Positions 1-61,595 of a stretch of 61,595 nucleotides of DNA are shown in pieces. Below the pieces are notes generated by a model. The model saw only the letters and a list, made by a program, of their open reading frames with translations. It was not told where the DNA came from and searched no databases. Within the stretch, counting starts at the first letter, position 1; every line of letters starts with the position of its first letter. The DNA is taken from IMG/VR virus record IMGVR_UViG_3300049749_000001, positions 1-61,595 of that record; one strand, 5' to 3'. Position numbers and translations under genes: made by a program. The DNA comes from a virus.

Positions 1-127
1 GCGGCACACTTACCGTCGACGTGGAAGAGCTCTACAAGAAGGTAAGGAAACAGGCCGACGAACAGGCGCCTCCCGCGCCAACGGAAGAACCGAACCTGAA
101 AGCCGCAAGGGACTTGCTGGCAGAGCG
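1..127. repeat. Terminal direct repeat, identical to 61469-61595 (circular-closure overlap)
   Basis: The first 127 nt (gcggcacacttaccgtcgacgtggaagag...ctggcagagcg) recur exactly as the last 127 nt. The coding frame is continuous across the join. Confidence 0.95.
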
Positions 128-3100
128 TAAGGAGGTTATCGGAAACAAGACGCGAGAGGGGTACCTGAAAGGCAAGGTGCGTGCACTGGCGAAGAAAACG
201 CCCATGTCGCACGAAAAGACGGTAGCCACCCTGGATATCATCGCTACCCGACTGGACATGGACGACCTGCAGTTCATGGAAGAGGCGCCGGCACCCAAGG
301 CTGAACCCGCCGACAAGGGAGATAGGGCGACTGCTTATTTCCGGGGCGACCTAGCGGAATACACCGGCAATACCGAGACGATACATGGCCGACTGTTCTA
401 TGAAGTGAAGGTATTGGAGGGACCGGACAAAGGAAATCTCAAGGTTATAACGGACCCTCCGGGCGGAGACAAGACACCGCCCAAGCAACAGGAGAAGAAA
501 CCTGTAACGCCTCAGATCACGCCGCCCAAGGCTGAACAGGAAGAAAAGTCCGACCTACCGTCATTCACCAAAGACGAAATCCTGTTTGACGAACACGGGC
601 AGCTTCACCGTGTCGAGGGAATGGACGAGCGGGGCAATCATATTCGGGTAACGCGCAATCCGGATCAGCTATCCGAGCGCGTGATTCTGATGCGTGAGGA
701 CAGGTTCAACCGCTTGCGCCAGGAGGATAAGGAATATCGGGAAAGCATCAAGCCACCGGAGAAGAAATCAAAGTTCCATGCTGGCGACGACAGCACCAAC
801 GACGCGATAAGGGAGCTGCGCGGTCTTTCCCACGATGAGGACCAACCCGGCGATGTGGCATTGGGCAACAAGAAGTATGTGAGTTTCGATGACGCCGTAC
901 GCGTAGCCCGCGAAGGAATCGACTCAGGAGAGGTCCAGGCTGTACCGTTCCAGGTAGTGAACCGGCTTGACCTGACATTCCGCGACGTGGACCGGGTAAT
1001 AGCAGCCGCGACCACTGCTGAAAAACCAGCCGAGAAGCCCGTATTTGCCAAGGGCGAACGTGTTTCATTCCGTACTACCATCGGACGCGAGCATCAAGGG
1101 AAGGTAGCGCGGGACACTTTCGGCGTCTCGCTGGTACTGGTTAAGGCAGATGGCGACAGCAAGCCGCTTTATGTGGATCAGGACAAGATAACGCGCCTCG
1201 ATGTACCGAAACGCAGACCCGAGGCAAACCCGGATGCCGAATGGTGGAAGGGATTGACCGGACAGGGCAGAAGGCTCGTGATGCAAGCGGCGGGCGTCGA
1301 GCTTCCCGATAGTGTGTTGTGGAACTTCATCAAGGCGGAGGTCAAGGCGAAGCTGCTGGCGCACAGGGGCGCAGCCGAAGAAAAGCCCGCGACCAAGCGC
1401 AAGGCGGAAATCGTGGACAACGGGGATACCAACCCGGGCGAGTTCATAGTCCGCGAGGGCGTGCAGAATCATGGGCGCTTCTCTATTGGGGCGAAGGGCA
1501 CACCTACCGGCGTCAAGTATTTCTTTGACAACAGCGAAACGCGCGGGCTGGTTGATGAAGCCATTGCGGAATTCATCAGGGAACGCGGCGCGACCAAGCC
1601 ACCGGAAGCCGACAAGCCGCCTACCCTGGCAGAGCTCAAGCAACTACTCCTGGATTCTCAGAACAGGCTGGACAACCAGATTGTTCAGGATGACAGGCTG
1701 ATTCAAAAGATTGCCGCACTCAAGAAAGCCGTAGCGGAAGGCGAAGCAGACGAGCGCAAGGCAAAAGCCAAGAAGGACTTGGATGATGCACTGGCCGACC
1801 TGGGCGATATCTTCGGCAAGGATATCCGCAGCAGCATACTTCCCGAACAGGAGCACAAGCTAATACCTGTGCTGGCGCGGGTAATGGATGCCGCCCTGCG
1901 CATGGGTTACTACAAGTTCAAGGATGCCTCCAGGTTCGTGCTCAAAACCATCCGGGCAAAACTAGGTGACGACGTTGCCGACCAGTTGACCATAGACCAC
2001 CTGCAGGGCGCCTATATCAGCATGGCCGGAAAGTACAAGGATGAGGGCGCGGACAGCAAGAAAGACGTGATCGGCGTGGAATCCCTTGACGAGATTGGGG
2101 ACGGTGCTACGATAGACGAAACGGACACCAAGGGAGCGCAAAATGAGAACCGTAATGAGCCGGGTACGGCCCCTGGCACAACAGGCGATGGACCACTGGA
2201 AGGAGCACCTCCCGAAGAAGTACCGGGAGTTGAAGGCGGCGGGGCAACTGGAAGCGGAAGCAACGAAGGCAGCGGAGCGGACGATGGACGAACAGGCGAC
2301 GCTGATGGAACAGGGGTACCCCCCGGAGGAAGCCTGGGCAGTGGTACGGGAGAAACACCTGTTCCAGCCGGAGGAACCGGGAACCTCGGAGGAAGCACCG
2401 GCGAGCCCGCAATTCCGGGAGGCGCAACAGGCGCAGATGATGCTCAACCGGATAATCCAGGAAGAGTAGAGGCCGGCGACTATCGCATAACCGAGTCAAC
2501 GCGTCTCGGTGAGGGCGGCGCCAAGGGTAAATACAAGGGCAACGTGGCCGCTATTCGCCTGATGCGCGAATTGCTCGATTCAGGGCGCAAGGCCACCCCG
2601 GAAGAACAGGATACGCTTGCCCGCTATGTTGGATGGGGCGGAATCCCGCAAGCATTCGATAAAGACAAAGCCGATTGGTCCAAAGAACACAAAGAGCTCA
2701 AGGCACTGCTTACGCCGGAAGAATGGGAAACGGCGGTAGAGTCTACTCAGTACGCGCACTACACTTCTGAAAACGTCATCCGCTCGATGTATGACGCCGC
2801 GGCGCACCTGGGCTTCGGCGGCGGTACCATCCTTGAGCCGGGATCCGGCGTAGGCAACTTCATAGGGCTGATGCCCGACTCCATCCGCAATAAAACCCGA
2901 TTCACGGGCGTAGAGCGCGAGAGCATCGCGGGCGGAATCGCCAAGCTGCTATACCCGAACCAGAACATCCAGCAAGCCGACTTCACCGCATTCAATGCGA
3001 CGGACGGCTATTTTGATTTCGTCATCGGCAATCCGCCCTTTTCCGATACCAAGCTGACGGACATATCCGGGCGCAAGCACCTATCGGGCTTGTCCATTCA

Positions 3101-6100
3101 CAACTACTTCTTTGCAAAAGCCGTCGACATGCTGCGCGACGGCGGAATTCTGATGCAGGTTGTGACGAGCTCCTTCATGGATGCCAAGCGCGACAAGGCA
3201 CGTAACTACATCGGGGAGCGTACTACCCTGCTAGGCGCTATCAGACTGCCCAACAGCGCATTTATGGGCAATGCCGGTACCGATGTTACAACCGATATCA
3301 TCTTCCTGCAGAAGCTACCGGAATCGCAGTGGAGTTCCAAGGTGGCGAAGGAGGACGCGCAACGCTGGCAGGGATTGGGCGAAGTCTTTGACCCGCTAGG
3401 CGGGGCAAAGATACCCATCAACCAGTATTTCGTGGATCACCCGGAAATGATGCTCGGCACCATGCAGCGCGTGGGCGGGCGTTATCACGAGGATATGCCG
3501 GGACTCGTGGCGCACCCTGGCAACGTCGGGAAAATGCTGGCCAAGGCGATATCGAAACTGCCCGCGAACGTGTACGTGGATATAGCCAAGGCCAATACCG
3601 GGGCAATGGAGGGCGCACTGGCGGAAGCCATGGCCAACCTGGACGTGGAAGTAAACGGCTATTTCGTGCGCAACGACAAGCTCTACCAGCGCGTGAACGA
3701 TATTGCCGGCGAACAGCGGGCAGTGTTGCTTACGCCCAATACGCAGTGGACCGAAAAACAACAGCTCGGGGAGAACAAGCACGCACGGCTCAAGAAAGTA
3801 TCGGAACTGCGCACCACCTTGCGCCAGTTGATCAATGCGGAGCGCAACGGCGACGAGAGCATGAAGGAGCTACGCGCCAAGCTGAACGAACAGTACGACG
3901 AGTTTGTGAAGGGCGGGCTGATACACGACAGGGGCAGCATCCAGCTATTCGGTGACGATCCCGATTTCCCCTTGCTCGCCTCCCTCGAGCGGAGCTACGA
4001 CGCGGGGATTTCAGAGGGCGCGGCCAAGAAACAGGGAATCAAGCCGGTCAAGTCATCCGCGAAGAAGGCCGACATTTTCACCAAGGCAGTTGTCAGCGTG
4101 CGTGAAGCCGTGGACAAGGCGGATACGCCCGTTGATGCCCTGATGATAGCCATAGCGGAGAAAGGCCGCATCGACGCGCCATTCATCGGGGAATTACTGG
4201 GACGAGACGGCGCGGAAGTGCTGGAAGAACTGACCAAGGGCGACGAGCCGGCACTGTTCAAGGATCCAGAGAGCGGCGGATACCTGCTGCGCGACGAGTA
4301 CCTTTCAGGGAACGTGCGCAAGAAGTACGCACTGGCGCAAGCGGCAGGCATGTACGACAACGCGGACGCCTTGAAGCGCGTGATACCAGAGGATATCCCC
4401 TCGCATGAAATCGTGGGGCGCCTGGGTGCGCCCTGGGTACCTTCGGAAGTCTACGAGGATTTCATTCGCCACATGCTAGGCGACCAGACCCAGGTGCAGG
4501 TGCGGTACGTGAAGGCACTAAGCAGCTTTGCGATTCAGGTGATGGAAGCCTCCGACGTGTCCAACTGGAACACCTACGGCGTGGCCGCATCGGGCGAGGA
4601 TAGACATGCCGGCAAATCCGCGGTGGAGATTATTTCGGCATTGCTCAATAACCGCCAGATAGCGGTACGCACAAGGCCGGACCGGGAAGGACGTACGGAG
4701 CTCGTGAAGGATGCAACGGACGAGGCCAACGACAAGGCGGCAATCCTGCGCGAGAACTTTACCGACTGGCTGATGCAGGATGCGGACCGTGCGGAGAAGG
4801 TGGGGCGCATCTACAACGACACGGTAAACAACTATGTAGAGCGCAAGTTCCTGGGCAACATCCTTAAATTCCCAGGCAAGGTACCCGATAGCATCATCAA
4901 GTTCCGGCGCCACCAGACCAATGCGATCGCTCGCATATTGCAGGAAGGGCGGGCACTGCTGGACCACGTTGTGGGCAGCGGCAAGACGTTCACCGTGATA
5001 GGCGCGGCACAGGAATTGAAGCGCACCGGGCTTGCACGCAAAAGCATGATCGTGGTACCGAACCACCTTGTAAAGCAGTGGGCGGCGGATTACTACAGGC
5101 TCTACCCGGGCGCGAACATCCTGGCAGCGACCAAGAAGGACTTTGAGCGGCAGAACCGCCGTCAATTCCTGGCACGCATCGCCACCGGCAATTGGGATGC
5201 AATCATCATCGCGCACTCGTCCTATGGATTCATCAAGCCGGATCCCAATTTCGAGGAACAGTTCAACTACGAAGTCATCCGGGAAATCATGGATGCAATC
5301 GCCGAGCTCAAGGGCGACGGCGCCACCGAACCGGATCAGGCCACCAAGCGCACCATCAAGCAACTGGCCAAGATGAAGGAGAAGCTGGAACAGCGCATCA
5401 AGTCACTGCGCGACAGGAACATGGATGCCCTGCTGGACCTGGGGCAGTTAGGCGTGGATCAGATTTTCGTGGACGAGGCGCACCTGTTCAAGAATCTGAT
5501 GTACACCACCAAGATGCAGAACGTGCGCGGGCTGAACAACCCGACAGGTTCGCAGCGTGCCTACGACATGATAATCAAGACTCGGCAGATCATGGCGGCG
5601 AACGGCCACCAGCGCGGCGTCGTGTTTGCAACCGGCACGCCGATATCGAACAGCATGGCGGAAATGTATCACATGCTGAGATACCTCTACCCTGACGGGC
5701 TGAGCGACATGGGGATGGAGACTTTCGACGCCTGGGCGAACTCCTTTGCGGAAGTGGAGCAGGTGTGGATGCAGTCGCTAACGGGCGCCGGATTCAAGGC
5801 AACAAACCGCATGAGCCGGTTCGTGAATGCCGCCGACCTGTTGAAAATGTACAACCAAGTTACCGATACCGTCACGCAGCGCGACGTTCAGGAAGCGTAC
5901 CGCGAGGAAAATGACGGTAAGGAATTTCCGTTACCGAAACTCAAGGACGGCAAGCGTACGCCGGTATCGCTCAAGAAAACGGCCGCACTGGCTGACTACA
6001 TGCTTGAGATTGCATCGCGTGCCCAAGCGGTAGAACAGCGCGGACGGCCACCGGAGGAGGGCGAAGATAACGTGCTCTCGATCATGACGGACGCCCGCAA

Positions 6101-9100
6101 GGCGGCGATGGATATGCGCCTCGTGGATTTAGACGCCACGGAGCGCGACCCGGAAGGGCGCATCGCCATGGCCGGCAAGGAAGTCATCGAGCGGTACCAC
6201 AAGTACCACGATGTACTCGGCACGCAATTGATTTTCAGCGACATGGGTACCCCCCTGAAACACGCCCGGAAGGAAATGGTGGAGTACGAGGCGCTACGCG
6301 CCACCATTGCGGCGGGAGCGGACCCGGATACCATTGCGCGCGCGGAATTGGGCGACGAAGCGGCAATGACCAAGATCGAGGAAGCGGAGAAAGCCCAGGA
6401 GACACTGGACGGCAAGGGGCAGGACTGGCTTGATGCGATCAAGGCCGCGATTCGCGGCTTTTCCATCTATGACGATATGCGGGCGTACCTGATGGAGAAC
6501 GGCGTACCGGAAAAAGAGATTGCCTTTATCCATGACTACAACACGGACGACCAGAAGGCGGCACTGTTCGCCGCGGTCAACGCCGGCAAAATCCGCATCC
6601 TGCTAGGGTCCACTGCCAAGATGGGCGCCGGTACCAATGTTCAGCAACGTCTCGTGGCGATTCACCATATCGACGTGCCCTGGAAACCCTCTGATATCGA
6701 ACAGCGCGAGGGGCGCATCATCCGCCAGGGCAATCTCTTTGCTACGCCACCAACCGAGGACGCGCCTAATCCGCTCTACAACCCGGATTTCGAGGTAGAG
6801 ATACTGGCCTACGCTACCCAGGACTCGCTGGACCTGTTCATGTGGCAGGTACAGGAAAAGAAGCTCGGCATGATCAACCAGCTACGCGAGGGCAAGGTAG
6901 GGCGCGAATTCGACAATGCGTTCGAGGAAATGCAAATGTCGGCCGGCGAAATGCAAGCCGCGGCAACGTCCAACCCGTACCTGATGGAAGAGATTGTACT
7001 TAAAGACAAGATCAAGAAATTGGAACGGCAACAGAAAAGCCATGTGGCGCAGGGCAACGACCTTATCACGCGGGAGAAGAAGGCACGCAAGGCGATAGCC
7101 GAACTGCCAGCGACCATCAAGGCGATGGAGAAGGTAGACAGCGAGGCGCGGGCTTACCACGCGGCGATGGAAGCGCGGGAAGTGCCCGCTACCATCGACG
7201 GCAAGCAATACACCAAGCGAGCCGCAGCGACCGCGTACATACGCGACATACTGGACGATCATCAAGAGCGGTACGAGAGGCAGGAAGCCGACAATTCCAT
7301 AAGGAAGCTGCAAGCCACCATAGACAATGCCCTGAACAAGACTGACAACGAGCCAAAGCTGGACGAAACGCTTTCCAAGAGCAAGCTCGCAAAGCCTATC
7401 AAGATCGACGGCAAGGATTACGTCAGTATCAGCGCGATTTCAGACCGCATCCGCATGATCTACGGTGACGCGGACCCCATTGCGTTCGAGCGCGGGGACC
7501 AGACCCTCTACACCCGCAGCGCCATCCGAGACGCCATCCGCGACGACTACGCCCGGGCGGTGGAAGAAGAAACCACCGTGCCGATGGGATCGTTCGGCAA
7601 TTTCGAGGTTTCGGTACTCGTCAAGAAAGCGCGGGACAAGAAAATGGAAATCGAGATTTACGCGCCGGCGCAACTCTCGGACGGTACCGACCTGGGATCA
7701 TATTATGTGGGCGAGTACCACGACAAGGTAGCGGCGCTACCCGATATCGACAAGTGGATCCGGGCGGCAAGCACGCACGCGCACGGCGTCGAGTGGTCCC
7801 TGAACAACTCACGCCGGGAACTGGAACAAGCGCACAAGACGATCAACGACCTTGGCAGGATGCCGGAGCGGCAGGAGTGGGCGGGCAAGGAAGAACTGGC
7901 GCAAGCCCGCGAGCGGTACCGCGAAGTGCTCAAGCTGATTGTCGCCCTGGCCAACCCGGCGCCGACAGTCAAGCCGGATGGAAAATACCATGTGATGCGG
8001 AAAGCGGAAGCGGCGCAAGCGATGGGCGGACAGCCCACGGATGAAGCAAAGGCCGACCCGCGGTTCTACGTCTGGACAGAAGGCATGATCCTGGTAGACG
8101 GTTCCAAAGACGGTTTCCCGACAGAGTTTGATGCGGGCGTATGGCTGGCCAGAAAGCAGGGCAAGCCCATTGCGGTACCGAGCCATACGGAAGCACGCCA
8201 CGGGCAAGGCATAGCGGGCATTACCAAGCTGCAGGACCGAACGCGAGCGGAAGAGCCGGCATTTTCCCGCCAACCCAAAAAAGCCACCCCCCCAGGTGGC
8301 TTTTCTGCTTCTGCGCTACCGAAAACGCACACCCAGGCAATCGTTGACGCCATCCGCGGAAAGTGGAAGAACGCGCCGGAGGTTGTCATCGTTGATGACA
8401 TGAACGATCCGGCCATACCGGGAGCCGTGCGCAAGGAGAACGAGCGCCAGCTATCCCAGGGCGCCAAGGGCGAGCCGGAGGGCTTCATTGCGGGCGGCAA
8501 GGTCTATGTAGTCGCATCGCAAATGCGAGCGCCTGGGGACGTTGTACGCGTGCTGCTGCATGAAAGCCTCGGACATTTCGGGTTGCGCGGGCTCTACGGC
8601 GCAGGACTGGACAAGATACTCCGGCAGATTGCCGCATTGCGGCGGAAAGAGGTGGAAGCCAAGGCACGCCAGTACGGCCTGGACATGAAGGTGGAGAAGG
8701 ACAAGCTCAGGGCGGCGGAGGAAGTGCTGGCGGAAATGGCACAGACCAACCCGCAAAGCGGCTTTGTCCAGCGTGCAATAGCGGCGATTCGGACATGGTT
8801 GCGCGAGAACATCGAATACTTCAAGGATATGAAGCTATCCGATGGCGAAATCATCAACAACTACCTGATACCCGCGCGGGAGTTCGTGCAACGGGGCGCA
8901 CCGCAAGGCGGGCAGGCAAGCGGCGTTACCGCATTCCAGCGCGTTTGGCACGGTACCCCGCATATCTGGCCACCGGAACCAGGTTTCGCGCATGGACGGC
9001 CACGGCTGGACATGATCGGAAGTGGCGAGGGTGCGGCGGCGTTTGGATGGGGATTCTATACCGCCGAATCCAGGCGCATAGGCGAGGAATATCACCGGAT

Positions 9101-12100
9101 ACTGTCATCGCGTAACCCCGTGATACTGAGGGCTGGCCTGAATGCCATCGTTCCATCGAACGAAATAGAAGAATACGCATTAGGCAGATTGCTGAGAGAG
9201 CTCAGATACGCGCAAGACGACACGGCGATAAACAGGGCGATCAAGAGGGTAATCCTGGATGCACGCAGCTCACGCAAAAAGGGGATGAATGCACCGGGCA
9301 AGCTGGCGCTTGAAGATGGAATCGCATCCTATGTCGAAAAACTATGGGATCAGCGCCTTACCCTGCAACGCGAAGGCGGGGCGCTATACCACCTGGACAT
9401 TCCAGATTCCGCATTGCCGTACCTGCTTGATTGGGACAAGCCGCTAGGCGAACAGCCACCCAAGGTCAAGGCCGCACTGAACATAGTACGGGCACGCCTT
9501 GAAAGCGTGGACTTGCTCGAGGACTACCTGGACGCAAAAAACGCCGATTGGGAAGAACTGACAGGCGCGGAGCTGTACCTGCAAATCCTGGACCGGGCAG
9601 CAACGGATGACGCTCTGCCCTACGGAGTTCCGGGCATTGAAGAAGCATTAACCTATAACAAGACCAAAAAGGCTGTATCGCTCTATCTCACATCGTTGGG
9701 CATAGTCGGAAACCGCTACCTTGACGGCGTTTCACGCAAGAAGGGGGAGGGCAACTACAACTACGTGATATGGGATCAGGAAGTACTCGACAAGATAGCC
9801 CTCCTGGAGCGCAACGGTACCGCCCTCGATGCGATGCGCGAAGCGGAGGAAGCGTTTTCCCGCAATTCCCGAAACGGGACAGAACGGGAAACACAGACCG
9901 ATACGCCAGAGTTCAGGAAGTGGTTCAAAGGTAGCAAAGTAACGGACGAGAACGGGAAGCCGTTGCCTATGGTTCACGTTTCCCCAAAGGGGAATATCGA
10001 AGTGTTTAAGCCGGGATCAGATGGCGGCGTTTGGTTTAGCCCTCTGCATGACACGACAGAGGCCGATATTGTTGCCAGCTACGGCAACGACTTTATAGAA
10101 AACCCAAACCCGGATGAATACCCTGACGTGGCAGTGGGCGCGACCTACTACCCTGTTTATCTGAAAGCGAACAACCCGGCAACGGGCAAAGACGCTGACG
10201 ACTTTTATAACGGAAAAGTTTCGGCCAAGGCATTGCAGAAAAAAGGGTATGACGGCGTTACCTGGGATGACGGCGTTACCGTTGTATTCAAACCCGAACA
10301 AATCAAATCAGCCATAGGCAATAACGGCGCATTCGACGCTACCAACCCGGATATCAACTTTTCCCGTTCGACGCCCAACCCGAAAGTAGAGGCGGCTAAA
10401 TCCTGGCTGGACGGCGTTACCGATTCCCTCATCTACAACTTCGTTGACCGCTTCAAGCCCCTGCGCGATATCCAGAAACGCGCCGGCGCGGTACCCGAAC
10501 GGCAGGACGCATCGCTTGCAGAAGAGCGGTATTCAGGAATGGTGCGGGCTCGTACCGATGATTTTCACAACGACCTCCGGGATCCACTGTTAAAAGCGAT
10601 ACACGATGGGAAGCTGGACTACGATCAGGTAGAGGAATACTTGCACGCATTGCACGCGCCTTCCCGCAATGCCCACATGAAGTCAATCAACCCGACTGCA
10701 GAAGAACTGCAAGCCCGCCTCGATGCGCTATCGAAGGAGCGCGACGAGCTCACAAGGAACAGGGATGTGAAGCGGTACATCAAGCTGCGCCGGGAGCAGC
10801 GCCAAGCCCAGGCCGATATCGACGAGGTTATCGCGGATGAATCGCTAGGCCGGATGATTGCGCAGGAAATGACAAAATTGCGCAAGGTGCCCGCGGTTAA
10901 AAGCTACGTGGATGCTACCGAGAAGCTGCGAGCACTGCGCGACGTGAAGCCGTTCGATGGTGACAATACCGCACTCTCCGGCATGAGCAACGCGGAAGCG
11001 AAGGCAGTCATCGAAAAAGCACGCAAGGCGGGCAAAATTCGGGCACTGGAGAAGGTTTCTGCCATCGTTGATACCATCACAGCCCAAACCCGGCAAATCT
11101 ACGTAGAGGCCGGTTTAGAGAAGGCGGAGACTATCGAGGGGTGGGAATCCCTTTATGAGCATTACGTCCCCCTGCATCGGGATGAAGTGGGCGGAAACAC
11201 CAATCCCCCCATCGGCCAGGGCTACAGCATACGCGGGCGTGAAAGCAAACGCGCCACCGGATCCACGAAAGAGGTAACGGACATACTGGCTCACATCGTT
11301 GCATCGCACGAGGCGGCAATCGTGCGGGCGGAAAAGACGAAGGTGGACCTTGCCCTGTATCGCTTCGCCATGTCGCACCCGGACCCGGATGTATGGACCC
11401 TGGACGCGGCACCCAAACTCAGGATGGTGGATCCGACCTCCGGCGTGGTTGCCGAACGCATCGACCCCCTCTATAAGAACCGGGCAAACGTCCTAACGCT
11501 GAAAATCGGCGGGGAAGAGCACACAATCACTTTCACCGAGAGCAACCCGGAAGCCATGCGGCTCGCCGTATCGCTTAAGAACCTGGGAATGCAGGAGCTC
11601 GGGCAAGTAACGCAGGTAATCGGAAAAGTAACCCGGTTTCTCGCAACCATGTCCACCTCTGCAAACCCGGTTTTCGTTGCCCGCAACTTCCTGCGCGACA
11701 TTCAAACCTCGTTCGTGAACCTGTCCGATACCGAACTGGCCGGGATGAAAAAGCAGGTTTTTGCCGATTTGCCATCCGCGATTAAAGGCATGTGGAACAT
11801 GTCACGCGGGGATCGTAAATCGAAGTGGGCAAAGTACGCGCATCAATTCCGCGCCGCCGGCGGGCAAACCGGATGGATGGAGCACTACGGCAGTATTGGC
11901 GAACGTGCCGATGGGTTGCGCAAGCAGCTTGCAGCGATGGACCCGACCAAGATCAACTTGGCCAAGCAGACCGCGCGCGCGTGGTGGGAGCTCATCGAGG
12001 ACGCGAACGGCGCCGTCGAAAATGGCGTGCGGCTTGCCGCTTTCGTCAACGCACGCAAGGCCGGTCTATCGGAAGGCAAGGCGGCGGCACTGGCGAAGAA

Positions 12101-17540: not shown

Positions 17541-17820
17541 GTTGTTCCTCCTTAGTGTGTGCCAGGGCGGCGTTAAGATAGACCGGGACGGTTCTTGTCT
17601 CGTCCTTCGGTCCTATGACTGGACCTTCCAGCCCGTAGTATTTGTAATCTTCCAGGTCGCCTGGGGTTATGTAGCCAAGGGGTTGAGACTCCCGCGCCGC
17701 TTCCAGCAATGCCTGGGCGAACTCATAAACATACGGGCGCAAATCCATAGGACAGTCAATTGTCTCCCTCAATGTAAAACCATGCTGCAGGGCAATTTCC
17801 CTCACCTGTTCTTTGTTCAT
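17533..17820 (-). CDS. Hypothetical protein (95 aa)
   Basis: Closed ORF with a 4-nt overlap with the upstream gene. Confidence 0.6.
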   Translation of the reverse strand: MNKEQVREIALQHGFTLRETIDCPMDLRPYVYEFAQALLEAARESQPLGYITPGDLEDYKYYGLEGPVIGPKDETRTVPVYLNAALAHTKEEQHG

Positions 17821-18017
17821 TGCTTCTCCTTGTTGGCGTAGTCAAGGGTTTCTATCGAGACGGTCAACTGCACGACGCTGTATCCCCTCTGCCGCGCTCT
17901 ATCCACTACTCCCGGCGTGTGCCGCCCTAACACCAGCCTCCACACATCGCCCTCATCTTCAAAAGAACTGTCGGCCATGATCCTGCCGTCCGGGTATAGC
18001 ATCGCCAAAATTTTCAT
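17817..18017 (-). CDS. Hypothetical protein (66 aa)
   Basis: Closed ORF with 4-nt overlaps on both sides. Confidence 0.55.
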   Translation of the reverse strand: MKILAMLYPDGRIMADSSFEDEGDVWRLVLGRHTPGVVDRARQRGYSVVQLTVSIETLDYANKEKQ

Positions 18018-18205
18018 GCCGCCTCCTTTTTTGTCAGTCCGCGTTTTCGGCCTGCCGCCTTCGCTTCCTCGGAAGTGAACTGGTGCGCGGTCCCTTGCGC
18101 GTGCGCCGCCTTGCCGCCACTGCTGGCGATTGCCCGCTGCTTGTCCTTGTCCATTGATGCAAAGCCCTGCTTACCTTTCATTGTTTTTCCCCTTAACAAC
18201 TTCAT
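18014..18205 (-). CDS. KGG-repeat general-stress-protein-like protein (YciG-like, 63 aa)
   Basis: GFASMDKDKQRAIASSGGKAAHAQGTAHQFTSEEAKAAGRKRG matches the stress-induced KGG motif pattern. Confidence 0.65.
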   Translation of the reverse strand: MKLLRGKTMKGKQGFASMDKDKQRAIASSGGKAAHAQGTAHQFTSEEAKAAGRKRGLTKKEAA

Positions 18206-19437
18206 GCGCGTTTCCTCAAATCCATTTCTTCCATATCGGCCAGCATCGCTGCTGCTCGTGGCAAATCCGCAATCTTCGCTTCTGTGAGCATGAGCAAATC
18301 GTCCTCATCCTGGGCGGGCACCTCGAAGTGACTGGTCAATATGGTCCGGTGGAACTTGGGCGCGGTCACGATGCAATGGTGACTGCCCCAATCGAATTCG
18401 CGGATCCCGCGAATGTGCTCTTTAACTGATATGGTTTTCCCGTCCCGTACGCGTTCATGTGCCCGTACGTAATGAATGATCTTCTTGGCTTTTCCATCCG
18501 CTGCTTTGATGCTCTTATCGCGGTCCGCGAAATAGGTTTTGGTGTTTTCAGGGTCCACTGAGAAAACCACCCGGTTCTTACCCTTGCGGATGCCCACGCT
18601 CCAGCGAAGGTCGCGCTCGTTCCACCATGCGAGCATTTGCACGAACGAATGCGCAATAGACTGACGCCGCTCTTCCAGCGTTGACACTTCTTGGCTTTTG
18701 GTAATGTATGGCTCACGCCATCTGGTTTGCATGAATGAGCGTGTTGCCGCCCCTTCGCCCTTGCGGTTGCGCTTTACCGGAATGGTCACGCGCTCTCCGC
18801 GCAGCTCGTCGCACACCTTTATCTCTCCCGTTGCCGGGTCTATCACGAGAAAACACTGAATCCAGAAGTTGCTCGCACTGGAAAAATTGTACGAGTAACC
18901 AAACTCGTAGACGATTCCGGGCAATTGCGTGTAGAGAGGTGGCACCTTCGCGTGCTTGACCGCGAACATCGTATTCGGAAAAACCAGATCGTCATCGTTC
19001 GGGTGCGTGCAATTGTCCGGTGACACACTAAAACTGATAGCCATCATGGCGGGCATAGGGCCGGCAGGGTCGGCGTATATCCCTGCCGTATGCACGACTA
19101 ACTCCCGTTTCCAGGGCTTGTCAGGGACATAGACGCCAAGGCGCTTTAACCCGATTACCGTTCCCTTGGGTAGCCATGAGAGCTTGTCCGTTGGCAGTTT
19201 CATTGCTTCAAATGTCACATCCAGGTTGTCTAGCAGGTCCGCCAGATTCTTCCGTATCAGTGCCCTGCCCTTGCGGTCCCTCGTCTGCTTTCGCTTTGTA
19301 TTCGCCTGGGGCGTCTCAAAGGGTTCGCGGTCAAACGTGAATTCCTCCATTGCTGGATCCGGGTCCGCTTGCCTGGGTGAGAAAAAATGGGTAATGCTTT
19401 TCATGATGCGGTCAATAAAGCTCTGCAGGAAGGCCAA
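18202..19437 (-). CDS. Hypothetical protein (411 aa), the largest unknown in the accessory arm
   Basis: Long closed ORF, translationally coupled to the downstream genes. No motif recognised. Confidence 0.7.
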   Translation of the reverse strand: MAFLQSFIDRIMKSITHFFSPRQADPDPAMEEFTFDREPFETPQANTKRKQTRDRKGRALIRKNLADLLDNLDVTFEAMKLPTDKLSWLPKGTVIGLKRLGVYVPDKPWKRELVVHTAGIYADPAGPMPAMMAISFSVSPDNCTHPNDDDLVFPNTMFAVKHAKVPPLYTQLPGIVYEFGYSYNFSSASNFWIQCFLVIDPATGEIKVCDELRGERVTIPVKRNRKGEGAATRSFMQTRWREPYITKSQEVSTLEERRQSIAHSFVQMLAWWNERDLRWSVGIRKGKNRVVFSVDPENTKTYFADRDKSIKAADGKAKKIIHYVRAHERVRDGKTISVKEHIRGIREFDWGSHHCIVTAPKFHRTILTSHFEVPAQDEDDLLMLTEAKIADLPRAAAMLADMEEMDLRKRA

Positions 19438-19513
19438 GGGTTTTCTCCGATTAGTACACTCATTGAAAAATTCTCCTGGCCGGTTGGCTTGTTGTTGTGT
19501 GTAAAGACGTGAC

Positions 19514-20074
19514 TCATAACCTAAAGAACTTATGTCGGATGCTGGCCACTACAGACCGGGCTTCATCCTCCAGACCGATCGTGCCGGCACGTACGATGAA
19601 TGCCGGTCCTTCGTCTCCAATGTTGAACAGTTCAAGTACCCTGCCCTTGCTATTGAGCAAGTTGAGTGCCGCCTGTACGGTTTCATCCGACGGTTTGCCG
19701 AACGGGTGGCTGTAATCCCCATCACGCGCCGCCTGAAAATTGGCGTGATCAATAACTTCCCGCTCAGTTAGGCAGGAACCGATGGAAGTAGCCTTGCCAT
19801 CAAAACCGACGATGGTGTAGTAGAAAGCCTCGGGTAGCCGTCTTTCCCATCCTTGCGGTACATCCTCTAGCGATTTCATCTTGTCGAGCTCCTTGAGTGC
19901 TTCTGCCTCGCTCGTGTAGCAATAGCGCCGCCCGTAGCCTGTCATGTCGAGCTCGGTACAGATTCCCCAGGTGTAGATGAAGCGGAAGATTCCCGCCCAT
20001 CCATCGGGAAACTTGCGTACATGGATGTATTCGCCTGTCTCTTCCAGATACGCCTTGTATTCGTCGTCAGTCAT
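19514..20074 (-). CDS. Hypothetical protein (186 aa)
   Basis: Closed ORF starting just below oriV. No motif recognised. Confidence 0.6.
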   Translation of the reverse strand: MTDDEYKAYLEETGEYIHVRKFPDGWAGIFRFIYTWGICTELDMTGYGRRYCYTSEAEALKELDKMKSLEDVPQGWERRLPEAFYYTIVGFDGKATSIGSCLTEREVIDHANFQAARDGDYSHPFGKPSDETVQAALNLLNSKGRVLELFNIGDEGPAFIVRAGTIGLEDEARSVVASIRHKFFRL

Positions 20075-20115
20075 TAATCTTCCATTGGTTTAAAAACGGG
20101 AGTCATAAATCAATA

Positions 20116-20159
20116 CCAGTTAATGCGGTTAACTACACCAGTTAACCCGGTTAACTACC
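20116..20159. repeat. Two tandem 22-bp units, each an AGTTAA-N5-TTAACT palindrome
   Basis: CCAGTTAATGCGGTTAACTACA followed by CCAGTTAACCCGGTTAACTACC, directly after iteron 1. Confidence 0.8.
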
Positions 20160-20173
20160 CTGTAAAAGTCGAG

Positions 20174-20253
20174 TTATCCACAGGCTGCATTAAGAATCTT
20201 TAATAAAAGGTTAAAGACTTTAGGTTAGAAAACGGTTAGCGGGTTGTGGATAA
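20174..20253. promoter_or_regulatory. Pair of inverted consensus DnaA boxes
   Basis: TTATCCACA at 20174-82 and TGTGGATAA at 20245-53, flanking an AT-rich stretch. Confidence 0.8.
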
Positions 20254-20461
20254 CCATGTATTCATTAATAAATTCAGCTACTTGCTGACATGCCTCCGGG
20301 AGTCATAAATCAATAGTCCGGGAGTCATAAATCAATACTTTCGGGAGTCATAAATCAATAGTCCGGGAGTCATAAATCAATAGTGCAAGATTCTGAAAAC
20401 AGCAGATTCATATCGGTTTCACATTAAAATAAGGTGCAAAACGGGAGTCATAAATCAATAG

Positions 20462-21409
20462 TTAGCAGACCGGCGTTTCAGCTCCTTTTCGGCGGACCAT
20501 GACTAATCCCTGTCTGCTTACCTCAAAATCTTCCAGGAAACCGGAATCCTTCAAGGCTTGCAATGCCTTGTTAATCAGTTTCTTTGCATCGCGCAGCCGT
20601 TCCTTGTGTTTGGCTGTGCGTGCCGTCTCGTCCAGTTCCGCATCCTGGGGCGCCTCGATCATCAATCCCGCGCCACTAGCCAACGTTTCGATGCGCACAG
20701 GGTAAGGTTCGCGGTGTGATGCGTAGTAGGCGTGCAACCACGTTGCCATTCCTTCAGGAAGTGAAAGCCGGCGTTGCCATTCAACCCGGGTGTATTGGAA
20801 TTCCGAGAACAGGAACACGAGCTCGTCGTGCATCCGCACTGTCCATAGACCGCCATCGCCATCCTTGCGGCGCTTGGCGTGGTAGCCTGGAAGCATGGAC
20901 AGGGATAAATCCTCGTTCAGACGTTTACTGGCTATCTTCAAAGACGTGGCCTGTAGCCGTGTCATGCACTTGTCCAGGCGGTCATAGCTCTGTCCAGTGA
21001 CAGGCCACTCGATAGCCTTGCAAAAACTGAAAGGGGTAAAGTGAAACGGCGTGGCTAGTCCGTTTTCGCGGGCAAGGTGGATAAGTTGCAGCCATACGGT
21101 TTCATCATCCTGGCGGAGTTCTTCGCCGGTGTAGGTTATCTCGCCCTCCCCTATTACAGCGACAACGGCGCGTTTCAGGTCCGCCCGCGGCTGCTTTCGA
21201 TTCTTGACGGTGAACAATGCAGAACGAACAATCTCATTCGGGATCCCGCGCAGTCCTTCCGCCCAAAGGGTCAATTGCTTGTTGGATAGAAGCTCTGCCC
21301 GTTTGCCGTCCCGTGCCGTTTTCTTTACGCGTTCGCCAATTTCGCGGATGGAATCGGCGCTAGATTTCTTCGCGGGTTTGCCGCTGTCCTCTTCTGCTTT
21401 TTCAAGCAT
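20462..21409 (-). CDS. trfA: TrfA-family plasmid replication initiator
   Basis: The blocks GIPNEIVRSALFTVKNRKQPR, ITYTGEELRQDDETVWLQLIHLA, RLQATSL and SHREPYPVRIETL parallel the RK2 TrfA blocks as I recall them. The adjacent iterons support the call. Confidence 0.85.
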   Translation of the reverse strand: MLEKAEEDSGKPAKKSSADSIREIGERVKKTARDGKRAELLSNKQLTLWAEGLRGIPNEIVRSALFTVKNRKQPRADLKRAVVAVIGEGEITYTGEELRQDDETVWLQLIHLARENGLATPFHFTPFSFCKAIEWPVTGQSYDRLDKCMTRLQATSLKIASKRLNEDLSLSMLPGYHAKRRKDGDGGLWTVRMHDELVFLFSEFQYTRVEWQRRLSLPEGMATWLHAYYASHREPYPVRIETLASGAGLMIEAPQDAELDETARTAKHKERLRDAKKLINKALQALKDSGFLEDFEVSRQGLVMVRRKGAETPVC

Positions 21410-21573
21410 CGTTATTCCCCTGGTTGTCGTATCCTTTTCGTATTAATACCTATGCAATACATACGAAAGTAATATCTTTTTAGTATGAATATGGTGCCCC
21501 TTGACTCAACCCCGCCCGTGCAAGGTGTAAACCGGGCAGAGTAAATTCTTATCTTGCCAAGGGGCGTAACTCT

Positions 21574-21933
21574 TTAGCTGGCCATTTCCTTTAGTTTCTT
21601 GATTGCCTGTTGCGCGGTCTCTTCCGCCTGATCGAACGAGGTGCGAACGAGGTCCACCACGCCGACGTGCATTTCTTCCGCTTGCATGTAAGTAGAACAG
21701 CGCAGTTGCACCTGCCCGAACGACTCGCAGAACGTCATCGTCTCGAAAAGCAGGGGCGGACCGTGCTCGGTCCAGTTATGGTCCAGCGCAAGAAACACGG
21801 TGCTCACCATTACGCCCTCGATATCCTCCTGGGCAACGATCCTGTTGTCCCGCCCGAACGAATCCGCCCATTGCTCCATGTCGCACGGCACCGGCGTACG
21901 TCCTTCCAGTCGGTAATACTTGCTATAGCTCAT
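21574..21933 (-). CDS. Hypothetical protein (119 aa)
   Basis: Closed ORF with a 4-nt overlap with the upstream gene. Confidence 0.6.
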   Translation of the reverse strand: MSYSKYYRLEGRTPVPCDMEQWADSFGRDNRIVAQEDIEGVMVSTVFLALDHNWTEHGPPLLFETMTFCESFGQVQLRCSTYMQAEEMHVGVVDLVRTSFDQAEETAQQAIKKLKEMAS

Positions 21934-22265
21934 TCATCCCCTACCTTTCCTCCCGTTCTGTTAATCAATTCCAACAGTTTCCAGCCGTCGCATTTTTCAA
22001 GGGGCGCCGACATTTCAAACAAGGCCACGCCACGCAGGGCAATGGTCATGACAAGCTCGCCGTGGCGCATCTGGTTAGTACTCAGAATGGCGAACCGCGC
22101 CTCGGGCGCATCTTCAAGCATGGTCAAGACGTGATCCATGCGCCGGAGCATCCGCCGTTCCTGCGTGGCTTCGCTGAGTTCCAGCCGTTGCCGTGGCGGT
22201 TTCTCCGGGGTCAAGGGAACACAGCCTCCTGCGGTGTAACCCGCGTCCATTGCTCCTCCGCCCAT
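21930..22265 (-). CDS. Hypothetical protein (up to 111 aa; start uncertain)
   Basis: Closed ORF. Its 5' end overlaps the 3' end of 22211..22396, so an internal Met start is possible. Confidence 0.5.
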   Translation of the reverse strand: MGGGAMDAGYTAGGCVPLTPEKPPRQRLELSEATQERRMLRRMDHVLTMLEDAPEARFAILSTNQMRHGELVMTIALRGVALFEMSAPLEKCDGWKLLELINRTGGKVGDE

Positions 22266-22396
22266 CGCAATTCCGGCGCCCAGGCTGAGAGCTCGGGCAC
22301 TTCCGCCATTTCGCCATAGGTCAAATGTCCGTAGCGTTCAAGCAGCTCCTTCGGTATCACGGGTTCGATTGATTGATAAATTTCTGCATGTGTCAT
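22211..22396 (-). CDS. Hypothetical protein (61 aa)
   Basis: ORF 22211..22498. Start moved to ATG 22396 (MTHAEIYQS), preceded by AAGGAGG. Confidence 0.5.
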   Translation of the reverse strand: MTHAEIYQSIEPVIPKELLERYGHLTYGEMAEVPELSAWAPELRWAEEQWTRVTPQEAVFP

Positions 22397-22406
22397 CCTG
22401 GCCTCC

Positions 22407-22670
22407 TTAGTCTTTTTCAATCCAGTGCTCCAGGGCTCGGTAGATTGCAAGGTTGATGAGACTGGCGCGGGTGTTGCCAGTTTTCCTCGCCATCGCATCG
22501 AGTTGGTCTAAAATCTCCGGGGAGATGGTATGGCTGATCTGTATCCTGTTCCCTTTCATGAAGGCTTTCTTCGGCTTTGAATCCGGTGCGCCTTCCTCAA
22601 ATTCCGTTACTTTCGTCGGTACAACGTCAGGTATTTTCGGGTCCAGCTTGGGTCGCGGTGTAATAGCCAT
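22407..22670 (-). CDS. Ribbon-helix-helix partition/regulatory protein (ParG/CopG-like)
   Basis: KGNRIQISHTISPEILDQLDAMARKTGNTRASLINLAIYRALEHW is an RHH fold signature. It lies immediately downstream of parA. Confidence 0.7.
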   Translation of the reverse strand: MAITPRPKLDPKIPDVVPTKVTEFEEGAPDSKPKKAFMKGNRIQISHTISPEILDQLDAMARKTGNTRASLINLAIYRALEHWIEKD

Positions 22671-22686
22671 ATCGTATCAATCTCCA

Positions 22687-23373
22687 TTAAGACGATACTA
22701 AATTCATATCGGATGGATATGAAAGCAATACGGCAAGCAACTTACTGAATTCCGCCCTTGCCTTCGGGTCCGCCTTCTTCATTTCCAGCACAGACAACCC
22801 CTGGCCAGCAGCACTCGAAAACGCCTTGCGCCGCACGAGGGGCGTATCAATGTATTCAAACTGCGGAAATGCGCTCAGTTCTGCAATGGCTTGCTCGTTA
22901 TCGGCTGCGCGAACGTCCTCGCTTGGATCCGGGTCGGCGGTATTCAGGACTGACAGCACGGGGAAATGTTCGCGTGCGCCGCGTGCCTCGTCCACCAATT
23001 CGGCCATTTCCTCCATTGCCCACACTTCAAACGTACGCGGCACGAACGGCATGAGCACCTTGTCCGATAGCATCAATGCCACGCGAAAGGCGGATGAATC
23101 CCGCCCGCCCGCGTCGATGATCACATCATGGAACTTGTGCGCCTGCAGCTTCACCTGGGAGCGAAGCAACGGACCTTCCGTGTACGTGGCGCACGCGATA
23201 CCGGGGAGGGTTTCGTCCTGGGCTCTCACGGCGATTGCCATCTGCGAGGTTTTCTGCCGGTCCGCATTGATCAGCCATACGTCGCGCCCTTCGCGGGCAA
23301 GTGCCGATGCAATGCTGACAGCGAGCGTGCTCTTGCCTACGCCGCCTTTGGTATTCCCTACGGTGAGTATCAT
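22687..23373 (-). CDS. parA: ParA-family partition ATPase (small, type Ib-like)
   Basis: Deviant Walker A in ILTVGNTKGGVGKSTLAVSIA. 228 aa with no N-terminal HTH. Confidence 0.9.
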   Translation of the reverse strand: MILTVGNTKGGVGKSTLAVSIASALAREGRDVWLINADRQKTSQMAIAVRAQDETLPGIACATYTEGPLLRSQVKLQAHKFHDVIIDAGGRDSSAFRVALMLSDKVLMPFVPRTFEVWAMEEMAELVDEARGAREHFPVLSVLNTADPDPSEDVRAADNEQAIAELSAFPQFEYIDTPLVRRKAFSSAAGQGLSVLEMKKADPKARAEFSKLLAVLLSYPSDMNLVSS

Positions 23374-23459
23374 TTTCCTGGCCTCTCGTTTTCATAGTTA
23401 TGGGGTAGTTATCGTACATTGCGATACTATGAAATGGCAACGAAAAACATAGGCAGACG

Positions 23460-23807
23460 TTAATGGATATTAGGCCGCTTGAAACGGTCAACAAACTCCA
23501 GGGCTTCCTTAATCGCACTGCAAGCCTCATGTTTGGAGTAATCCGGGACACAAAGCCTTAGAAGCTGGTCAACCTGACGGAGTAGGGTGCCGAACGTGTT
23601 CACCACGCCGTACAGTTGCGCCATGTTCGAGGTCAGGTCCGCGACGGATCCGGGCATGGTTTGGATCGTCTCGGTAGGCATACCGCGAAACGCGTTCCAG
23701 CACAAAACCAGCCGGTCCGCGTCCTCGTCCGATATCTCGCTAATGTTGGCCACAATCTTTCCGTCGCCATCCTGGATCTGTATTGCTGCCACTTTCGGTT
23801 TGCCCAT
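23460..23807 (-). CDS. Hypothetical protein (115 aa)
   Basis: Closed ORF. No motif recognised. Confidence 0.55.
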   Translation of the reverse strand: MGKPKVAAIQIQDGDGKIVANISEISDEDADRLVLCWNAFRGMPTETIQTMPGSVADLTSNMAQLYGVVNTFGTLLRQVDQLLRLCVPDYSKHEACSAIKEALEFVDRFKRPNIH

Positions 23808-23808
23808 G

Positions 23809-24237
23809 CTATGCAGTCTCCCTCTGTCGTTTGGCTTTGCATCTGCCGATGGATGAATCCTCGCCGCATCGTGGGCGTGCCAGTGCGAGCTTTAGCAGTT
23901 CTTCGGATGCCTCGAAACGCCGGATGAGAGTAGATTCCGACACCGCAATGGCCTCGGCTATCTCTCGGTTCGTGGCGTTGGCCTCAAGCATTTGCCGGAT
24001 GGTTGCAAAATGCTTGTCCAGGTGATTTTGCGCACCGACCCGGCGTTTTTCGGCGGACACTTCGTGTCCTTTCTTTGCCGCGCCTTTCAGCCTGACTTTG
24101 TGATCGTTGTAGCGGACGATATGGCAGACACCCATCAACAGCACGATGGTCGGGTAGCTTGGCAAGCAGTCGAGCTCGTCATCGAACGGGCGCCGGATCT
24201 GCTTCGTGTAGTCCTGCTCGTGGAATGGATTAATCAA
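23809..24237 (-). CDS. HTH DNA-binding protein (start uncertain)
   Basis: The C-terminal half has ATNREIAEAIAVSESTLIRRF, a resolvase/sigma-r4-like HTH. I chose the TTG at 24237 because it overlaps the upstream stop (TTGA). The ORF maximum is 24360. Confidence 0.5.
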   Translation of the reverse strand: MINPFHEQDYTKQIRRPFDDELDCLPSYPTIVLLMGVCHIVRYNDHKVRLKGAAKKGHEVSAEKRRVGAQNHLDKHFATIRQMLEANATNREIAEAIAVSESTLIRRFEASEELLKLALARPRCGEDSSIGRCKAKRQRETA

Positions 24238-24461
24238 CGTTGCGCCATGAGACGGCGATAGGCCGGAGGGGTGGTATAAATACACCGGAGCACGCTCGCG
24301 CCATCGCTCTCGACGTGCCCGGACCCGATGAGTTCCTGCTGGTAGCGCGGGGGAGGGCATTGGGGCGCCTGGGCTTCATCAATATCGCGGTACCCCATCC
24401 AGCCGAGGACCGCCACGATGGATAGGGTACCTATTGCGGGATATACGATTTCCTTGATCAT
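24234..24461 (-). CDS. Small membrane-anchored protein (75 aa)
   Basis: N-terminal helix IVYPAIGTLSIVAVLGWMGY. It is the first gene after the recET terminator. Confidence 0.5.
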   Translation of the reverse strand: MIKEIVYPAIGTLSIVAVLGWMGYRDIDEAQAPQCPPPRYQQELIGSGHVESDGASVLRCIYTTPPAYRRLMAQR

Positions 24462-24481
24462 GGATCCTCCTTGTAGAAACG

Positions 24482-24510
24482 AAAAAACGGCAAGCTGACT
24501 GCGCTTGCCG
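24482..24510 (-). terminator. Rho-independent terminator after the exonuclease gene
   Basis: Minus-strand reading CGGCAAGC-N7-GCTTGCCG followed by TTTTTT. Confidence 0.8.
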
Positions 24511-24527
24511 TTGTATGACTCCGTGCG

Positions 24528-26147
24528 TCAGGCTTTCGCGGTTTGTCGTTGTTCCTCCGTTGCGATGAACAGGTCAATCTCTCGCAATACCCCTGCGAGC
24601 TCGCGCACATTGCCGTATTTGTGGCGGAAGAACCCCAGGTCGTGCATTGCCACTGCAAGCAGGGCGCCGTTACTGCCCACGGGTTTCAGGTTACGCGCCG
24701 CTATCGGCCTTGGTGAGAGTGCGGGGGAGGGCGCCGGCGTTGCCACTGGCGCGGGGGTTGCCACTTCTACGGGCTTTGCCGCTGCCGCGATTTCAGCCTG
24801 GGCGCGTTCCCTTGCCAGCCGGTCCGCTTCCGCCTGTATGCGTTGACGCTCCGCTTCCCGTTTTTGCGCTTCCTGCTGCTTGTGCTGCGCAATGCGGTTC
24901 TGAATCACCATCTGAAAATCATCATCCGCCTTGTACGCAAGCTGCTGCATGTCGGATAGCAGGAAGGTGTAATCGGCCGCATGTTCCTTTGCCCACGCAA
25001 TGCGCCTACGAACGCCTTGGGCGATGCCATCCGTCGTTATCTTGGCACTGGCGAGTGTCGAAGATATGGCGTCATCCAAGCTGGCCAGCGTGCGCTTGTT
25101 CTTGATTGCGCCCTGGAAGTCGGGTTGCGGATAAACCAGCCGAACCGGGAAAAGCTCGGTTTCAAGATTGGTCACATGAACGGCAAAGTCAACCCGCGCC
25201 TTGCTGATGAAACTGTTCCGGATCACGTCCTTTTGCGTCTTGATCATCTTGTCCAGGGTGAGGCGCTTGCCGCGCAACTGGTCGCGGACGTAATCAATGG
25301 TGATCATCACGTCCTCGATGCTTGCGGTTTGCGATATCACCGCTGCTTTCGTCAGCTCCAGTTCCTTCTCAGCCTTCTCGCAGAACTTGACGGTTTCCTC
25401 CGCGTACGCAAAATCCTCGTCGGTTTTGAGGTCCGTCTTGATACAAGCGAGGAAGGTTTGGGCGGATTTGGTGAAAGCGGGAAGATTGCTCGTGACAACC
25501 TCCCCGCGTATTTGAATCGCCAGCGCCGGAAGTTGCCGGATCGCGGCGACTTGCGGCTTCTCTGGATGAACTACGGGCACGTATGCGGCCAAGTCGTTAG
25601 AAAACTGAAACCAACCTGCGCGGATACGCTCGAACCATGCCGGATCCGGCAATACCTCGAGGTAAACCAAGTTTTCGCGGGTACCGTCAGAAACCGTGAA
25701 AATCAGCTTCTCGGCGCCCGTTACCATGAGAACCTGCTGGCATTGGGGTATATGCTCGTTTGGCAGGATGCCATCGCGCACGCTCGCCGCCAGTATCCGG
25801 TTCCATTGCTTATGCTCGAATGCAATGGTCTCCATCATGTTCAAGCCGTCGCACGAGGCGGAATAGATGCCATCGGAGCACGTAACCGGGTAGAGGTCAT
25901 CCCCGATCATTTGCTCGATGATGGGACGCGCCAGTGCTTCAACGGCGTGGCCAAGGTCAAGGATGTTCTTCTGCATCCAGTCCGAGAACTCCTTTGCGGT
26001 GCCCGTGTGCTTCATGTGCAGCAACTCGGTACGCTTGATGTGCGGCGAGAGGCCGAGCATAGGCGCGGCTTCGCTTGCGCCGTAGTGCTCAAGCCGGAAT
26101 TGATGCCATTCCGGGCTTCCTTGGGTGAAATTGTGAATAATCATCAT
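24528..26147 (-). CDS. YqaJ/lambda-Exo-type recombination exonuclease fused to a roughly 340-aa C-terminal extension
   Basis: The N-terminus QGSPEWHQFRLEHYGASEAAPMLG...SASCDGL...IAFEHKQW is the YqaJ PD-(D/E)xK pattern. The extension is coiled-coil rich and includes an A/P-rich linker PVEVATPAPVATPAPSPALSP. Confidence 0.8.
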   Translation of the reverse strand: MMIIHNFTQGSPEWHQFRLEHYGASEAAPMLGLSPHIKRTELLHMKHTGTAKEFSDWMQKNILDLGHAVEALARPIIEQMIGDDLYPVTCSDGIYSASCDGLNMMETIAFEHKQWNRILAASVRDGILPNEHIPQCQQVLMVTGAEKLIFTVSDGTRENLVYLEVLPDPAWFERIRAGWFQFSNDLAAYVPVVHPEKPQVAAIRQLPALAIQIRGEVVTSNLPAFTKSAQTFLACIKTDLKTDEDFAYAEETVKFCEKAEKELELTKAAVISQTASIEDVMITIDYVRDQLRGKRLTLDKMIKTQKDVIRNSFISKARVDFAVHVTNLETELFPVRLVYPQPDFQGAIKNKRTLASLDDAISSTLASAKITTDGIAQGVRRRIAWAKEHAADYTFLLSDMQQLAYKADDDFQMVIQNRIAQHKQQEAQKREAERQRIQAEADRLARERAQAEIAAAAKPVEVATPAPVATPAPSPALSPRPIAARNLKPVGSNGALLAVAMHDLGFFRHKYGNVRELAGVLREIDLFIATEEQRQTAKA

Positions 26148-27157
26148 TGCTCGCCTCTAAGTGAATGCCATGAATCAATCTCAAACTTCTGTTCCTCGCT
26201 TAGCAAAACGCCCTTGCTCTCAATCATCGCAATCAGGGCGGCGGGGGTTTTCTTGTTTTCGTCGATGAGTTTCTTCCAGCCGTCTTTCTTGGCGTTGAAT
26301 GCCTCGGCGGTGAACATGGGGTAAACGGGCGCCGGTCCCTCAATCGGTTCCTGATGCGGTTCCTCCTGTATCTCGCCGGTTTCCTCGTCCACGACGGATG
26401 GCGGCACATAGTCGTTATTCACCGCGTGCTCGATGGTCAAGCCCTGAGAGCCGATTTCGGCTGCGTCGTTGAGCGAGATTGCCGCGTTCATTTCCGGGGA
26501 GGCTGGCATGTACTTAAGCACTTGCAGGAGCACGACCTTTCGGGCGTACATTTCCATGTTTTCGTGGGCGTAATGCTTGGTGCCTACCTTGTTGTAGCGG
26601 GCTAGGTGGATGCGCACGCGATTCATGCTCCATACCTCTATAACCGGCCACTCCGAACCTTTCACGCGGCCTACGGCGTACACATACATCAGCCTGTTGA
26701 CGTCGAACTCATCGCCCGGTTTGTGGAGGATGAATGGACGGTCCCCGAGCGCATAGTTGAACTCGTCGCCTTCAAACACTGCGCCGGTCCAGACTGTTGC
26801 ATTGCCGGCACGGTTAACCAGATCGACAAGCCCTTTCCAGCCCGGTACGAACTGGCACTCAGTGATTTTCTTCCACTGTCCGTCTATAAGCTGCTTGCGT
26901 TCGTACGGGATGAGATAGGACCGTCCCAGGGTATTCGGCTCCAGTCCCAACTGGCTCGCCTGGATGACTGCGGCAAAGACGCTGCGCGGGTCGCATTGGC
27001 CAAGTTTGGGATTCTGGCGAAAGGCGGTAAGTGCGATACGGGCAAATCGTTCCGCCTTCAAGTGGGTAGGGAGTGCTCTATGAAGCTCGCCCTTGTACTG
27101 TTCCAGCATCGCCGGAAAATTCCGGGGCGATGTTTCTTTCATTGTTGCGGTATTCAT
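26144..27157 (-). CDS. recT: RecT-family single-strand annealing protein
   Basis: PRSVFAAVIQASQLGLEPNTLGRSYLIPY...CQFVPGWKGLVDLVNRAG. Start moved to ATG 27157 after GGAGAG. Confidence 0.85.
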   Translation of the reverse strand: MNTATMKETSPRNFPAMLEQYKGELHRALPTHLKAERFARIALTAFRQNPKLGQCDPRSVFAAVIQASQLGLEPNTLGRSYLIPYERKQLIDGQWKKITECQFVPGWKGLVDLVNRAGNATVWTGAVFEGDEFNYALGDRPFILHKPGDEFDVNRLMYVYAVGRVKGSEWPVIEVWSMNRVRIHLARYNKVGTKHYAHENMEMYARKVVLLQVLKYMPASPEMNAAISLNDAAEIGSQGLTIEHAVNNDYVPPSVVDEETGEIQEEPHQEPIEGPAPVYPMFTAEAFNAKKDGWKKLIDENKKTPAALIAMIESKGVLLSEEQKFEIDSWHSLRGEQ

Positions 27158-27177
27158 GGTCTCTCCTGTTGTTGTTG

Positions 27178-27465
27178 TTAAAGGTACTCGTTTGCCGCTT
27201 TGTGCTTCGCGGCCGCAAGGCAAACGGCTTCGCGCAAGGTTCCGGCGCTAGTCTTTCCCTCGTCGGTGTACAGCGTGAACCCGCCCCTGTATTGCGGGGT
27301 AGGGCGGTTATAAACGGCTTGGTCGCAATACTCAGCGAGCCAATCGAGTGTTTCCGTATCGTTCAGGTCAAGCGGGGCAAGTTCCTGCTCTGCCTTCGCC
27401 CGTGCCCGTATTTCATAAAGCCTGGGTGTATCTATGCCGACCTCCTGCAATGCCAGCGCAGCCAT
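27178..27465 (-). CDS. Hypothetical early protein (95 aa), first gene of the leftward operon
   Basis: ORF 27178..27522. Start moved to ATG 27465, preceded by AGGAGA. Confidence 0.55.
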   Translation of the reverse strand: MAALALQEVGIDTPRLYEIRARAKAEQELAPLDLNDTETLDWLAEYCDQAVYNRPTPQYRGGFTLYTDEGKTSAGTLREAVCLAAAKHKAANEYL

Positions 27466-27527
27466 AACGCGTCTCCTGTTTATTGTTTTTGCGCCGCACG
27501 CCCGGACATGGGAATACGGCATTAAAA

Positions 27528-27556
27528 ATGTTACTAAATGGTAAATTTAAAGTCAA
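27528..27556 (-). promoter_or_regulatory. PL-like early promoter with embedded operator
   Basis: The minus strand reads TTGACT-N17-TAACAT. The spacer holds TTACCATTTAGTAA. The 29-nt unit is near-identical to the PR unit at 28599-28627. Confidence 0.65.
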
Positions 27557-27631
27557 TTTAATTCTGCACCGTTTGGTGCACTCAAAAAACGCAAATTGGA
27601 CTTTGTTACGGTTTTAGTGACGAAAGTGCAA

Positions 27632-27656
27632 TAAAAAACCCGCTTTAAGCGGGTTT
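27632..27656 (-). terminator. Rho-independent terminator after the moron gene
   Basis: The minus strand reads AAACCCGC-TTAAA-GCGGGTTT followed by a T run. It separates the cI-moron transcript from PL. Confidence 0.75.
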
Positions 27657-27678
27657 GGAGGGGGTTAGCTAAACAGCA

Positions 27679-27984
27679 TTAATGGACGAGTCCGGGCCTG
27701 GGCAATCCGGGAAGAGGGGCGATAGGGGCGATGCCTTGCCGAAGCTGGCGATTGAGTGAATCCATGATGATTAAGTCATCGCGCATCTGTTGATTGGATT
27801 CTCGCCTTAGTTGCGACTCTACTAGCCTAAGTTGAGCTCTTCGTAGTTCGGCTTCTTCGTTGAGGCCAAGAGACTCTTGGTGTGCGCGGTTAGCACGCTC
27901 AAGACGTTCAGATAAAGACACTTCAGCTTGGACACTTCCGCATATCAAGACTCCGGCGATGAGTGCCGGAATTAAGGGTTTCAT
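27679..27984 (-). CDS. Secreted coiled-coil protein (101 aa) in the rex-equivalent position
   Basis: Signal peptide MKPLIPALIAGVLICGSVQA/EV. AAGGAG RBS. Visibly more AT-rich than the flanking DNA. It has its own terminator. Confidence 0.7.
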   Translation of the reverse strand: MKPLIPALIAGVLICGSVQAEVSLSERLERANRAHQESLGLNEEAELRRAQLRLVESQLRRESNQQMRDDLIIMDSLNRQLRQGIAPIAPLPGLPRPGLVH

Positions 27985-28055
27985 AGCTTTGCTCCTTAAA
28001 GAGTTTCTACTTGGCTACTAAGAAGGTTTCTAAGTGGCTTCGTAGTTATTAGTTT

Positions 28056-28505
28056 TCAAAGGTGAGCGGGACGTTCTTCTTCATCTTTCCGTCGCTCAGG
28101 GTTTTTCCGTTTGTCTTCAGAGGGATGAATGGGCTCAGTTCGCATACGTCGTCGTCGTTGCCTGTTATCCGTGCTCTCATCGAGAGACGAATTCTTTTTT
28201 TTAGATGCCATCTGGCAGAAGGCCAGGACGAGCCTTTGTTCTTCTTCGGAGAGCCTCGATACGAGCTCCATGATTTGATGAACCAGCGAGTGAGTATCGC
28301 TCGGCATATCAAGATACATAGGAGGAAGGCCAGCCCTAAGTTCTATCAAACGCGCCTTCTTCTCTCCAAAGGACTTGTTTCTTAGCAGTCCCGATAACTC
28401 GCTAGGGCTGATGCCTGTCCGTTGCACGAAAGAAACAAGCAGCCCATCAAAGCTCGTATCAATTAAGTGCCGAAGTCTCTTACGGCGTGTGGCTACGATA
28501 TCCAT
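28056..28505 (-). CDS. CI-like phage repressor (HTH, no S24 peptidase domain)
   Basis: RLRHLIDTSFDGLLVSFVQRTGISPSELSGLLRNK is a CI/XRE-type HTH. It is divergent from the cro-like gene across an operator-bearing spacer. Confidence 0.65.
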   Translation of the reverse strand: MDIVATRRKRLRHLIDTSFDGLLVSFVQRTGISPSELSGLLRNKSFGEKKARLIELRAGLPPMYLDMPSDTHSLVHQIMELVSRLSEEEQRLVLAFCQMASKKKNSSLDESTDNRQRRRRMRTEPIHPSEDKRKNPERRKDEEERPAHL

Positions 28506-28528
28506 GTCACGTCACATCTCCTGTTGTT

Positions 28529-28557
28529 ATTAATGTCCCTGTTTTTATTGTGATCAA
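28529..28557 (-). promoter_or_regulatory. Candidate PRM-like promoter for the repressor
   Basis: The minus strand reads TTGATC-N17-ATTAAT, about 24 nt upstream of the repressor ATG. Confidence 0.3.
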
Positions 28558-28570
28558 TTGTTCGGTTATT

Positions 28571-28584
28571 TTACTAAAAAGTAA
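28571..28584. promoter_or_regulatory. Perfect 14-bp palindromic operator TTACTAAAAAGTAA
   Basis: It shares the TTAC(T/C)-N4-AGTAA half-sites with the operators inside PR (28611-24) and PL (27531-44). Confidence 0.6.
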
Positions 28585-28598
28585 AGCACCAATGAGTA

Positions 28599-28627
28599 TT
28601 GACTCTAAATTTACCAAAAAGTAACAT
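28599..28627 (+). promoter_or_regulatory. PR-like early promoter with embedded operator
   Basis: TTGACT (28599-604), a 17-nt spacer containing TTACCAAAAAGTAA, and TAACAT (28622-27). The ORF-track TTG start at 28599 is this -35 element. Confidence 0.65.
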
Positions 28628-28658
28628 CCGGTACTTAAAAAAAGCCTCGGTGGCAGTC

Positions 28659-28952
28659 ATGAAGCAGCTACACGAACTGCGGTCACTCAAGAATGCGGGG
28701 ATACGCGTGGCGAATCAGGCCATGCTCCGGTACCTCAACAGCTTGCCGCCACGGGAGCGGGACGTCCTGGCCAAGCAGCTTAAGACCAGTCAAAGCTACT
28801 TGCGCAAGGCGGCGTCGCGGGGTGAGGTATTGCGCGAGGAGATATGTTCTGAATTAGAACGAATCAGCCGCCGAAAAGTTACGCGTCAAATGTTGCGCCC
28901 GTACGATTGGGAAACAATATGGCCTGAATTGCGTCAGGCCAAAGCCGCATAA
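28659..28952 (+). CDS. Cro/YdaS-like HTH regulator
   Basis: LAKQLKTSQSYLRKAAS...RKVTRQMLRPYDWETIWPEL resembles the YdaS/Cro family C-terminus. I prefer the ATG at 28659; a GTG at 28650 is also possible. Confidence 0.6.
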   Translation: MKQLHELRSLKNAGIRVANQAMLRYLNSLPPRERDVLAKQLKTSQSYLRKAASRGEVLREEICSELERISRRKVTRQMLRPYDWETIWPELRQAKAA

Positions 28953-28995
28953 CCCCCAACCTGCCGCAAGAGCAGGGTCCAGCAATTGCTTTGCT

Positions 28996-30060
28996 ATGGT
29001 TGGACCTATCGAAACATATCCCCTCAATCACTGCTACGCAGGTGATAGCCGCGTCACGCTCAAGCTCCTTGAGCCTTGCAGCGTGCAAGTTTGTGTCACG
29101 TCACCCCCCTATTACGGGTTGCGTTCGTATCTTCATGATACTCATCCTTATAAAAACCTTGAAATCGGTGGGGAAAAGACGCCGGATGAGTACGTCGCGG
29201 CGCTGGTCGAGGTTTTCCGGGAGGTTTGGCGCGTGTTGCGGGACGATGGCACGCTCTGGCTGAACCTGGGAGATAGTTACGCCGGCACAGGCAAGAGCGG
29301 CGGGGGAGCTCAGGGCAGGCGATGGGAAGAGTGCGGGATGGATACTACCGGAGCTCGAGGAGGCAAATGGATGCCGCCACCAGCAGGGCTCAAGCCGAAA
29401 GACTTGATCGGTATCCCCTGGCGCGTGGCATTTGCACTACAGGCGGATGGCTGGTACCTGCGGCAAGACATAATCTGGCACAAGCCCAATCCCATGCCGG
29501 AGAGTGTCACAGACCGATGCACCAAGGCACACGAGTACCTGTTCCTGTTGAGCAAATCCCCCAGGTACTACTTCGATAACGAGACGATAAAAGAAGCGTG
29601 CGCCCTGCAGGAATACAAGACGCCGGATGGATGGGATACCAGCAAGGGGGAGGGCGGGCACGGCCCATTTCACAAGAATGGCCGCGAGAAAGGCAAAACC
29701 GACAAGCAACGCGGGCATGGCCGCATCTATACCGGGTTTAACGAGCGATACGACGCCAAAGAAGCGGCGCAGCAGTTAACCGGCACTCGCAACAAACGGA
29801 GTGTTTGGACGATCCCAACGCGCCCGTATGCACAAGCCCACTTCGCAACATACCCCCCTGAACTCATCGAACCCTGCATTTTGGCCGGCACTCGCCCAGG
29901 CCAGATCGTACTTGACCCCTTTTTTGGATCCGGCACCACTGGCGAAGTAGCGCAACGCCTGGGGCGCCGGTGGATTGGCTGTGAACTTAACCCTGAGTAT
30001 GCCCTTTTACAAAATGAACGGACCCGCCAAGACGGGTTTGCCTTGGAGACGATGGAATGA
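28996..30060 (+). CDS. Stand-alone DNA methyltransferase (N4/N6 class, beta order)
   Basis: Motif IV VCVTSPPYYGLRSY comes before motif I LDPFFGSGTTGEVAQRLGRRWIGCELNPEY. Confidence 0.85.
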   Translation: MVGPIETYPLNHCYAGDSRVTLKLLEPCSVQVCVTSPPYYGLRSYLHDTHPYKNLEIGGEKTPDEYVAALVEVFREVWRVLRDDGTLWLNLGDSYAGTGKSGGGAQGRRWEECGMDTTGARGGKWMPPPAGLKPKDLIGIPWRVAFALQADGWYLRQDIIWHKPNPMPESVTDRCTKAHEYLFLLSKSPRYYFDNETIKEACALQEYKTPDGWDTSKGEGGHGPFHKNGREKGKTDKQRGHGRIYTGFNERYDAKEAAQQLTGTRNKRSVWTIPTRPYAQAHFATYPPELIEPCILAGTRPGQIVLDPFFGSGTTGEVAQRLGRRWIGCELNPEYALLQNERTRQDGFALETME

Positions 30061-30890
30061 ACTACTACGCGCACCACCTGGGCGATTATGCGGAAGCAAC
30101 CGCCCATCTGAGCTTTCTTGAAGATGCGGCATATAGCCGTCTCATCCGCAAATACTATGCGACAGAAAAGCCGTTCCCATGTGACGTCAAGACCGTACAG
30201 CGACTCGTGGGTGCGCGGACGAAAGAGGAGCGGGAAGCGGTGGCAACTGTGCTTGCCGAGTTCTTTGTTCTTTACCAGGGGTCGTTTCACAACACCCGAT
30301 GCGACAGAGAGATTGCTGCTTACCGCGACAAGCAATCCAAGGCGAAACGTAGTGCGGATAGCCGATGGAGTGCAACCAAAACGCCAAGCGAAGGCAATGC
30401 GAACGCAGTGCCAACGCAATGCGAAGGCAATGCTAACCAAGAGCCAATAGCCAATAGCCAAGAACCAGAACCAAAGACGGAGGTTATACACACAGAGTTA
30501 GATACTCCCCGCGACGAGAGCGATCAACCGGAAGGCGCGTGTTTACCTCCAGACCCGGTTAAAACGACAGAAGCAGGGCTTTGCTGCAAGGCAATAATGA
30601 ATCAGGGCGTGCAAGGCGGAAACCCAACCCATCCGACCCTGATTGCCTTGATCGAAGCCGGCGCCACTGAAACCGAGTTTGCCAATGCCGCAAGGGATGC
30701 CGTGACACGGGGACACCACAGTTTTGCGTACGTTGTCGGGATCGTGAAGCGGCGGCGTGAAGAAGCGGCAAAGATGGTGCTGCACCAGGGGCGATTGCCG
30801 AACAAGCAAGAGGCGCTTGAAGAGGCGAACAGGCGAGTAGCGGCCGCGTGGATGCCGATAGAAATGAGGGAGGCGAGAAATGCAGTCTAA
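30057..30890 (+). CDS. DUF1376/YdaU-like replication-module protein
   Basis: MNYYAHHLGDYAEATAHLSFLEDAAYSRLIRKYY is the characteristic N-terminus. There is an ATGA overlap with the MTase gene. Confidence 0.6.
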   Translation: MNYYAHHLGDYAEATAHLSFLEDAAYSRLIRKYYATEKPFPCDVKTVQRLVGARTKEEREAVATVLAEFFVLYQGSFHNTRCDREIAAYRDKQSKAKRSADSRWSATKTPSEGNANAVPTQCEGNANQEPIANSQEPEPKTEVIHTELDTPRDESDQPEGACLPPDPVKTTEAGLCCKAIMNQGVQGGNPTHPTLIALIEAGATETEFANAARDAVTRGHHSFAYVVGIVKRRREEAAKMVLHQGRLPNKQEALEEANRRVAAAWMPIEMREARNAV

Positions 30891-31527
30891 CGATTTCGAG
30901 GCATTCCGCGAAGGGCTTGCGGGTGTGCTGTCCTTCTACGATAAAGCGGTATCCGCCTTTGTTCTCGACGCATGGTGGGCGGCTATGAAGCGATACGAGC
31001 TCGCTGAGGTCGTGGATGCCTTCAACCGGCACCTTGCAAACCCGGACAAAGGGCACTTTACGCCAAGGCCCGCCGACATTACTGCAATGTTGCAGGGTTC
31101 CTCACAAGACGGCGCCTTGCGAGCCTGGGCAAAGGTTGACCGGGCTTTGCGCGAGAAGGGTCCGTATCGGGACGTGGTATTCGATGATCCCCTGATTCAT
31201 CGCGTGCTTACCGACATGGGCGGATGGGTAGCCCTCAGCAAGAAAGGCGATGACGAATGGCCGTTCGTGGCCAAGGAATTCGAGAATCGGTACCGGGGTT
31301 TCAGCGTGCGCAGCGAAACGCCGGAATACCCGCGCAAGTTGATCGGCCTGATCACGGCGGAGAACGGAAAAAAAGGATTCAAGGGTGATGAGCCCGTGCT
31401 CATTGGGGATCCGCAAAAGGCAATGCGGGTGATGAGCGGCGGTTCGGACAGGCCGGCGCTGCAGTTCCGGCAATTCAACGAATCGGATATGCCGGTTCCT
31501 GCGCCACAACTGAGGCAGGTTGGATGA
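30880..31527 (+). CDS. Hypothetical replication-module protein (215 aa)
   Basis: Closed ORF coupled to its flanking genes. No firm motif. Confidence 0.55.
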   Translation: MQSNDFEAFREGLAGVLSFYDKAVSAFVLDAWWAAMKRYELAEVVDAFNRHLANPDKGHFTPRPADITAMLQGSSQDGALRAWAKVDRALREKGPYRDVVFDDPLIHRVLTDMGGWVALSKKGDDEWPFVAKEFENRYRGFSVRSETPEYPRKLIGLITAENGKKGFKGDEPVLIGDPQKAMRVMSGGSDRPALQFRQFNESDMPVPAPQLRQVG

Positions 31528-31697
31528 TTGTTGGAGAAACGACATGGCGCGGTGAGCTCGTGGTGTCGGTAACGCCGATAACTGGCCAGTGCCAGGAGAC
31601 GCCGGAACAGGAAAAGGCACGGGAGAAAGCAGGAAAGCCTGCGCCTCTGTACAGCTACACCGCAATCAGCGTGAAGAGCGGGGCGCCCTGGGAATGA
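31524..31697 (+). CDS. Small hypothetical protein (57 aa, below the ORF-track cutoff)
   Basis: Hand-translated as MIVGETTWRGELVVSVTPITGQCQ...SVKSGAPWE. It has an ATGA overlap with the upstream stop and fills an otherwise empty gap. Confidence 0.4.
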   Translation: MIVGETTWRGELVVSVTPITGQCQETPEQEKAREKAGKPAPLYSYTAISVKSGAPWE

Positions 31698-31703
31698 TGG
31701 GCT

Positions 31704-32105
31704 ATGGGACTCGTTAGCAGGAAACCGAGGAATGAGGCGGAATTCGATCATCAATGCGCTTTGTTCAAGTGGGCACGGATGCCCGCGATGCAGAAGCGGT
31801 ACCCGGGGCTTGACCTGCTTTGCGCGTCGTTGAATGGAATCCACATGACGCCCTCCCAGGCATGGAAGGCGAGCCAATCGGGGATGCTCTCGGGAGAGCA
31901 CGACGTCTGCTTGCGCGTGGCACGAGGCGGATACCACGGCCTCTCCATCGAGCTCAAGGCGGGAAAGAACAAGGCAACGGCACGGCAACTCTGGTACGGG
32001 GACCGGCTGACAGAAGAAGGATGGCTAGTGGGTTACTGCTGGCACTGGACCGCGGCGGCGGATTTAATCATGGCGTATTTATCAGGAAGGATGACGAGGG
32101 TATGA
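31704..32105 (+). CDS. VRR-NUC domain nuclease
   Basis: GMLSGEHDVCLRVARGGYHGLSIELKAGKNKATARQLWYGDRLTEEGW fits the PD-(D/E)xK VRR-NUC pattern. Confidence 0.7.
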   Translation: MGLVSRKPRNEAEFDHQCALFKWARMPAMQKRYPGLDLLCASLNGIHMTPSQAWKASQSGMLSGEHDVCLRVARGGYHGLSIELKAGKNKATARQLWYGDRLTEEGWLVGYCWHWTAAADLIMAYLSGRMTRV

Positions 32106-32509
32106 GCGCAATTTCGGGCACAAGAAGGAAAGCGGGAGAAATGACGGATGGCACGCTGCGTGTCGTGATTGACATTGACGATCAGCACAAGGCCGCATTC
32201 CACGAGCTTTTTCCCATTATCGACATGCCGGTGGCCATAGCGCCGCTTGTTGGCGATTTCGAGCGATTGCCGGCACCTGAAAAATTCAGGATCGGACCCC
32301 TTTGCAGTCTTGCCGTACGGTGGTGCCAGGATAAGGACTTCCAGCAATGGGCAGAAGCGGAGACGGAAGAACAGGCGCGTGACCACATACTGAACATTTG
32401 CGGCGTGGAATCCAGGAAGGAGATTGACCAGGATGCAGAGGCGGCGGCTTTGTTCAACGAGGAAATCCGGGTGCCCTACATGAACTCCAGGAAGGAGCGG
32501 GACATTTGA
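32102..32509 (+). CDS. Hypothetical protein (135 aa)
   Basis: ORF 31820..32509. Start moved to ATG 32102, which overlaps the VRR-NUC stop. Confidence 0.5.
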   Translation: MSAISGTRRKAGEMTDGTLRVVIDIDDQHKAAFHELFPIIDMPVAIAPLVGDFERLPAPEKFRIGPLCSLAVRWCQDKDFQQWAEAETEEQARDHILNICGVESRKEIDQDAEAAALFNEEIRVPYMNSRKERDI

Positions 32510-32512
32510 ACC

Positions 32513-32791
32513 GTGAGCCCTGCGCAACGGCACAAGAGCGTTGTTGCCCGCCTGGGATGCGTGATCTGCCGTGCGTTCTATGGCAAGCGGACCCCTCCCC
32601 AGGTGCACCATATCGCGGAAGGCTCCGGCCTGCGCAGTCCGTACATGACGGCGGGGCTCTGCCTTGAGCATCACCAGGGAGCGAGCGGGTTTCATACGTT
32701 GAAGGAGGAATTTCTGATTCAGTACAAATTGCCAACCGAGTATCACTTGCTGCTGCTGGTTAACCGTTTCCGCGCGGAAGATCGAATATGA
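32513..32791 (+). CDS. Ref/HNH-like (RecA-dependent nuclease family) small protein
   Basis: LGCVICRAFYGKRTPPQVHHI...GLCLEHHQGASGFH has the Cys pair plus HH...HH pattern of Ref-like HNH proteins. Confidence 0.45.
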   Translation: MSPAQRHKSVVARLGCVICRAFYGKRTPPQVHHIAEGSGLRSPYMTAGLCLEHHQGASGFHTLKEEFLIQYKLPTEYHLLLLVNRFRAEDRI

Positions 32792-33306
32792 TTTTTGAGG
32801 ATCCTGAACAGGCTTTGAAGTGGGCGTATTCCACGACGGAGCGCCCCATCATCAAAATGTCCAGCGTGAACAAGATGCGCGGGGCTGAGAACACGCGCCC
32901 GGGGGATGCCTTGACCCCTTACGATTTCATTGCAGAAGCCGCGATGATCAAGTCGCTGTGTGCACGGGTACTGCCTGGGTTGCACATGGCCTATGTCAAG
33001 GTCCGGTATGGCCGGGATGCGGACGGCCTGGACCCGCTACGGCGCTACCTTGCTGCAACCTTTGAGACCGGGATATATAGCAATCGCTGTATTGACCTCA
33101 TAATCAGGGACTATTGCGGGGACAAAATCACGCTGCGGGAAATGAAACGCGTGGGCAAATGCGGACTGCTGAAAGTAATGGCGCTGCGCACGCGCAGTTA
33201 CGACAACCTCGATGCGATACACAAGAGAACAATCGAGACTTTGTGGGAAGAAATGGGAGCGGTGCGGAAGTTCAGGGCGGCGTTTAACCGCCCTGAGTGT
33301 GGCTAG
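32788..33306 (+). CDS. Hypothetical protein (172 aa); candidate late-gene regulator by position only
   Basis: It is the last gene of the early rightward operon, directly before the late promoter/terminator region. No Q-type zinc finger was recognised. Confidence 0.5.
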   Translation: MIFEDPEQALKWAYSTTERPIIKMSSVNKMRGAENTRPGDALTPYDFIAEAAMIKSLCARVLPGLHMAYVKVRYGRDADGLDPLRRYLAATFETGIYSNRCIDLIIRDYCGDKITLREMKRVGKCGLLKVMALRTRSYDNLDAIHKRTIETLWEEMGAVRKFRAAFNRPECG

Positions 33307-33491
33307 GTGCGCGGTGCGCGTTCAGCGATGATGCGGGAGAGAAGATCGAGCGTTACAGGCTGCATGTTGCGGGCGCCGGCCTCCCAATTGCGAACGGTCC
33401 GCTCCGTGGTATGGAGTACCTGGGCGAATTGCCCCTGAGTCATTCCAAGGGCTTTGCGTGCTGCGCGGATTTCGGCGGGCGTCATGGTCAA
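33303..33491 (-). CDS. XRE-family HTH regulator (62 aa; Aca-like or antitoxin-like)
   Basis: IRAARKALGMTQGQFAQVLHTTERTVRNWEAGARNMQPVTLDLL is a classic XRE HTH. Confidence 0.8.
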   Translation of the reverse strand: MTMTPAEIRAARKALGMTQGQFAQVLHTTERTVRNWEAGARNMQPVTLDLLSRIIAERAPRT

Positions 33492-33751
33492 TCGAGGTAT
33501 GAAACATCATAACCGGCGTCGCGCAGGGCGTCGGCAACCTGCTTCGGCAACTCAAACACGCCGTCGTAGTCGCAGAGCGCCAGCTTGCGATAGCCGCTCA
33601 AGGAAGGAAGAACCTCAAACCAAAGCCCTCCGGCACATTCCTCTTCATCGTTGCGGCCGCAATCCTCGAAATAGCCGTATAGCGCGGTTTCGTCGATTTG
33701 CACATCGAAATCGTCCGTCTTGAGTTTCGTCGTGAAGTTGTATTTACCCAT
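33488..33751 (-). CDS. Small acidic hypothetical protein (87 aa)
   Basis: D/E-rich (DDFDVQIDETALYGYFEDCGRNDEEECAGG). It has a 4-nt overlap with the downstream HTH gene. Confidence 0.6.
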   Translation of the reverse strand: MGKYNFTTKLKTDDFDVQIDETALYGYFEDCGRNDEEECAGGLWFEVLPSLSGYRKLALCDYDGVFELPKQVADALRDAGYDVSYLD

Positions 33752-33769
33752 TCTTATTCTCCTGGGTTG

Positions 33770-33982
33770 TTATTTATATTGGTTGTCGTTGTTCGTCCGT
33801 ACCACTGTTGCATTGGGAGGGATCAGGTAAGAAGATCGTCCAACGAACAGGGCAAAGCGACGAGGGGATAGCTGAGTAACCGTCCACGTTGTATCGCTGC
33901 CGAGCTCCACGGCCATGCTTAGAGTTTGTTTTTTGTTGCCAATGAATGAGGCGGTTTCGGTGTAATCAAATTCTGATTTCAT
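33770..33982 (-). CDS. Small hypothetical protein (70 aa)
   Basis: First gene of the opposite-strand island. AGGAG RBS. Confidence 0.55.
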   Translation of the reverse strand: MKSEFDYTETASFIGNKKQTLSMAVELGSDTTWTVTQLSPRRFALFVGRSSYLIPPNATVVRTNNDNQYK

Positions 33983-34035
33983 GCCGTGCTCCTGGGTTTT
34001 TATGATTTTTCATAGCTGGCGGGATTGCCAACCTT

Positions 34036-34064
34036 CACGATACAGGAACAATGTTCCGCTTTCA
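34036..34064 (-). promoter_or_regulatory. Promoter of the minus-strand island with a palindromic operator in its spacer
   Basis: The minus strand reads TTGAAA-N17-TATCGT. The spacer holds the perfect 13-bp palindrome GGAACAATGTTCC (34044-56). Confidence 0.55.
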
Positions 34065-34090
34065 AGCGTAAATCAGATAGTTATTTGCGG

Positions 34091-34120
34091 TTTGCGTTCC
34101 CCAGGGACAACTTGATACAC
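34091..34120 (+). promoter_or_regulatory. Candidate late promoter
   Basis: TTGCGT (34091-96), an 18-nt spacer, and TACACT (34115-20). The match is weak and the call rests mainly on position upstream of the leader terminator. Confidence 0.25.
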
Positions 34121-34187
34121 TTTTTTCCTAGTGTCGCCTCTCCTGGCCGACATTCAGGTGGCCTCTCACGCCGCCTGATACTTAAAG

Positions 34188-34217
34188 CCCACCCCTCAAA
34201 GCGGTGGGTTTTTTTTT
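34188..34217 (+). terminator. Strong intrinsic terminator in the leader of the late operon
   Basis: CCCACC, a 9-nt loop, GGTGGG, then nine T residues. No plus-strand gene precedes it. Confidence 0.8.
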
Positions 34218-34255
34218 GGGGAAACGATGGGTACAGGAAACGGAAGGAGGTACTG

Positions 34256-34642
34256 ATGATTAGTCCGGCAATAGCTGCAATCGCAATCGCGGCGCTGGCC
34301 AGCCTCGCCTTTGCGGGCGGGTTTGCAGTCAGCGATTGGCGGTCAAGCGGGGAGATGGCGCGGCTCAACTTGGACAATAAGGTGCTCAGTGCATCGAACA
34401 CGCAATGCGCAACCGATATTACGAGCGTGCGGAAACGGGTTGAGGAAGTCGTGAACGAATCGGAACTGCTCAAGAGGTCCGGGGTTCAGGCAATGGAAAC
34501 CGCACAACCCCAGGCTACGAAACATACCCTCGCCGCTATCACCATCAAGGCGGCGCCCATTGTCGCCGAGGACATGCAGTGCGAAGCAATCGCGCGGGAA
34601 CAGATCGAGTACGTGAACTGGCGGAGGGCTAATGGCAGTTGA
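34256..34642 (+). CDS. i-spanin-like protein (N-terminal TM plus coiled coil, 128 aa)
   Basis: MISPAIAAIAIAALASLAFAGGFAV followed by a charged helical domain. GGAAGGAGG RBS. The ORF-track start at 34025 was rejected. Confidence 0.55.
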   Translation: MISPAIAAIAIAALASLAFAGGFAVSDWRSSGEMARLNLDNKVLSASNTQCATDITSVRKRVEEVVNESELLKRSGVQAMETAQPQATKHTLAAITIKAAPIVAEDMQCEAIAREQIEYVNWRRANGS

Positions 34643-34899
34643 GCTCGTGGTGCTGCTGGAAGAGGGCGCAACGGAAGAGCAGGTAAGGACGCTGGCCAAC
34701 ATCATAACGATGGCTCCTGTGACCGTGGGTGTATGGCGGCATGAAGTCCCAGGCGGACAGGAATGCCACATTACGCATGACTCGTCAGACCGGACTCAAT
34801 GAAGCGGTGGATCCAGAAGCATCCGGCTGTGAGTTTCTGGCTGATTATCGCTGTAAGTGCGCTGGCGGGTGTGCTGGATGCCAACTTGCGGGCGATGCA

Positions 34900-35190
34900 A
34901 TGAGTAACGGGGGCTGGCTAGTCCTTCTCATCCTGCTTTTCTTGCTCGTGAATTTGGGCGGATGCGCAAGTGATCCAATCATTCAGACACAGGTTATAGA
35001 CCGTCCCGTGGCGGTCCCCTGCAAGGTAGAGACGCCCGCGGAATGCAAGACAGCCTATTCGGTAGACCGGGTATCTCCAAAGGATGACGCACTGACAATC
35101 AACCGGGCTTTGCGAGCGGAGATAGAGGAACGGACCGCGTGCGAAATCAAGCTGCGAGCGGCGATGAAAGGATGCAACAGGGAAAGGTGA
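34900..35190 (+). CDS. Lipoprotein, o-spanin-like (96 aa; start uncertain, ORF open from 34729)
   Basis: Signal and lipobox in WLVLLILLFLLVNLGGC/ASDP. Pro- and Cys-containing mature part with a C-terminal ...ACEIKLRAAMKGC. Confidence 0.5.
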   Translation: MSNGGWLVLLILLFLLVNLGGCASDPIIQTQVIDRPVAVPCKVETPAECKTAYSVDRVSPKDDALTINRALRAEIEERTACEIKLRAAMKGCNRER

Positions 35191-35194
35191 AGTA

Positions 35195-35842
35195 ATGGCA
35201 CGGCAAAAGAAAGACGTGGATTGGGTCAAGCTGGAACAGGATTACGGCGCAGGTGTGAAGTCAATGCGCATCCTGGAGAGCGAGTACGGCATTTCCAAGG
35301 CACGCATCGGGCAGGTTGCGGAAGAGAACGGCTGGACCCGCGACAGGTCCGCGAGGGTCAAGGCACGCACCCAGGCCAAACTAGACAGATCGTTACTGGA
35401 CACCAAACTGGACACCGAAAAGCATGTTTCGGAAATGGTGCTTATCGAGGCTGCTGCGGAGAACCAGAAGGATGTGATTCTGGCGCACAGGCAAGTGATA
35501 AACCGCGTGCGATCGGTGGCACTGGCGCTGCTGGATCGGTTATCCGCTTTGAACGTATACGAGTTCGATCATGAAGAGTTGGGCGAACTGCTGCGCAACC
35601 CGGACGAGAAAAACAGGGACCGGCTGAACGATATCTACCGGCGCGTGATTGAGTTGCCTGAACAAGTGGACGCAATCAAGAAGCTGGCCGAGACAATCAA
35701 GCTCCTTATCAGCCTGGAACGCGAAGCATTCGGTATCGAGGGCAAGGGCGCAGTCGATGACATTACCGATGCGGCGACCAATATCACGGTTTCGTTCATC
35801 ACGGCTCAACCACGGCCATTAATCCACCAACAGACTCACTAG
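35195..35842 (+). CDS. terS: Terminase small subunit
   Basis: N-terminal HTH-like KSMRILESEYGISKARIGQVAEENGWTRD. It lies upstream of terL. Confidence 0.65.
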   Translation: MARQKKDVDWVKLEQDYGAGVKSMRILESEYGISKARIGQVAEENGWTRDRSARVKARTQAKLDRSLLDTKLDTEKHVSEMVLIEAAAENQKDVILAHRQVINRVRSVALALLDRLSALNVYEFDHEELGELLRNPDEKNRDRLNDIYRRVIELPEQVDAIKKLAETIKLLISLEREAFGIEGKGAVDDITDAATNITVSFITAQPRPLIHQQTH

Positions 35843-35885
35843 GAAGCCCCACAAGCGATTTAAAGCAGGTGGCGCAGGGGAATGT

Positions 35886-36095
35886 ATGGACAACAAGCAA
35901 AAATCGAAGGGGTGCGAGGGTCCGGGCACGGAAAAGACGTCGCATTCAGCCCTGGCGTGCAAGAAATGCAAGTCTGAGACCTTTGCCATCTTTTGCTTCC
36001 CCGGCGCTTTCCCTCTGCTGCAGTGCGCCCAATGCAAGGCGGACATTAGCCGCGTGAGTTGGGTGCCGCACAACTGGAAAGAAACCGGGCTTTGA
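35886..36095 (+). CDS. Small zinc-ribbon-like protein (69 aa) between terS and terL
   Basis: CKKCKS...(25 aa)...CAQCKA forms two CxxC pairs. The stop abuts the terL start. Confidence 0.45.
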   Translation: MDNKQKSKGCEGPGTEKTSHSALACKKCKSETFAIFCFPGAFPLLQCAQCKADISRVSWVPHNWKETGL

Positions 36096-36096
36096 C

Positions 36097-37350
36097 TTGG
36101 CCAACGTAAACGCGCAATTCCCCGAGCCTTTGCAATTCCTGTTTCAACCGATGCGCTACAAGGTGCTCTACGGAGGGCGGGGCGGCTCGAAATCCTGGGG
36201 AGTGGCACGGGCACTGCTGACGCTGGCGGCAAAGAAGCCGTTGCGGATACTGTGCGCACGGGAGTTCCAGAACTCCATCAATGAGTCTGTGCATCACCTG
36301 CTGCAATCGCAGATCGAGGCGCTGAACCTGAATTCGTTCTACGACATTCAGAACCAGAGCGTCAAGGGCAGGAACGGGAGCGAATTCATCTTCGCCGGCT
36401 TGCGCAACAACGTGTCGCGCATCAAGTCGTTCGAGGGCGTGGACATTGTGTGGGTGGAAGAGGCGCAGAGCGTATCGAAAACCTCCTGGGACACGCTCAT
36501 ACCTACGATACGGAAGGACGGCGCGGAAATCTGGCTGACGTTCAACCCTGAACTGCCGACTGATGAGACTTACAAGCGGTTCGTGGTGGATCCGCCATCC
36601 GATGCAATCGTGCGCAAAGTGAATTGGTCGGATAACCCGTGGTTCAACGAGACGCTTGAGCGTGAACGGGTGGCATTGCTCGCACGCGACCCCGACGCCT
36701 ATCAAAACGTATGGGAAGGGCACTGCCGGGTAACGCTTGAGGGCGCCATTTACGCCCGCGAATTGCGAACGGCGCAGGAAGAGGGGCGGATTCGCTCGGT
36801 CCCCTACGATTCAGTCAAGCCGGTACACACGTTCTTTGACCTGGGTTGGGCGGACAACACGAGTATATGGTTCGCGCAGAACGTGAACCGGGAACTGAGA
36901 CTCATCGACTACTACACGAATAACCAGATGCCCATACAACATTACATTTCCGTCCTGCAAAACAAGGGGTATGTCTATGGTACCGACTGGTTGCCGCACG
37001 ACGCCAAGGCTAAAACAATCGCTACGGGCCGTTCAGTCGAGGAAATCATGGTTTCACTTGGCCGAAAGGTCCAGATCGTCCCAAGCCTCTCAGTATCAGA
37101 TGGAATCAACGCCGCGCGGACGGTATTCAATCGCTGCTACTTCGATGAGCGGAAGTGCGAGGACGGAATACAAAGCCTCCGGCACTATCGCTACGAGGTA
37201 GACGCGGATACCGGCGAGTTCGACCGCAAGCCGTTGCACGACTTCCACAGCCACGCAGCCGATGCGTTCAGGTATTTTGCCGTGGCCATCGAGGAGGACA
37301 GGCCGAGTGCCGACGTACGTGGACTGAAGATGGTGGGGTGGCGGGCATGA
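36097..37350 (+). CDS. terL: Terminase large subunit (PBSX-type)
   Basis: Walker A in YKVLYGGRGGSKSWGVARALL. FAGLRNN..VDIVWVEEAQ is a Walker B-like block. C-terminal nuclease-like HDFHSHAADAFRY. Confidence 0.9.
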   Translation: MANVNAQFPEPLQFLFQPMRYKVLYGGRGGSKSWGVARALLTLAAKKPLRILCAREFQNSINESVHHLLQSQIEALNLNSFYDIQNQSVKGRNGSEFIFAGLRNNVSRIKSFEGVDIVWVEEAQSVSKTSWDTLIPTIRKDGAEIWLTFNPELPTDETYKRFVVDPPSDAIVRKVNWSDNPWFNETLERERVALLARDPDAYQNVWEGHCRVTLEGAIYARELRTAQEEGRIRSVPYDSVKPVHTFFDLGWADNTSIWFAQNVNRELRLIDYYTNNQMPIQHYISVLQNKGYVYGTDWLPHDAKAKTIATGRSVEEIMVSLGRKVQIVPSLSVSDGINAARTVFNRCYFDERKCEDGIQSLRHYRYEVDADTGEFDRKPLHDFHSHAADAFRYFAVAIEEDRPSADVRGLKMVGWRA

Positions 37351-39446
37351 ATGAAGTCGAACCCGGGCACGAACTGGCAACAACGGACGCCCAGCCTGAA
37401 ATCAGGATAACGAAAGGGCTGACGGTCGAGGCTTACGACAAGATTTGCCGGGATATCCGCGAGCAACCGAAATGGCGCCTCGATTCCGATACTGATTGCG
37501 ACTACTACGACGGTGCGCAAACGTCCCGTGAAGTGAACCAACGGCTCAAGAAGGCAGGAATGCCCTCGCAGGATAGCAATCTCATCAAGCCTACGATCAA
37601 CGCGGTCCTGGGGATGGAAGCAAAAAGCCGCACGGACTACAAAGTAACCTCGGATGACGAATCCCAGGCGGACATTGCCGAGGGGTTGAGCGCGAAGATC
37701 AAGGAAGTGGAGACCGAATCGAGGGCGGACCGGGCAATGTCCGACGCCTATAGCAGCATGATTCGCTCCGGGATTGGCTGGATCGAGATATCGCGCGAGT
37801 TTAACCCCCTGCAGTACCCGTACCGAGTGCGCGAAGTGCACCGCAACGATATCTTCTGGGATTGGACCGCACGCGAACCGGATTTATCGGATGCACGCTA
37901 CCTGCGCCGGGATAAATGGGTGGACCGCCAACAAGCGATGGCGATGTTCCCCGAAAAGATTGCATTGATGGAGAACACCTGGGGCGGCTGGAATCAGCTT
38001 GACGTCTACCAGGGCGCCGATACCGGCATGGTGCGGGCGTACGAGGACGATCAGAATTGGGATAAGCAGAATGATGACTTCCTGAACCGCAAGGCGGACA
38101 TGATGCGGCTCTCGGAGCTCTGGTACCGGCACTATGAAGAAGCCTATGTGCTGCTTTTGCCGGATGGGCAGGCAATCGAGTACATCGACCAGAACCCCTA
38201 CCATCAACAGGCGGTGGGGCAAGGGCTGGTAGAGGTACAGAGGGCGCTATTGCCGAGGATGCGTGTCTCGATATGGCTAGGACCGCACAGCCTGATGGAC
38301 GTCAAGAGCCCGTTGCCGCATGACGGCTTCCCCTACATACCCTTTTGGTGCTTCCGCAAGGATAGAAGCAGGGCGCCGTATGGGTTGATACGCGACATGC
38401 GCGGTCCCCAGGATCAAATCATCGACCTCGATATCCTTCTCTACGAAGTGATGAACTCGAAACAGGTGGAGATAGACAACGACGCGCTGGACCTGGAAGC
38501 CAATACCTACCGGGAAGTGATGGAGAACATGAGCAGCGTGCGCAACTTCACGGTGCTGAATGCAAACCGGCGCAACGGGCAGAGCGGATTCAAGGTGACG
38601 CGGGAGCACCAGCTTGCGAGCCAAGTATTCCAGCTAGTCGCAGAGCGCAAGGAGCGCATCGAGGCGGTTTCAGGCGTCTACCGCGCGATGTTGGGGGCAC
38701 ATACCCAGGCTGATAGCGGAGTCGCCATCAACAGTCTCGTTGAGCAGGGTTCAACCGTCCTGGCCGAACCGAACGACAATTTCAGGTATGCACGCCGGCT
38801 GGTTGGCCAGCAGCTTCTAAAGTTCATCGTTAACGACATGATCGGCCGGCCGGCACAAGTGGCGGTACAGCAGGGCGCCAAGAAGAAGGTGGTCCAGTTC
38901 AACCGCCAAGTAATGACGGAACAGGGACCGATGATGGAGAACGACGTTGCCGCGGCGCAAGTGAAGGTAGTGCTGGAGGATATCCCCTCTACGCCCACAT
39001 TCCGGGCACAGCAACTCGGCGCATTCGCGGAAATGGTCAAGGCGGCACCGCCTGAATACCAGCAAATCATGTACCCCGCGATGCTCGAGCTCTCGGACAT
39101 ACCAAACCGGCACGAGCTCGCAGACCAGATGCGGCAATCAACGGGAATGGGCGGACCGAACCCGCAAGTCATGCAGTTGCAGCAACAGATGCAGGAAATG
39201 CAGCAACAGGGGGATGCCGCCATAGGCCAATTGCAGGAAGAGCTTGCCCAGGCCAAGCAGCAATTGGGCGACAGATCGCGCGAAAACGACCTGAAGGAAA
39301 TGGCGCTTGAGATACAGGCAGAGAAGAACGACACGGACGCACGCCTGAAAGCCGAGGAATTGCAGCAGCATGAAGTGCTCGCCGCCTTATCGCGCAGGGA
39401 AAGCGCGAACCGGCCACAACCCCAGGTGAGGCAAGCAAAAGGATAG
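37347..39446 (+). CDS. Portal protein (699 aa)
   Basis: Its size and its position directly after terL (ATGA overlap) support the call. The C-terminal tail is Q-rich and coiled-coil. The ORF-track start at 37155 was rejected. Confidence 0.8.
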   Translation: MNEVEPGHELATTDAQPEIRITKGLTVEAYDKICRDIREQPKWRLDSDTDCDYYDGAQTSREVNQRLKKAGMPSQDSNLIKPTINAVLGMEAKSRTDYKVTSDDESQADIAEGLSAKIKEVETESRADRAMSDAYSSMIRSGIGWIEISREFNPLQYPYRVREVHRNDIFWDWTAREPDLSDARYLRRDKWVDRQQAMAMFPEKIALMENTWGGWNQLDVYQGADTGMVRAYEDDQNWDKQNDDFLNRKADMMRLSELWYRHYEEAYVLLLPDGQAIEYIDQNPYHQQAVGQGLVEVQRALLPRMRVSIWLGPHSLMDVKSPLPHDGFPYIPFWCFRKDRSRAPYGLIRDMRGPQDQIIDLDILLYEVMNSKQVEIDNDALDLEANTYREVMENMSSVRNFTVLNANRRNGQSGFKVTREHQLASQVFQLVAERKERIEAVSGVYRAMLGAHTQADSGVAINSLVEQGSTVLAEPNDNFRYARRLVGQQLLKFIVNDMIGRPAQVAVQQGAKKKVVQFNRQVMTEQGPMMENDVAAAQVKVVLEDIPSTPTFRAQQLGAFAEMVKAAPPEYQQIMYPAMLELSDIPNRHELADQMRQSTGMGGPNPQVMQLQQQMQEMQQQGDAAIGQLQEELAQAKQQLGDRSRENDLKEMALEIQAEKNDTDARLKAEELQQHEVLAALSRRESANRPQPQVRQAKG

Positions 39447-39469
39447 GAAAGGAATATCAAAACGATATG

Positions 39470-39492
39470 AAGCCGCTATGCGGCTTTTTTTT
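39470..39492 (+). terminator. Intrinsic terminator after the portal gene
   Basis: AAGCCGC-TAT-GCGGCTT followed by a T run (eight T in total). Confidence 0.8.
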
Positions 39493-39586
39493 CGTCCAGA
39501 AATCGTCCGTCCGCTACGACCGTGACGGAGCCGGACCCGTAACCGGCCTCGAATTTGAACTGTACGGAGATTCCGTACGGTTGAAA

Positions 39587-39654
39587 ACGCGCTAACGGCG
39601 ATACCGCAGAACTTTGTAACCACTGCCCCAGGGCACGCGCTAACGGCGATACCG
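39587..39654 (+). repeat. Two perfect 20-bp direct repeats ACGCGCTAACGGCGATACCG
   Basis: Copies at 39587-39606 and 39635-39654, just upstream of the scaffold RBS. The perfect hairpin GTACGGA-GAT-TCCGTAC lies at 39562-78. Confidence 0.9.
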
Positions 39655-39668
39655 AAGTGGAGGAAGAA

Positions 39669-40580
39669 ATGGAGATAGATCAGCTTACGGACGAGCAAAT
39701 CGCAAACCTGACGCCTGAACAGATCACTGAACTGGAGAACAACCCGGAGAAAGTGGCCGAAATCGTGGCGCAACAGGACGTATCAGGAAAGGCTACCGGC
39801 AAATCCAAACAGGAAGAGCAAGACGGCGCGGCTAACGGCGCGGATGACGAGGAAGAGCCAGTCGTTTTAACCAAAAACGGCAAAGGGGTTATCCCTTACG
39901 CGAATCACAAAGGACTGAGGATCGAGAACGCGACGCTGAAAGAGCAACTACAGGCCATGCAGCAACGCCTGGACGAGCTTTCCAGGCAGAAGGAGCAAGG
40001 CCGGGGTACCCAGGACGCAACCGCCGAAGTAGCGAGCATCGAGCAGCAAATGGCGACGCTGAAAGAGGACATGCCCGACCTTCACACGATTATCAGTTCG
40101 CTTGGCCAATCAGTTGAAGAGTTGAAGCGGGACAAGCAGGAAGCAACCCGCCGAAGCGAATTGACCGTAGCCGAGCAGGTGCAGGAAGCCAAGGATAACA
40201 ACCCGGATCTGGTGCATTGGGAAAACAACGACCCGGAAGCATGGGATGAGGCTTTGAAGCAGGACGAGATTCTACGCACCAACGCCAAGTGGGCGCAAAA
40301 AACCTATGAGGAGCGGTTCGTGGAGGTAGTTCGTCGCGTCAAGGCGGTAAACCAGTCTGTCTCGAAACCAAACACGCCGGAATCAGTGAAGGCCACCGCC
40401 AAGGCAAGGCTGGAACAGGCGCCGGCACGCAGACCGACAACCCTCTCGGATATCCATGGCGGCGAGATCCCCAAGTCAGAGCGCGAACGCGCCGAGAACA
40501 TGAGCACGCTGGAGCTTACCCAACATTTGATGAAAGCACCGGCGCATGTGGGCGTCGCCATGAGAGCCGACCTTGACTAG
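39669..40580 (+). CDS. Scaffolding protein
   Basis: Acidic, coiled-coil-rich 303-aa product between the portal and major capsid genes. Start ATG 39669 follows GGAGGAAG. Confidence 0.7.
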   Translation: MEIDQLTDEQIANLTPEQITELENNPEKVAEIVAQQDVSGKATGKSKQEEQDGAANGADDEEEPVVLTKNGKGVIPYANHKGLRIENATLKEQLQAMQQRLDELSRQKEQGRGTQDATAEVASIEQQMATLKEDMPDLHTIISSLGQSVEELKRDKQEATRRSELTVAEQVQEAKDNNPDLVHWENNDPEAWDEALKQDEILRTNAKWAQKTYEERFVEVVRRVKAVNQSVSKPNTPESVKATAKARLEQAPARRPTTLSDIHGGEIPKSERERAENMSTLELTQHLMKAPAHVGVAMRADLD

Positions 40581-40593
40581 ATAAGGTAAGAAA

Positions 40594-41862
40594 ATGGCTG
40601 AAACAAATATTGCGAGCGGAAGCTCGTTAGCAATCAAGTACTACAGTGCCGCGCTGTTCGCAAGCACGTTGCGCGGTACATCCGCCCTGGACGCATTGAT
40701 AGGGGCGATTCAACCCGGGGCAATGGACCGGCTTTCGGGGCAAACGGAGCCGGGTTTTCCAATCGTCCGTCTCGATAACTTGATGAAGGTGCCGGGTGAT
40801 CGCCTCTCCATCGACCTAGTGGACACCGTAAGCGGGCAACCGTTGATGGGTGACATCATGCGCGAGGGCAAGGGATCGCCTCTGGCGTTCAGTTCGCAGG
40901 AGCTCAAGATTGACCTAGCGAGCAAGGTGATTGATGCGGGCGGCACCATGTCGCAGCAACGCACCAAGCACCAATTGCGCGAGATTGCGCTGGCGCAACT
41001 GGCGGGCTACTTCCCCAGGCTCGACGTTCAGGAGACGCTTGTGCATCTTTCCGGCGCACGCGGTTCACAGACCGGCACTGACTGGACCATTCCGCTGCAA
41101 TCCGCGGCTGACTTCGCAAACATCATGGTTAACCCCGTGATGGCACCAACCTATAACCGGCATTTCGTGGTTAACGGTGCGAATCTGACCAAGGGCGGAC
41201 TGCAACTAGGCTCGATTGTGTCTACCGACCTGTTCAAGCTCGTGCACCTGGACGCACTCAGGAAGCGTATCGACGACATGGACCAGCCTTTGCAGTCCGT
41301 GAAGCTGACCGGGGACCGTGCGGCGCAAACCTCAAAAATGTGGGTATTCCTGGCGACACCGAACCAGTATTCACAGCTCTTGCAAGAGGGTTCACTTCGC
41401 GCCTTCCAGCAAAACGCCGTGAACCGTTCGGCCTACCTTGACACCCGCCATCCGTTGTTTGCCGGCGAGGTCGGAATGTGGAACGGAATTCTCGTTATCA
41501 AGAACGAGCGTGCTGTGCGCTTCATGCCGGGGGAATCTACCCAGGTTGTGCTGGCAGCGGATGCGGCAACCGCCAACGAAACCCCGCAAACCGTGAATGC
41601 GGCGCTGACTTCGGGTTACGCCGTGGAACGCGGGTTGCTGTTGGGTGCGCAAGCCCTGGCAGTCGCTTACGGCAAGACGAAGGTAAGCGGGATCCAGTAC
41701 GGCTGGAAAGAACGCTGGTACAACTTTGAGTCGAATCTGGAACTCATGGGCGAAAAAGTGTGCGGGAAGATCAAGGTGCGGCTCAGTGTTGACGATGGCA
41801 CCGGCCAGAAAGTGCCCACGGACTTTGGCGTAATCGCTGTTGACTCGGCAGTGCCCCTGTAA
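40594..41862 (+). CDS. Major capsid protein
   Basis: 422-aa product after the scaffold gene, followed by a strong terminator. This is a call by position and size only. Confidence 0.75.
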   Translation: MAETNIASGSSLAIKYYSAALFASTLRGTSALDALIGAIQPGAMDRLSGQTEPGFPIVRLDNLMKVPGDRLSIDLVDTVSGQPLMGDIMREGKGSPLAFSSQELKIDLASKVIDAGGTMSQQRTKHQLREIALAQLAGYFPRLDVQETLVHLSGARGSQTGTDWTIPLQSAADFANIMVNPVMAPTYNRHFVVNGANLTKGGLQLGSIVSTDLFKLVHLDALRKRIDDMDQPLQSVKLTGDRAAQTSKMWVFLATPNQYSQLLQEGSLRAFQQNAVNRSAYLDTRHPLFAGEVGMWNGILVIKNERAVRFMPGESTQVVLAADAATANETPQTVNAALTSGYAVERGLLLGAQALAVAYGKTKVSGIQYGWKERWYNFESNLELMGEKVCGKIKVRLSVDDGTGQKVPTDFGVIAVDSAVPL

Positions 41863-41887
41863 ACCGTAACCACAATCGAACCGACAA

Positions 41888-41909
41888 GCGGGCATAGCCC
41901 GTTTTTTTT
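41888..41909 (+). terminator. Intrinsic terminator after the capsid gene
   Basis: CGGGC-ATA-GCCCG followed by eight T residues. Confidence 0.8.
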
Positions 41910-41932
41910 CGTCTTTAAGAAGGAGTTTCAAC

Positions 41933-42376
41933 ATGGCTTCGCATAACGCACCTGATCTAAACACCAAGCCGCAGCACATGGGCGAGTTTGGTAACGTCGT
42001 GGTGGGGGTGGGCAGCGTCACCCCTACTGCCGGCGCACTGGCGGACGTCTACCGTCCTATCGCCATCCCTGGCGGCTGGCTGGTTACGGACGTCGATATC
42101 CTCTTCCCTGACATGGACACGGGCGGCTCGGCCTTCGCGGTCAAGATCGGTTATGAGCCGGTCAATTCCGCCGATGGTCCGGTAGCGGACGATGATTATT
42201 TCTCCGTGGCCAACACGTTCCTGACCGGCACTGCGGGCAGGCGTCAACTGGTATTCAAGCCCATCAAGTTTGAACGCCCGGTTTATCTCACGATGACGGT
42301 AACGGTAGCGGCAACCACGTTCGTTTCCGGCGAGCTGACGGCAATCGTCAAGGGTGACGGCGTGGGTATCAAGTAA
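41933..42376 (+). CDS. Virion structural protein (147 aa; possible decoration/accessory head protein)
   Basis: Its position directly after the capsid gene and its own terminator support the call. Confidence 0.5.
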   Translation: MASHNAPDLNTKPQHMGEFGNVVVGVGSVTPTAGALADVYRPIAIPGGWLVTDVDILFPDMDTGGSAFAVKIGYEPVNSADGPVADDDYFSVANTFLTGTAGRRQLVFKPIKFERPVYLTMTVTVAATTFVSGELTAIVKGDGVGIK

Positions 42377-42431
42377 CGGCTGCATTGTTCCCGTGGTCTC
42401 CTAGACCGATGCACCACGGGGACATTTCAGA

Positions 42432-42464
42432 GGGGGCGGTTCCTGACGGTTCCGCCCCTTTTTT
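42432..42464 (+). terminator. Intrinsic terminator
   Basis: GGGGGCGG, loop, CCGCCCC, then TTTTTT. A second hairpin CCCGTGGT...ACCACGGG lies just upstream. Confidence 0.75.
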
Positions 42465-42487
42465 AATTCACTTAGAGAGCTAAAACG

Positions 42488-42889
42488 ATGCCACGAGTTA
42501 GATATATCGGAAACAACGTCAAAACCGACAGCATTGCGGGCGTCGGCTTGCAGTGGGCGCCCGGACAGGTGCGCGATGTGACGGCTACAGTCGCGGCGCA
42601 TCTGCTTTCCTACACCGATACCTGGGTACCGGAGAGCGAGCCCGAAGGTACGCCGGCAGAAGCACTCAAGGAGCACGCGGAAGAGCCCATCGGCTTCCGG
42701 GAGGAAGAGAAACGCGCTGAAGAGCCCCTTGCCGTGGTGGATTTTCATTCGATGACCAAGGATGCGATGCAGAAGTACGCAAAGCAGCATTGGAACATGA
42801 CGCTGGACAAGAAAATGTCGGAAAGCCACACGCGCGAGACCATAATCAAGGAGCACTCGAAACGCGAAATGGAAGATAAGGACATTTAA
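42488..42889 (+). CDS. Hypothetical structural-module protein (133 aa)
   Basis: Closed ORF. The C-terminal half is charged. Confidence 0.55.
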   Translation: MPRVRYIGNNVKTDSIAGVGLQWAPGQVRDVTATVAAHLLSYTDTWVPESEPEGTPAEALKEHAEEPIGFREEEKRAEEPLAVVDFHSMTKDAMQKYAKQHWNMTLDKKMSESHTRETIIKEHSKREMEDKDI

Positions 42890-42891
42890 TA

Positions 42892-43224
42892 ATGCCCTTC
42901 GATTATCAATACCTCGTCGATTTGGCACGGGTACCGCTCAACGACGCGGACAAGGCGCGGTACCCCGATGAAACCCTGCTGCTGTTTGCAAATCAGGCGA
43001 TTCTACAGGTGCTAAAACGCCGCCCTGATCTTTTCATAGGGCAGTTCGCAAGCCCGCCAACAGGACAGGCGGCACTCACCGATACGTTTCCCCTTCCGCC
43101 TGAATACGCTCAGACCGTAGCGGATTACGTGACCGGACGTGCGGACATGACCGATGACGAGCACGCGAGCTCCGGGCGTGCCATTGCCTACGCGCAATTG
43201 TTCGGTGCGGAGGCGCCAGCATGA
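42892..43224 (+). CDS. Head-tail connector/adaptor-like protein (110 aa)
   Basis: Size, position, and an N-terminus (LVDLARVPLNDADKARYPDETLLLFANQA) reminiscent of gp6-like connectors. Confidence 0.4.
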   Translation: MPFDYQYLVDLARVPLNDADKARYPDETLLLFANQAILQVLKRRPDLFIGQFASPPTGQAALTDTFPLPPEYAQTVADYVTGRADMTDDEHASSGRAIAYAQLFGAEAPA

Positions 43225-43850
43225 AGCTGTGGAGCGATTTCTACGACCTGTTGCTACCAGACGCACCCGGGTGCCCCTTGGTCGCGGCGGGTTTTGCCGT
43301 CAGACAGAGCGCGATCGCTTTCTGCGAGCAGTCGCTTGCATGGCGATATGTGCATCCAGACATTGCGGTATTGGCCGGTACCGCCGAATACGCGTTCATC
43401 CCGCTTACCGGCGCGGCGGTGCATACCATTATCTATGCGGAGCTCGACGGCAAGCAGATCAGGAGCGACGTGGGCGAGGGGGATATCAAGATAAACGACT
43501 GGCGCAACACCCCTGGCGTGCCGGAATACGTGCTGAGCGGTAGCACTTCGATGCGACTGGTACCTGAGCCCAATGCCAGCCACACGCTGAAGCTGATCGT
43601 GGCGCTGAAGCCCACGTTTGACGCCACCGGAATCGACGACGAAATCTTTGCCGAGTACCGCGAGGCGATTATCCACGGCGCCCTGGCCAAGCTGATGCTA
43701 TCGCCCAAGAAACCCTATTCAAACCCGACCCTCGCACAGTTCCATCAGCAGCAATCTGTGATCAAGACTGGCCAAGCAGGGATAAAAGTAGCGCGCAACT
43801 TCACGCGTGCGCCGTTGCAGACCGCAATCATGAGAAGGGATGGAAGATGA
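43221..43850 (+). CDS. Hypothetical structural protein (209 aa)
   Basis: ATGA overlaps on both sides. Confidence 0.55.
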   Translation: MKLWSDFYDLLLPDAPGCPLVAAGFAVRQSAIAFCEQSLAWRYVHPDIAVLAGTAEYAFIPLTGAAVHTIIYAELDGKQIRSDVGEGDIKINDWRNTPGVPEYVLSGSTSMRLVPEPNASHTLKLIVALKPTFDATGIDDEIFAEYREAIIHGALAKLMLSPKKPYSNPTLAQFHQQQSVIKTGQAGIKVARNFTRAPLQTAIMRRDGR

Positions 43851-45511
43851 TCATCTTGTACGTTGACAAAACGGTACGGGGCTATCGCTATGGCCGGGGC
43901 AATATCATCGAACTGGCGCCGATTGAAGAGGCATTGCTGATCGAGCGCGGCGAGGCCGAGGCTTTCAGCGTGGCGCCGGATTTAAGCGCCCTGTTGGCCA
44001 AGATAAACAACTTGGCCGATGTGCCGGATCCGGTTGCCGCAAGGGAGAGCCTGGGATTAGGCGCACTGGCGGTGCTGGACGCTGCCACTTTCACTACCGT
44101 TAGCGGGGCGATACGCACCATCCAGGCGCGGCTGCTGGAGGATTTGAGCGTCAAGGACTTGGGCGCGGTAGGCGATGGCGTGACCGACGACTACGCGGCC
44201 TTTCAGGCGGCACATGATCTCCTGTCGAGCGTAACATCCAGCGTGGGCGGGCAGATTCGCATCCCCCCAGGCGTCTATTACCTGTCCGATACATGGAAAA
44301 TCTCAAAGCGCGTGACGATTCGCGGCTCAAACGCCGGGGATCAGGTGACGACCGGGGCAACAAGGCTGCTTTTCGCGGCTGACAAAACGGGAATTCGCTT
44401 CTACAGCTTGGTAGAGTCGCCAACCGGGACCGGCGGCGACTATTCGCGCCTCGAAGGCGTCAACATGACTGCCGTGTCCAAGGCCGCATCGGGCAACGGC
44501 ATTTGGGCTACCTGTGTTGTGAAGGTGCAGTACTGCGTCGTGCGCAGCTTCCAGGGCCATGGCATTTACATCAACGGGCAGACCGGCACGGGCGCTACCG
44601 GCATTGCCGATGCCTGGGAAGTGCGCAATACCCGCATCCAATCCTGCGGTGGAGATGGCCTGCGAGTTATCGGCAATGACAGCAACGTGGGCGTGGCGGA
44701 AATGGTGGAGACCACGCTCAACGGCGGCTACGGGTACTACGACAACGCCTCCTACTGCAATACCTACATCGCGTGCCAAGCATCAGGCAATGTCGCTGGC
44801 GCGTACTACAACCGCAACGGCGTGGGACTCGGCGGGGTTTATATCGGTTGCTATACCGAGAGCGGCGGACTCTCCAATTTCGATCCGAGCGTACTCGTCT
44901 TGGGCGGGGTGATGAATGCCTTTACCGGCCAGTTCATCTATCCGGGCTCAACCGGGCTGACCCTGAACGCAGCAACCGGAAGCCGGCACATATTTGCCAG
45001 GGCAGGGGTAGAGATTGCGCGAATCGAAACCACCAACAAACTAACCGGACTGGCCGGCGCGAAGTGGTCAGGCGGCGTGACCGACTACACGGACATGGGT
45101 GCGAACTTGTTCGCCTTCGTTACCAGCGTAACGAGTTCGCAGGACCGGATGCGGTTCGACAACCCAAACGGGCGCGTAGGTTCTATTTCCACAAATGCCT
45201 CGGCTACCGTCTATAGCACTTCATCCGATGTGCGGATGAAGGAAAACGTGGTTGATGCGCCTGACGCGGGCGCGGATATTGATGCGGTGCGGGTCGTTTC
45301 CTTCAACTGGAAGAGTACCGGCGAGTTGCAGAAATATGGCGTCATTGCGCAGGAATTGATCCAAGCATTCCCAGGCGCGGTGAGTGCCGGGGATGAGGGC
45401 GAGGAAGTCGATCAGGCGTGGGGCGTGGACTACAGCAAGCTCGTGCCGATGCTGGTCAAGGAGATTCAGGATTTAAGGGCGCGGGTTCAGTCGATAGAGG
45501 CGGGGACATAG
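43847..45511 (+). CDS. Tailspike: beta-helix (pectate-lyase-like) with a C-terminal S74 intramolecular chaperone
   Basis: LSVKDLGAVGDGVTDDYAAFQAAHD is the beta-helix cap motif. The C-terminus STSSDVRMKENV...FNWKS...YGVIAQEL...VDYSKLVPMLVKEIQDL is the S74 autoproteolytic chaperone pattern. Confidence 0.8.
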   Translation: MIILYVDKTVRGYRYGRGNIIELAPIEEALLIERGEAEAFSVAPDLSALLAKINNLADVPDPVAARESLGLGALAVLDAATFTTVSGAIRTIQARLLEDLSVKDLGAVGDGVTDDYAAFQAAHDLLSSVTSSVGGQIRIPPGVYYLSDTWKISKRVTIRGSNAGDQVTTGATRLLFAADKTGIRFYSLVESPTGTGGDYSRLEGVNMTAVSKAASGNGIWATCVVKVQYCVVRSFQGHGIYINGQTGTGATGIADAWEVRNTRIQSCGGDGLRVIGNDSNVGVAEMVETTLNGGYGYYDNASYCNTYIACQASGNVAGAYYNRNGVGLGGVYIGCYTESGGLSNFDPSVLVLGGVMNAFTGQFIYPGSTGLTLNAATGSRHIFARAGVEIARIETTNKLTGLAGAKWSGGVTDYTDMGANLFAFVTSVTSSQDRMRFDNPNGRVGSISTNASATVYSTSSDVRMKENVVDAPDAGADIDAVRVVSFNWKSTGELQKYGVIAQELIQAFPGAVSAGDEGEEVDQAWGVDYSKLVPMLVKEIQDLRARVQSIEAGT

Positions 45512-46411
45512 ATGCTTAGATTTGCAAATTTCGGCAAGTCGCCGGTGGCTTCCGCGCCAAGCGGCACGACCGGCTTGAGTTTCACGGTCGAGGCGGGGAA
45601 GGGGCTACTCTTCCCCTCTCTTGGCACGGGCGATTACTTCTACGGGATTTTCAAGGACGCGTCGGGCAACCGCGAGATTGTGAAGGTAGAGGCGCGTGCC
45701 GTGGATTCCATGACCATCGCGGTAGGCGGGCGCGGACTGGATGGAACCGCGGCGCGTACCTGGGCGGCGGGAGATTACTTTGTCGCCGGGTTGGTCAACG
45801 TGGCGCTAGAGGAATCATTGTCGAACCCCAACCTGATAGCACTTGGGGGGTTGCCTTCGGCGGCGGACAAACTGCCCTACTTCACGGGGAGCGGGACGGC
45901 GACGGTGACTGACTTAACCGCATTTGCCCGGACCCTGCTCGATGATGCGAACGCGGCGGCGGCGTTGACGACCCTTGGCATTCCGGCTGCAATCGCGGCC
46001 TATTTCCCAAGCGGGACCGCGATGCTGTTCTGTCAGGCTGCGGCACCTGCCGGGTGGACGCAATCCGTCACCCACAATAACAAGGCGCTGCGCATCGTCT
46101 CTGGGGCAGGCGGCGGGGCTGGCGGGTCGGTGGCATTCACTACTGCGTTCGCATCGCAGCCGGTCACGGGTTCCAATAGCGCCGTCACGCTGGACTCGAC
46201 CCAGATACCGAGCCACACGCATACGGCACGGCACAACGATGGCGCGGGGTCTGTTGCTACGGGCGGGTCGTGGGTTAATTCAGTCGGCAATATCCTCGGC
46301 ACTTCAACAGGGGCAACGGGTGGCGGTTTGTCGCACAACCACTCTTTCACCGGCAGCAATATAAATCTCGCTGTGCAGTATGTGGACATAATCATGGCGA
46401 CAAAAGACTGA
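45512..46411 (+). CDS. Tail fibre protein with a collar-type C-terminal domain
   Basis: [20 protein letters not shown]...IPSHTHT...GLSHNHSF resembles the phage tail-collar / MDP domain. Confidence 0.65.
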
Positions 46412-46722
46412 TGGAAACGCGCATAGCCGATTGTCCGTTAGGGGCAAGGTGCGAAGAGGTCAAGAACGTCGATGGCAGGCCGGTTCTTTATCGCTGCCCC
46501 TGGTATGTGCAGATACATGGCACCGATGTAAACACAGGGGCGGAAGCGAACAATTGGGGTTGCGCAATTGCATGGATGCCCGCGCTCATGATCAACACAG
46601 CCAACGAGGCACGCAAGAACGTGGCGGCCACCGAGTCATTCAGGAATGAAATGATGAATCAAAACGAACAGACGCAGAAAGCCATGCTGCTTGCGGCGGT
46701 GCTGGAGGGGAAATGCGAGTAA
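46411..46722 (+). CDS. Hypothetical Cys-containing protein (103 aa)
   Basis: TGATG overlap with the fibre gene. Confidence 0.5.
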   Translation: METRIADCPLGARCEEVKNVDGRPVLYRCPWYVQIHGTDVNTGAEANNWGCAIAWMPALMINTANEARKNVAATESFRNEMMNQNEQTQKAMLLAAVLEGKCE

Positions 46723-47300
46723 CGATCATAAAAGATGACAGCGTTGTGGGCGTGGATGGCGTTTTCCGTCTCGTTGACCTGTCGGGAATGCCTGCGGGAA
46801 TCAGGGCGATGCAGTGGGACGGCACGCAGGGGCATAGGGAGTATTACGACGGCGCAATAGCGAACACCACCATCGTGTCGATAGCCTCGATCCAGTCGTT
46901 CATAGACCTTTGGACGGCAGCAGCCCCTCCGGCTGCGCCCGCGCCGACCACGCAGGAGCTCATCGCAGCCGCACATGCCCGCATCAACCGTGCTTATGAA
47001 GCAGCGGTCAACGCGCTGACGGTGGGTTATCCCGATACCGAGATAGCGTCATGGCCGAAACAAGAGGGAGAGGCGCGGGCGTTCCTGGCCGACAACAACG
47101 CAGCGACACCGTGGATAGATGGGGCGGCTGCTTCACGCGGGCTTACCAAGGCGCAATTGGTTGCGCTGATCATCGGCAATGCCGACGCCCTGGCGCCCCT
47201 TCATGGCGGACTGACAGGAAAGCGCCAAAGCCTCAGGGACGCGATAGACGCCCTGGGCGAAGCGCCAACCCAGGAGCAACTCGACGCGATTCAATGGTAG
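46713..47300 (+). CDS. Tail-fibre assembly/chaperone-like protein
   Basis: YPDTEIASWPKQEGEARAFL resembles the SWPxQ motif of tail-fibre assembly proteins. It lies downstream of the fibre genes. Confidence 0.5.
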   Translation: MRVTIIKDDSVVGVDGVFRLVDLSGMPAGIRAMQWDGTQGHREYYDGAIANTTIVSIASIQSFIDLWTAAAPPAAPAPTTQELIAAAHARINRAYEAAVNALTVGYPDTEIASWPKQEGEARAFLADNNAATPWIDGAAASRGLTKAQLVALIIGNADALAPLHGGLTGKRQSLRDAIDALGEAPTQEQLDAIQW

Positions 47301-47319
47301 CCGTTTAAACGCACACACA

Positions 47320-47340
47320 GGCCGCTTATGCGGCCTTTTT
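47320..47340 (+). terminator. Intrinsic terminator
   Basis: GGCCGC-TTAT-GCGGCC followed by TTTTT. Confidence 0.8.
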
Positions 47341-47356
47341 CATTTGGAGAATCGCA

Positions 47357-47536
47357 ATGACCAAGTTTCAACGGGAAAGACAGGCGCTACTTGACGCGAA
47401 CAGCAAGGCGGACAAGAAGGCCGATGAGATTGTGGATCAGGGCATTTCCATTTTTCAGAAGCTCAAGGATACGAAATGGACCGCGGCCGGGCTTTTCGCC
47501 GGAAGCGCCGCCCTCCTCTACTTTATTTTCAGATAG
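47357..47536 (+). CDS. Small tail-anchored membrane protein (59 aa; holin/antiholin candidate)
   Basis: Hand-translated as MTKFQRERQALLDAN...KWTAAGLFAGSAALLYFIFR. GGAGA RBS. It is the first gene of the lysis cluster. Confidence 0.45.
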   Translation: MTKFQRERQALLDANSKADKKADEIVDQGISIFQKLKDTKWTAAGLFAGSAALLYFIFR

Positions 47537-47539
47537 GCC

Positions 47540-47875
47540 ATGGAAAAAGAGGCGGACGCCACCGAGAGCGCGGAAAAGAAAGGCGGGATGCACTTGCCCG
47601 CGTGGGCGGTGGAATGGGGCAGAAAGCTGTTGCCCTACCTGCTTATCGGGATCGTGACAGCGGGTTTCAAACTCTACTACGATAATATCAGCAATATCAA
47701 GGACATAAGTAGAAACACGTGGTGGAACCAGGAGCAGGACAAAGCCCGCGAACGCACTGATGACCGGGTTTCGAGGCTGGAGTCGCGCCAGGATCGTTCA
47801 GAAGAAACCGATGCCGAGTTTCACAGCGAAATGCGGGAAAAGATGGACCGGCTTTTAAGGGCATACAAACGATGA
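47540..47875 (+). CDS. Single-TM protein with a coiled-coil C-terminus (holin or i-spanin candidate)
   Basis: TM segment LLPYLLIGIVTAGFKLYY followed by a charged helical domain. ATGA overlap with the lipoprotein gene. Confidence 0.5.
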   Translation: MEKEADATESAEKKGGMHLPAWAVEWGRKLLPYLLIGIVTAGFKLYYDNISNIKDISRNTWWNQEQDKARERTDDRVSRLESRQDRSEETDAEFHSEMREKMDRLLRAYKR

Positions 47876-48153
47876 GAGTGTTGATCCTGCTGACGCTCAT
47901 CGCCGCATGTGCCAATCAGCCGAAGGCACCGGACCCGCCAATACCGAAAACAACCCAGGAAATACCCGAAACACCCGAAACACCCGAAACACCGGATAAG
48001 CCGCGCAAGAAGCCGCCCGCACCGCCACCGCAAAAGCCGCCTGTCGTGATTGTCGTGCCAGCGGCAGCGTGCTTGCCACCGGCAAAGAATGACAAGAAAG
48101 AGATTCTTCAGGGCTTGGACTGCCTGATCAAGATTGAAGAACTTAAACCCTGA
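47872..48153 (+). CDS. Pro-rich lipoprotein (o-spanin candidate)
   Basis: MRVLILLTLIAAC has the lipobox LIAAC. The mature part is PKAPDPPIPK..IPETPETPETPDKP..PPAPPPQKPP with Cys residues. Confidence 0.6.
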   Translation: MRVLILLTLIAACANQPKAPDPPIPKTTQEIPETPETPETPDKPRKKPPAPPPQKPPVVIVVPAAACLPPAKNDKKEILQGLDCLIKIEELKP

Positions 48154-48695
48154 TGGAGTTGGTGCTTTCCATGTCTCTTGAAACCGCACAAGTAGCCTTC
48201 CGAGTGGCCGTTGCCACCATCGCCATTACCGGCTCTACCGTTGTAGGGCTGGCACTCGATGAAAAATACGTGGGTGAAGCCATGATTCCGGTCAAGGGTG
48301 ACAAGTGGACGAATGGCTACGGCACCACGACAGGCGTAAAGAAGGGCGACAAAACCACGCCAGAGCGTGCCTTGGTGCGACTGATGGGCGACCTTGAGGA
48401 CATATACGCGGCGGGTATACGCAAATGCGTTACCGTGCCCTTGTACCCGCATGAGTTCCAGGCATATTTGCGACTCACATATAACGTAGGGGTGCCCACC
48501 TTTTGCCGCAAGGCAAAGCCGGATCCAGTGACCGGCAAGATAGAACCTAACCTGATCGACTTGATTAATACCAAGCGGTACGCCGAGGCTTGCGTGCGCA
48601 TCGAGGCGTTCAAGTACGGGCCGGGGCGCGTGGTCTATCCGGGACTCGTCAAACGCCGTGCGGAAGAGCGCAGGATTTGCGAGGGGCGGGCGTGA
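48153..48695 (+). CDS. SAR-type endolysin (GH24 lysozyme)
   Basis: Weakly hydrophobic N-terminus AFRVAVATIAITGSTVVGLAL. The catalytic block is EAMIPVKGDKWTNGYGTT. The C-terminus is GLVKRRAEERRIC. Confidence 0.8.
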   Translation: MELVLSMSLETAQVAFRVAVATIAITGSTVVGLALDEKYVGEAMIPVKGDKWTNGYGTTTGVKKGDKTTPERALVRLMGDLEDIYAAGIRKCVTVPLYPHEFQAYLRLTYNVGVPTFCRKAKPDPVTGKIEPNLIDLINTKRYAEACVRIEAFKYGPGRVVYPGLVKRRAEERRICEGRA

Positions 48696-50728
48696 GCGCC
48701 GTTCGTATCGCCGGATTCTCCGGCGTAGTCCCCAGGCTGGCCAAGCAGTTGCTTGCGCCGAATCAGGCGCAGATAGCCACCAATGCGATATTGACCTCCG
48801 GCGACCTTCGCCCCAGGAACGGACCCCTGCTGATCTTCAATCCCATTATCGAGAACGATATCGTCTCGATGTTCAGGATGGAGAAGGACGGCAACGAGAA
48901 GTGGCTGGCGTGGGATAAGGACGTCGACGTCGCACGCTCGCCAATCGCGGCCAATACCGAACGGCGTTTCTACTACACCGGCGATGGCGAGCCGCGTGTA
49001 TCGGAGTTTGACATGGCAACCGCGGGGGTTGGTCCCTATCCCGCGGCAAGCTACGTGTTAGGCGTTTCCCCTCCGGTCAATAAGGCAGTGGTAGCGCCAA
49101 CGGGCGGCGCCGGCGCGGACGTGACAAGGATCTACGTTTATACCTTTGTCACCGCCTGGGGGGAAGAATCCGCCCCATCGCCTGATTCCGTGCTGACAAC
49201 CGGCAAGACGGACGGCACCTGGGACATATCCGGCATAGATTCGCCGCCGTTGAATTCCGGTACCGTCACCAACGCGGTCAAGGACTCGCCAAGCGTGGGT
49301 TATGTGACCGTAACGCTCAATAGCGTTTATGGCATACGAGCTCACGAGGAAATCACCTTTGACGCGGTAGCGGGCATGACTGACATTAACGGTACCTTTC
49401 CGCTTGTCAGCGTGGATCCGGGTACCAATACCGTCGTGCTGCTGCTATCCACTACCCAAACTTACACGGCGGGCGGCACCTGGGACCGCGTTGCGCCGCA
49501 CAACACCTCGAGCATGACCAAGCGGATATACCGCACGCTCACCACTGCAAGCGGTACCGAGTACCACTATGTCGTTACCTTGGCCGGGACAGCCTCAACT
49601 TACAGCGACACGATGAGCGACGAGGATATCGCCCTGGCTGAAGTATTGCCTTCGGCCAAGTGGCTGATGCCACCGGCGAACATGAAGGGCATTGTGATTC
49701 TGCCAAACGGGATTGCGTGCGGGTTCTTCGGCAACGAGGTTTGTTTTGCCGAACCGTTCAAGCCCTACGCGTGGCCGGCGGCTTACCGACAACCGTACGA
49801 CCAGGACATAGTTGCAATCGGGATCACGGGCACTACTCTCGTGGGAATGACGGAAGGCAACCCTTTCACGATCACGGGCGTTGAACCCGTGACGATGGGC
49901 GGCGGTATGGAAAAGCTCGCCGTGGCGTGGCCGTGCATGAGCAAGCGGGGCGTGGCGAGTTTTGCCTTCGGCGTTGGGTACCCGGCGCCCCAGGGTCTAG
50001 TCATCATCGGCATGAGCAGCGACGTGGTAACAAAAGACCTGTTCACGCAAAAGGAATGGGCGGAACTCAACCCGGCGACGTTCATTGCCGCCACTGGCGA
50101 TAACCGTTACTACGCGGGGCATGAGGTCGCCGGCAGTTCGCTCATGTTCGTCATCGACAAGGCGGAAGCCGCATCCTTCATTACCGTGAACCAGGGCATT
50201 ACAGCGATATGGACGGACCCGGCAACGGGCAAGCTGTACGTTGCTATCAACAAGAAAATCTACCAGTGGGAGGGCGATGTAGGCACCAAGCTCGCCTATG
50301 AGTGGCGCAGCAAGCAATTTGTCTATCCGTTGCCCATCAACTATGGCGCCGCCAAGATCGACGCGGATTTTGGCATGACGGAAGCCGAACAGGAGGCAAC
50401 CCAGGCAACGTATGACGCCGCAATCGCAGCCAATCAGGCAATGATTACGGGCGATGCAATGAATGACGGCCTTGCGGACCCGTATCTCGGTGAATACGAG
50501 ATAGGCGGGGATGCCTTGCCAGTGATTCCGGCACTCGTCATCGACTCCCTGCAGTTCCAGCTATGGACAGATGGCCGACTCAGGTACACGAAACAGGTAG
50601 AGAACACGCGCGGCTTCCGGCTTCCTGCTGGCTACAAGTCAGACAACGCGGAGATTGTGCTATCGGGCAACGTCAAGGTAGCGGGCGTAGTGATTGCCGA
50701 GACTATGGACGGCCTGAAAAGCGCATAG
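48692..50728 (+). CDS. Large virion (tail-associated) structural protein (678 aa)
   Basis: ORF 48590..50728. Start moved to GTG 48692, which overlaps the endolysin stop (GTGA). No enzymatic motif. Confidence 0.6.
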   Translation: MSAVRIAGFSGVVPRLAKQLLAPNQAQIATNAILTSGDLRPRNGPLLIFNPIIENDIVSMFRMEKDGNEKWLAWDKDVDVARSPIAANTERRFYYTGDGEPRVSEFDMATAGVGPYPAASYVLGVSPPVNKAVVAPTGGAGADVTRIYVYTFVTAWGEESAPSPDSVLTTGKTDGTWDISGIDSPPLNSGTVTNAVKDSPSVGYVTVTLNSVYGIRAHEEITFDAVAGMTDINGTFPLVSVDPGTNTVVLLLSTTQTYTAGGTWDRVAPHNTSSMTKRIYRTLTTASGTEYHYVVTLAGTASTYSDTMSDEDIALAEVLPSAKWLMPPANMKGIVILPNGIACGFFGNEVCFAEPFKPYAWPAAYRQPYDQDIVAIGITGTTLVGMTEGNPFTITGVEPVTMGGGMEKLAVAWPCMSKRGVASFAFGVGYPAPQGLVIIGMSSDVVTKDLFTQKEWAELNPATFIAATGDNRYYAGHEVAGSSLMFVIDKAEAASFITVNQGITAIWTDPATGKLYVAINKKIYQWEGDVGTKLAYEWRSKQFVYPLPINYGAAKIDADFGMTEAEQEATQATYDAAIAANQAMITGDAMNDGLADPYLGEYEIGGDALPVIPALVIDSLQFQLWTDGRLRYTKQVENTRGFRLPAGYKSDNAEIVLSGNVKVAGVVIAETMDGLKSA

Positions 50729-50741
50729 CACAAAAGGCGCC

Positions 50742-51009
50742 GGGTGAATAGGGTGAGGGGGTTCACCCCCAAGGGATCAGAGGGGTTCAACCCTTCTCGA
50801 ACACCGCATGAACAGGCGTTCCAGGGGTTCACCCCATAGGACGCCGGCATTTGGCTGACAACTATACATATCGAGGCTGACATGTATAGAAAACCGGACA
50901 TTCCTATACATATTTTTTGTTGCAGTGGGGAAAGTGGGAAAAGTGGGAAACGAGCAAATACGCCATTCCCCACCAGTTTCCCACCAGTTTCCCACCAGTT
51001 TCCCACCAG
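50742..51009. repeat. Repeat-dense intergenic region with three motif families
   Basis: GGGGTTCA(A)CCC occurs 3 times (50758, 50782, 50824). CTATACATAT occurs twice (50862, 50904) with an inverted copy at 50882-89. GTGGG(G)AAA occurs 3 times (50925-51), facing TT(T/C)CCCACCAG 4 times at an 11-bp period (50966-51009). Confidence 0.9.
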
Positions 51010-51029
51010 CCGCCACAAGCGGCTTTTTT
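51008..51029 (+). terminator. Intrinsic terminator immediately before the next tail gene
   Basis: AGCCGC-CACAA-GCGGCT followed by TTTTTT. It ends 13 nt before the ATG at 51043. Confidence 0.7.
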
Positions 51030-51042
51030 CATTCAGGCGCAC

Positions 51043-52551
51043 ATGGCTAATATTTACGTTCGCTCATCCGATGGCGATAACGCCGACTCCGGGGCGAGTT
51101 GGGCGCTGGCAAAGGCCACGCTTGCGGGAGCTGCTGCAATTGCGGTAGCAGGTGACACAATATATGTCTCGTCAGCGCATTCCGAGACGACCGCAGCCGC
51201 CATTGCCTTGACGTTCGCCAGCACGCTTGGCAACCCGGTCAGGATTCTGTCGGTCGATGACTCAGCCGAGCCGCCCACGGCGCTGCTGGCCGGTGCCACC
51301 ATCGCCACTACCGGCGCATCGAACATCACCACGTCGGGTTTCATCTACTGCGACGGCCTGCGCTTTCTATGCGGCGATGGTGCGAGTCTTGCGCAGATCC
51401 TTCTCGCCAACAACACCAACAACCTTCACAGATACCGGAACTGTTTTTTCTCGTTGCGAAGCACGATCACGACGGCGCACATTTATCCGGTCAACTCATC
51501 ATCGAGTTTGGGCGCAATTGCGGTGTGGGAAAACTGCACATTGAGCTTTGGCTCCAATGGGAATCGGCTGAAAATCCTCAATGGCAGGTTTTATTGGAAC
51601 GGTGGCGGGGTAACGTCAGTAACCGGAACCCCGGCATATCTTGTTGACCCCGGCGTGAATGTGACCATGCACTACGCCGAACTGAGCAACCTGGACCTGA
51701 GCGCCATCCCCACCACAACCAATCTGGTTGCGGTTGCAGGGGTGGGGATTACACGATTCAACGCCTGCAAACTCCCGGCAAGCTGGACCGGCAGTATTGC
51801 ATCGGGCACAAAAGTGGCCGGTGCGCGGGTAGAAGCATTCAATACCGATTCGGGCGATACCAATTACGGCGCGTGGATCGAGGATGGCTATGGGTCCATC
51901 CGGCAACATGCAACGCTCTACCTGTCCGGGACCAATGGCATAAAGCACAACGGCGCTGTCGTGCCCCTTTCCTACAAGATGACGGCGGAAAGTACCGCCA
52001 CTTACCCCTTCGGCCTTCTTGAAGGTATCTGGCGGGTATTCGTCAACGAATCCACTGCCTCCCAAACCATCACCCTTGAAGTTATCCACAACGACGCGGC
52101 GGCACTGACGGATGCGGATATATGGCTGGAAGCGGACTACCCGGCAGCAAGCGGCAGCACCCTGTTCACGCGCCTGACTGATGCCAAGGTAGACATTCTT
52201 GCGACCGCAACCGCGCAGGCCACATCGACAGCCGATTGGGACGATGGGCTGACAGAACGGGCGAATAGCACCGCTTACACCTTGGGCAATCTCATCAAAT
52301 CTTCCGGCACTCCCGGCAGCGCCTTTATCTGCACGGTGGCGGGCACCAGTGCGGCCAGCGTTCCAGCGGGATACACAGGCGCAGCCGATGGCGATGCGAT
52401 CACGGATGGCACCGCGACCTTCAAGGCCATGCGCAGGCAGAAGTTGACTGTGACCCTCACGGCGGCAGAGCAGGGAATTATCCGGGTGCGGCCAGTGCTG
52501 GCGAAGGCAAGCGCCATTGTTTACACAGCGGCCAAGCTGGCGGTGGCGTAA
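51043..52551 (+). CDS. Second beta-helix-type tail protein (502 aa)
   Basis: MANIYVRSSDGDNADSGASWALAKATLAGAAAIAVAGDTIYVSSAHSE is typical of right-handed beta-helix tail proteins. The ORF-track start at 50917 lies in the repeat region and was rejected. Confidence 0.6.
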   Translation: MANIYVRSSDGDNADSGASWALAKATLAGAAAIAVAGDTIYVSSAHSETTAAAIALTFASTLGNPVRILSVDDSAEPPTALLAGATIATTGASNITTSGFIYCDGLRFLCGDGASLAQILLANNTNNLHRYRNCFFSLRSTITTAHIYPVNSSSSLGAIAVWENCTLSFGSNGNRLKILNGRFYWNGGGVTSVTGTPAYLVDPGVNVTMHYAELSNLDLSAIPTTTNLVAVAGVGITRFNACKLPASWTGSIASGTKVAGARVEAFNTDSGDTNYGAWIEDGYGSIRQHATLYLSGTNGIKHNGAVVPLSYKMTAESTATYPFGLLEGIWRVFVNESTASQTITLEVIHNDAAALTDADIWLEADYPAASGSTLFTRLTDAKVDILATATAQATSTADWDDGLTERANSTAYTLGNLIKSSGTPGSAFICTVAGTSAASVPAGYTGAADGDAITDGTATFKAMRRQKLTVTLTAAEQGIIRVRPVLAKASAIVYTAAKLAVA

Positions 52552-52709
52552 TGGACCGTCAATGGATCGTGGACGGTGCATTGATTCAGGAACACAGCAC
52601 GCACCAGTACGTCGCAGAGGGCGTGCTTATTCAGGACACGGCCATCGCGTTCAATGTCGCGTGGGCGCGGAATGCAAACGCAATAATCACCACCGGGACG
52701 GTTAAATGA
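52551..52709 (+). CDS. Small hypothetical protein (52 aa, below the ORF-track cutoff)
   Basis: Hand-translated as MDRQWIVDGALIQEHSTHQYVAEGVLIQDTAIAFNVAWARNANAIITTGTVK. It has a TAATG overlap upstream and an ATGA overlap downstream. Confidence 0.45.
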   Translation: MDRQWIVDGALIQEHSTHQYVAEGVLIQDTAIAFNVAWARNANAIITTGTVK

Positions 52710-53350
52710 GGAAGAACGGGGCGGGGCAGATTGTAGGCGCTCAAATGAGTTCGTCCATGGACGGATCAGACTTTACCGGCGCGGTAACGTGCTACGTGAC
52801 CGGCGATGGCGGCACGCAGGCGGCAGGTTCGGTAGGGTCCGGCGCGTGTGTTCACGAGGGCAATGGATTCCATACCTACGCGCCCGCGCAGGCCGAGACC
52901 AACTATGACCATGTGGCTTTCACTTTTAAAGCGGCTGGCGCGGTAACGGCAACCATTCAGGTTTACCCGAATTTCCCGCAGACGGTAGACATTCAGACCC
53001 GGCTTCCTGCGGCGCTGGTTGGCGGGCGCATGGATAGCAACCTGTCCGCCATCGACAACTCCGCAACAACGCTTGCAGCCTTCACGCGTGCCGTCAAAAC
53101 CAACGTCATCGGCACCGTAGGGGTGGGTTCCACCCCTACGAGCATTGTCACCGCATCGTTGACGCCTGCCGGTTCCGTGGCCGACCAGTTCAAGGGTCTT
53201 TTGATCAAATTCGCGGACGACACGACCACGGCGGCATTGAGAGGCCAGGGCACGACGATCACCACCAACACCGCATCGGCCACCCCTACATTCACCTGTA
53301 CGGCGCTTACGACCCCGCCGGTAGCGGGCGATTCCTTCGTCCTGCTGTAA
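52706..53350 (+). CDS. Hypothetical virion protein (214 aa)
   Basis: Closed ORF in the tail module. Confidence 0.6.
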   Translation: MRKNGAGQIVGAQMSSSMDGSDFTGAVTCYVTGDGGTQAAGSVGSGACVHEGNGFHTYAPAQAETNYDHVAFTFKAAGAVTATIQVYPNFPQTVDIQTRLPAALVGGRMDSNLSAIDNSATTLAAFTRAVKTNVIGTVGVGSTPTSIVTASLTPAGSVADQFKGLLIKFADDTTTAALRGQGTTITTNTASATPTFTCTALTTPPVAGDSFVLL

Positions 53351-53677
53351 ATGGCGATCACACGGGCAGGATCGAGCGGCTTTGCAGCAAGGCCGCAAGG
53401 CAGCTTCGCCGGTAAAGGCGTAGTCGTCGACGTATTCTTGCCCGAAACCGGCCCAACGACAGGCAAGAAGCCGGGGATTCCGGCAGACGCGCCGGCATGG
53501 CTCAAGACCATGTTGGAAATATTGACCGGACGGCGCGGCAACCAGATTGCGATCCCTGCGCCGCGCGTGCTCACCTTTTCCGCAGTGCCGACAAAAGAAG
53601 AATGCGAAGCCCTCTATGCCTTGGTCAACGAGGTCCGGGATACACAAGCAAAAATCATTACGAGGTTCGATTCGTGA
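53351..53677 (+). CDS. Hypothetical virion-module protein (108 aa)
   Basis: Closed ORF. Its start abuts the previous stop. Confidence 0.55.
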   Translation: MAITRAGSSGFAARPQGSFAGKGVVVDVFLPETGPTTGKKPGIPADAPAWLKTMLEILTGRRGNQIAIPAPRVLTFSAVPTKEECEALYALVNEVRDTQAKIITRFDS

Positions 53678-54303
53678 ACGAAAGATTAGTGAAACTGCTT
53701 CTGGACAATTTCGGCAAGCCAATCACCGATGTTGTGGCGGCTGACATTTGCTTTGCGGCGGCGCAGCTTTCAACGCTGGTACCGCCCGAACACATCGCCA
53801 TGCTTCCCCGCGAATACCGGAAGGACGCTGTATTCGGCGTGGAGCGGATGGAGGACATTGCCGCCGAAGTAAAGCCGCTACACCTGGAACACTGGAGGGA
53901 AACCGAAGTACACCGGCACGGGCTCACCTTCAACATGGATTACGAGACGCTTATCCGCTACGAACAGGCGGGGCGCTTTGTCCTGTTCACGCTCAGAAGC
54001 GGCGGCGGAATGCTGGTAGGCAATTGCGGGATGTACCTGGACCGCAGCGTACATACCCAAACCTTGATTGCAACCGAGGACACGCTCTATTTATTGCCGG
54101 AAGCGCGACGTGGCAGGACCGCCGTGATGTTCGTGAAATACGTGGAGGACTCGCTGCGCAAGTTGGGCGTGAAGGAGATTGATATCACCGTCAAGACAGT
54201 GAACAAGGCAGCGCGATTTTTCACGATGCTCGGATACAAGCATGTCGAAAACGGATTAACCAAAGTACTGGAGGCAGAAAATGTGCAGCAAGAAACCGCC
54301 TAA
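53674..54303 (+). CDS. GNAT-fold N-acetyltransferase-like protein (209 aa)
   Basis: LYLLPEARRGRTAVMFVKYVEDSLRKLGVKEIDITVKTVNKAARFFTMLGYKHVE fits the GNAT motif A/B layout. The GTG start overlaps the upstream stop (GTGA). Confidence 0.6.
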   Translation: MNERLVKLLLDNFGKPITDVVAADICFAAAQLSTLVPPEHIAMLPREYRKDAVFGVERMEDIAAEVKPLHLEHWRETEVHRHGLTFNMDYETLIRYEQAGRFVLFTLRSGGGMLVGNCGMYLDRSVHTQTLIATEDTLYLLPEARRGRTAVMFVKYVEDSLRKLGVKEIDITVKTVNKAARFFTMLGYKHVENGLTKVLEAENVQQETA

Positions 54304-55378
54304 ACCCGACCCGCTCATTGGAGAAGCCGCAAGAGATAACGCCGCTCTCGCCAGGGAACAGCACGAGCTCGCCAAGGAACAGCTTGCCTGGGAGAAGGAC
54401 CGCGCCATCAAGCAGGATCCGCTCATCGAGAAAGTGGTTAACCAGCAGATTGCAAGCGGAGACGCCAACGCGGCGCGCGCGGAATCGCAATGGCAGATAT
54501 ACCGAGACCTGTTCGCCCCTATCGAGGAGCGCATGGTCAAGGATGCCAACGAATTCGACTCGCCGGAGCGCAAATCGCGCATGGCAGCGGAAGCCGGCGC
54601 GGACGTGGGGAGAGGCTACGACGCCGCGGCAGATACGAACCAGCGGCAGATGGAGCGCATGGGCATTAACCCGAACTCCGGGCGGTTTCAGGCAATGAAC
54701 AACGAAATGAGCATCAACCGCGCCAAGGATACGGCGGGCGCCATGAACAAGGCACGGCGCGACACTGAGCTCCTGGGCATGTCGCAACGGCAAAGCGCGG
54801 CAAACTTCGGGCGAAATATGCCCAATACCGGGCTTGCCGCGGATTCGGCCGCATTGACTGGCGGGAGCAACGCCATAGGCAACCTGAACGCGGGCAACGC
54901 GGCCAGGAACGCCAGCATGAACACCGCTCAGAACTGGTTCGGCGGGTCTCAGGGCGCCAACAGCAGCGCCGCCAATATCATGAACGCGCAGTACGGCAAC
55001 CAGCTTAACGCCTGGAATCAGAACGAGCAGAACAAGGCCGCATCCATGTCGGGGCTCGGTTCGCTGGCCGGCATGGGCGCGGCAATGCTCATGCGCAAGG
55101 GCGGCGTGATCAGGAACAACAGGCCGCACAGGCCGGCGTATTCAAAGCCGCGCTACAACTATGCCGCGGGCGGTCTCGTTCGGGGACCGGGCACGGGTAC
55201 CAGCGATTCCATTCCGGCAGTCATCGAGGGCGTGCAACCGGCGCGGCTATCGAACGGAGAGGCGGTACTGAATGCCGAGGCAGTGCAACTCGTGGGGGAG
55301 GATTTCGTGCACCGCATCAACTCAGTGGGGTTGTCGAGCTTGCCACCACGTAACCAGATTCCAGAAGGGGAGGGTTGA
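54281..55378 (+). CDS. Internal virion/ejection protein candidate (365 aa, N/Q/G/A-rich)
   Basis: Low-complexity middle region and C-terminus LVRGPGTGTSDSIPAVIEGVQPARLSNGEAVL. GGAGG RBS. It lies upstream of the giant gene. Confidence 0.55.
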   Translation: MCSKKPPKPDPLIGEAARDNAALAREQHELAKEQLAWEKDRAIKQDPLIEKVVNQQIASGDANAARAESQWQIYRDLFAPIEERMVKDANEFDSPERKSRMAAEAGADVGRGYDAAADTNQRQMERMGINPNSGRFQAMNNEMSINRAKDTAGAMNKARRDTELLGMSQRQSAANFGRNMPNTGLAADSAALTGGSNAIGNLNAGNAARNASMNTAQNWFGGSQGANSSAANIMNAQYGNQLNAWNQNEQNKAASMSGLGSLAGMGAAMLMRKGGVIRNNRPHRPAYSKPRYNYAAGGLVRGPGTGTSDSIPAVIEGVQPARLSNGEAVLNAEAVQLVGEDFVHRINSVGLSSLPPRNQIPEGEG

Positions 55379-57072
55379 TCATGAATTTTGGCGCATTCGC
55401 GGGCGGAATGGCGGGCGGGCTATCGCAAGGTATGCAGCTTAAGAACATGCAGCAAAGAACCGACATGGCCGGCAAGGAAGCGGACATGAAGGCGGAAGAG
55501 CATGGATGGAAAAAGGAAGATCGGGCAAAGATGCAGAATTTTTACGAACGCATGGGCAACGAGATAACGCCCGTGTCGTTTCGAGCCGATGGCGGTACGA
55601 ACAACTTGACGGCGGCAGCGACTCCCCAATCCTTTGCGCTAAAGCCACTGGCAGAACGCCCCTCGTTCGGCGCGGCACCGGGGGGGCTTGGCGGCAGCGC
55701 GATGGGTTCGGCAGTATCAGGCTTGAAGGGCGCAGCATCCGGCTTGATGGGCGCGGGGAAGGGCTTGCTAGGCGGGGCGGCGGGCTTGCTGAGCAAGTTT
55801 GCAGATGGCGGAATGGTGGATCTGGACGAAGAGTTTGTGCGCAACACCGGACCAAGCGCAACACAAATGCCGGATCCCCAGGCAATGCAGCAACAGCCGG
55901 CACAACCTGCGCAGCAGCAGCCGGCGAGCGCCAAGGAAAACATGATGCGGGCGATGTGGGACGGAAACGCCCTGCAGGATCCAGACAAGCTGACACAGGT
56001 GGCGCGTATCGCGCACGAGGAAGGGGTAGGCAACCTTATCGTCCCATGGCTTGAGCAAGCGTACGCGGCCAAGAAAAGCGGCAAGGTGAACGGGGTAATG
56101 AAGTTATTGCAGGGAGACGTTGACGGCGCCATTGACGATCTGGCCAAGGGCGGAATGAAGCTGGCGGACCGGCCAACCAAGGTGAACGACGACCCGGAAG
56201 ATCACAAGTGGAAGATCAACATCGAGGGCTCTGGCGAGCAAGTCATGGACCTGCACCAGTTGCTCGCTACCACGATGGACCCGGACAAGTACCGCGAACA
56301 CCATTTCAGCCGGAAGGACAAGGACCGGGAACATGGGCTGAAGCAGAATGAAGATGCGCGGAAGGAGCGGGAAACCACGGCTGACGTGGGACTCAAAGGC
56401 GCACAAGCCGAGTATTACAAGGGCGCCAAGACGAATGAAGCAATGGCGCGTGCGGGCAAGTACGGGCGCGACGGCAGCGGCAGCGGCACCGCAAAAGAGC
56501 ACATGGACAGGGTACTCAAGCGCCAGGATGCAACCATAGAAGATTTGAGTTCGGAACAGAACGAATCCGACAACAAATACTATGTGAACCCGAAAAAGCG
56601 CCAGATGTATTCAAACCTCGTCCTGGATACGGAAGAGGAATTGACGCGCCGCCTGGGACGTCCCTTGAAGGAAAACGAACACCACAAGATAACCAGTCTG
56701 CTTCGCACCGCACCGCTTGGAGACGCCGCAGGCATGGAACAGTGGGGTACCCAGGTATACCGGACATTTGGCGTGCAACCAGCGCAAGGGCAGCAAGCAG
56801 GACAAACACCGCCAGCGGGAACGCAACCGCCACCGGGCTCACTGGCCGCAACCGCGCAACCAGCAGCGGCACAGCCACCGGCACCCCCACCGGCAGCGCC
56901 GAGACTTGGCGGGCTGGCGGCACTGCAGCAGGAACAGGCTTTGCGCGACAAGATGAACGGGATACAGGCCGCATTGCAGAACCCGAACCTCTCGCCGGAA
57001 CAGAAACAGCAGCTCGCAATGCAAGCGCAACAAATCGCAACCATGACTGACGCCTACTACAAAGGCCGCTAA
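55375..57072 (+). CDS. Internal virion/ejection protein candidate (565 aa, Gly- and Gln-rich)
   Basis: GAAPGGLGGSAMGSAVSGLKGAASGLMGAGKGLLGGAAGLL and a Q/P/A-rich C-terminus. It abuts the giant gene. Confidence 0.55.
   Translation: MIMNFGAFAGGMAGGLSQGMQLKNMQQRTDMAGKEADMKAEEHGWKKEDRAKMQNFYERMGNEITPVSFRADGGTNNLTAAATPQSFALKPLAERPSFGAAPGGLGGSAMGSAVSGLKGAASGLMGAGKGLLGGAAGLLSKFADGGMVDLDEEFVRNTGPSATQMPDPQAMQQQPAQPAQQQPASAKENMMRAMWDGNALQDPDKLTQVARIAHEEGVGNLIVPWLEQAYAAKKSGKVNGVMKLLQGDVDGAIDDLAKGGMKLADRPTKVNDDPEDHKWKINIEGSGEQVMDLHQLLATTMDPDKYREHHFSRKDKDREHGLKQNEDARKERETTADVGLKGAQAEYYKGAKTNEAMARAGKYGRDGSGSGTAKEHMDRVLKRQDATIEDLSSEQNESDNKYYVNPKKRQMYSNLVLDTEEELTRRLGRPLKENEHHKITSLLRTAPLGDAAGMEQWGTQVYRTFGVQPAQGQQAGQTPPAGTQPPPGSLAATAQPAAAQPPAPPPAAPRLGGLAALQQEQALRDKMNGIQAALQNPNLSPEQKQQLAMQAQQIATMTDAYYKGR

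Positions 57073-61595: not shown

Follow-up and report, generated by a model that had tools for sequence, protein, structure and literature searches.

The trfA Gene and Its Promoter

The DNA considered herein is a viral contig of 61,595 nucleotides (IMG/VR record IMGVR_UViG_3300049749_000001), referred to as the window over its entire length. On its minus strand, trfA (20462–21409) encodes a 315-aa replication initiator of the TrfA family, which matches Pfam PF07042 with an E-value of 8.6e-42 (143.6 bits against a cut-off of 22, profile positions 24–238 of 282). The reading frame is intact, and contigs from two other samples encode a protein that is 100% identical. The product resembles the short TrfA-33 form and is devoid of the long N-terminal extension. 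Residues 45–49 read QLTLW, a motif whose general form QLxLW is invariant in 18 members of the subfamily. In RK2 TrfA, the sequence QLSLF is the beta-clamp-binding motif (PMC4980987). In the BLASTP alignment, QLTLW lies out of register with the QLSLF of IncP-1 TrfA. Among solved structures, none is detectably related to the window TrfA by sequence.

The promoter and leader of trfA (21410–21573, minus strand) contain an inverted repeat, TTTCGTAT-N17-ATACGAAA, at 21436–21468. Up to the start codon, this region is about 97% identical to that of a sister phage, L019 (IMGVR_UViG_3300049276_000003), whose flanks share 92–98% nucleotide identity with the window and in which the same promoter region drives an unrelated rep gene. 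No iteron-like sites were found in the promoter region, and a search with up to three mismatches returned no iteron match outside the origin.

Architecture of the Origin

The 387 bp that separate trfA from the next gene (20075–20461) have an A+T content of 63%, compared to 43% for the window, and a 114-bp stretch equally rich in A+T is found in only about seven places in the window. This intergenic region holds six plus-strand copies of the 19-bp iteron CGGGAGTCATAAATCAATA, all without mismatch, starting at 20097, 20297, 20319, 20342, 20364, and 20442; matches with up to three mismatches appeared in none of 100 shuffled sequences. Read on the trfA strand (minus), the first of these, iteron a (TATTGATTTATGACTCCCG, 20442–20460), is an exact copy that abuts the trfA stop codon at a distance of one base, and plasmid relatives have an iteron in the same place. 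A spacer of 59 bp with 66% A+T (20383–20441), equivalent to a spacer of 60–100 bp in the relatives, leads to the four identical iterons b–e (20297–20382, minus strand), which are phased at 22, 23, and 22 bp from start to start, or about two helical turns.

Beyond the array, a DnaA box that perfectly matches TTATCCACA occupies 20245–20253 on the minus strand, and a second perfect copy in inverted orientation lies at 20174–20182 on the plus strand. Only one other perfect box exists in the 61.6-kb window, at 52082. The two boxes bracket a candidate DNA-unwinding element of 62 bp and 65% A+T (20183–20244), whose trfA strand contains three TAACC motifs at intervals of 11 and 14 bp. The sixth iteron, f (20097–20115, minus strand), is an outlier beyond the second box; it is an exact copy, has four additional flanking bases in common with iteron a, and is placed 22 bp ahead of the point where the next gene (19514–20074) starts. 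Between the array and the proximal DnaA box, a small hairpin followed by a T-run (20274–20288, minus strand) was picked up by a consensus scan only; it may conceivably be the trfA transcription terminator, the number of such sites not being above shuffled expectation.

The initial annotation had proposed a TrfA-family initiator gene with six same-orientation 19-bp iterons at its 3′ end, four of them at 22–23-bp spacing, together with two perfect inverted DnaA boxes and an A+T-rich tract, and each of these elements was recovered. An initiator of the family, phased iterons in a single orientation, and an A+T-rich element with repeated motifs beside the array are the hallmarks of a TrfA replicon. 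Judged by its sequence, the origin of the window is a genuine TrfA-type oriV, and it would be expected to fire.

Plasmid Relatives and Comparison with RK2

The closest TrfA relatives (68–80% identical) are encoded on small betaproteobacterial plasmids and betaproteobacterial genome contigs, including, at 70–80% identity, a Nitrosospira multiformis contig (FPBZ01000024), a Polaromonas MAG (JBKCGU010000152), and the metagenomic mobilisable plasmids L009 and L014–L018. Five contigs whose TrfA is 70–80% identical (L009, L011, L014, L015, L119) have a common origin order, namely a stop-codon iteron, a spacer, a phased array, a DnaA box, a TAACC-rich element, and an inverted DnaA box, while their iteron sequences vary. 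Arrays of three to five iteron-like copies with a period of 22–23 bp occur in these five as well as in the IncP-1 plasmid pNB8c. In L009, L011, and L014, the array-proximal DnaA box is in the same position, perfect or with up to two mismatches, and the TAACC-repeat stretch again lies between the boxes; the second box is kept in relatives as TGTGGATAA or TGTGCATAA. L011 likewise has an iteron just past the second box. The iteron sequence itself is identical in the Polaromonas MAG contig. A scan of JGI metagenome contigs for the exact iteron returned two single, unrelated matches attributable to chance.

The betaproteobacterial TrfA plasmids share with the window not only the origin layout but also the order parA, small gene, trfA, and often a resolvase and ParE. 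Their contigs encode MobA, a T4SS coupling protein, and a resolvase, and trfA is preceded by parA and a small gene. They differ from the window in having relaxase and coupling-protein genes, in a G+C-rich tract that follows the origin and is missing from the window, and in the absence of the 22-bp GTTAAC repeats described below. Wherever neighbours were read or flanks were screened with the window proteins, the genes around TrfA relatives at 45–80% identity were of plasmid type, and phage genes of the window were absent. Overall, TrfA homologues were found in 629 plasmid records versus 0 of 50,697 GenBank phage records. A blastn search with positions 19500–22000 gave no match to GenBank phages and, among plasmids, only matches of about 70% identity, all located inside trfA, shorter than 210 bp, and covering no more than 8% of the query. 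The distribution of relatives shows a plasmid provenance of the trfA/oriV unit.

The description of the locus as an RK2-style, textbook oriV holds for its parts rather than for its order. Direct iterons phased at 22–23 bp, DnaA boxes, an origin downstream of trfA on the same strand, and an A+T-rich element by the array with TAACC repeats every 11–14 bp are common to the window and RK2/IncP-1; in pNB8c, the TAACC stretch follows the iterons with a spacing of 12–14 bp. However, the TrfA of pNB8c is only 36% identical to that of the window over 209 aa (E 9e-41), and the window protein, a single product of 315 aa, aligns from residue 160 of the 407-aa IncP-1 TrfA. The array has four copies instead of five, with the sequence TTGATTTATGACTCCCG in place of TGACACTTGAGGGGC. 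The long TrfA-44 form and the ssb/kor context of IncP-1 are lacking (no ssb- or kor-family match in any window ORF scanned), foreign iterons take the place of the G+C-rich flank, and the replicon is within a phage.

The most marked difference concerns the DnaA boxes. In the literature, RK2 is ordered as four DnaA boxes, iterons, and then the unwinding element, and the position and orientation of the boxes matter for function. In pNB8c, an inverted pair precedes the five iterons, while in the window both boxes are downstream of the iterons and flank the A+T-rich element; the RK2-type cluster upstream of the iterons and away from the unwinding element is missing. This departure counts against the proposed role of the replicon. 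A layout with the unwinding element enclosed by DnaA boxes is hereby defined for a large, unstudied TrfA subfamily, which offers a useful comparison because work on RK2 has identified box position as critical.

The Phage Genome

The ends of the window share 127 identical bases, an overlap that does not figure in the initial annotation and by which the sequence closes as a circle of 61,468 bp without host DNA. Virion DNA would be just as likely to assemble into a circle that lacks host flanks, whether the phage integrates or is strictly lytic. Pfam and PHROG scans identified a terminase, portal, major head protein, tail fibres, internal virion protein, adaptor, and lysozyme, which amount to a full virion, packaging, and lysis complement. 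The portal is 933W/CF418P1-like, as in short-tailed phages, and the window further encodes an immunity-like divergent gene pair and a Ref-like RecA-dependent nuclease. RecT and exonuclease recombination genes adjoin the trfA/oriV unit in a leftward block of early type. The window is a whole temperate phage, complete and circularly assembled; it is an environmental phage, and its host is probably a betaproteobacterium.

Since the sequence is of metagenomic origin and tandem iterons break assemblies (L007 and L018 end in or just after iterons), the contig might be considered an artificial fusion of plasmid and phage sequences created during assembly, or a plasmid with an inserted prophage. Such an origin is extremely unlikely. 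Two independent contigs, L007 from Logan and L019 from IMG/VR, join the methylase, DUF1376, RecT, and exonuclease genes to parA and the rep locus and continue beyond it into orf186. Instead of forming one insert, the genes of plasmid type are scattered over 10 kb of the leftward block, and the window contains no conjugation or mobilisation genes. Moreover, the iteron array measures 86 bp and is thus shorter than the assembly overlap of 127 bp.

Putative Maintenance Functions and a Second Replication Module

Upstream of trfA, parA (22687–23373, minus strand) encodes a 228-aa partition ATPase, recognized by the NCBIfam model ParA_partition with an E-value of 2.5e-36 that is below the model cut-off, and by Pfam AAA_31, CbiA, and MipZ. 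It is followed by the gene of an 87-aa RHH protein (22407–22670, minus strand) with matches to Pfam RHH_5 and RHH_1, both below their cut-offs. This protein is likely the centromere-binding partner of ParA in a ParG-like, type Ib system; it is 50% identical to the small protein of L018, whose ParA is 58% identical to that of the window. Type Ib (ParF/ParG-like) systems pair a small Walker-type ParA lacking an N-terminal DNA-binding domain with a small RHH protein that binds a centromere of repeats. In the region 21400–24500, no repeat array that could represent a centromere was detected, only an inverted repeat upstream of parA. A small serine recombinase of 210 aa (15669–16301, minus strand; Pfam Resolvase E 2.6e-34 and HTH_7, PHROG ‘DNA invertase’) likely provides multimer resolution. 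A ParE toxin (13808–14128, minus strand; Pfam ParE_toxin E 3.5e-10) overlaps an upstream 85-aa ORF (14115–14372, minus strand) without family match, regarded as a putative ParD antitoxin.

Partition, resolution, and parDE functions had already been noted from the sequence, together with the lack of an integrase. The parA and RHH genes and the small serine resolvase are indeed present, as is parE, while the parD half of the pair is putative. When practically every non-nested ORF of at least 110 aa was compared with Pfam and PHROG families, no tyrosine or large-serine integrase emerged, the resolvase/invertase being the only such enzyme found. The nearest isolated phage, Achromobacter CF418P1, has an integrase in the corresponding leftward region, and a tblastn search for its homologue in the window was negative. 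A novel integrase might still hide among the ORFs without family match, such as the 411-aa ORF at 18202–19437. In the window, a full set of phage genes is combined with a plasmid initiator, an origin, and ParA/RHH, and family scans find no integrase, which is the profile of a phage-plasmid.

The separate lambda-style module placed at 30–31.5 kb by the initial annotation also exists (30057–31527, plus strand). It consists of a DUF1376 gene (30057–30890), assigned as ‘primosomal protein’ in PHROGs, and a DUF6475 gene (30880–31527). Within the DUF1376 gene lie 11-bp tandem repeats (30380–30445) and a DnaA-box-like TTATACACA (30484–30492), and internal repeats in an initiator gene are likewise a feature of lambda O/ori. 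In L019, other sequences take the place of the N-terminal part of DUF1376 and of the internal repeats, although identity in the flanks is 97–98%. The DUF1376 gene contains a candidate second origin, which covaries with the N-terminal part of the encoded protein.

Proposed Role of the Replicon

Phage-plasmids are a widespread class of elements that move genes between the phage and plasmid worlds, and the well-studied examples (P1, N15, and SSU5 with their relatives) are mostly enterobacterial and use other initiator families. The region 20097–21409 is probably a complete theta-type TrfA iteron replicon that was captured from a betaproteobacterial plasmid and keeps the prophage as a low-copy plasmid. 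Because a TrfA replicon and partition genes are present and an integrase is not, we strongly infer that maintenance as a low-copy circular plasmid is the most likely state of the prophage.

On the model of RK2, TrfA monomers would bind the four phased and the two outlying iterons, and host DnaA would bind the two inverted boxes around the 62-bp TAACC-repeat element. The A+T-rich element would then melt, and the host helicase and polymerase would be loaded, perhaps via the invariant QLxLW of TrfA acting as a beta-clamp-binding site. A low copy number would result from iteron-mediated pairing (‘handcuffing’) and not from autorepression, since iteron-like sites are lacking in the trfA promoter, from which the sister phage expresses an unrelated rep gene. 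With ParA/RHH, the resolvase, and ParDE alongside the replicon, and no integrase, the prophage would persist as a low-copy circular plasmid, while the DUF1376/DUF6475 module would probably drive lytic replication, comparable to the two replicons of P1.

P1 is the closest functional parallel in that it also combines an iteron initiator, DnaA boxes, partition, site-specific resolution, toxin–antitoxin, and a distinct second replicon; its own set comprises RepA/oriR, ParAB-parS, Cre-lox, Phd-Doc, and a separate lytic replicon. The Ref-like nuclease of the window is a further point of resemblance. However, the Rep_3-like RepA of P1 and the TrfA of the window belong to unrelated families, and P1 is a myovirus with type Ia partition, whereas the phage described here is short-tailed and probably has type Ib partition. 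It would add a probably betaproteobacterial, short-tailed environmental phage with a broad-host-range type of plasmid replicon to the class. In addition, vectors for bacteria resembling Polaromonas or Nitrosomonadales could potentially be built on the 1.5-kb unit (promoter, trfA, and oriV; 20075–21573) as a minimal replicon.

It could be argued that TrfA and oriV form the vegetative origin used after infection or induction, alone or with the DUF1376 module, and have no role in lysogeny. The location of the unit in a leftward early-type block beside the RecT and exonuclease genes would be in keeping with this, and in some phage-plasmids one initiator serves the lytic as well as the lysogenic state, as is the case for N15 RepA. 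We nevertheless regard a purely vegetative role as unlikely. The unit is accompanied by parA/RHH, a resolvase, and parDE, functions that would be meaningless except in a stably inherited low-copy plasmid, and its TrfA relatives are found among plasmid-type genes. Moreover, the window has a separate lambda-like initiator with internal repeats, and iteron replicons limit their own copy number, a property ill-suited to a lytic burst.

Orphan Iterons and Exchange of the Replication Cassette

Between the second DnaA box and iteron f lie two tandem 22-bp repeats, GTAGTTAACCGSRTTAACTGGT on the trfA strand (20115–20158, minus strand), which the initial annotation did not mention. They are the only two copies in the window, and they agree with the iterons of L019, the sister phage, at 21 of 22 bases. 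The ParA of L019 is 100% identical to that of the window, and neither the promoter nor the gene downstream of its rep locus differs in kind. Where the window has trfA and oriV, L019 has a 218-aa HTH_36 initiator, five 22-bp iterons, and DnaA boxes (L019 14572–15635), and the boundaries of the swap are the two start codons. The rep locus is an exchangeable cassette between a shared promoter and the start codon of the next gene, and the near-identical sister is direct evidence that the maintenance replicon can be swapped. A comparable situation is documented for P1-like elements, where two unrelated replicases, IncY and p0111, occupy one position (PMC7969092).

The 22-bp repeat follows every 218-aa Rep homologue examined and covaries with Rep (in L107, as GTAAAC/TTTAC versions), and the Rep family adjoins parA and resolvase genes in phage-like contigs. 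The window contains no homologue of the 218-aa Rep (best tblastn E-value 0.5), and the 22-bp GTTAAC repeat was absent from all TrfA plasmids scanned. By these comparisons, the orphan iterons belong to an HTH_36-type replicon whose initiator is lacking in the window, and oriV is a natural hybrid origin that has kept two iterons, now orphaned, from the replicon it displaced. A centromere for ParA/RHH, or a shared phage operator, was also considered for the GTTAAC repeats and discarded, as they follow every HTH_36 Rep examined even when ParA is unrelated. Their covariation with Rep and their absence from L018, despite its related ParA and RHH proteins, also speak against a centromere.

From their position between iteron f and the second DnaA box, the foreign iterons could impair the function of the origin. 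Along with the missing G+C-rich flank of the plasmid relatives and the presence of large ORFs without family match, such as the 411-aa ORF at 18202–19437 (no Pfam or PHROG match), the hybrid structure could suggest a recent passenger or relic that no longer fires, in a phage kept by an unrecognised integrase or living only lytically. This is very unlikely given the intact trfA frame, six iterons identical to the base, two perfect DnaA boxes, and an identical TrfA in two other samples. Furthermore, the corresponding site of the sister phage is occupied by another replicon that is no less complete, which implies selection for a working replicon there.

A more speculative extension of plasmid maintenance by TrfA is that the rep locus is a hot spot at which initiator–origin cassettes are swapped, allowing co-circulating sister phage-plasmids to escape mutual incompatibility, and that the orphan iterons titrate or handcuff the sister's initiator and thereby exclude or destabilise HTH_36-type relatives. 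We consider this doubtful, if conceivable. If true, the orphan iterons would provide incompatibility-based superinfection exclusion of incoming HTH_36-type phages.

When IMG/VR was searched for the 411-aa ORF, for the 218-aa Rep, and for the 22-bp repeat, only the sister contig was returned, plus single-copy matches of the repeat in six other contigs. The presence of a TrfA iteron beyond the orphan iterons is not explained by a single replacement event. The hybrid origin possibly arose by recombination at the DnaA boxes, because one such box immediately precedes the junction in the window as well as in L019.

The TrfA replicon and IncP-1 origins

The initiator gene trfA (20462–21409, minus strand) encodes a 315-aa protein that matches the Pfam TrfA family with an E-value of 8.6e-42. 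The intergenic origin region directly 3' of it (oriV, 20075–20461) has an A+T content of 63%, compared with 43% for the window. The window contains exactly six copies of the iteron CGGGAGTCATAAATCAATA, all on the plus strand (starts 20097, 20297, 20319, 20342, 20364, and 20442), and shuffled windows gave no match even when three mismatches were allowed. The four central copies are spaced 22, 23, and 22 bp from start to start, and a single base separates the final iteron from the trfA stop codon. Two perfect DnaA boxes (TTATCCACA), at 20174–20182 (plus strand) and 20245–20253 (minus strand), enclose 62 bp with 65% A+T; the 61.6-kb window holds one further perfect box. The iterons, DnaA boxes, A+T-rich tract, and TrfA gene reported in the initial annotation are thus accurate.

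The same annotation had called the replicon RK2-style, which holds for part of its architecture. In the IncP-1 plasmid pNB8c, an inverted DnaA-box pair is followed by five iterons at 22–23 bp and an A+T-rich stretch with TAACC every 12–14 bp. The order in RK2 is likewise DnaA boxes, iterons, and an unwinding element with four 13-mers (PMC4980987). Iteron phasing and the TAACC-repeat unwinding element are common to the window and IncP-1, whereas the two DnaA boxes of the window surround the unwinding element and those of IncP-1 lie ahead of the iterons. The two TrfA proteins share 36% identity over 209 aa, and the aligned part of the IncP-1 protein (407 aa) starts at its residue 160, which makes the protein of the window a counterpart of the short form. 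Its QLxLW motif (residues 45–49), invariant in 18 subfamily members, resembles the known clamp-binding motif of RK2 TrfA, yet is out of register with it in the pairwise alignment. Proteins of the ssb and kor families had no match in the window. By these sequence comparisons, the replicon belongs to the TrfA family but not to IncP-1.

Relatives, provenance, and host

The closest TrfA proteins in a large protein collection (70–80% identity) are encoded on small-plasmid contigs that carry genes for a relaxase, coupling protein, resolvase, and ParE and have the gene order parA, small gene, trfA. In five contigs carrying TrfA relatives (L009, L011, L014, L015, and L119), the DNA 3' of trfA, read on the trfA strand, is built to the plan of the window: an iteron at or just past the stop codon, a spacer of 60–100 bp, three to five iterons with a period of 22–23 bp, a perfect or near-perfect DnaA box (at most two mismatches), an A+T-rich stretch of about 60 bp in which TAACC recurs at 10–15 bp, and an inverted DnaA box. 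The iteron core differs among the relatives (TTGATYTWTGACTCCCG and variants) and the plan is constant, a pattern expected of a working, co-evolving initiator–origin pair. That trfA and oriV are a non-functional passenger of the phage seems improbable. This arrangement, in which DnaA boxes stand on either side of the unwinding element, is a conserved and newly recognised feature of a large betaproteobacterial TrfA subfamily. Assemblies of this replicon (L007, an independent Logan contig) and of a related one (the metagenomic mobilisable plasmid L018) end inside or right past the iterons, and this origin family is therefore likely to be under-represented in short-read contigs.

Plasmid records with a TrfA homologue number 629, whereas 50,697 GenBank phage records yielded none. 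Among species-representative genomes, the subfamily is almost wholly betaproteobacterial, the closest proteins being those of a Polaromonas MAG (78% identity), Ca. Accumulibacter (72%), and Ideonella (68%), with Comamonas, Nitrosomonadales, and Methylophilaceae also represented at about 47–52%. The iteron of the Polaromonas contig, TATTGATTTATGACTCCCG, is identical to that of the window. This distribution and the identical iteron make a betaproteobacterial host likely. The phage proteins of the window had no match in the 6 kb flanking the genomic trfA genes.

Six IMG/VR contigs encode distant TrfA-like proteins (32–38% identity), with DnaB, ligase, and CobT genes as neighbours in some and a 1,940-aa tail fibre in one; the window is therefore not unique as a phage-like element with a TrfA-like initiator, of which no description was found in the literature searched. 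Three IMG/VR contigs of 24–116 kb (L003, L005, and L006) have TrfA-like genes at 35–38% identity near DnaB, ATP-dependent ligase, CobT, or the 1,940-aa tail fibre, and in L005 and L006 a weakly similar ParA gene lies directly upstream. These may be other, larger TrfA-bearing phage-plasmids.

A phage genome with two replication modules

A 127-bp exact direct repeat (1–127 and 61469–61595) closes the window into a circle of 61,468 bp, identical contig ends being the usual sign of an assembler-closed circle. Neither host DNA nor tRNA genes were found in this unit. Judging from its gene content (large terminase, portal, major head protein, tail fibres, internal virion protein, adaptor, and lysozyme), it encodes a complete phage. 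Other phage genes include a RecT/exonuclease pair, a DNA methylase, and a 92-aa ORF (32513–32791, plus strand) of the Ref-like RecA-dependent nuclease family, as in phage P1. The portal is most similar (39% identity) to that of Achromobacter phage CF418P1, the nearest isolated phage, with more distant matches in 933W-like Stx phages and in phages of Ralstonia, Burkholderia, Pseudomonas, and Vibrio. A single plus-strand reading frame spans the circular junction (57073–61595, then 1–13238). Its product is a polyvalent protein of 5,877 aa whose domains are Eco57I/MTS methyltransferase, ResIII/SNF2/Helicase_C, ART-PolyVal, and LPD38; since the ends of the window fall within this gene, the ORF list shows no more than 4,405 aa. 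The ORF that CF418P1 has in the corresponding place is 2,684 aa long. Near 28.5 kb lies a divergent immunity-like gene pair (28056–28505, minus strand; 28599–28952, plus strand, with a weak YdaS/Cro-like match). Two copies of TTTACYAAAAAGTAA between these divergent genes, at 28570–28584 and 28610–28624, are probably operators of this immunity switch.

From 13.3 to 24.4 kb, the minus strand carries the plasmid-type genes, which encode ParE and a putative ParD, a serine resolvase of 210 aa, TrfA, an RHH protein, and a small ParA, in agreement with the earlier reading. Its claim that no tyrosine or large serine integrase is visible is likewise borne out: none was detected when essentially all non-nested ORFs of at least 110 aa were compared with Pfam, and many also with PHROGs, and a tblastn search of the window with the CF418P1 integrase was negative. 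In CF418P1, by contrast, the corresponding leftward block holds an integrase. Of the two genes immediately downstream of oriV, one, a 411-aa ORF (18202–19437, minus strand), has no relative in Pfam, PHROG, or IMG/VR.

A second replication module, proposed earlier as a lambda-style lytic replicon at 30–31.5 kb, consists of a DUF1376 gene (30057–30890), which matches PHROG families annotated as primosomal protein, and directly after it a DUF6475 gene (30880–31527). The DUF1376 gene contains about six 11-bp tandem repeats (AAC/GGCAATGCG; 30380–30445), followed by a CCAATA-rich stretch and the DnaA-box-like TTATACACA. Apart from the rep cassette, the sole non-homologous patch between the window and the sister phage contig L019 is 30069–30423, comprising the N-terminal portion of the gene and the first of the repeats; in its place, L019 carries other repeats, about 21 bp long (approximately 5640–5720), and then the same conserved stretch. 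This is the pattern of lambda O/ori, in which the origin lies within the initiator gene and the repeats change along with the specificity domain. The module thus looks like a lambda-style origin inside an O-like gene, which supports the idea of a separate lytic replicon.

We consider it probable that trfA and oriV are the maintenance replicon of a plasmid prophage and that the DUF1376 module is used for lytic growth. The prophage would be partitioned by ParA and the RHH protein, its dimers resolved by the resolvase, and its loss countered by ParDE through post-segregational killing. The arrangement would be that of P1, built from other parts. Sequence comparison shows the features of the origin, the families of the genes, the shared architecture, the derivation from plasmids, the exchange of the cassette, and the missing integrase; that the origin fires, serves the lysogen, and is controlled as proposed is inferred. 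A purely vegetative role of trfA/oriV is unlikely, if somewhat less so than the passenger reading.

A sister phage with an exchanged replicon

L019 (IMG/VR contig UViG_3300049276_000003, 17.2 kb) matches the window at 36072–30424 (96.9% identity), 30068–21412 (98.3%), and 20075–19508 (91.6%), and its ParA is 100% identical. The DNA is unrelated at 21412–20075, exactly from the start codon of trfA to that of the next gene (19514–20074, minus strand), whose 186-aa product matches an unannotated PHROG only and which forms the conserved right boundary of the cassette. Since L019 and L007 independently span junctions between phage and plasmid genes, an assembly chimera is a very remote prospect.

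The replacement in L019 includes an ORF of 218 aa in which Pfam detects an HTH_36 domain and, weakly, DnaD_N. After it come five copies of the 22-bp repeat GTAGTTAACCRCGTTAACTGGT, four of them in tandem and one at the stop codon, as well as a pair of adjacent DnaA boxes with a perfect core (TGTGGATAAA) and, further on, a DnaA-box-like site. A protein search returned 104 homologues of this Rep, and the three contexts examined were all phage-like contigs. In L110 and L113, the gene is followed by a non-coding region of 300–400 bp, parA, a small gene, and a resolvase; in L107, it lies beside DUF1376, DUF6475, YqaJ, and RecT genes. The non-coding region always contains a 22-bp-type repeat and DnaA boxes, and with the more divergent Rep of L107 the repeat is altered in step (AGTAAAC...TTTACT versus AGTTAAC...TTAACT). 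This constant proximity and covariation identify the repeats as the iterons of a second, HTH_36 initiator family. L107 (Logan SRR13588867, 47.7 kb) also carries VirB4/TrbC type IV secretion genes and may be a mosaic of phage, plasmid, and conjugative element.

Iteron replicons, partition systems, and swappable replicases are already known from phage-plasmids; in P1-like elements, a single position is occupied by either of two replicase families (PMC7969092). What is new here is that a phage carries a replicon of the TrfA family, which none of the deposited phage genomes searched contains, together with the exact cassette boundaries visible in a near-identical sister phage and a hybrid origin holding orphan iterons.

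Orphan iterons in a hybrid origin

Two tandem copies of the HTH_36-type repeat, matching the L019 iterons at 21 of 22 bases, occur in the window at 20115–20158 and nowhere else in it. A homologue of the 218-aa initiator is missing from the window (best tblastn E-value 0.5), and the repeats are absent from all TrfA plasmids scanned. In the window, the second DnaA box and the sixth TrfA iteron lie on either side of them, whereas in plasmid L011 the iteron directly follows the box. Foreign repeats lacking their initiator, inserted between elements that are contiguous in L011, mark the origin as a hybrid, presumably the scar of recombination between the two cassette types. A single replacement would not account for it, as it would leave no TrfA iteron beyond the orphans. 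A DnaA box lies just before the junction in both origins, and these boxes could have provided microhomology. The orphan iterons may be inert or, on the most novel and rather improbable reading, may have an effect on sister phages.

Control of the replicon

The iteron scan of the window revealed no iteron-like site in the trfA promoter, and the 164-bp promoter/leader is about 97% identical in both phages up to the start codon. A promoter that lacks iterons and is common to the unrelated rep gene of L019 suggests that copy number would be held by handcuffing, not by autorepression. The trfA leader contains an inverted repeat, TTTCGTAT-N17-ATACGAAA (21436–21468), and a similar TTTCATAGT...ACTATGAAA lies upstream of parA (23395–23440); speculatively, both are operators of one regulator, for example, the RHH protein.

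Follow-up and report, generated by a model that had tools for sequence, protein, structure and literature searches.

An antisense phage cassette with an Aca10-like predicted autorepressor and candidate anti-defence cargo

A minus-strand cassette in the window, the whole 61,595-nucleotide stretch of viral DNA analysed here, combines a promoter, the small cargo gene ORF70, the acidic cargo gene ORF87, a 60–62 aa HTH gene (HTH62) and a GC-rich hairpin, in that order (Table 1). With moderate confidence, we read it as an antisense accessory unit under Aca10-like self-repression, whose cargo most likely consists of inhibitors of immunity or of other host functions. This makes it a candidate member of a kind already known, the Aca-regulated anti-defence operon. 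A preliminary description had proposed a three-gene minus-strand island between the early-right and late operons with an acr-aca-like architecture, and a check of the sequence recovers every part of that island in place. The regulatory half of the proposal is well supported because homology and comparison both bear on it, through the resemblance of the HTH to Aca10, the geometry and position of the operator, and conservation in the sister phage L001. The cargo half fares differently, as neither protein matches a known Acr or anti-defence protein; an anti-defence function of ORF70 and ORF87 is what we infer from their setting. Their pairing with a repressor related to Aca10 makes the two plausible candidates, as yet unproven, for novel proteins that inhibit bacterial immunity.

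Table 1. Positions, strands and supporting detail for the cassette and its flanking features in the window.
Feature	Position	Strand	Detail
172-aa gene, last of early-right operon	32788..33306	+	no family found
GC-rich hairpin, terminator-like, weak U tail	33272..33296	-	RNA fold -20 kcal/mol, z -4.2
HTH62, XRE-type, 60-62 aa, Aca10-like predicted autorepressor	33303..33491	-	TTG start 33491, or ATG 33485
ORF87, 87 aa, acidic, pI 4.1, cargo gene 2	33488..33751	-	AGGAG 6-7 nt before ATG
ORF70, 70 aa, soluble, basic, pI 9.2, cargo gene 1	33770..33982	-	AGGAG 6-7 nt before ATG
5' leader, approximately 50 nt, AGGAG ribosome-binding site	33983..34030	-	sequence
Sigma-70-type promoter (predicted): -35 TTGAAA (34065-34060), 17-nt spacer, -10 TATCGT (34042-34037)	34037..34065	-	consensus scan + sequence
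Predicted operator, inverted repeat GGAACA-A-TGTTCC (GGAACAATGTTCC), 6-1-6	34045..34057	.	wholly within promoter spacer
Intrinsic-terminator-like hairpin + T9 run	34184..34218	+	sequence + fold
i-spanin-like gene	34256-34642	+	N-terminal hydrophobic segment, read by eye
o-spanin-like lipoprotein gene	about 34900-35190	+	LGGC lipobox, read by eye

The contig that carries the cassette is circular, with a terminal overlap of 127 bp, and because it encodes TrfA and a resolvase, the element resembles a phage-plasmid more than an integrated prophage. The cassette itself is tightly packed. An 18-nt gap separates ORF70 from ORF87, and ORF87 overlaps HTH62 by 4 nt when HTH62 is read from its TTG start, or is separated from it by 2 nt when the public gene call is followed, which begins at the ATG and gives 60 aa. 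All genes share a strand, the gaps stay under 250 bp, the proteins of 70, 87 and 62 aa are all shorter than 200 aa, and one of them is an HTH protein, the arrangement described by the short-gene-operon rules of AcaFinder. Megablast with the cassette region against GenBank phages, tblastn with ORF87 against phage and plasmid collections (cultured phages) and tblastn with ORF70 against plasmids all returned no match, so that the analysis proceeded without an annotated relative for guidance.

The cassette occupies a slot between the early-right and late operons. On one side it converges on the 172-aa gene, and the stop codons of this gene and of HTH62 overlap within CTAG, placing the cassette hairpin directly 3' of the HTH62 stop codon and within the 3' end of the 172-aa gene. 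A different hairpin (z -3.4) stands at the equivalent place after the HTH gene of L001. Searches that included Pfam, PHROG and NCBIfam found no family for the 172-aa gene; by position only, it is suggested to be a late regulator, and a Q-type antiterminator was considered on the same positional basis. On the other side, the late operon starts from the same 280-bp intergenic region that holds the cassette promoter, and the plus-strand hairpin forms the boundary between that promoter and the late genes; its position is kept in L001 and its sequence largely so. A simple terminator scan did not pick up this plus-strand hairpin. The i-spanin-like and o-spanin-like genes open the late operon and are followed by TerS at 35195 (phrog_1206, 1.7e-49), and homologues of this flank are present in L001 and L312. 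In L312–L315, the homologue of the 172-aa gene runs straight into same-strand genes, which are spanins and TerS in L312 and HNH and terminase in L313, and the antisense cassette is absent. The cassette is thus an independent promoter–gene–terminator unit placed between genes that are adjacent in relatives, the defining trait of a moron.

The promoter TTGAAA-N17-TATCGT and its spacer palindrome, both named in the preliminary description, are present on the minus strand. The promoter matches 9 of 12 consensus positions and aligns with TTGCAC-18-TACACT at the equivalent place in L001; the promoter scan alone is not significant, with 3 sites against 1.6 expected in 2.8 kb. It is predicted to work as a sigma-70 promoter. 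The palindrome is predicted to be the operator of HTH62. It is a single-copy element, with no second copy and no second regulated operon in the 61.6-kb genome at up to 2 mismatches. Inverted repeats with arms of at least 6 nt and a 1-nt centre number 16 in 61.6 kb, and the chance of such a repeat landing inside a given promoter is estimated at roughly 0.005. Moreover, the core GAACA-N-TGTTC recurs at the equivalent promoter position in L001–L003; the palindrome centre lies at +14 in the window and +15 in L001, counted in nucleotides after the start of the -35 element, and the inner CA-N-TG is common to both. Nine other Aca10-like operons carry CGCTCA-N-TGAGCG, or in one case CACTCA-N-TGAGTG, at the equivalent place in the promoter, with the centre 13–16 nt past the start of the -35 element in 8 of those operons examined and in Aca10's own promoter. 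When the whole collection was scanned for the operator plus the -10 pattern, more than 100 chance matches came up, and among the loci retrieved from these the HTH was present only in the window's own phage.

The leader between promoter and ORF70 folds no better than shuffled sequences, forming two small hairpins only (z -1.3). For aca10 operons, a conserved structured 5'UTR has been predicted, and binding of Aca10 to this RNA could not be demonstrated in the same study (PMC13551039). The core Aca10 operons L109, L117 and L120 share the 5'UTR sequence CCGCC(G/C)GGGCGGAACC..UUCCUGAU.GGAG, which is absent from the window leader.

HTH62 provides the closest tie to a characterised regulator. The preliminary description had called it an XRE-type HTH overlapping the 87-aa ORF by 4 nt; the overlap is real from the TTG start, and a match to HTH_3 (E 4e-9) confirms the fold family, with a single domain covering the protein end to end. 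The gene abuts ORF87 and carries no ribosome-binding site of its own, and as read from the sequence it would be translationally coupled to ORF87 and poorly translated. Its best PDB match is 7XI5 (Aca10; E 1.4e-8, 47% identity over 49 residues), with HigA-2 close behind in a plain search (1.6e-7). Aca10 R44, which is critical for DNA binding (PMC9410881), aligns with HTH62 R41, and the three-way alignment A3 shows no variation in the motif G-x-R-x-M-x-P, to which this Arg belongs. At 60–62 aa, HTH62 has the stand-alone HTH (~65 aa) and the DNA-binding Arg by which the Aca10 family is recognised. A family profile built on 12 Aca10-like proteins scores core members at 109–125 bits, the L001 HTH at 79, HTH62 at 49 and antitoxin-type HTHs at 14–24, and these scores fit a peripheral or sister position for HTH62 better than a place among the core members of the Aca10 family. 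The GC3 of its gene matches the phage, and a homologue search returned only the query itself at the threshold used.

The sister phage L001 separates the regulatory frame from what it carries. Its slot holds seven genes, encoding proteins of 75, 68, 157, 135, 87, 176 and 62 aa, among which ORF87 alone is common to the window. The L001 HTH is a clearer member of the Aca10 family than HTH62, with 54–62% identity to Aca10-family members, and sits behind the same kind of promoter and operator core; the gene abutting it encodes a different protein, of 176 aa. All L001 cargo proteins are acidic, like ORF87. Together, the two slots indicate that the promoter–operator–HTH frame is conserved and that the genes between are exchangeable.

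Both cargo proteins had been described as small and without a recognisable family, and indeed neither has a family in Pfam, PHROG, NCBIfam or PADLOC; the description is too narrow for ORF87, which is no orphan and belongs to a large unnamed phage family. ORF87 has about 110 homologues (alignment A1), and the family has at least 178 matches in IMG/VR versus 11 in 185,579 species genomes. Its members are about 76–87 aa long, uniformly acidic and almost purely phage-borne, and share the invariant motifs GGLWF and L-x-DYDGV(FELPK), of which a literature search found no mention. A dN/dS of 0.32 between the window and L001 indicates a real gene under purifying selection. The AF2 model of ORF87 (pLDDT 87) consists of five strands and a C-terminal helix, and a Foldseek search of PDB and BFVD returned as its only relative an uncharacterised protein from an uncultured phage, with 42% identity to ORF87. 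None of 74 family members reaches a curated cut-off in Pfam, profiles of the ORF87 and ORF70 families give noise only against PDB sequences, and the N-terminal extensions of longer ORF87 homologues gave no domain clue. The largest clade, of about 55 contigs, is set among nucleotide-metabolism and replication genes with no HTH alongside, its neighbours being dATP/dGTP diphosphohydrolase-like, dCMP deaminase, deoxyribosyltransferase, MazG-like, PolA and ligase genes; one ORF87 relative lies 4 kb from ArdA. Conservation this strong and broad is unusual for an anti-CRISPR and counts against that particular role for ORF87.

ORF70 has a different history. Its dN/dS of 0.15–0.19 (against L007 and L008) likewise indicates a real gene under purifying selection, and only about 10 homologues are available; the close ones are found only in ArdC-led small-gene arrays of conjugative-type elements, downstream of ArdC. 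An exhaustive HMMER search added about 7 small distant relatives, while three matches to giant proteins were judged compositional artefacts on account of their incoherent Pfam output. Because its GC3 of 0.51 is atypical for the phage (about 0.69), ORF70 appears to have been acquired from elsewhere, and the composition points to a foreign origin. Its AF2 model (pLDDT 85) has no fold match in PDB by Foldseek. Taken over both proteins, comparison with known Acr, anti-defence, defence and toxin proteins gave no match in Pfam, PHROG, NCBIfam and PADLOC, or in PDB by profile and by predicted fold.

In the mechanism we propose, the cassette would be a self-contained moron of a temperate phage or phage-plasmid, lodged after the last early gene and before the late ones. 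Its host-recognised sigma-70 promoter would fire once the DNA enters the cell, driving the well-translated ORF70 and ORF87 together with the coupled, poorly translated HTH62. A dimer of HTH62 would then bind GGAACA-N-TGTTCC between -35 and -10 and shut its own promoter, a model adopted because of the Aca10 homology and the conservation of the operator, and the expected outcome is a burst of expression followed by a low steady level. More speculatively, early-right transcription entering the cassette from the opposite side could add antisense interference. The cargo delivered in this way would most likely be small proteins that inhibit host immunity or some other host function, serving anti-defence or host take-over.

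The anatomy of the cassette would also suit an ordinary moron of lysogenic conversion or competition, in which steady, self-limited expression benefits the carrier through phage or plasmid exclusion or host physiology and no immunity is disarmed at entry; we regard this as possible though rather unlikely. Its own promoter, the terminator-like hairpin, the opposite strand, the foreign composition of ORF70 and the absence from related lineages all agree with it. Aca-regulated operons are also known to carry other kinds of genes, and Aca-type regulators have been reported beside R-M systems, helicases and other non-Acr genes (PMC13551039). Negative autoregulation, moreover, gives constant low expression of the sort that suits a resident element. 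The cargo fits such a moron poorly, for ORF70 and ORF87 are small and soluble, with neither hydrophobic segments nor enzyme domains, while most exclusion proteins sit in the membrane and the enzymes of defence systems are larger. Nor does the cargo have a PADLOC match, and ORF87 is common in phage contigs with their own replication genes, where lysogenic conversion would make no sense because the phages look lytic. Those same contigs lend some weight to a role of ORF87, and perhaps ORF70, as a factor of host take-over or DNA metabolism that might inhibit or redirect a conserved host protein, for example a nuclease, polymerase or nucleotide-pool enzyme, with the HTH limiting harmful excess and no part played in immunity. 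The motifs that stay invariant across distant phages, the uniform acidity of the family and its setting among nucleotide-metabolism and replication genes in about 55 contigs are consistent with such a factor. We nevertheless consider it improbable, as ORF87 in the window and L001 has been relocated to a separately regulated accessory slot away from replication genes, shows no detectable enzymatic fold or ligand-binding family, and is accompanied by ORF70, whose relatives do not lie in replication modules. This account overlaps with the best explanation.

Two further readings turn on the HTH. HigBA-2 and MqsRA families are toxin-first operons repressed through promoter palindromes, and a reversed type II toxin–antitoxin system of this type would make ORF87 or ORF70 the toxin and the downstream HTH the antitoxin and autorepressor. 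HTH62 does resemble HigA-2 (E 1.6e-7) and the C-terminal domain of MqsA (TIGR03830, 9e-9, below its cut-off), and its viral relative L105 is a 149-aa MqsA-like protein encoded behind a 95-aa gene. The resemblance is confined to the DNA-binding part: the HigA-2 alignment starts at residue 38 of 103, the MqsA-family match covers profile positions 65–116 of 127, and HTH62 is a DNA-binding domain only, with no toxin-neutralising extension. The genomic context disfavours the pairing that the preliminary description had kept as its alternative, since the small proteins have no HTH partner elsewhere in the loci compared and the HTH-adjacent gene differs between the phages. Specifically, no HTH62-like gene stands beside ORF87 homologues in roughly 90 further loci outside the window phage and its sister, ORF70 homologues have no HTH62-like neighbour, and the abutting gene in L001 is the 176-aa one. 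With ORF87 strongly acidic and no toxin family match in Pfam, NCBIfam or PADLOC, a toxin–antitoxin system is very unlikely. Least probable of all, in our estimate, is that the HTH is the phage's own developmental regulator, timing late or lysis functions from the shared intergenic region with the two ORFs as passengers. The 280-bp region and its conserved plus-strand terminator would allow this, and a weak plus-strand promoter-like site, TTGCCA-16-AACAAT (34025-34052), places its -10 inside the operator. By reading of the sequence, that site is not conserved in L001; allowing 2 mismatches brings up no second operator copy anywhere in the 61.6 kb, and related phages run their late genes without such an HTH. 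We also dropped a lambda-like PR'/tR' arrangement that would overlap the operator on the plus strand, given the weakness of this promoter-like site and its lack of conservation in L001.

The Aca-regulated anti-defence operon that we favour gives the locus its wider interest, as Aca-type repressors are the most productive signposts to new immunity inhibitors. The locus offers an Aca10-like regulator that is divergent and whose predicted operator, GAACA-N-TGTTC, is distinct, together with a two-phage comparison in which the intervening genes are swapped while regulator and promoter do not change. Eight uncharacterised proteins are thereby nominated for testing, namely ORF70, ORF87 (window and L001) and the six others of L001, which comprise five cargo proteins and its HTH. 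ORF87 is the most attractive of them, being present in many uncultured phages, nowhere annotated, and endowed with a confident predicted structure that has no known relative. A bolder extension is tentative and, on balance, doubtful: the ORF87 family could be a new class of phage proteins, widespread and serving counter-defence or host take-over, with a fold absent from solved structures and a conserved host target, ORF70 another new inhibitor, one that phages exchange with the ArdC-led regions of conjugative elements, and the GAACA-N-TGTTC/Aca10-like pair a new Aca sub-family. If so, this pair could be used as a marker to find more such genes. Should the cargo not act on immunity, the locus would still represent a clean self-limiting accessory operon and a caution against taking an Aca-like HTH as proof of anti-defence function.

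Set against known systems, the cassette shares with HigBA-2 and MqsRA the HTH sub-type ..RT..NWE.G.., a place for it downstream of a small gene, and a promoter palindrome, and differs from them in having no neutralising domain, no conserved partner gene and no toxin family match. Phage morons, in the sense of Hendrix and colleagues, are transcribed independently and sit between phage genes that are conserved; classic ones are usually single genes without a dedicated repressor and are commonly regarded as expressed from the prophage. The cassette is like them in its own promoter and terminator-like hairpin, its insertion between genes adjacent in relatives and its atypical base composition, and unlike them in being a multi-gene unit with a dedicated predicted repressor. 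The Aca-regulated operons (Aca1–Aca14) were compared on the basis of Feussner et al. 2026 (PMC13551039), with the AcaFinder rules taken from PMC9765179. The cassette agrees with these operons in placing the HTH last, in an inverted repeat over the promoter and in variable, mostly unannotated cargo. It departs from them in having no second regulated operon and, in the family, PDB-profile and fold searches, no match to a known Acr, and because of the latter the guilt-by-association rule of AcaFinder does not select it.

The acrIC7-acrIC6-aca10 operon of a Pseudomonas citronellolis prophage, in which Aca10 is the repressor (León et al. 2021, PMC7913775; Lee et al. 2022, PMC9410881), provides the most detailed counterpart. 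The EMSA-verified site of Aca10 is a 10-1-10 palindrome lying between -35 and -10 (PMC9410881), and most AcrIC proteins are acidic (PMC7913775). Binding and anti-CRISPR activity are experimental for the aca10 operon; in the window cassette, operator binding is predicted and the cargo is a candidate. The two differ in the half-site, GGAACA in the window and AATACGCTCA in Aca10, and in the operator arms, of 6 and 10 nt, respectively; the cassette also has no AcrIC6 or AcrIC7 homologue and none of the shared 5'UTR sequence. Their overall organisation is nonetheless alike. Each ends in a small HTH of about 60–65 aa with no other domain (65 aa in Aca10), and each has a strong sigma-70-type promoter with a palindrome of 1-nt centre and inner CA-N-TG between -35 and -10. 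In addition, the HTH gene of each is preceded on its own strand by small acidic cargo genes, and both units run antisense and adjoin the spanin genes of the lysis cluster.

The cassette is best explained as an Aca10-type self-repressed accessory operon, in which a stable promoter–operator–HTH frame would carry exchangeable cargo. The promoter, palindrome, two small reading frames (ORF70 and ORF87) and HTH gene listed in the preliminary description are all found in the sequence. The 4-nt overlap described there between ORF87 and HTH62, the terminal XRE-type gene, holds with a TTG start; the public gene call uses an ATG, 2 nt past the ORF87 stop. ORF70 and ORF87 are real genes, given dN/dS of 0.15–0.19 against the nearest homologues of ORF70 and 0.32 against that of ORF87. 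Their pre-start sequences are nearly identical (AACCCAGGAG, minus strand, 33985–33995 and 33754–33764). The promoter scan by itself is not significant (3 sites versus 1.6 expected), and the palindrome is single-copy in the genome with two mismatches allowed, its class of inverted repeats numbering only 16 in 61.6 kb. A GC-rich hairpin (−20 kcal/mol, z −4.2 by RNA folding) immediately follows the HTH stop. At 33303–33306, one CTAG supplies the overlapping stops of the HTH gene and a convergent 172-aa gene; their counterparts in L001, a sister phage with its own cassette in the same slot, share this 4-nt overlap (L001 5049–5052).

Features of the cassette, the surrounding genome and the compared Aca10-like operons (window coordinates unless a locus is named)
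Feature	Coordinates	Strand	Details
Cassette promoter	−35 34065–34060; −10 34042–34037	minus	TTGAAA, 17-nt spacer, TATCGT; consensus scan
Palindrome	34045–57	plus-strand reading	GGAACA-A-TGTTCC; 6-1-6 inverted repeat inside promoter spacer
ORF70	33770–33982	minus	AGGAG 6 nt 5' of ATG
ORF87	33488–33751	minus	AGGAG 7 nt 5' of ATG
HTH62		minus	XRE-type HTH; no ribosome-binding site of its own
Terminator-like hairpin	34184–34218	plus	T9 run
Promoter-like site	34025–34052	plus	TTGCCA-16-AACAAT
DNA methyltransferase	28996–30060	plus	first large gene of early-right operon; phrog_67, E 2e-76
TrfA-type plasmid replication initiator	20462–21409	minus	
Serine resolvase	15669–16301	minus	
Giant reading frame	~60700–61595 on into 21–13238	plus	>4,400 aa; crosses contig junction
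143–162-aa protein	L109 2181–2627; L117 3058–3489; L120 2320–2808; L124 3055–3486		directly 5' of Aca10-like gene

HTH62 matches HTH_3 (E 4e-9), and its closest solved relative is 7XI5 (E 1.4e-8), followed by HigA-2 (1.6e-7) and Aca3 (4.8e-5). 7XI5 is Aca10, which represses the acrIC7-acrIC6-aca10 operon of Pseudomonas citronellolis (PMC9410881). The two proteins are 47% identical over 49 residues and have G-x-R-x-M-x-P in common, without the two-residue insertion of HigA-2; HTH62 R41 aligns with Aca10 R44, reported by Lee et al. as critical for DNA binding (PMC9410881). Against a profile made from 12 Aca10-like proteins of viral contigs, core family members score 109–125 bits, the L001 HTH 79 and HTH62 49, whereas HigA-2, MqsA-like and Aca3 fragments score 14–24. 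The L001 HTH is 54–62% identical to Aca10-family members and 44% to HTH62. On these scores and identities, HTH62 is most probably a peripheral relative of Aca10 rather than a core member, with the L001 HTH, its positional counterpart, tying it to the family.

The Aca10 site, AATACGCTCA-T-TGAGCGTATT, is a 10-1-10 palindrome between the −35 and −10 of TTGCAA-N16-TATTCT (PMC9410881). Nine Aca10-like operons of viral contigs carry CGCTCA-N-TGAGCG (in one, CACTCA-N-TGAGTG) 110–1190 bp 5' of the HTH gene. The palindrome centre falls 13–16 nt after the first −35 base in the eight operons read and in Aca10's own promoter, at +14 in the window and at +15 in L001 (ATGAACA-G-TGTTCAT), the last two both keeping the 1-nt centre and inner CA-N-TG. 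Aligning the window and L001 intergenic regions brings both promoter hexamers, the GAACA-N-TGTTC core and the terminator on the plus strand into register; similarity stops just 3' of the −10, from which point the cargoes diverge. Because palindrome geometry and position match the Aca10-like operons and L001, and the core matches that of L001, an HTH62 dimer is predicted to occlude its own promoter at this putative operator; expression would come as a burst on DNA entry, followed by shut-off. The cassette leader lacks the 5'UTR sequence of core Aca10 operons, a motif predicted in PMC13551039, where Aca10 binding to it could not be confirmed.

Overlapping, identical ends of 127 bases (1–127 and 61469–61595) show the contig to be a complete, circular ~61.5-kb genome. 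The giant frame across the junction encodes a polyvalent protein with Eco57I-type methylase, ResIII/SNF2 helicase, ADP-ribosyltransferase (ART-PolyVal) and LPD38 domains; such proteins have been proposed to act in mobile element–host conflicts. With a TrfA-type initiator and a serine resolvase, no integrase among the ORFs scanned and no tRNA gene in the window, the element resembles a phage-plasmid more than an integrating prophage. Upstream of the cassette, plus-strand genes include a repressor/Cro-like pair, the DNA methyltransferase, which may provide self-protection against restriction, a primosomal protein, nuclease-like and RecA-dependent-nuclease-like genes, and the 172-aa gene, to which family searches assigned no known family. 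Downstream, past the plus-strand hairpin, lie i-spanin-like and o-spanin-like genes, then TerS, TerL, portal and major head protein. These early and late flanks bear out the placement, proposed earlier, of the cassette as wedged between the early-right and late operons. In five other lineages that carry a homologue of the 172-aa gene, genes on the same strand come next (spanins and TerS in L312; HNH and terminase in L313) and the antisense cassette is absent; the cassette is therefore a moron, inserted at this point. GC3 is 0.51 in ORF70 versus ~0.69 for the phage, with which HTH62 agrees.

The plus-strand hairpin is strong, separates the cassette promoter from the first late gene, and is conserved in L001. 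Early-right transcripts running antisense through the cassette would be stopped there, so the late genes would need antitermination or their own promoter. A weak plus-strand promoter-like site, whose −10 falls inside the operator palindrome, would with this terminator yield a short RNA of ~160 nt, in the manner of lambda PR'/tR'; the site is probably due to chance, since it is not conserved in L001.

ORF87 is acidic (pI 4.1) and has ~110 homologues, none annotated and none with a Pfam family. GGLWF and L-x-DYDGV are invariant in this uniformly acidic family, which is almost purely viral (178 confirmed IMG/VR hits versus 11 in 185,579 species genomes) and was not found in GenBank phages or PLSDB. 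The AF2 model is confident (pLDDT 87) and has five strands and a C-terminal helix, with no fold match in the PDB and a sole BFVD match to an uncharacterised protein of an uncultured phage, 42% identical to ORF87. In the largest clade the gene sits amid nucleotide-metabolism and replication genes. About 55 of the 80 IMG/VR loci with homologues (L013–L091) share one syntenic neighbourhood of dATP/dGTP diphosphohydrolase-like, dCMP deaminase, nucleoside 2-deoxyribosyltransferase, MazG-like, DUF6899, family A DNA polymerase and ligase genes, a nucleotide-pool remodelling module of uncultured phages. ArdA is encoded 4 kb away from one relative, and an integrase adjoins another; among ~90 further loci examined, none outside the window phage and L001 has an HTH62-like gene beside it.

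ORF70 (pI 9.2) has three close homologues, all in long same-strand small-gene arrays headed by ArdC. DUF2958, a ParE toxin–antitoxin pair, a resolvase and a primase also occur in these arrays, which resemble conjugative or mobilisable elements. Exhaustive searching added ~7 distant small relatives, and the model (pLDDT 85) has no fold relative. The L001 slot encodes proteins of 75, 68, 157, 135, 87, 176 and 62 aa, ORF87 being the only gene common to both cassettes; its cargo proteins are all acidic, and a known function was found for none.

We infer that the cargo counteracts host immunity, because of the family to which the regulator is related, because the cargo is small, soluble and mostly acidic, as are most AcrIC proteins (PMC7913775), because it turns over between sister phages, and because of the ArdC and ArdA neighbourhoods. 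Against this, no similarity of the cargo to any known inhibitor was found, ORF87 is conserved to a degree unusual in an anti-CRISPR, and other types of gene are known from Aca-regulated operons (PMC13551039). The toxin–antitoxin module offered as an alternative in the preliminary description is unlikely, as no partner gene is conserved among the loci compared, HTH62 lacks a neutralising domain, and Pfam, NCBIfam and PADLOC gave no match to a toxin family. A role for HTH62 in timing late-gene expression is likewise unlikely, given that a second operator was not found in the genome and related phages manage without HTH62.

What makes the locus valuable is its divergent Aca10-like regulator, whose predicted operator is new, together with eight candidate proteins; among these the ORF87 family stands out as most interesting. 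The self-repressed accessory operon proposed here would work like an acr-aca operon and has the structure prescribed by AcaFinder, so the architecture suggested earlier stands in that respect; the known Acr homologue that AcaFinder also requires was not found by the family, profile and fold searches. It fits the definition of a moron. In four separate Aca10-like operons a conserved protein of 143–162 aa (N-terminus ..VPAELKGRW.RASRAAGMRLTD..) directly precedes the Aca10-like gene, and its position in L109, the P. citronellolis prophage locus, identifies it as the likely AcrIC6. AcrIC6 is reported as a weak anti-CRISPR (PMC7913775), and its invariable association with Aca10 might hint at a regulatory function. 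The window cassette shares its type of neighbourhood with acrIC7-acrIC6-aca10 (L109 1488–3372), which in this native prophage also sits antisense amid lysis genes: there, 25 bp separate the end of an o-spanin-like lipoprotein gene from the Aca10 operator, and aca10 faces a convergent i-spanin-like gene.

Follow-up and report, generated by a model that had tools for sequence, protein, structure and literature searches.

What the 314 bp at positions 50729-51042 of this phage genome are for is not evident at first sight: they lie between two genes, are packed with repeats of three unrelated families, and end in a terminator just in front of the next start codon. Arrays of this kind, with units of 9 and 11 bp, had led the initial annotation to propose a protein-binding platform, i.e. 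a centromere, a pac site bound by TerS, a secondary origin or an accessory site of a recombinase. We therefore asked which of these roles, if any, agrees with the sequence of the spacer, with the rest of the genome and with the same junction in related phages, or whether the element is better read as the untranslated end of a transcript at the edge of an exchangeable gene cassette.

The window, by which we mean the whole stretch of 61,595 nt that was analysed, is complete as a viral record, its ends overlapping by 127 bp. It is a complete Bcep22-like podophage of Nitrosospira that carries plasmid genes as well, its plasmid functions comprising TrfA with its oriV, a ParA-RHH pair and a small serine recombinase of 210 aa. 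Related prophages were found in Nitrosospira and Nitrosovibrio genomes.

Genomic setting and composition of the spacer

The 5' edge of the spacer is the stop codon of a gene whose product matches phrog_511 (E 5.7e-154) and is 34-36% identical to proteins of the Bcep22 group. The same gene is present, with 70-77% amino acid identity, in all 45 related loci (Nitrosospira prophage and viral). Behind the gp67-type gene, Bcep22 has genes for a small virion protein, an acyltransferase and further virion proteins, and then the giant gene. In the window, the gene that follows encodes 502 aa and opens a variable cassette, which extends from the terminator to a conserved acetyltransferase gene at about 53497 and measures 2.3-3.1 kb. 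The spacer had been described as lying between two tail genes; two genes do flank it, but the upstream one encodes a gp67-like virion-associated protein and is not strictly a tail gene, and the downstream one belongs to the variable cassette and has no match in the family searches or in the phage database. As read from its sequence, the spacer is a patchwork of four blocks, A to D, which are arranged with their neighbours as follows.

48692-50728, plus strand: upstream gene, Bcep22 gp67-like virion-associated or internal virion protein (678 aa; phrog_511)
50743-50757, plus strand: start of block A, with GGGTGAA (50743-50749) and GGGTGAG (50751-50757), inverted partial copies of TTCACCC
50758-50835, plus strand: core of block A, three direct copies of GGGGTTCAMCCC (at 50758, 50782 and 50824)
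50853-50915, plus strand: block B, GGCTGACA twice (50853 and 50875) and CTATACATAT in direct, inverted and direct orientation (50862, 50880 and 50904)
50925-50951, plus strand: left array of block C, GTGGGGAAA, GTGGGAAAA and GTGGGAAAC, i.e. GTGGGRAAA three times with a period of 9
50966-51009, plus strand: right array of block C, TTCCCCACCAG followed by three copies of TTTCCCACCAG, i.e. TTYCCCACCAG four times with a period of 11
51008-51029, plus strand: block D, putative intrinsic terminator, AGCCGCCACAAGCGGCT followed by TTTTTT (stem 51008-51024, T-run to 51029)
51043-52551, plus strand: first gene of the variable cassette (502 aa), without a match in family and phage-database searches

A direct check of the sequence found every repeat feature of the initial annotation in its place. 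The start of block A contains TGAATAGGGTG, the core of which, AATAGGGTG, recurs in the genome only upstream of the recombinase gene, and AATAGGGYG is likewise found only at 50747-50755 (plus strand) and 16433-16441 (minus strand). Between the second and the third copy of the block A repeat sits CCGCATGAACAGGCGTT (50804-50820). In block B, the inverted copy of CTATACATAT (50880-50889) yields the hairpin CTATACAT-N12-ATGTATAG, and two inverted repeats overlap, one of 28 bp with a 12-4-12 layout (50862-50889) and one of 30 bp (50882-50911), after which a T-run follows. The right array of block C, with 100% matches between its units in TRF, is the inverted complement of the core of the left array, and its final unit extends into the stem of the terminator.

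Within the 61.5-kb genome, the repeat motifs are over-represented and restricted to the spacer: GGGGTTCAMCCC has three matches against 0.5 expected, CTATACAT three against 0.48 expected, and seven of the ten genomic copies of GTGGGRAA fall inside it. The 314 bp were identical in an independently assembled Logan contig (100% match to the window over 7,037 bp), and the repeats are therefore not an assembly artefact.

We agree with the earlier view that nothing coding explains the region, as none of the five ORFs across it matched a protein family, a tRNA search of it found none, and no covariance model of Rfam 15 reached its gathering score there (best match isrK, with 17 bits where 50 are required, E 0.51). 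On the plus strand of the spacer no sigma-70 promoter was found, the sole weak match being on the minus strand inside the block B palindrome.

A cluster of Chi sites was also considered, given that the right array reads CTGGTGGGAAA on the minus strand, with one exact GCTGGTGG and three ACTGGTGG. We rejected it because RecC (PF04257) is absent from four Nitrosospira genomes (the E. coli control being positive) and because GCTGGTGG is not enriched, with three copies in the genome against 2.6 expected.

The same junction in related phages

Comparison of the junction across the 45 related loci places the element in a mosaic context. While the upstream gene is conserved, the first gene of the cassette belongs to different families in different groups of relatives, and downstream sequence similarity returns only at the acetyltransferase gene, 2.3-3.1 kb on; the element thus lies at the 5' border of an exchangeable cassette. 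Spacer length at the junction is mostly about 20-155 nt, the shortest examples having about 20-55 nt. At one locus, where the gene order agrees and the first cassette gene is 75% identical, the spacer has 42 nt and no repeats, and homologues of the 502-aa gene (75-77% identity) sit behind other upstream genes without the 314-bp element.

Blocks A and B have counterparts in different relatives. The layout of block A, i.e. three copies of GGTTCACCC plus CCGCATGAATAGGGCGTT, makes up the entire spacer of four loci (L009, L010, L011 and L029), the shared parts being GGTTCAMCC three times and the stretch CCGCATGAAYAGG(G)CGTT, and a partial block A is present in the spacer of L022. Between lineages, the sequence of GGTTCACCC is kept and the mini-hairpin is not, which fits sequence recognition better than folding. 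Block B is homologous to the spacer of L006, which has three copies (alignment score 32 against a shuffled-null maximum of 26), and it also corresponds to the spacer of a group of six loci with two copies (L004, L005, L007, L008, L024 and L038). One pair of its stem is A-T, G.T or G-C across these variants, as read by eye.

Looser pattern scans for A and B in viral contigs returned mostly chance or unrelated matches, together with some GGTTCACCC iterons in the O-like replication genes of other phages, which have no bearing on this element. Extra copies of GGTTCACCC and TGTACAGA in the genomes of the relatives are single and lie inside coding genes, and were set aside as chance occurrences. A paper on the Bcep22 group (JC1) supports headful packaging, and a term search in it found no mention of a comparable spacer.

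Block C was not found elsewhere: its 19-mer had no match in viral contigs, six Nitrosospira genomes gave no significant match, and the metagenomes gave only unrelated short matches of two to three copies. Contig L054 is 99.4% identical to the window over 51008-53379; its similarity breaks off precisely where the terminator stem begins, and unrelated sequence stands in place of the block C arrays. Scans of metagenomes for the terminator plus leader and for the L054 junction had no matches. Several relatives have, just in front of their terminators, a single-copy sequence resembling the 11-bp unit (TTCGCACCCA in L040; ACCAG in L003, L015 and L022), which suggests a local tandem duplication of this unit. 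From these comparisons, the array is best read as young and lineage-specific.

The near-perfect units of the array could also reflect selection instead of youth. A mobile repeat of the MITE or REP kind was a further candidate and was rejected, there being no significant match beyond the terminator in the six Nitrosospira genomes, none in the viral contigs and only unrelated ones in the metagenomes.

The one spacer feature that recurs among the relatives is a hairpin with a T-run directly in front of the next ribosome-binding site. Counting this phage and 23 relatives, 24 distinct sequences have it at this junction, with differing stems, the types including AGCCGC/GCGGCT, CGCCCAG/CTGGGCG, ACCGCTC/GAGCGGT and AGCTGCCC/GGGCAGCT; such a kept position with varied stems reads as the signature of a functional intrinsic terminator. 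In the window, the stem has six pairs, five of them G-C, with a loop of five (dG -9.7 kcal/mol). It starts at 51008, the last array unit running to 51009, and 13 nt separate the end of the T-run from the ATG at 51043, which confirms the terminator as first described. It is one of four strong plus-strand terminators in the late operon, the others lying at 39469 after the portal gene, at 41886 after the capsid gene and at 47319 before the lysis genes. Since the distance from block D to the next start codon is too short for a promoter, read-through must account for the expression of the cassette, of the giant gene and of the virion proteins downstream.

Candidate roles in replication, packaging, partition and recombination

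All that favours a pac site or a secondary replication origin is a general likeness of short tandem repeats to iterons and TerS-binding repeats; iterons of the GGTTCACCC type occur inside O-like replication genes of unrelated phages. The comparison of relatives speaks against both roles, and it does not support a protein-binding platform in general: the arrays are found in no other sequence and are replaced in L054, the relatives make do with spacers of about 20-55 nt, and related phages with the same structural genes do not have the element, which therefore cannot be a conserved essential cis site. Pac sites are usually located in or near terS; in the window, terS lies at 35195-35842, i.e. 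15 kb from the element. As to an origin, one is already present beside trfA, namely the TrfA oriV at 20.09-20.46 kb with its two DnaA boxes and six iterons, and a replication gene contains another iteron array, of 11-bp units (30380-30445); neither an initiator gene nor a DnaA box nor an AT-rich unwinding tract adjoins the spacer. Bcep22-like phages are circularly permuted headful packagers (PMC9144972). A pac site or a secondary origin is extremely improbable in our view, and replication or packaging is unlikely to depend on the element.

As a further candidate role, the facing GTGGGAAA arrays could be the centromere, or one of several dispersed ones, bound by the RHH partner of ParA (22407-22670) for partitioning the plasmid prophage. 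RHH partition proteins usually target short tandem units of 7-11 bp. Among plasmid centromeres, R1 parC, TP228 parH and pSM19035 parS consist of short tandem repeats bound by RHH proteins, and in the phage-plasmid N15 the centromere sites lie far from the partition genes, some of them among late genes. The likeness consists in the 9- and 11-bp tandem units and in a type Ib-like ParA-RHH pair without an obvious adjacent centromere, the region upstream of parA having no repeat array and only a 9-bp inverted repeat (TTTCATAGT-N27-ACTATGAAA). Moreover, ParA is missing from two near-complete provirus relatives and the arrays are unique to this phage, a correlation with n = 1.

However, the operator and the centromere of type Ib systems normally share their repeat, and the parA promoter region does not contain GTGGGRAA. 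This ParA-RHH pair occurs in one other record only, a 17-kb sister fragment with a 100% identical ParA, which is without the array, although it does not reach the tail region. In L054, the terminator and the cassette are 99.4% identical to those of the window, yet no arrays lie just upstream. A different tandem palindrome adjoining oriV (20116-20158) is an alternative candidate for the centromere. In contrast to the RHH-bound centromeres of plasmids, the repeat is not in the par promoter, is kept in no relative, and forms arrays that face each other and abut a terminator. A centromere is therefore very unlikely in our view, and a partition role for the arrays is unsupported.

A remaining lead points to the small serine recombinase, which among solved structures comes nearest to the resolvases of Tn3 and gamma-delta and to the Gin invertase.

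15669-16301, minus strand: gene of the small serine recombinase (PF00239 at 2.6e-34 plus HTH_7)
16302-16446, minus strand: region upstream of this gene, with direct and inverted TGTATAGA-type repeats and GGGTGTAG repeats

In the whole genome, TGTATAGA occurs only three times, twice in this upstream region (16389 and 16401) and once in block B (50883), and AATAGGGTG has two copies, one at the start of block A and one in the upstream region. Spacer and upstream region have 13 8-mers in common, a number that was reached in 0 of 2000 dinucleotide shuffles, while twelve other spacers have 0-4. The shared word blocks are collinear on opposite strands and confined to the start of block A and to block B; between the block C arrays and the recombinase region there is no shared 8-mer and no significant similarity. 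The earlier suggestion of recombinase accessory sites thus holds some ground for the start of block A and for block B, but not for the arrays on which it had been built.

Conceivably, then, the recombinase has a second target, active or relict, made up of the start of block A and of block B; its primary, res-like site would lie upstream of its own gene. If active, the two inverted sites would flip a 27-kb arc with the cassette, the giant gene, a toxin-antitoxin pair and the recombinase gene; if a relic, the words would be the trace of a recombinase module that once stood beside the cassette, comparable to gin and cin, which adjoin the invertible tail-fibre segments of Mu and P1. The 28-bp inverted repeat at 50862-50889 reads CTATACATATCG-AGGC-TGACATGTATAG, with 10 of 12 arm positions matching, and fits inverted half-sites of about 12 bp in a total of 26-34 bp; 28 bp is also the size of crossover site I of Tn3 and gamma-delta res. 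The counterparts of the recombinase-upstream region in relatives contain a res-like set of TGTCA/TGACA half-sites. In the window, this region has direct and inverted repeats and is unstructured as RNA (z about 0), as a protein-binding site would be. Taken with the word sharing, this suggests less a purely RNA-based role than a DNA-binding protein, or an origin, common to the two regions. Furthermore, the window and the records G007 and G008, in which block A is present, all encode this recombinase family (64% identity).

Several observations count against this reading. The recombinase-upstream regions of G007 and G009 have no significant similarity to their own junctions, G009 has the recombinase without block A, and the MAG with the block B locus L038 has no close homologue of the recombinase. 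A profile HMM built from the upstream regions of four relatives matched neither site of the window, although this test was powerless, as it missed even the window's own upstream site. Two Logan contigs of a single run span both loci as arranged in the window and break elsewhere, so that no inversion polymorphism is visible. Compared with the res- and hix-type sites of Tn3/gamma-delta and Gin/Hin/Cin, block B shows a similar 28-bp inverted repeat with 12-bp arms, and its half-site words recur upstream of the recombinase gene, but the site lies 27-34 kb from that gene, lacks a partner at the far side of the cassette, shows no sign of inversion, and its similarity to the upstream region is not reproduced in relatives. 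A segment invertible between long repeats was rejected separately, as no long-range inverted repeat flanks the cassette.

By the words in common, the link between the spacer and the recombinase-upstream region is real in this genome and not general among the relatives, which is why we keep a recombinase target or relic as a rival only and judge it unlikely. That the junction serves as a second inverted target, through which the 27-kb arc from the host-range cassette with the giant virion gene could be flipped or exchanged, is more doubtful still; the facing arrays might then be an accessory or architectural site of such a switch. If so, the phage would have a recombinase-driven rearrangement switch at a cassette boundary far from the recombinase gene, and the shared words could link a plasmid-type resolvase or invertase to the boundary of a host-range module.

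A proposed transcript end and the probable origin of the repeats

Folded as plus-strand RNA, the whole element is more stable than its shuffled versions (z -5.6). For blocks C and D, a 25-bp hairpin of three segments is predicted directly before the terminator hairpin (dG -46.9, z -5.9); units 1-3 of the left array would pair with units 4-2 of the right one, and the minimum free energy structure accounts for 28% of the ensemble. Blocks A and B, folded singly, are weak (z -2.0 and -0.8).

A fold as stable and well defined as that of C and D, a long hairpin followed by a terminator hairpin with its U-tail and located directly 5' of a conserved terminator, could belong to a functional RNA of about 105 nt. 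This might be a small RNA, separate or derived from the 3'-UTR, an RNase III site, or a cis-acting tuner of termination which, through block D, would set the dose of the cassette and of the giant gene. However, no homologue of block C was found that could be searched for covariation, and the GGGG and CCCC variants, in the outermost left and the innermost right unit, respectively, are not compensatory in the predicted hairpin. There is no sigma-70-like promoter upstream on the plus strand, the isrK match stays well below its threshold, and relatives carry terminators at the junction without block C. We therefore hold a functional RNA to be rather unlikely.

Our preferred reading, to which we would give about an even chance, is that the 314 bp are an untranslated, hairpin-rich transcript end with a conserved terminator, assembled by recombination and slippage as a patchwork at the edge of the cassette. 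Blocks A and B would be spacer pieces that relatives carry singly and that were joined through recombination at the cassette boundary. Block C probably arose on the spot, through template switching or slippage: the 11 native bp that adjoin the terminator on its 5' side (TTyCCCACCAG) would have been duplicated in tandem, and an inverted copy of the 11-bp core, duplicated with a 9-bp period, would have given rise to the left array. Late transcripts from the virion-protein gene would then cross blocks A to C and fold into a stack of hairpins, the largest being the interrupted 25-bp array hairpin. Many of these transcripts would end at block D, and polymerase that reads through or is antiterminated there would continue into the cassette and express it along with the giant gene and the virion proteins downstream. 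In addition, the hairpins of the spacer may shield or label the 3' end of the message from the preceding gene.

Such a transcript end has parallels in intrinsic terminators and intercistronic hairpins that punctuate operons, such as T-phi of T7 after the major capsid gene or the REP hairpins between genes of E. coli operons. As in these cases, a GC-rich hairpin with a T-run immediately follows a structural gene of high expression, directly precedes the next ribosome-binding site, keeps its position while its stem varies, belongs to a series in the late operon and has more hairpins upstream. In contrast to them, the stretch in front of the terminator is unusually long (280 nt) and made up of three unrelated repeat families, two of which are common to different relatives while one is unique. 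The resemblance to mosaic boundaries of temperate phages is equally apparent: the element lies exactly at the border of conserved and variable genes, its pieces are common to relatives with different cassettes, and a 99.4% identical cassette meets different upstream sequence precisely at the terminator. It differs from such boundaries in that several junction fragments have apparently been stacked and a local tandem amplification added.

For the annotation of Nitrosospira Bcep22-like phages, the value of the element is that it marks the exact 5' breakpoint (51008) of their exchangeable cassette. If the reading as a hairpin-rich transcript end is true, the locus would be an ordinary, though ornate, case of terminator punctuation in a late operon combined with turnover at a mosaic cassette boundary, and conspicuous repeats with a helical period need not mean origins, centromeres or pac sites.

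Replication genes and partition pair

The features of the window considered here include:
16302-16446, - strand: upstream region of the small serine recombinase gene, with direct repeats TGTGTATAGAAA and CGTGTATAGATA
30380-30445: 11-bp periodic array, around five copies of AACGCAATGCG, inside the 'primosomal/replication' gene (30057-30890)
39469, 41886, 47319 and 51008, + strand: four intrinsic terminators, all strong and alike in form, within the co-directional late operon

The 17-kb sister fragment G013 matches the window at 97-98 % on either side of 30068-30424, with no alignment across this stretch. The region looks like an origin within an initiator gene, exchanged along with its iterons. 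The position of the plasmid replication unit trfA-oriV (window 20076-21411) is occupied in G013 by a different replication unit, and of the partition pair (window 22407-23373; G013 loci L264/L270) ParA is 100 % identical, while its RHH partner reaches only 90 %.

Iterons of 19-22 bp and of the form GGGTGMA-N4-5-GGTTCACCC also occur in the unrelated phage contigs L100, L116, L128, L152, L167, L057, L160 and L173. At least one such set, that of L100, is embedded in an O-like replication gene with a DnaC-like gene after it.

Recombinase upstream region and host recombination genes

Besides its direct repeats, the region 5' of the serine recombinase gene harbours TATAGACACATG as a partial inverted copy, and GGGTGTAG(A)GCC twice. 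In an alignment with the upstream regions of four relatives, TGTCA/TGACA half-sites form a res-like series. Where the relatives have GTCAGAA, the window phage has GTATAGA.

On the host side, the four Nitrosospira/Nitrosovibrio genomes G001-G004 gave no match to RecC (PF04257), against a positive E. coli control; RecBCD is probably absent from these hosts.

Late-operon terminators and turnover at the cassette boundary

Each of the four late-operon terminators is placed after a major gene, and the presence of four similar strong terminators within a co-directional operon implies that late transcription is under attenuation or antitermination control.

At the junction marked by the last of these, the spacers of related loci differ. 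In L049, a 433-nt spacer (6046-6479) occupies the same junction as the window's element and seems to hold a decayed version, with a start resembling VAKYVHSDVLDGGLNAI, of the small gene that opens the cassette in L012 and L016; such a remnant would be further evidence for boundary turnover. The otherwise similar spacers of L013 (about 6031-6266) and L012 are separated by an insertion of around 80 bp just 5' of the terminator, and short repeats or hairpins of their own are present there in L003/L036 and L043: CAGTTTGC...GCAAACTG, and AGCAACTGTAAG twice.

In the unrelated metagenome contigs L244 and L252, a run of CCCACCAG(TTT) units immediately 3' of a stop codon is followed by TTTCCCGCCACGCGGGAGGGAAA. 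This is an element of another kind, which shares the 11-mer by coincidence.

Finally, the cassette (window 51008-53379) is present at 99.4 % identity in the 2.4-kb contig L054, which comes from a different sample in the same study series. This contig stops 17 nt 5' of the terminator, suggesting that the population is heterogeneous at precisely the junction spacer.
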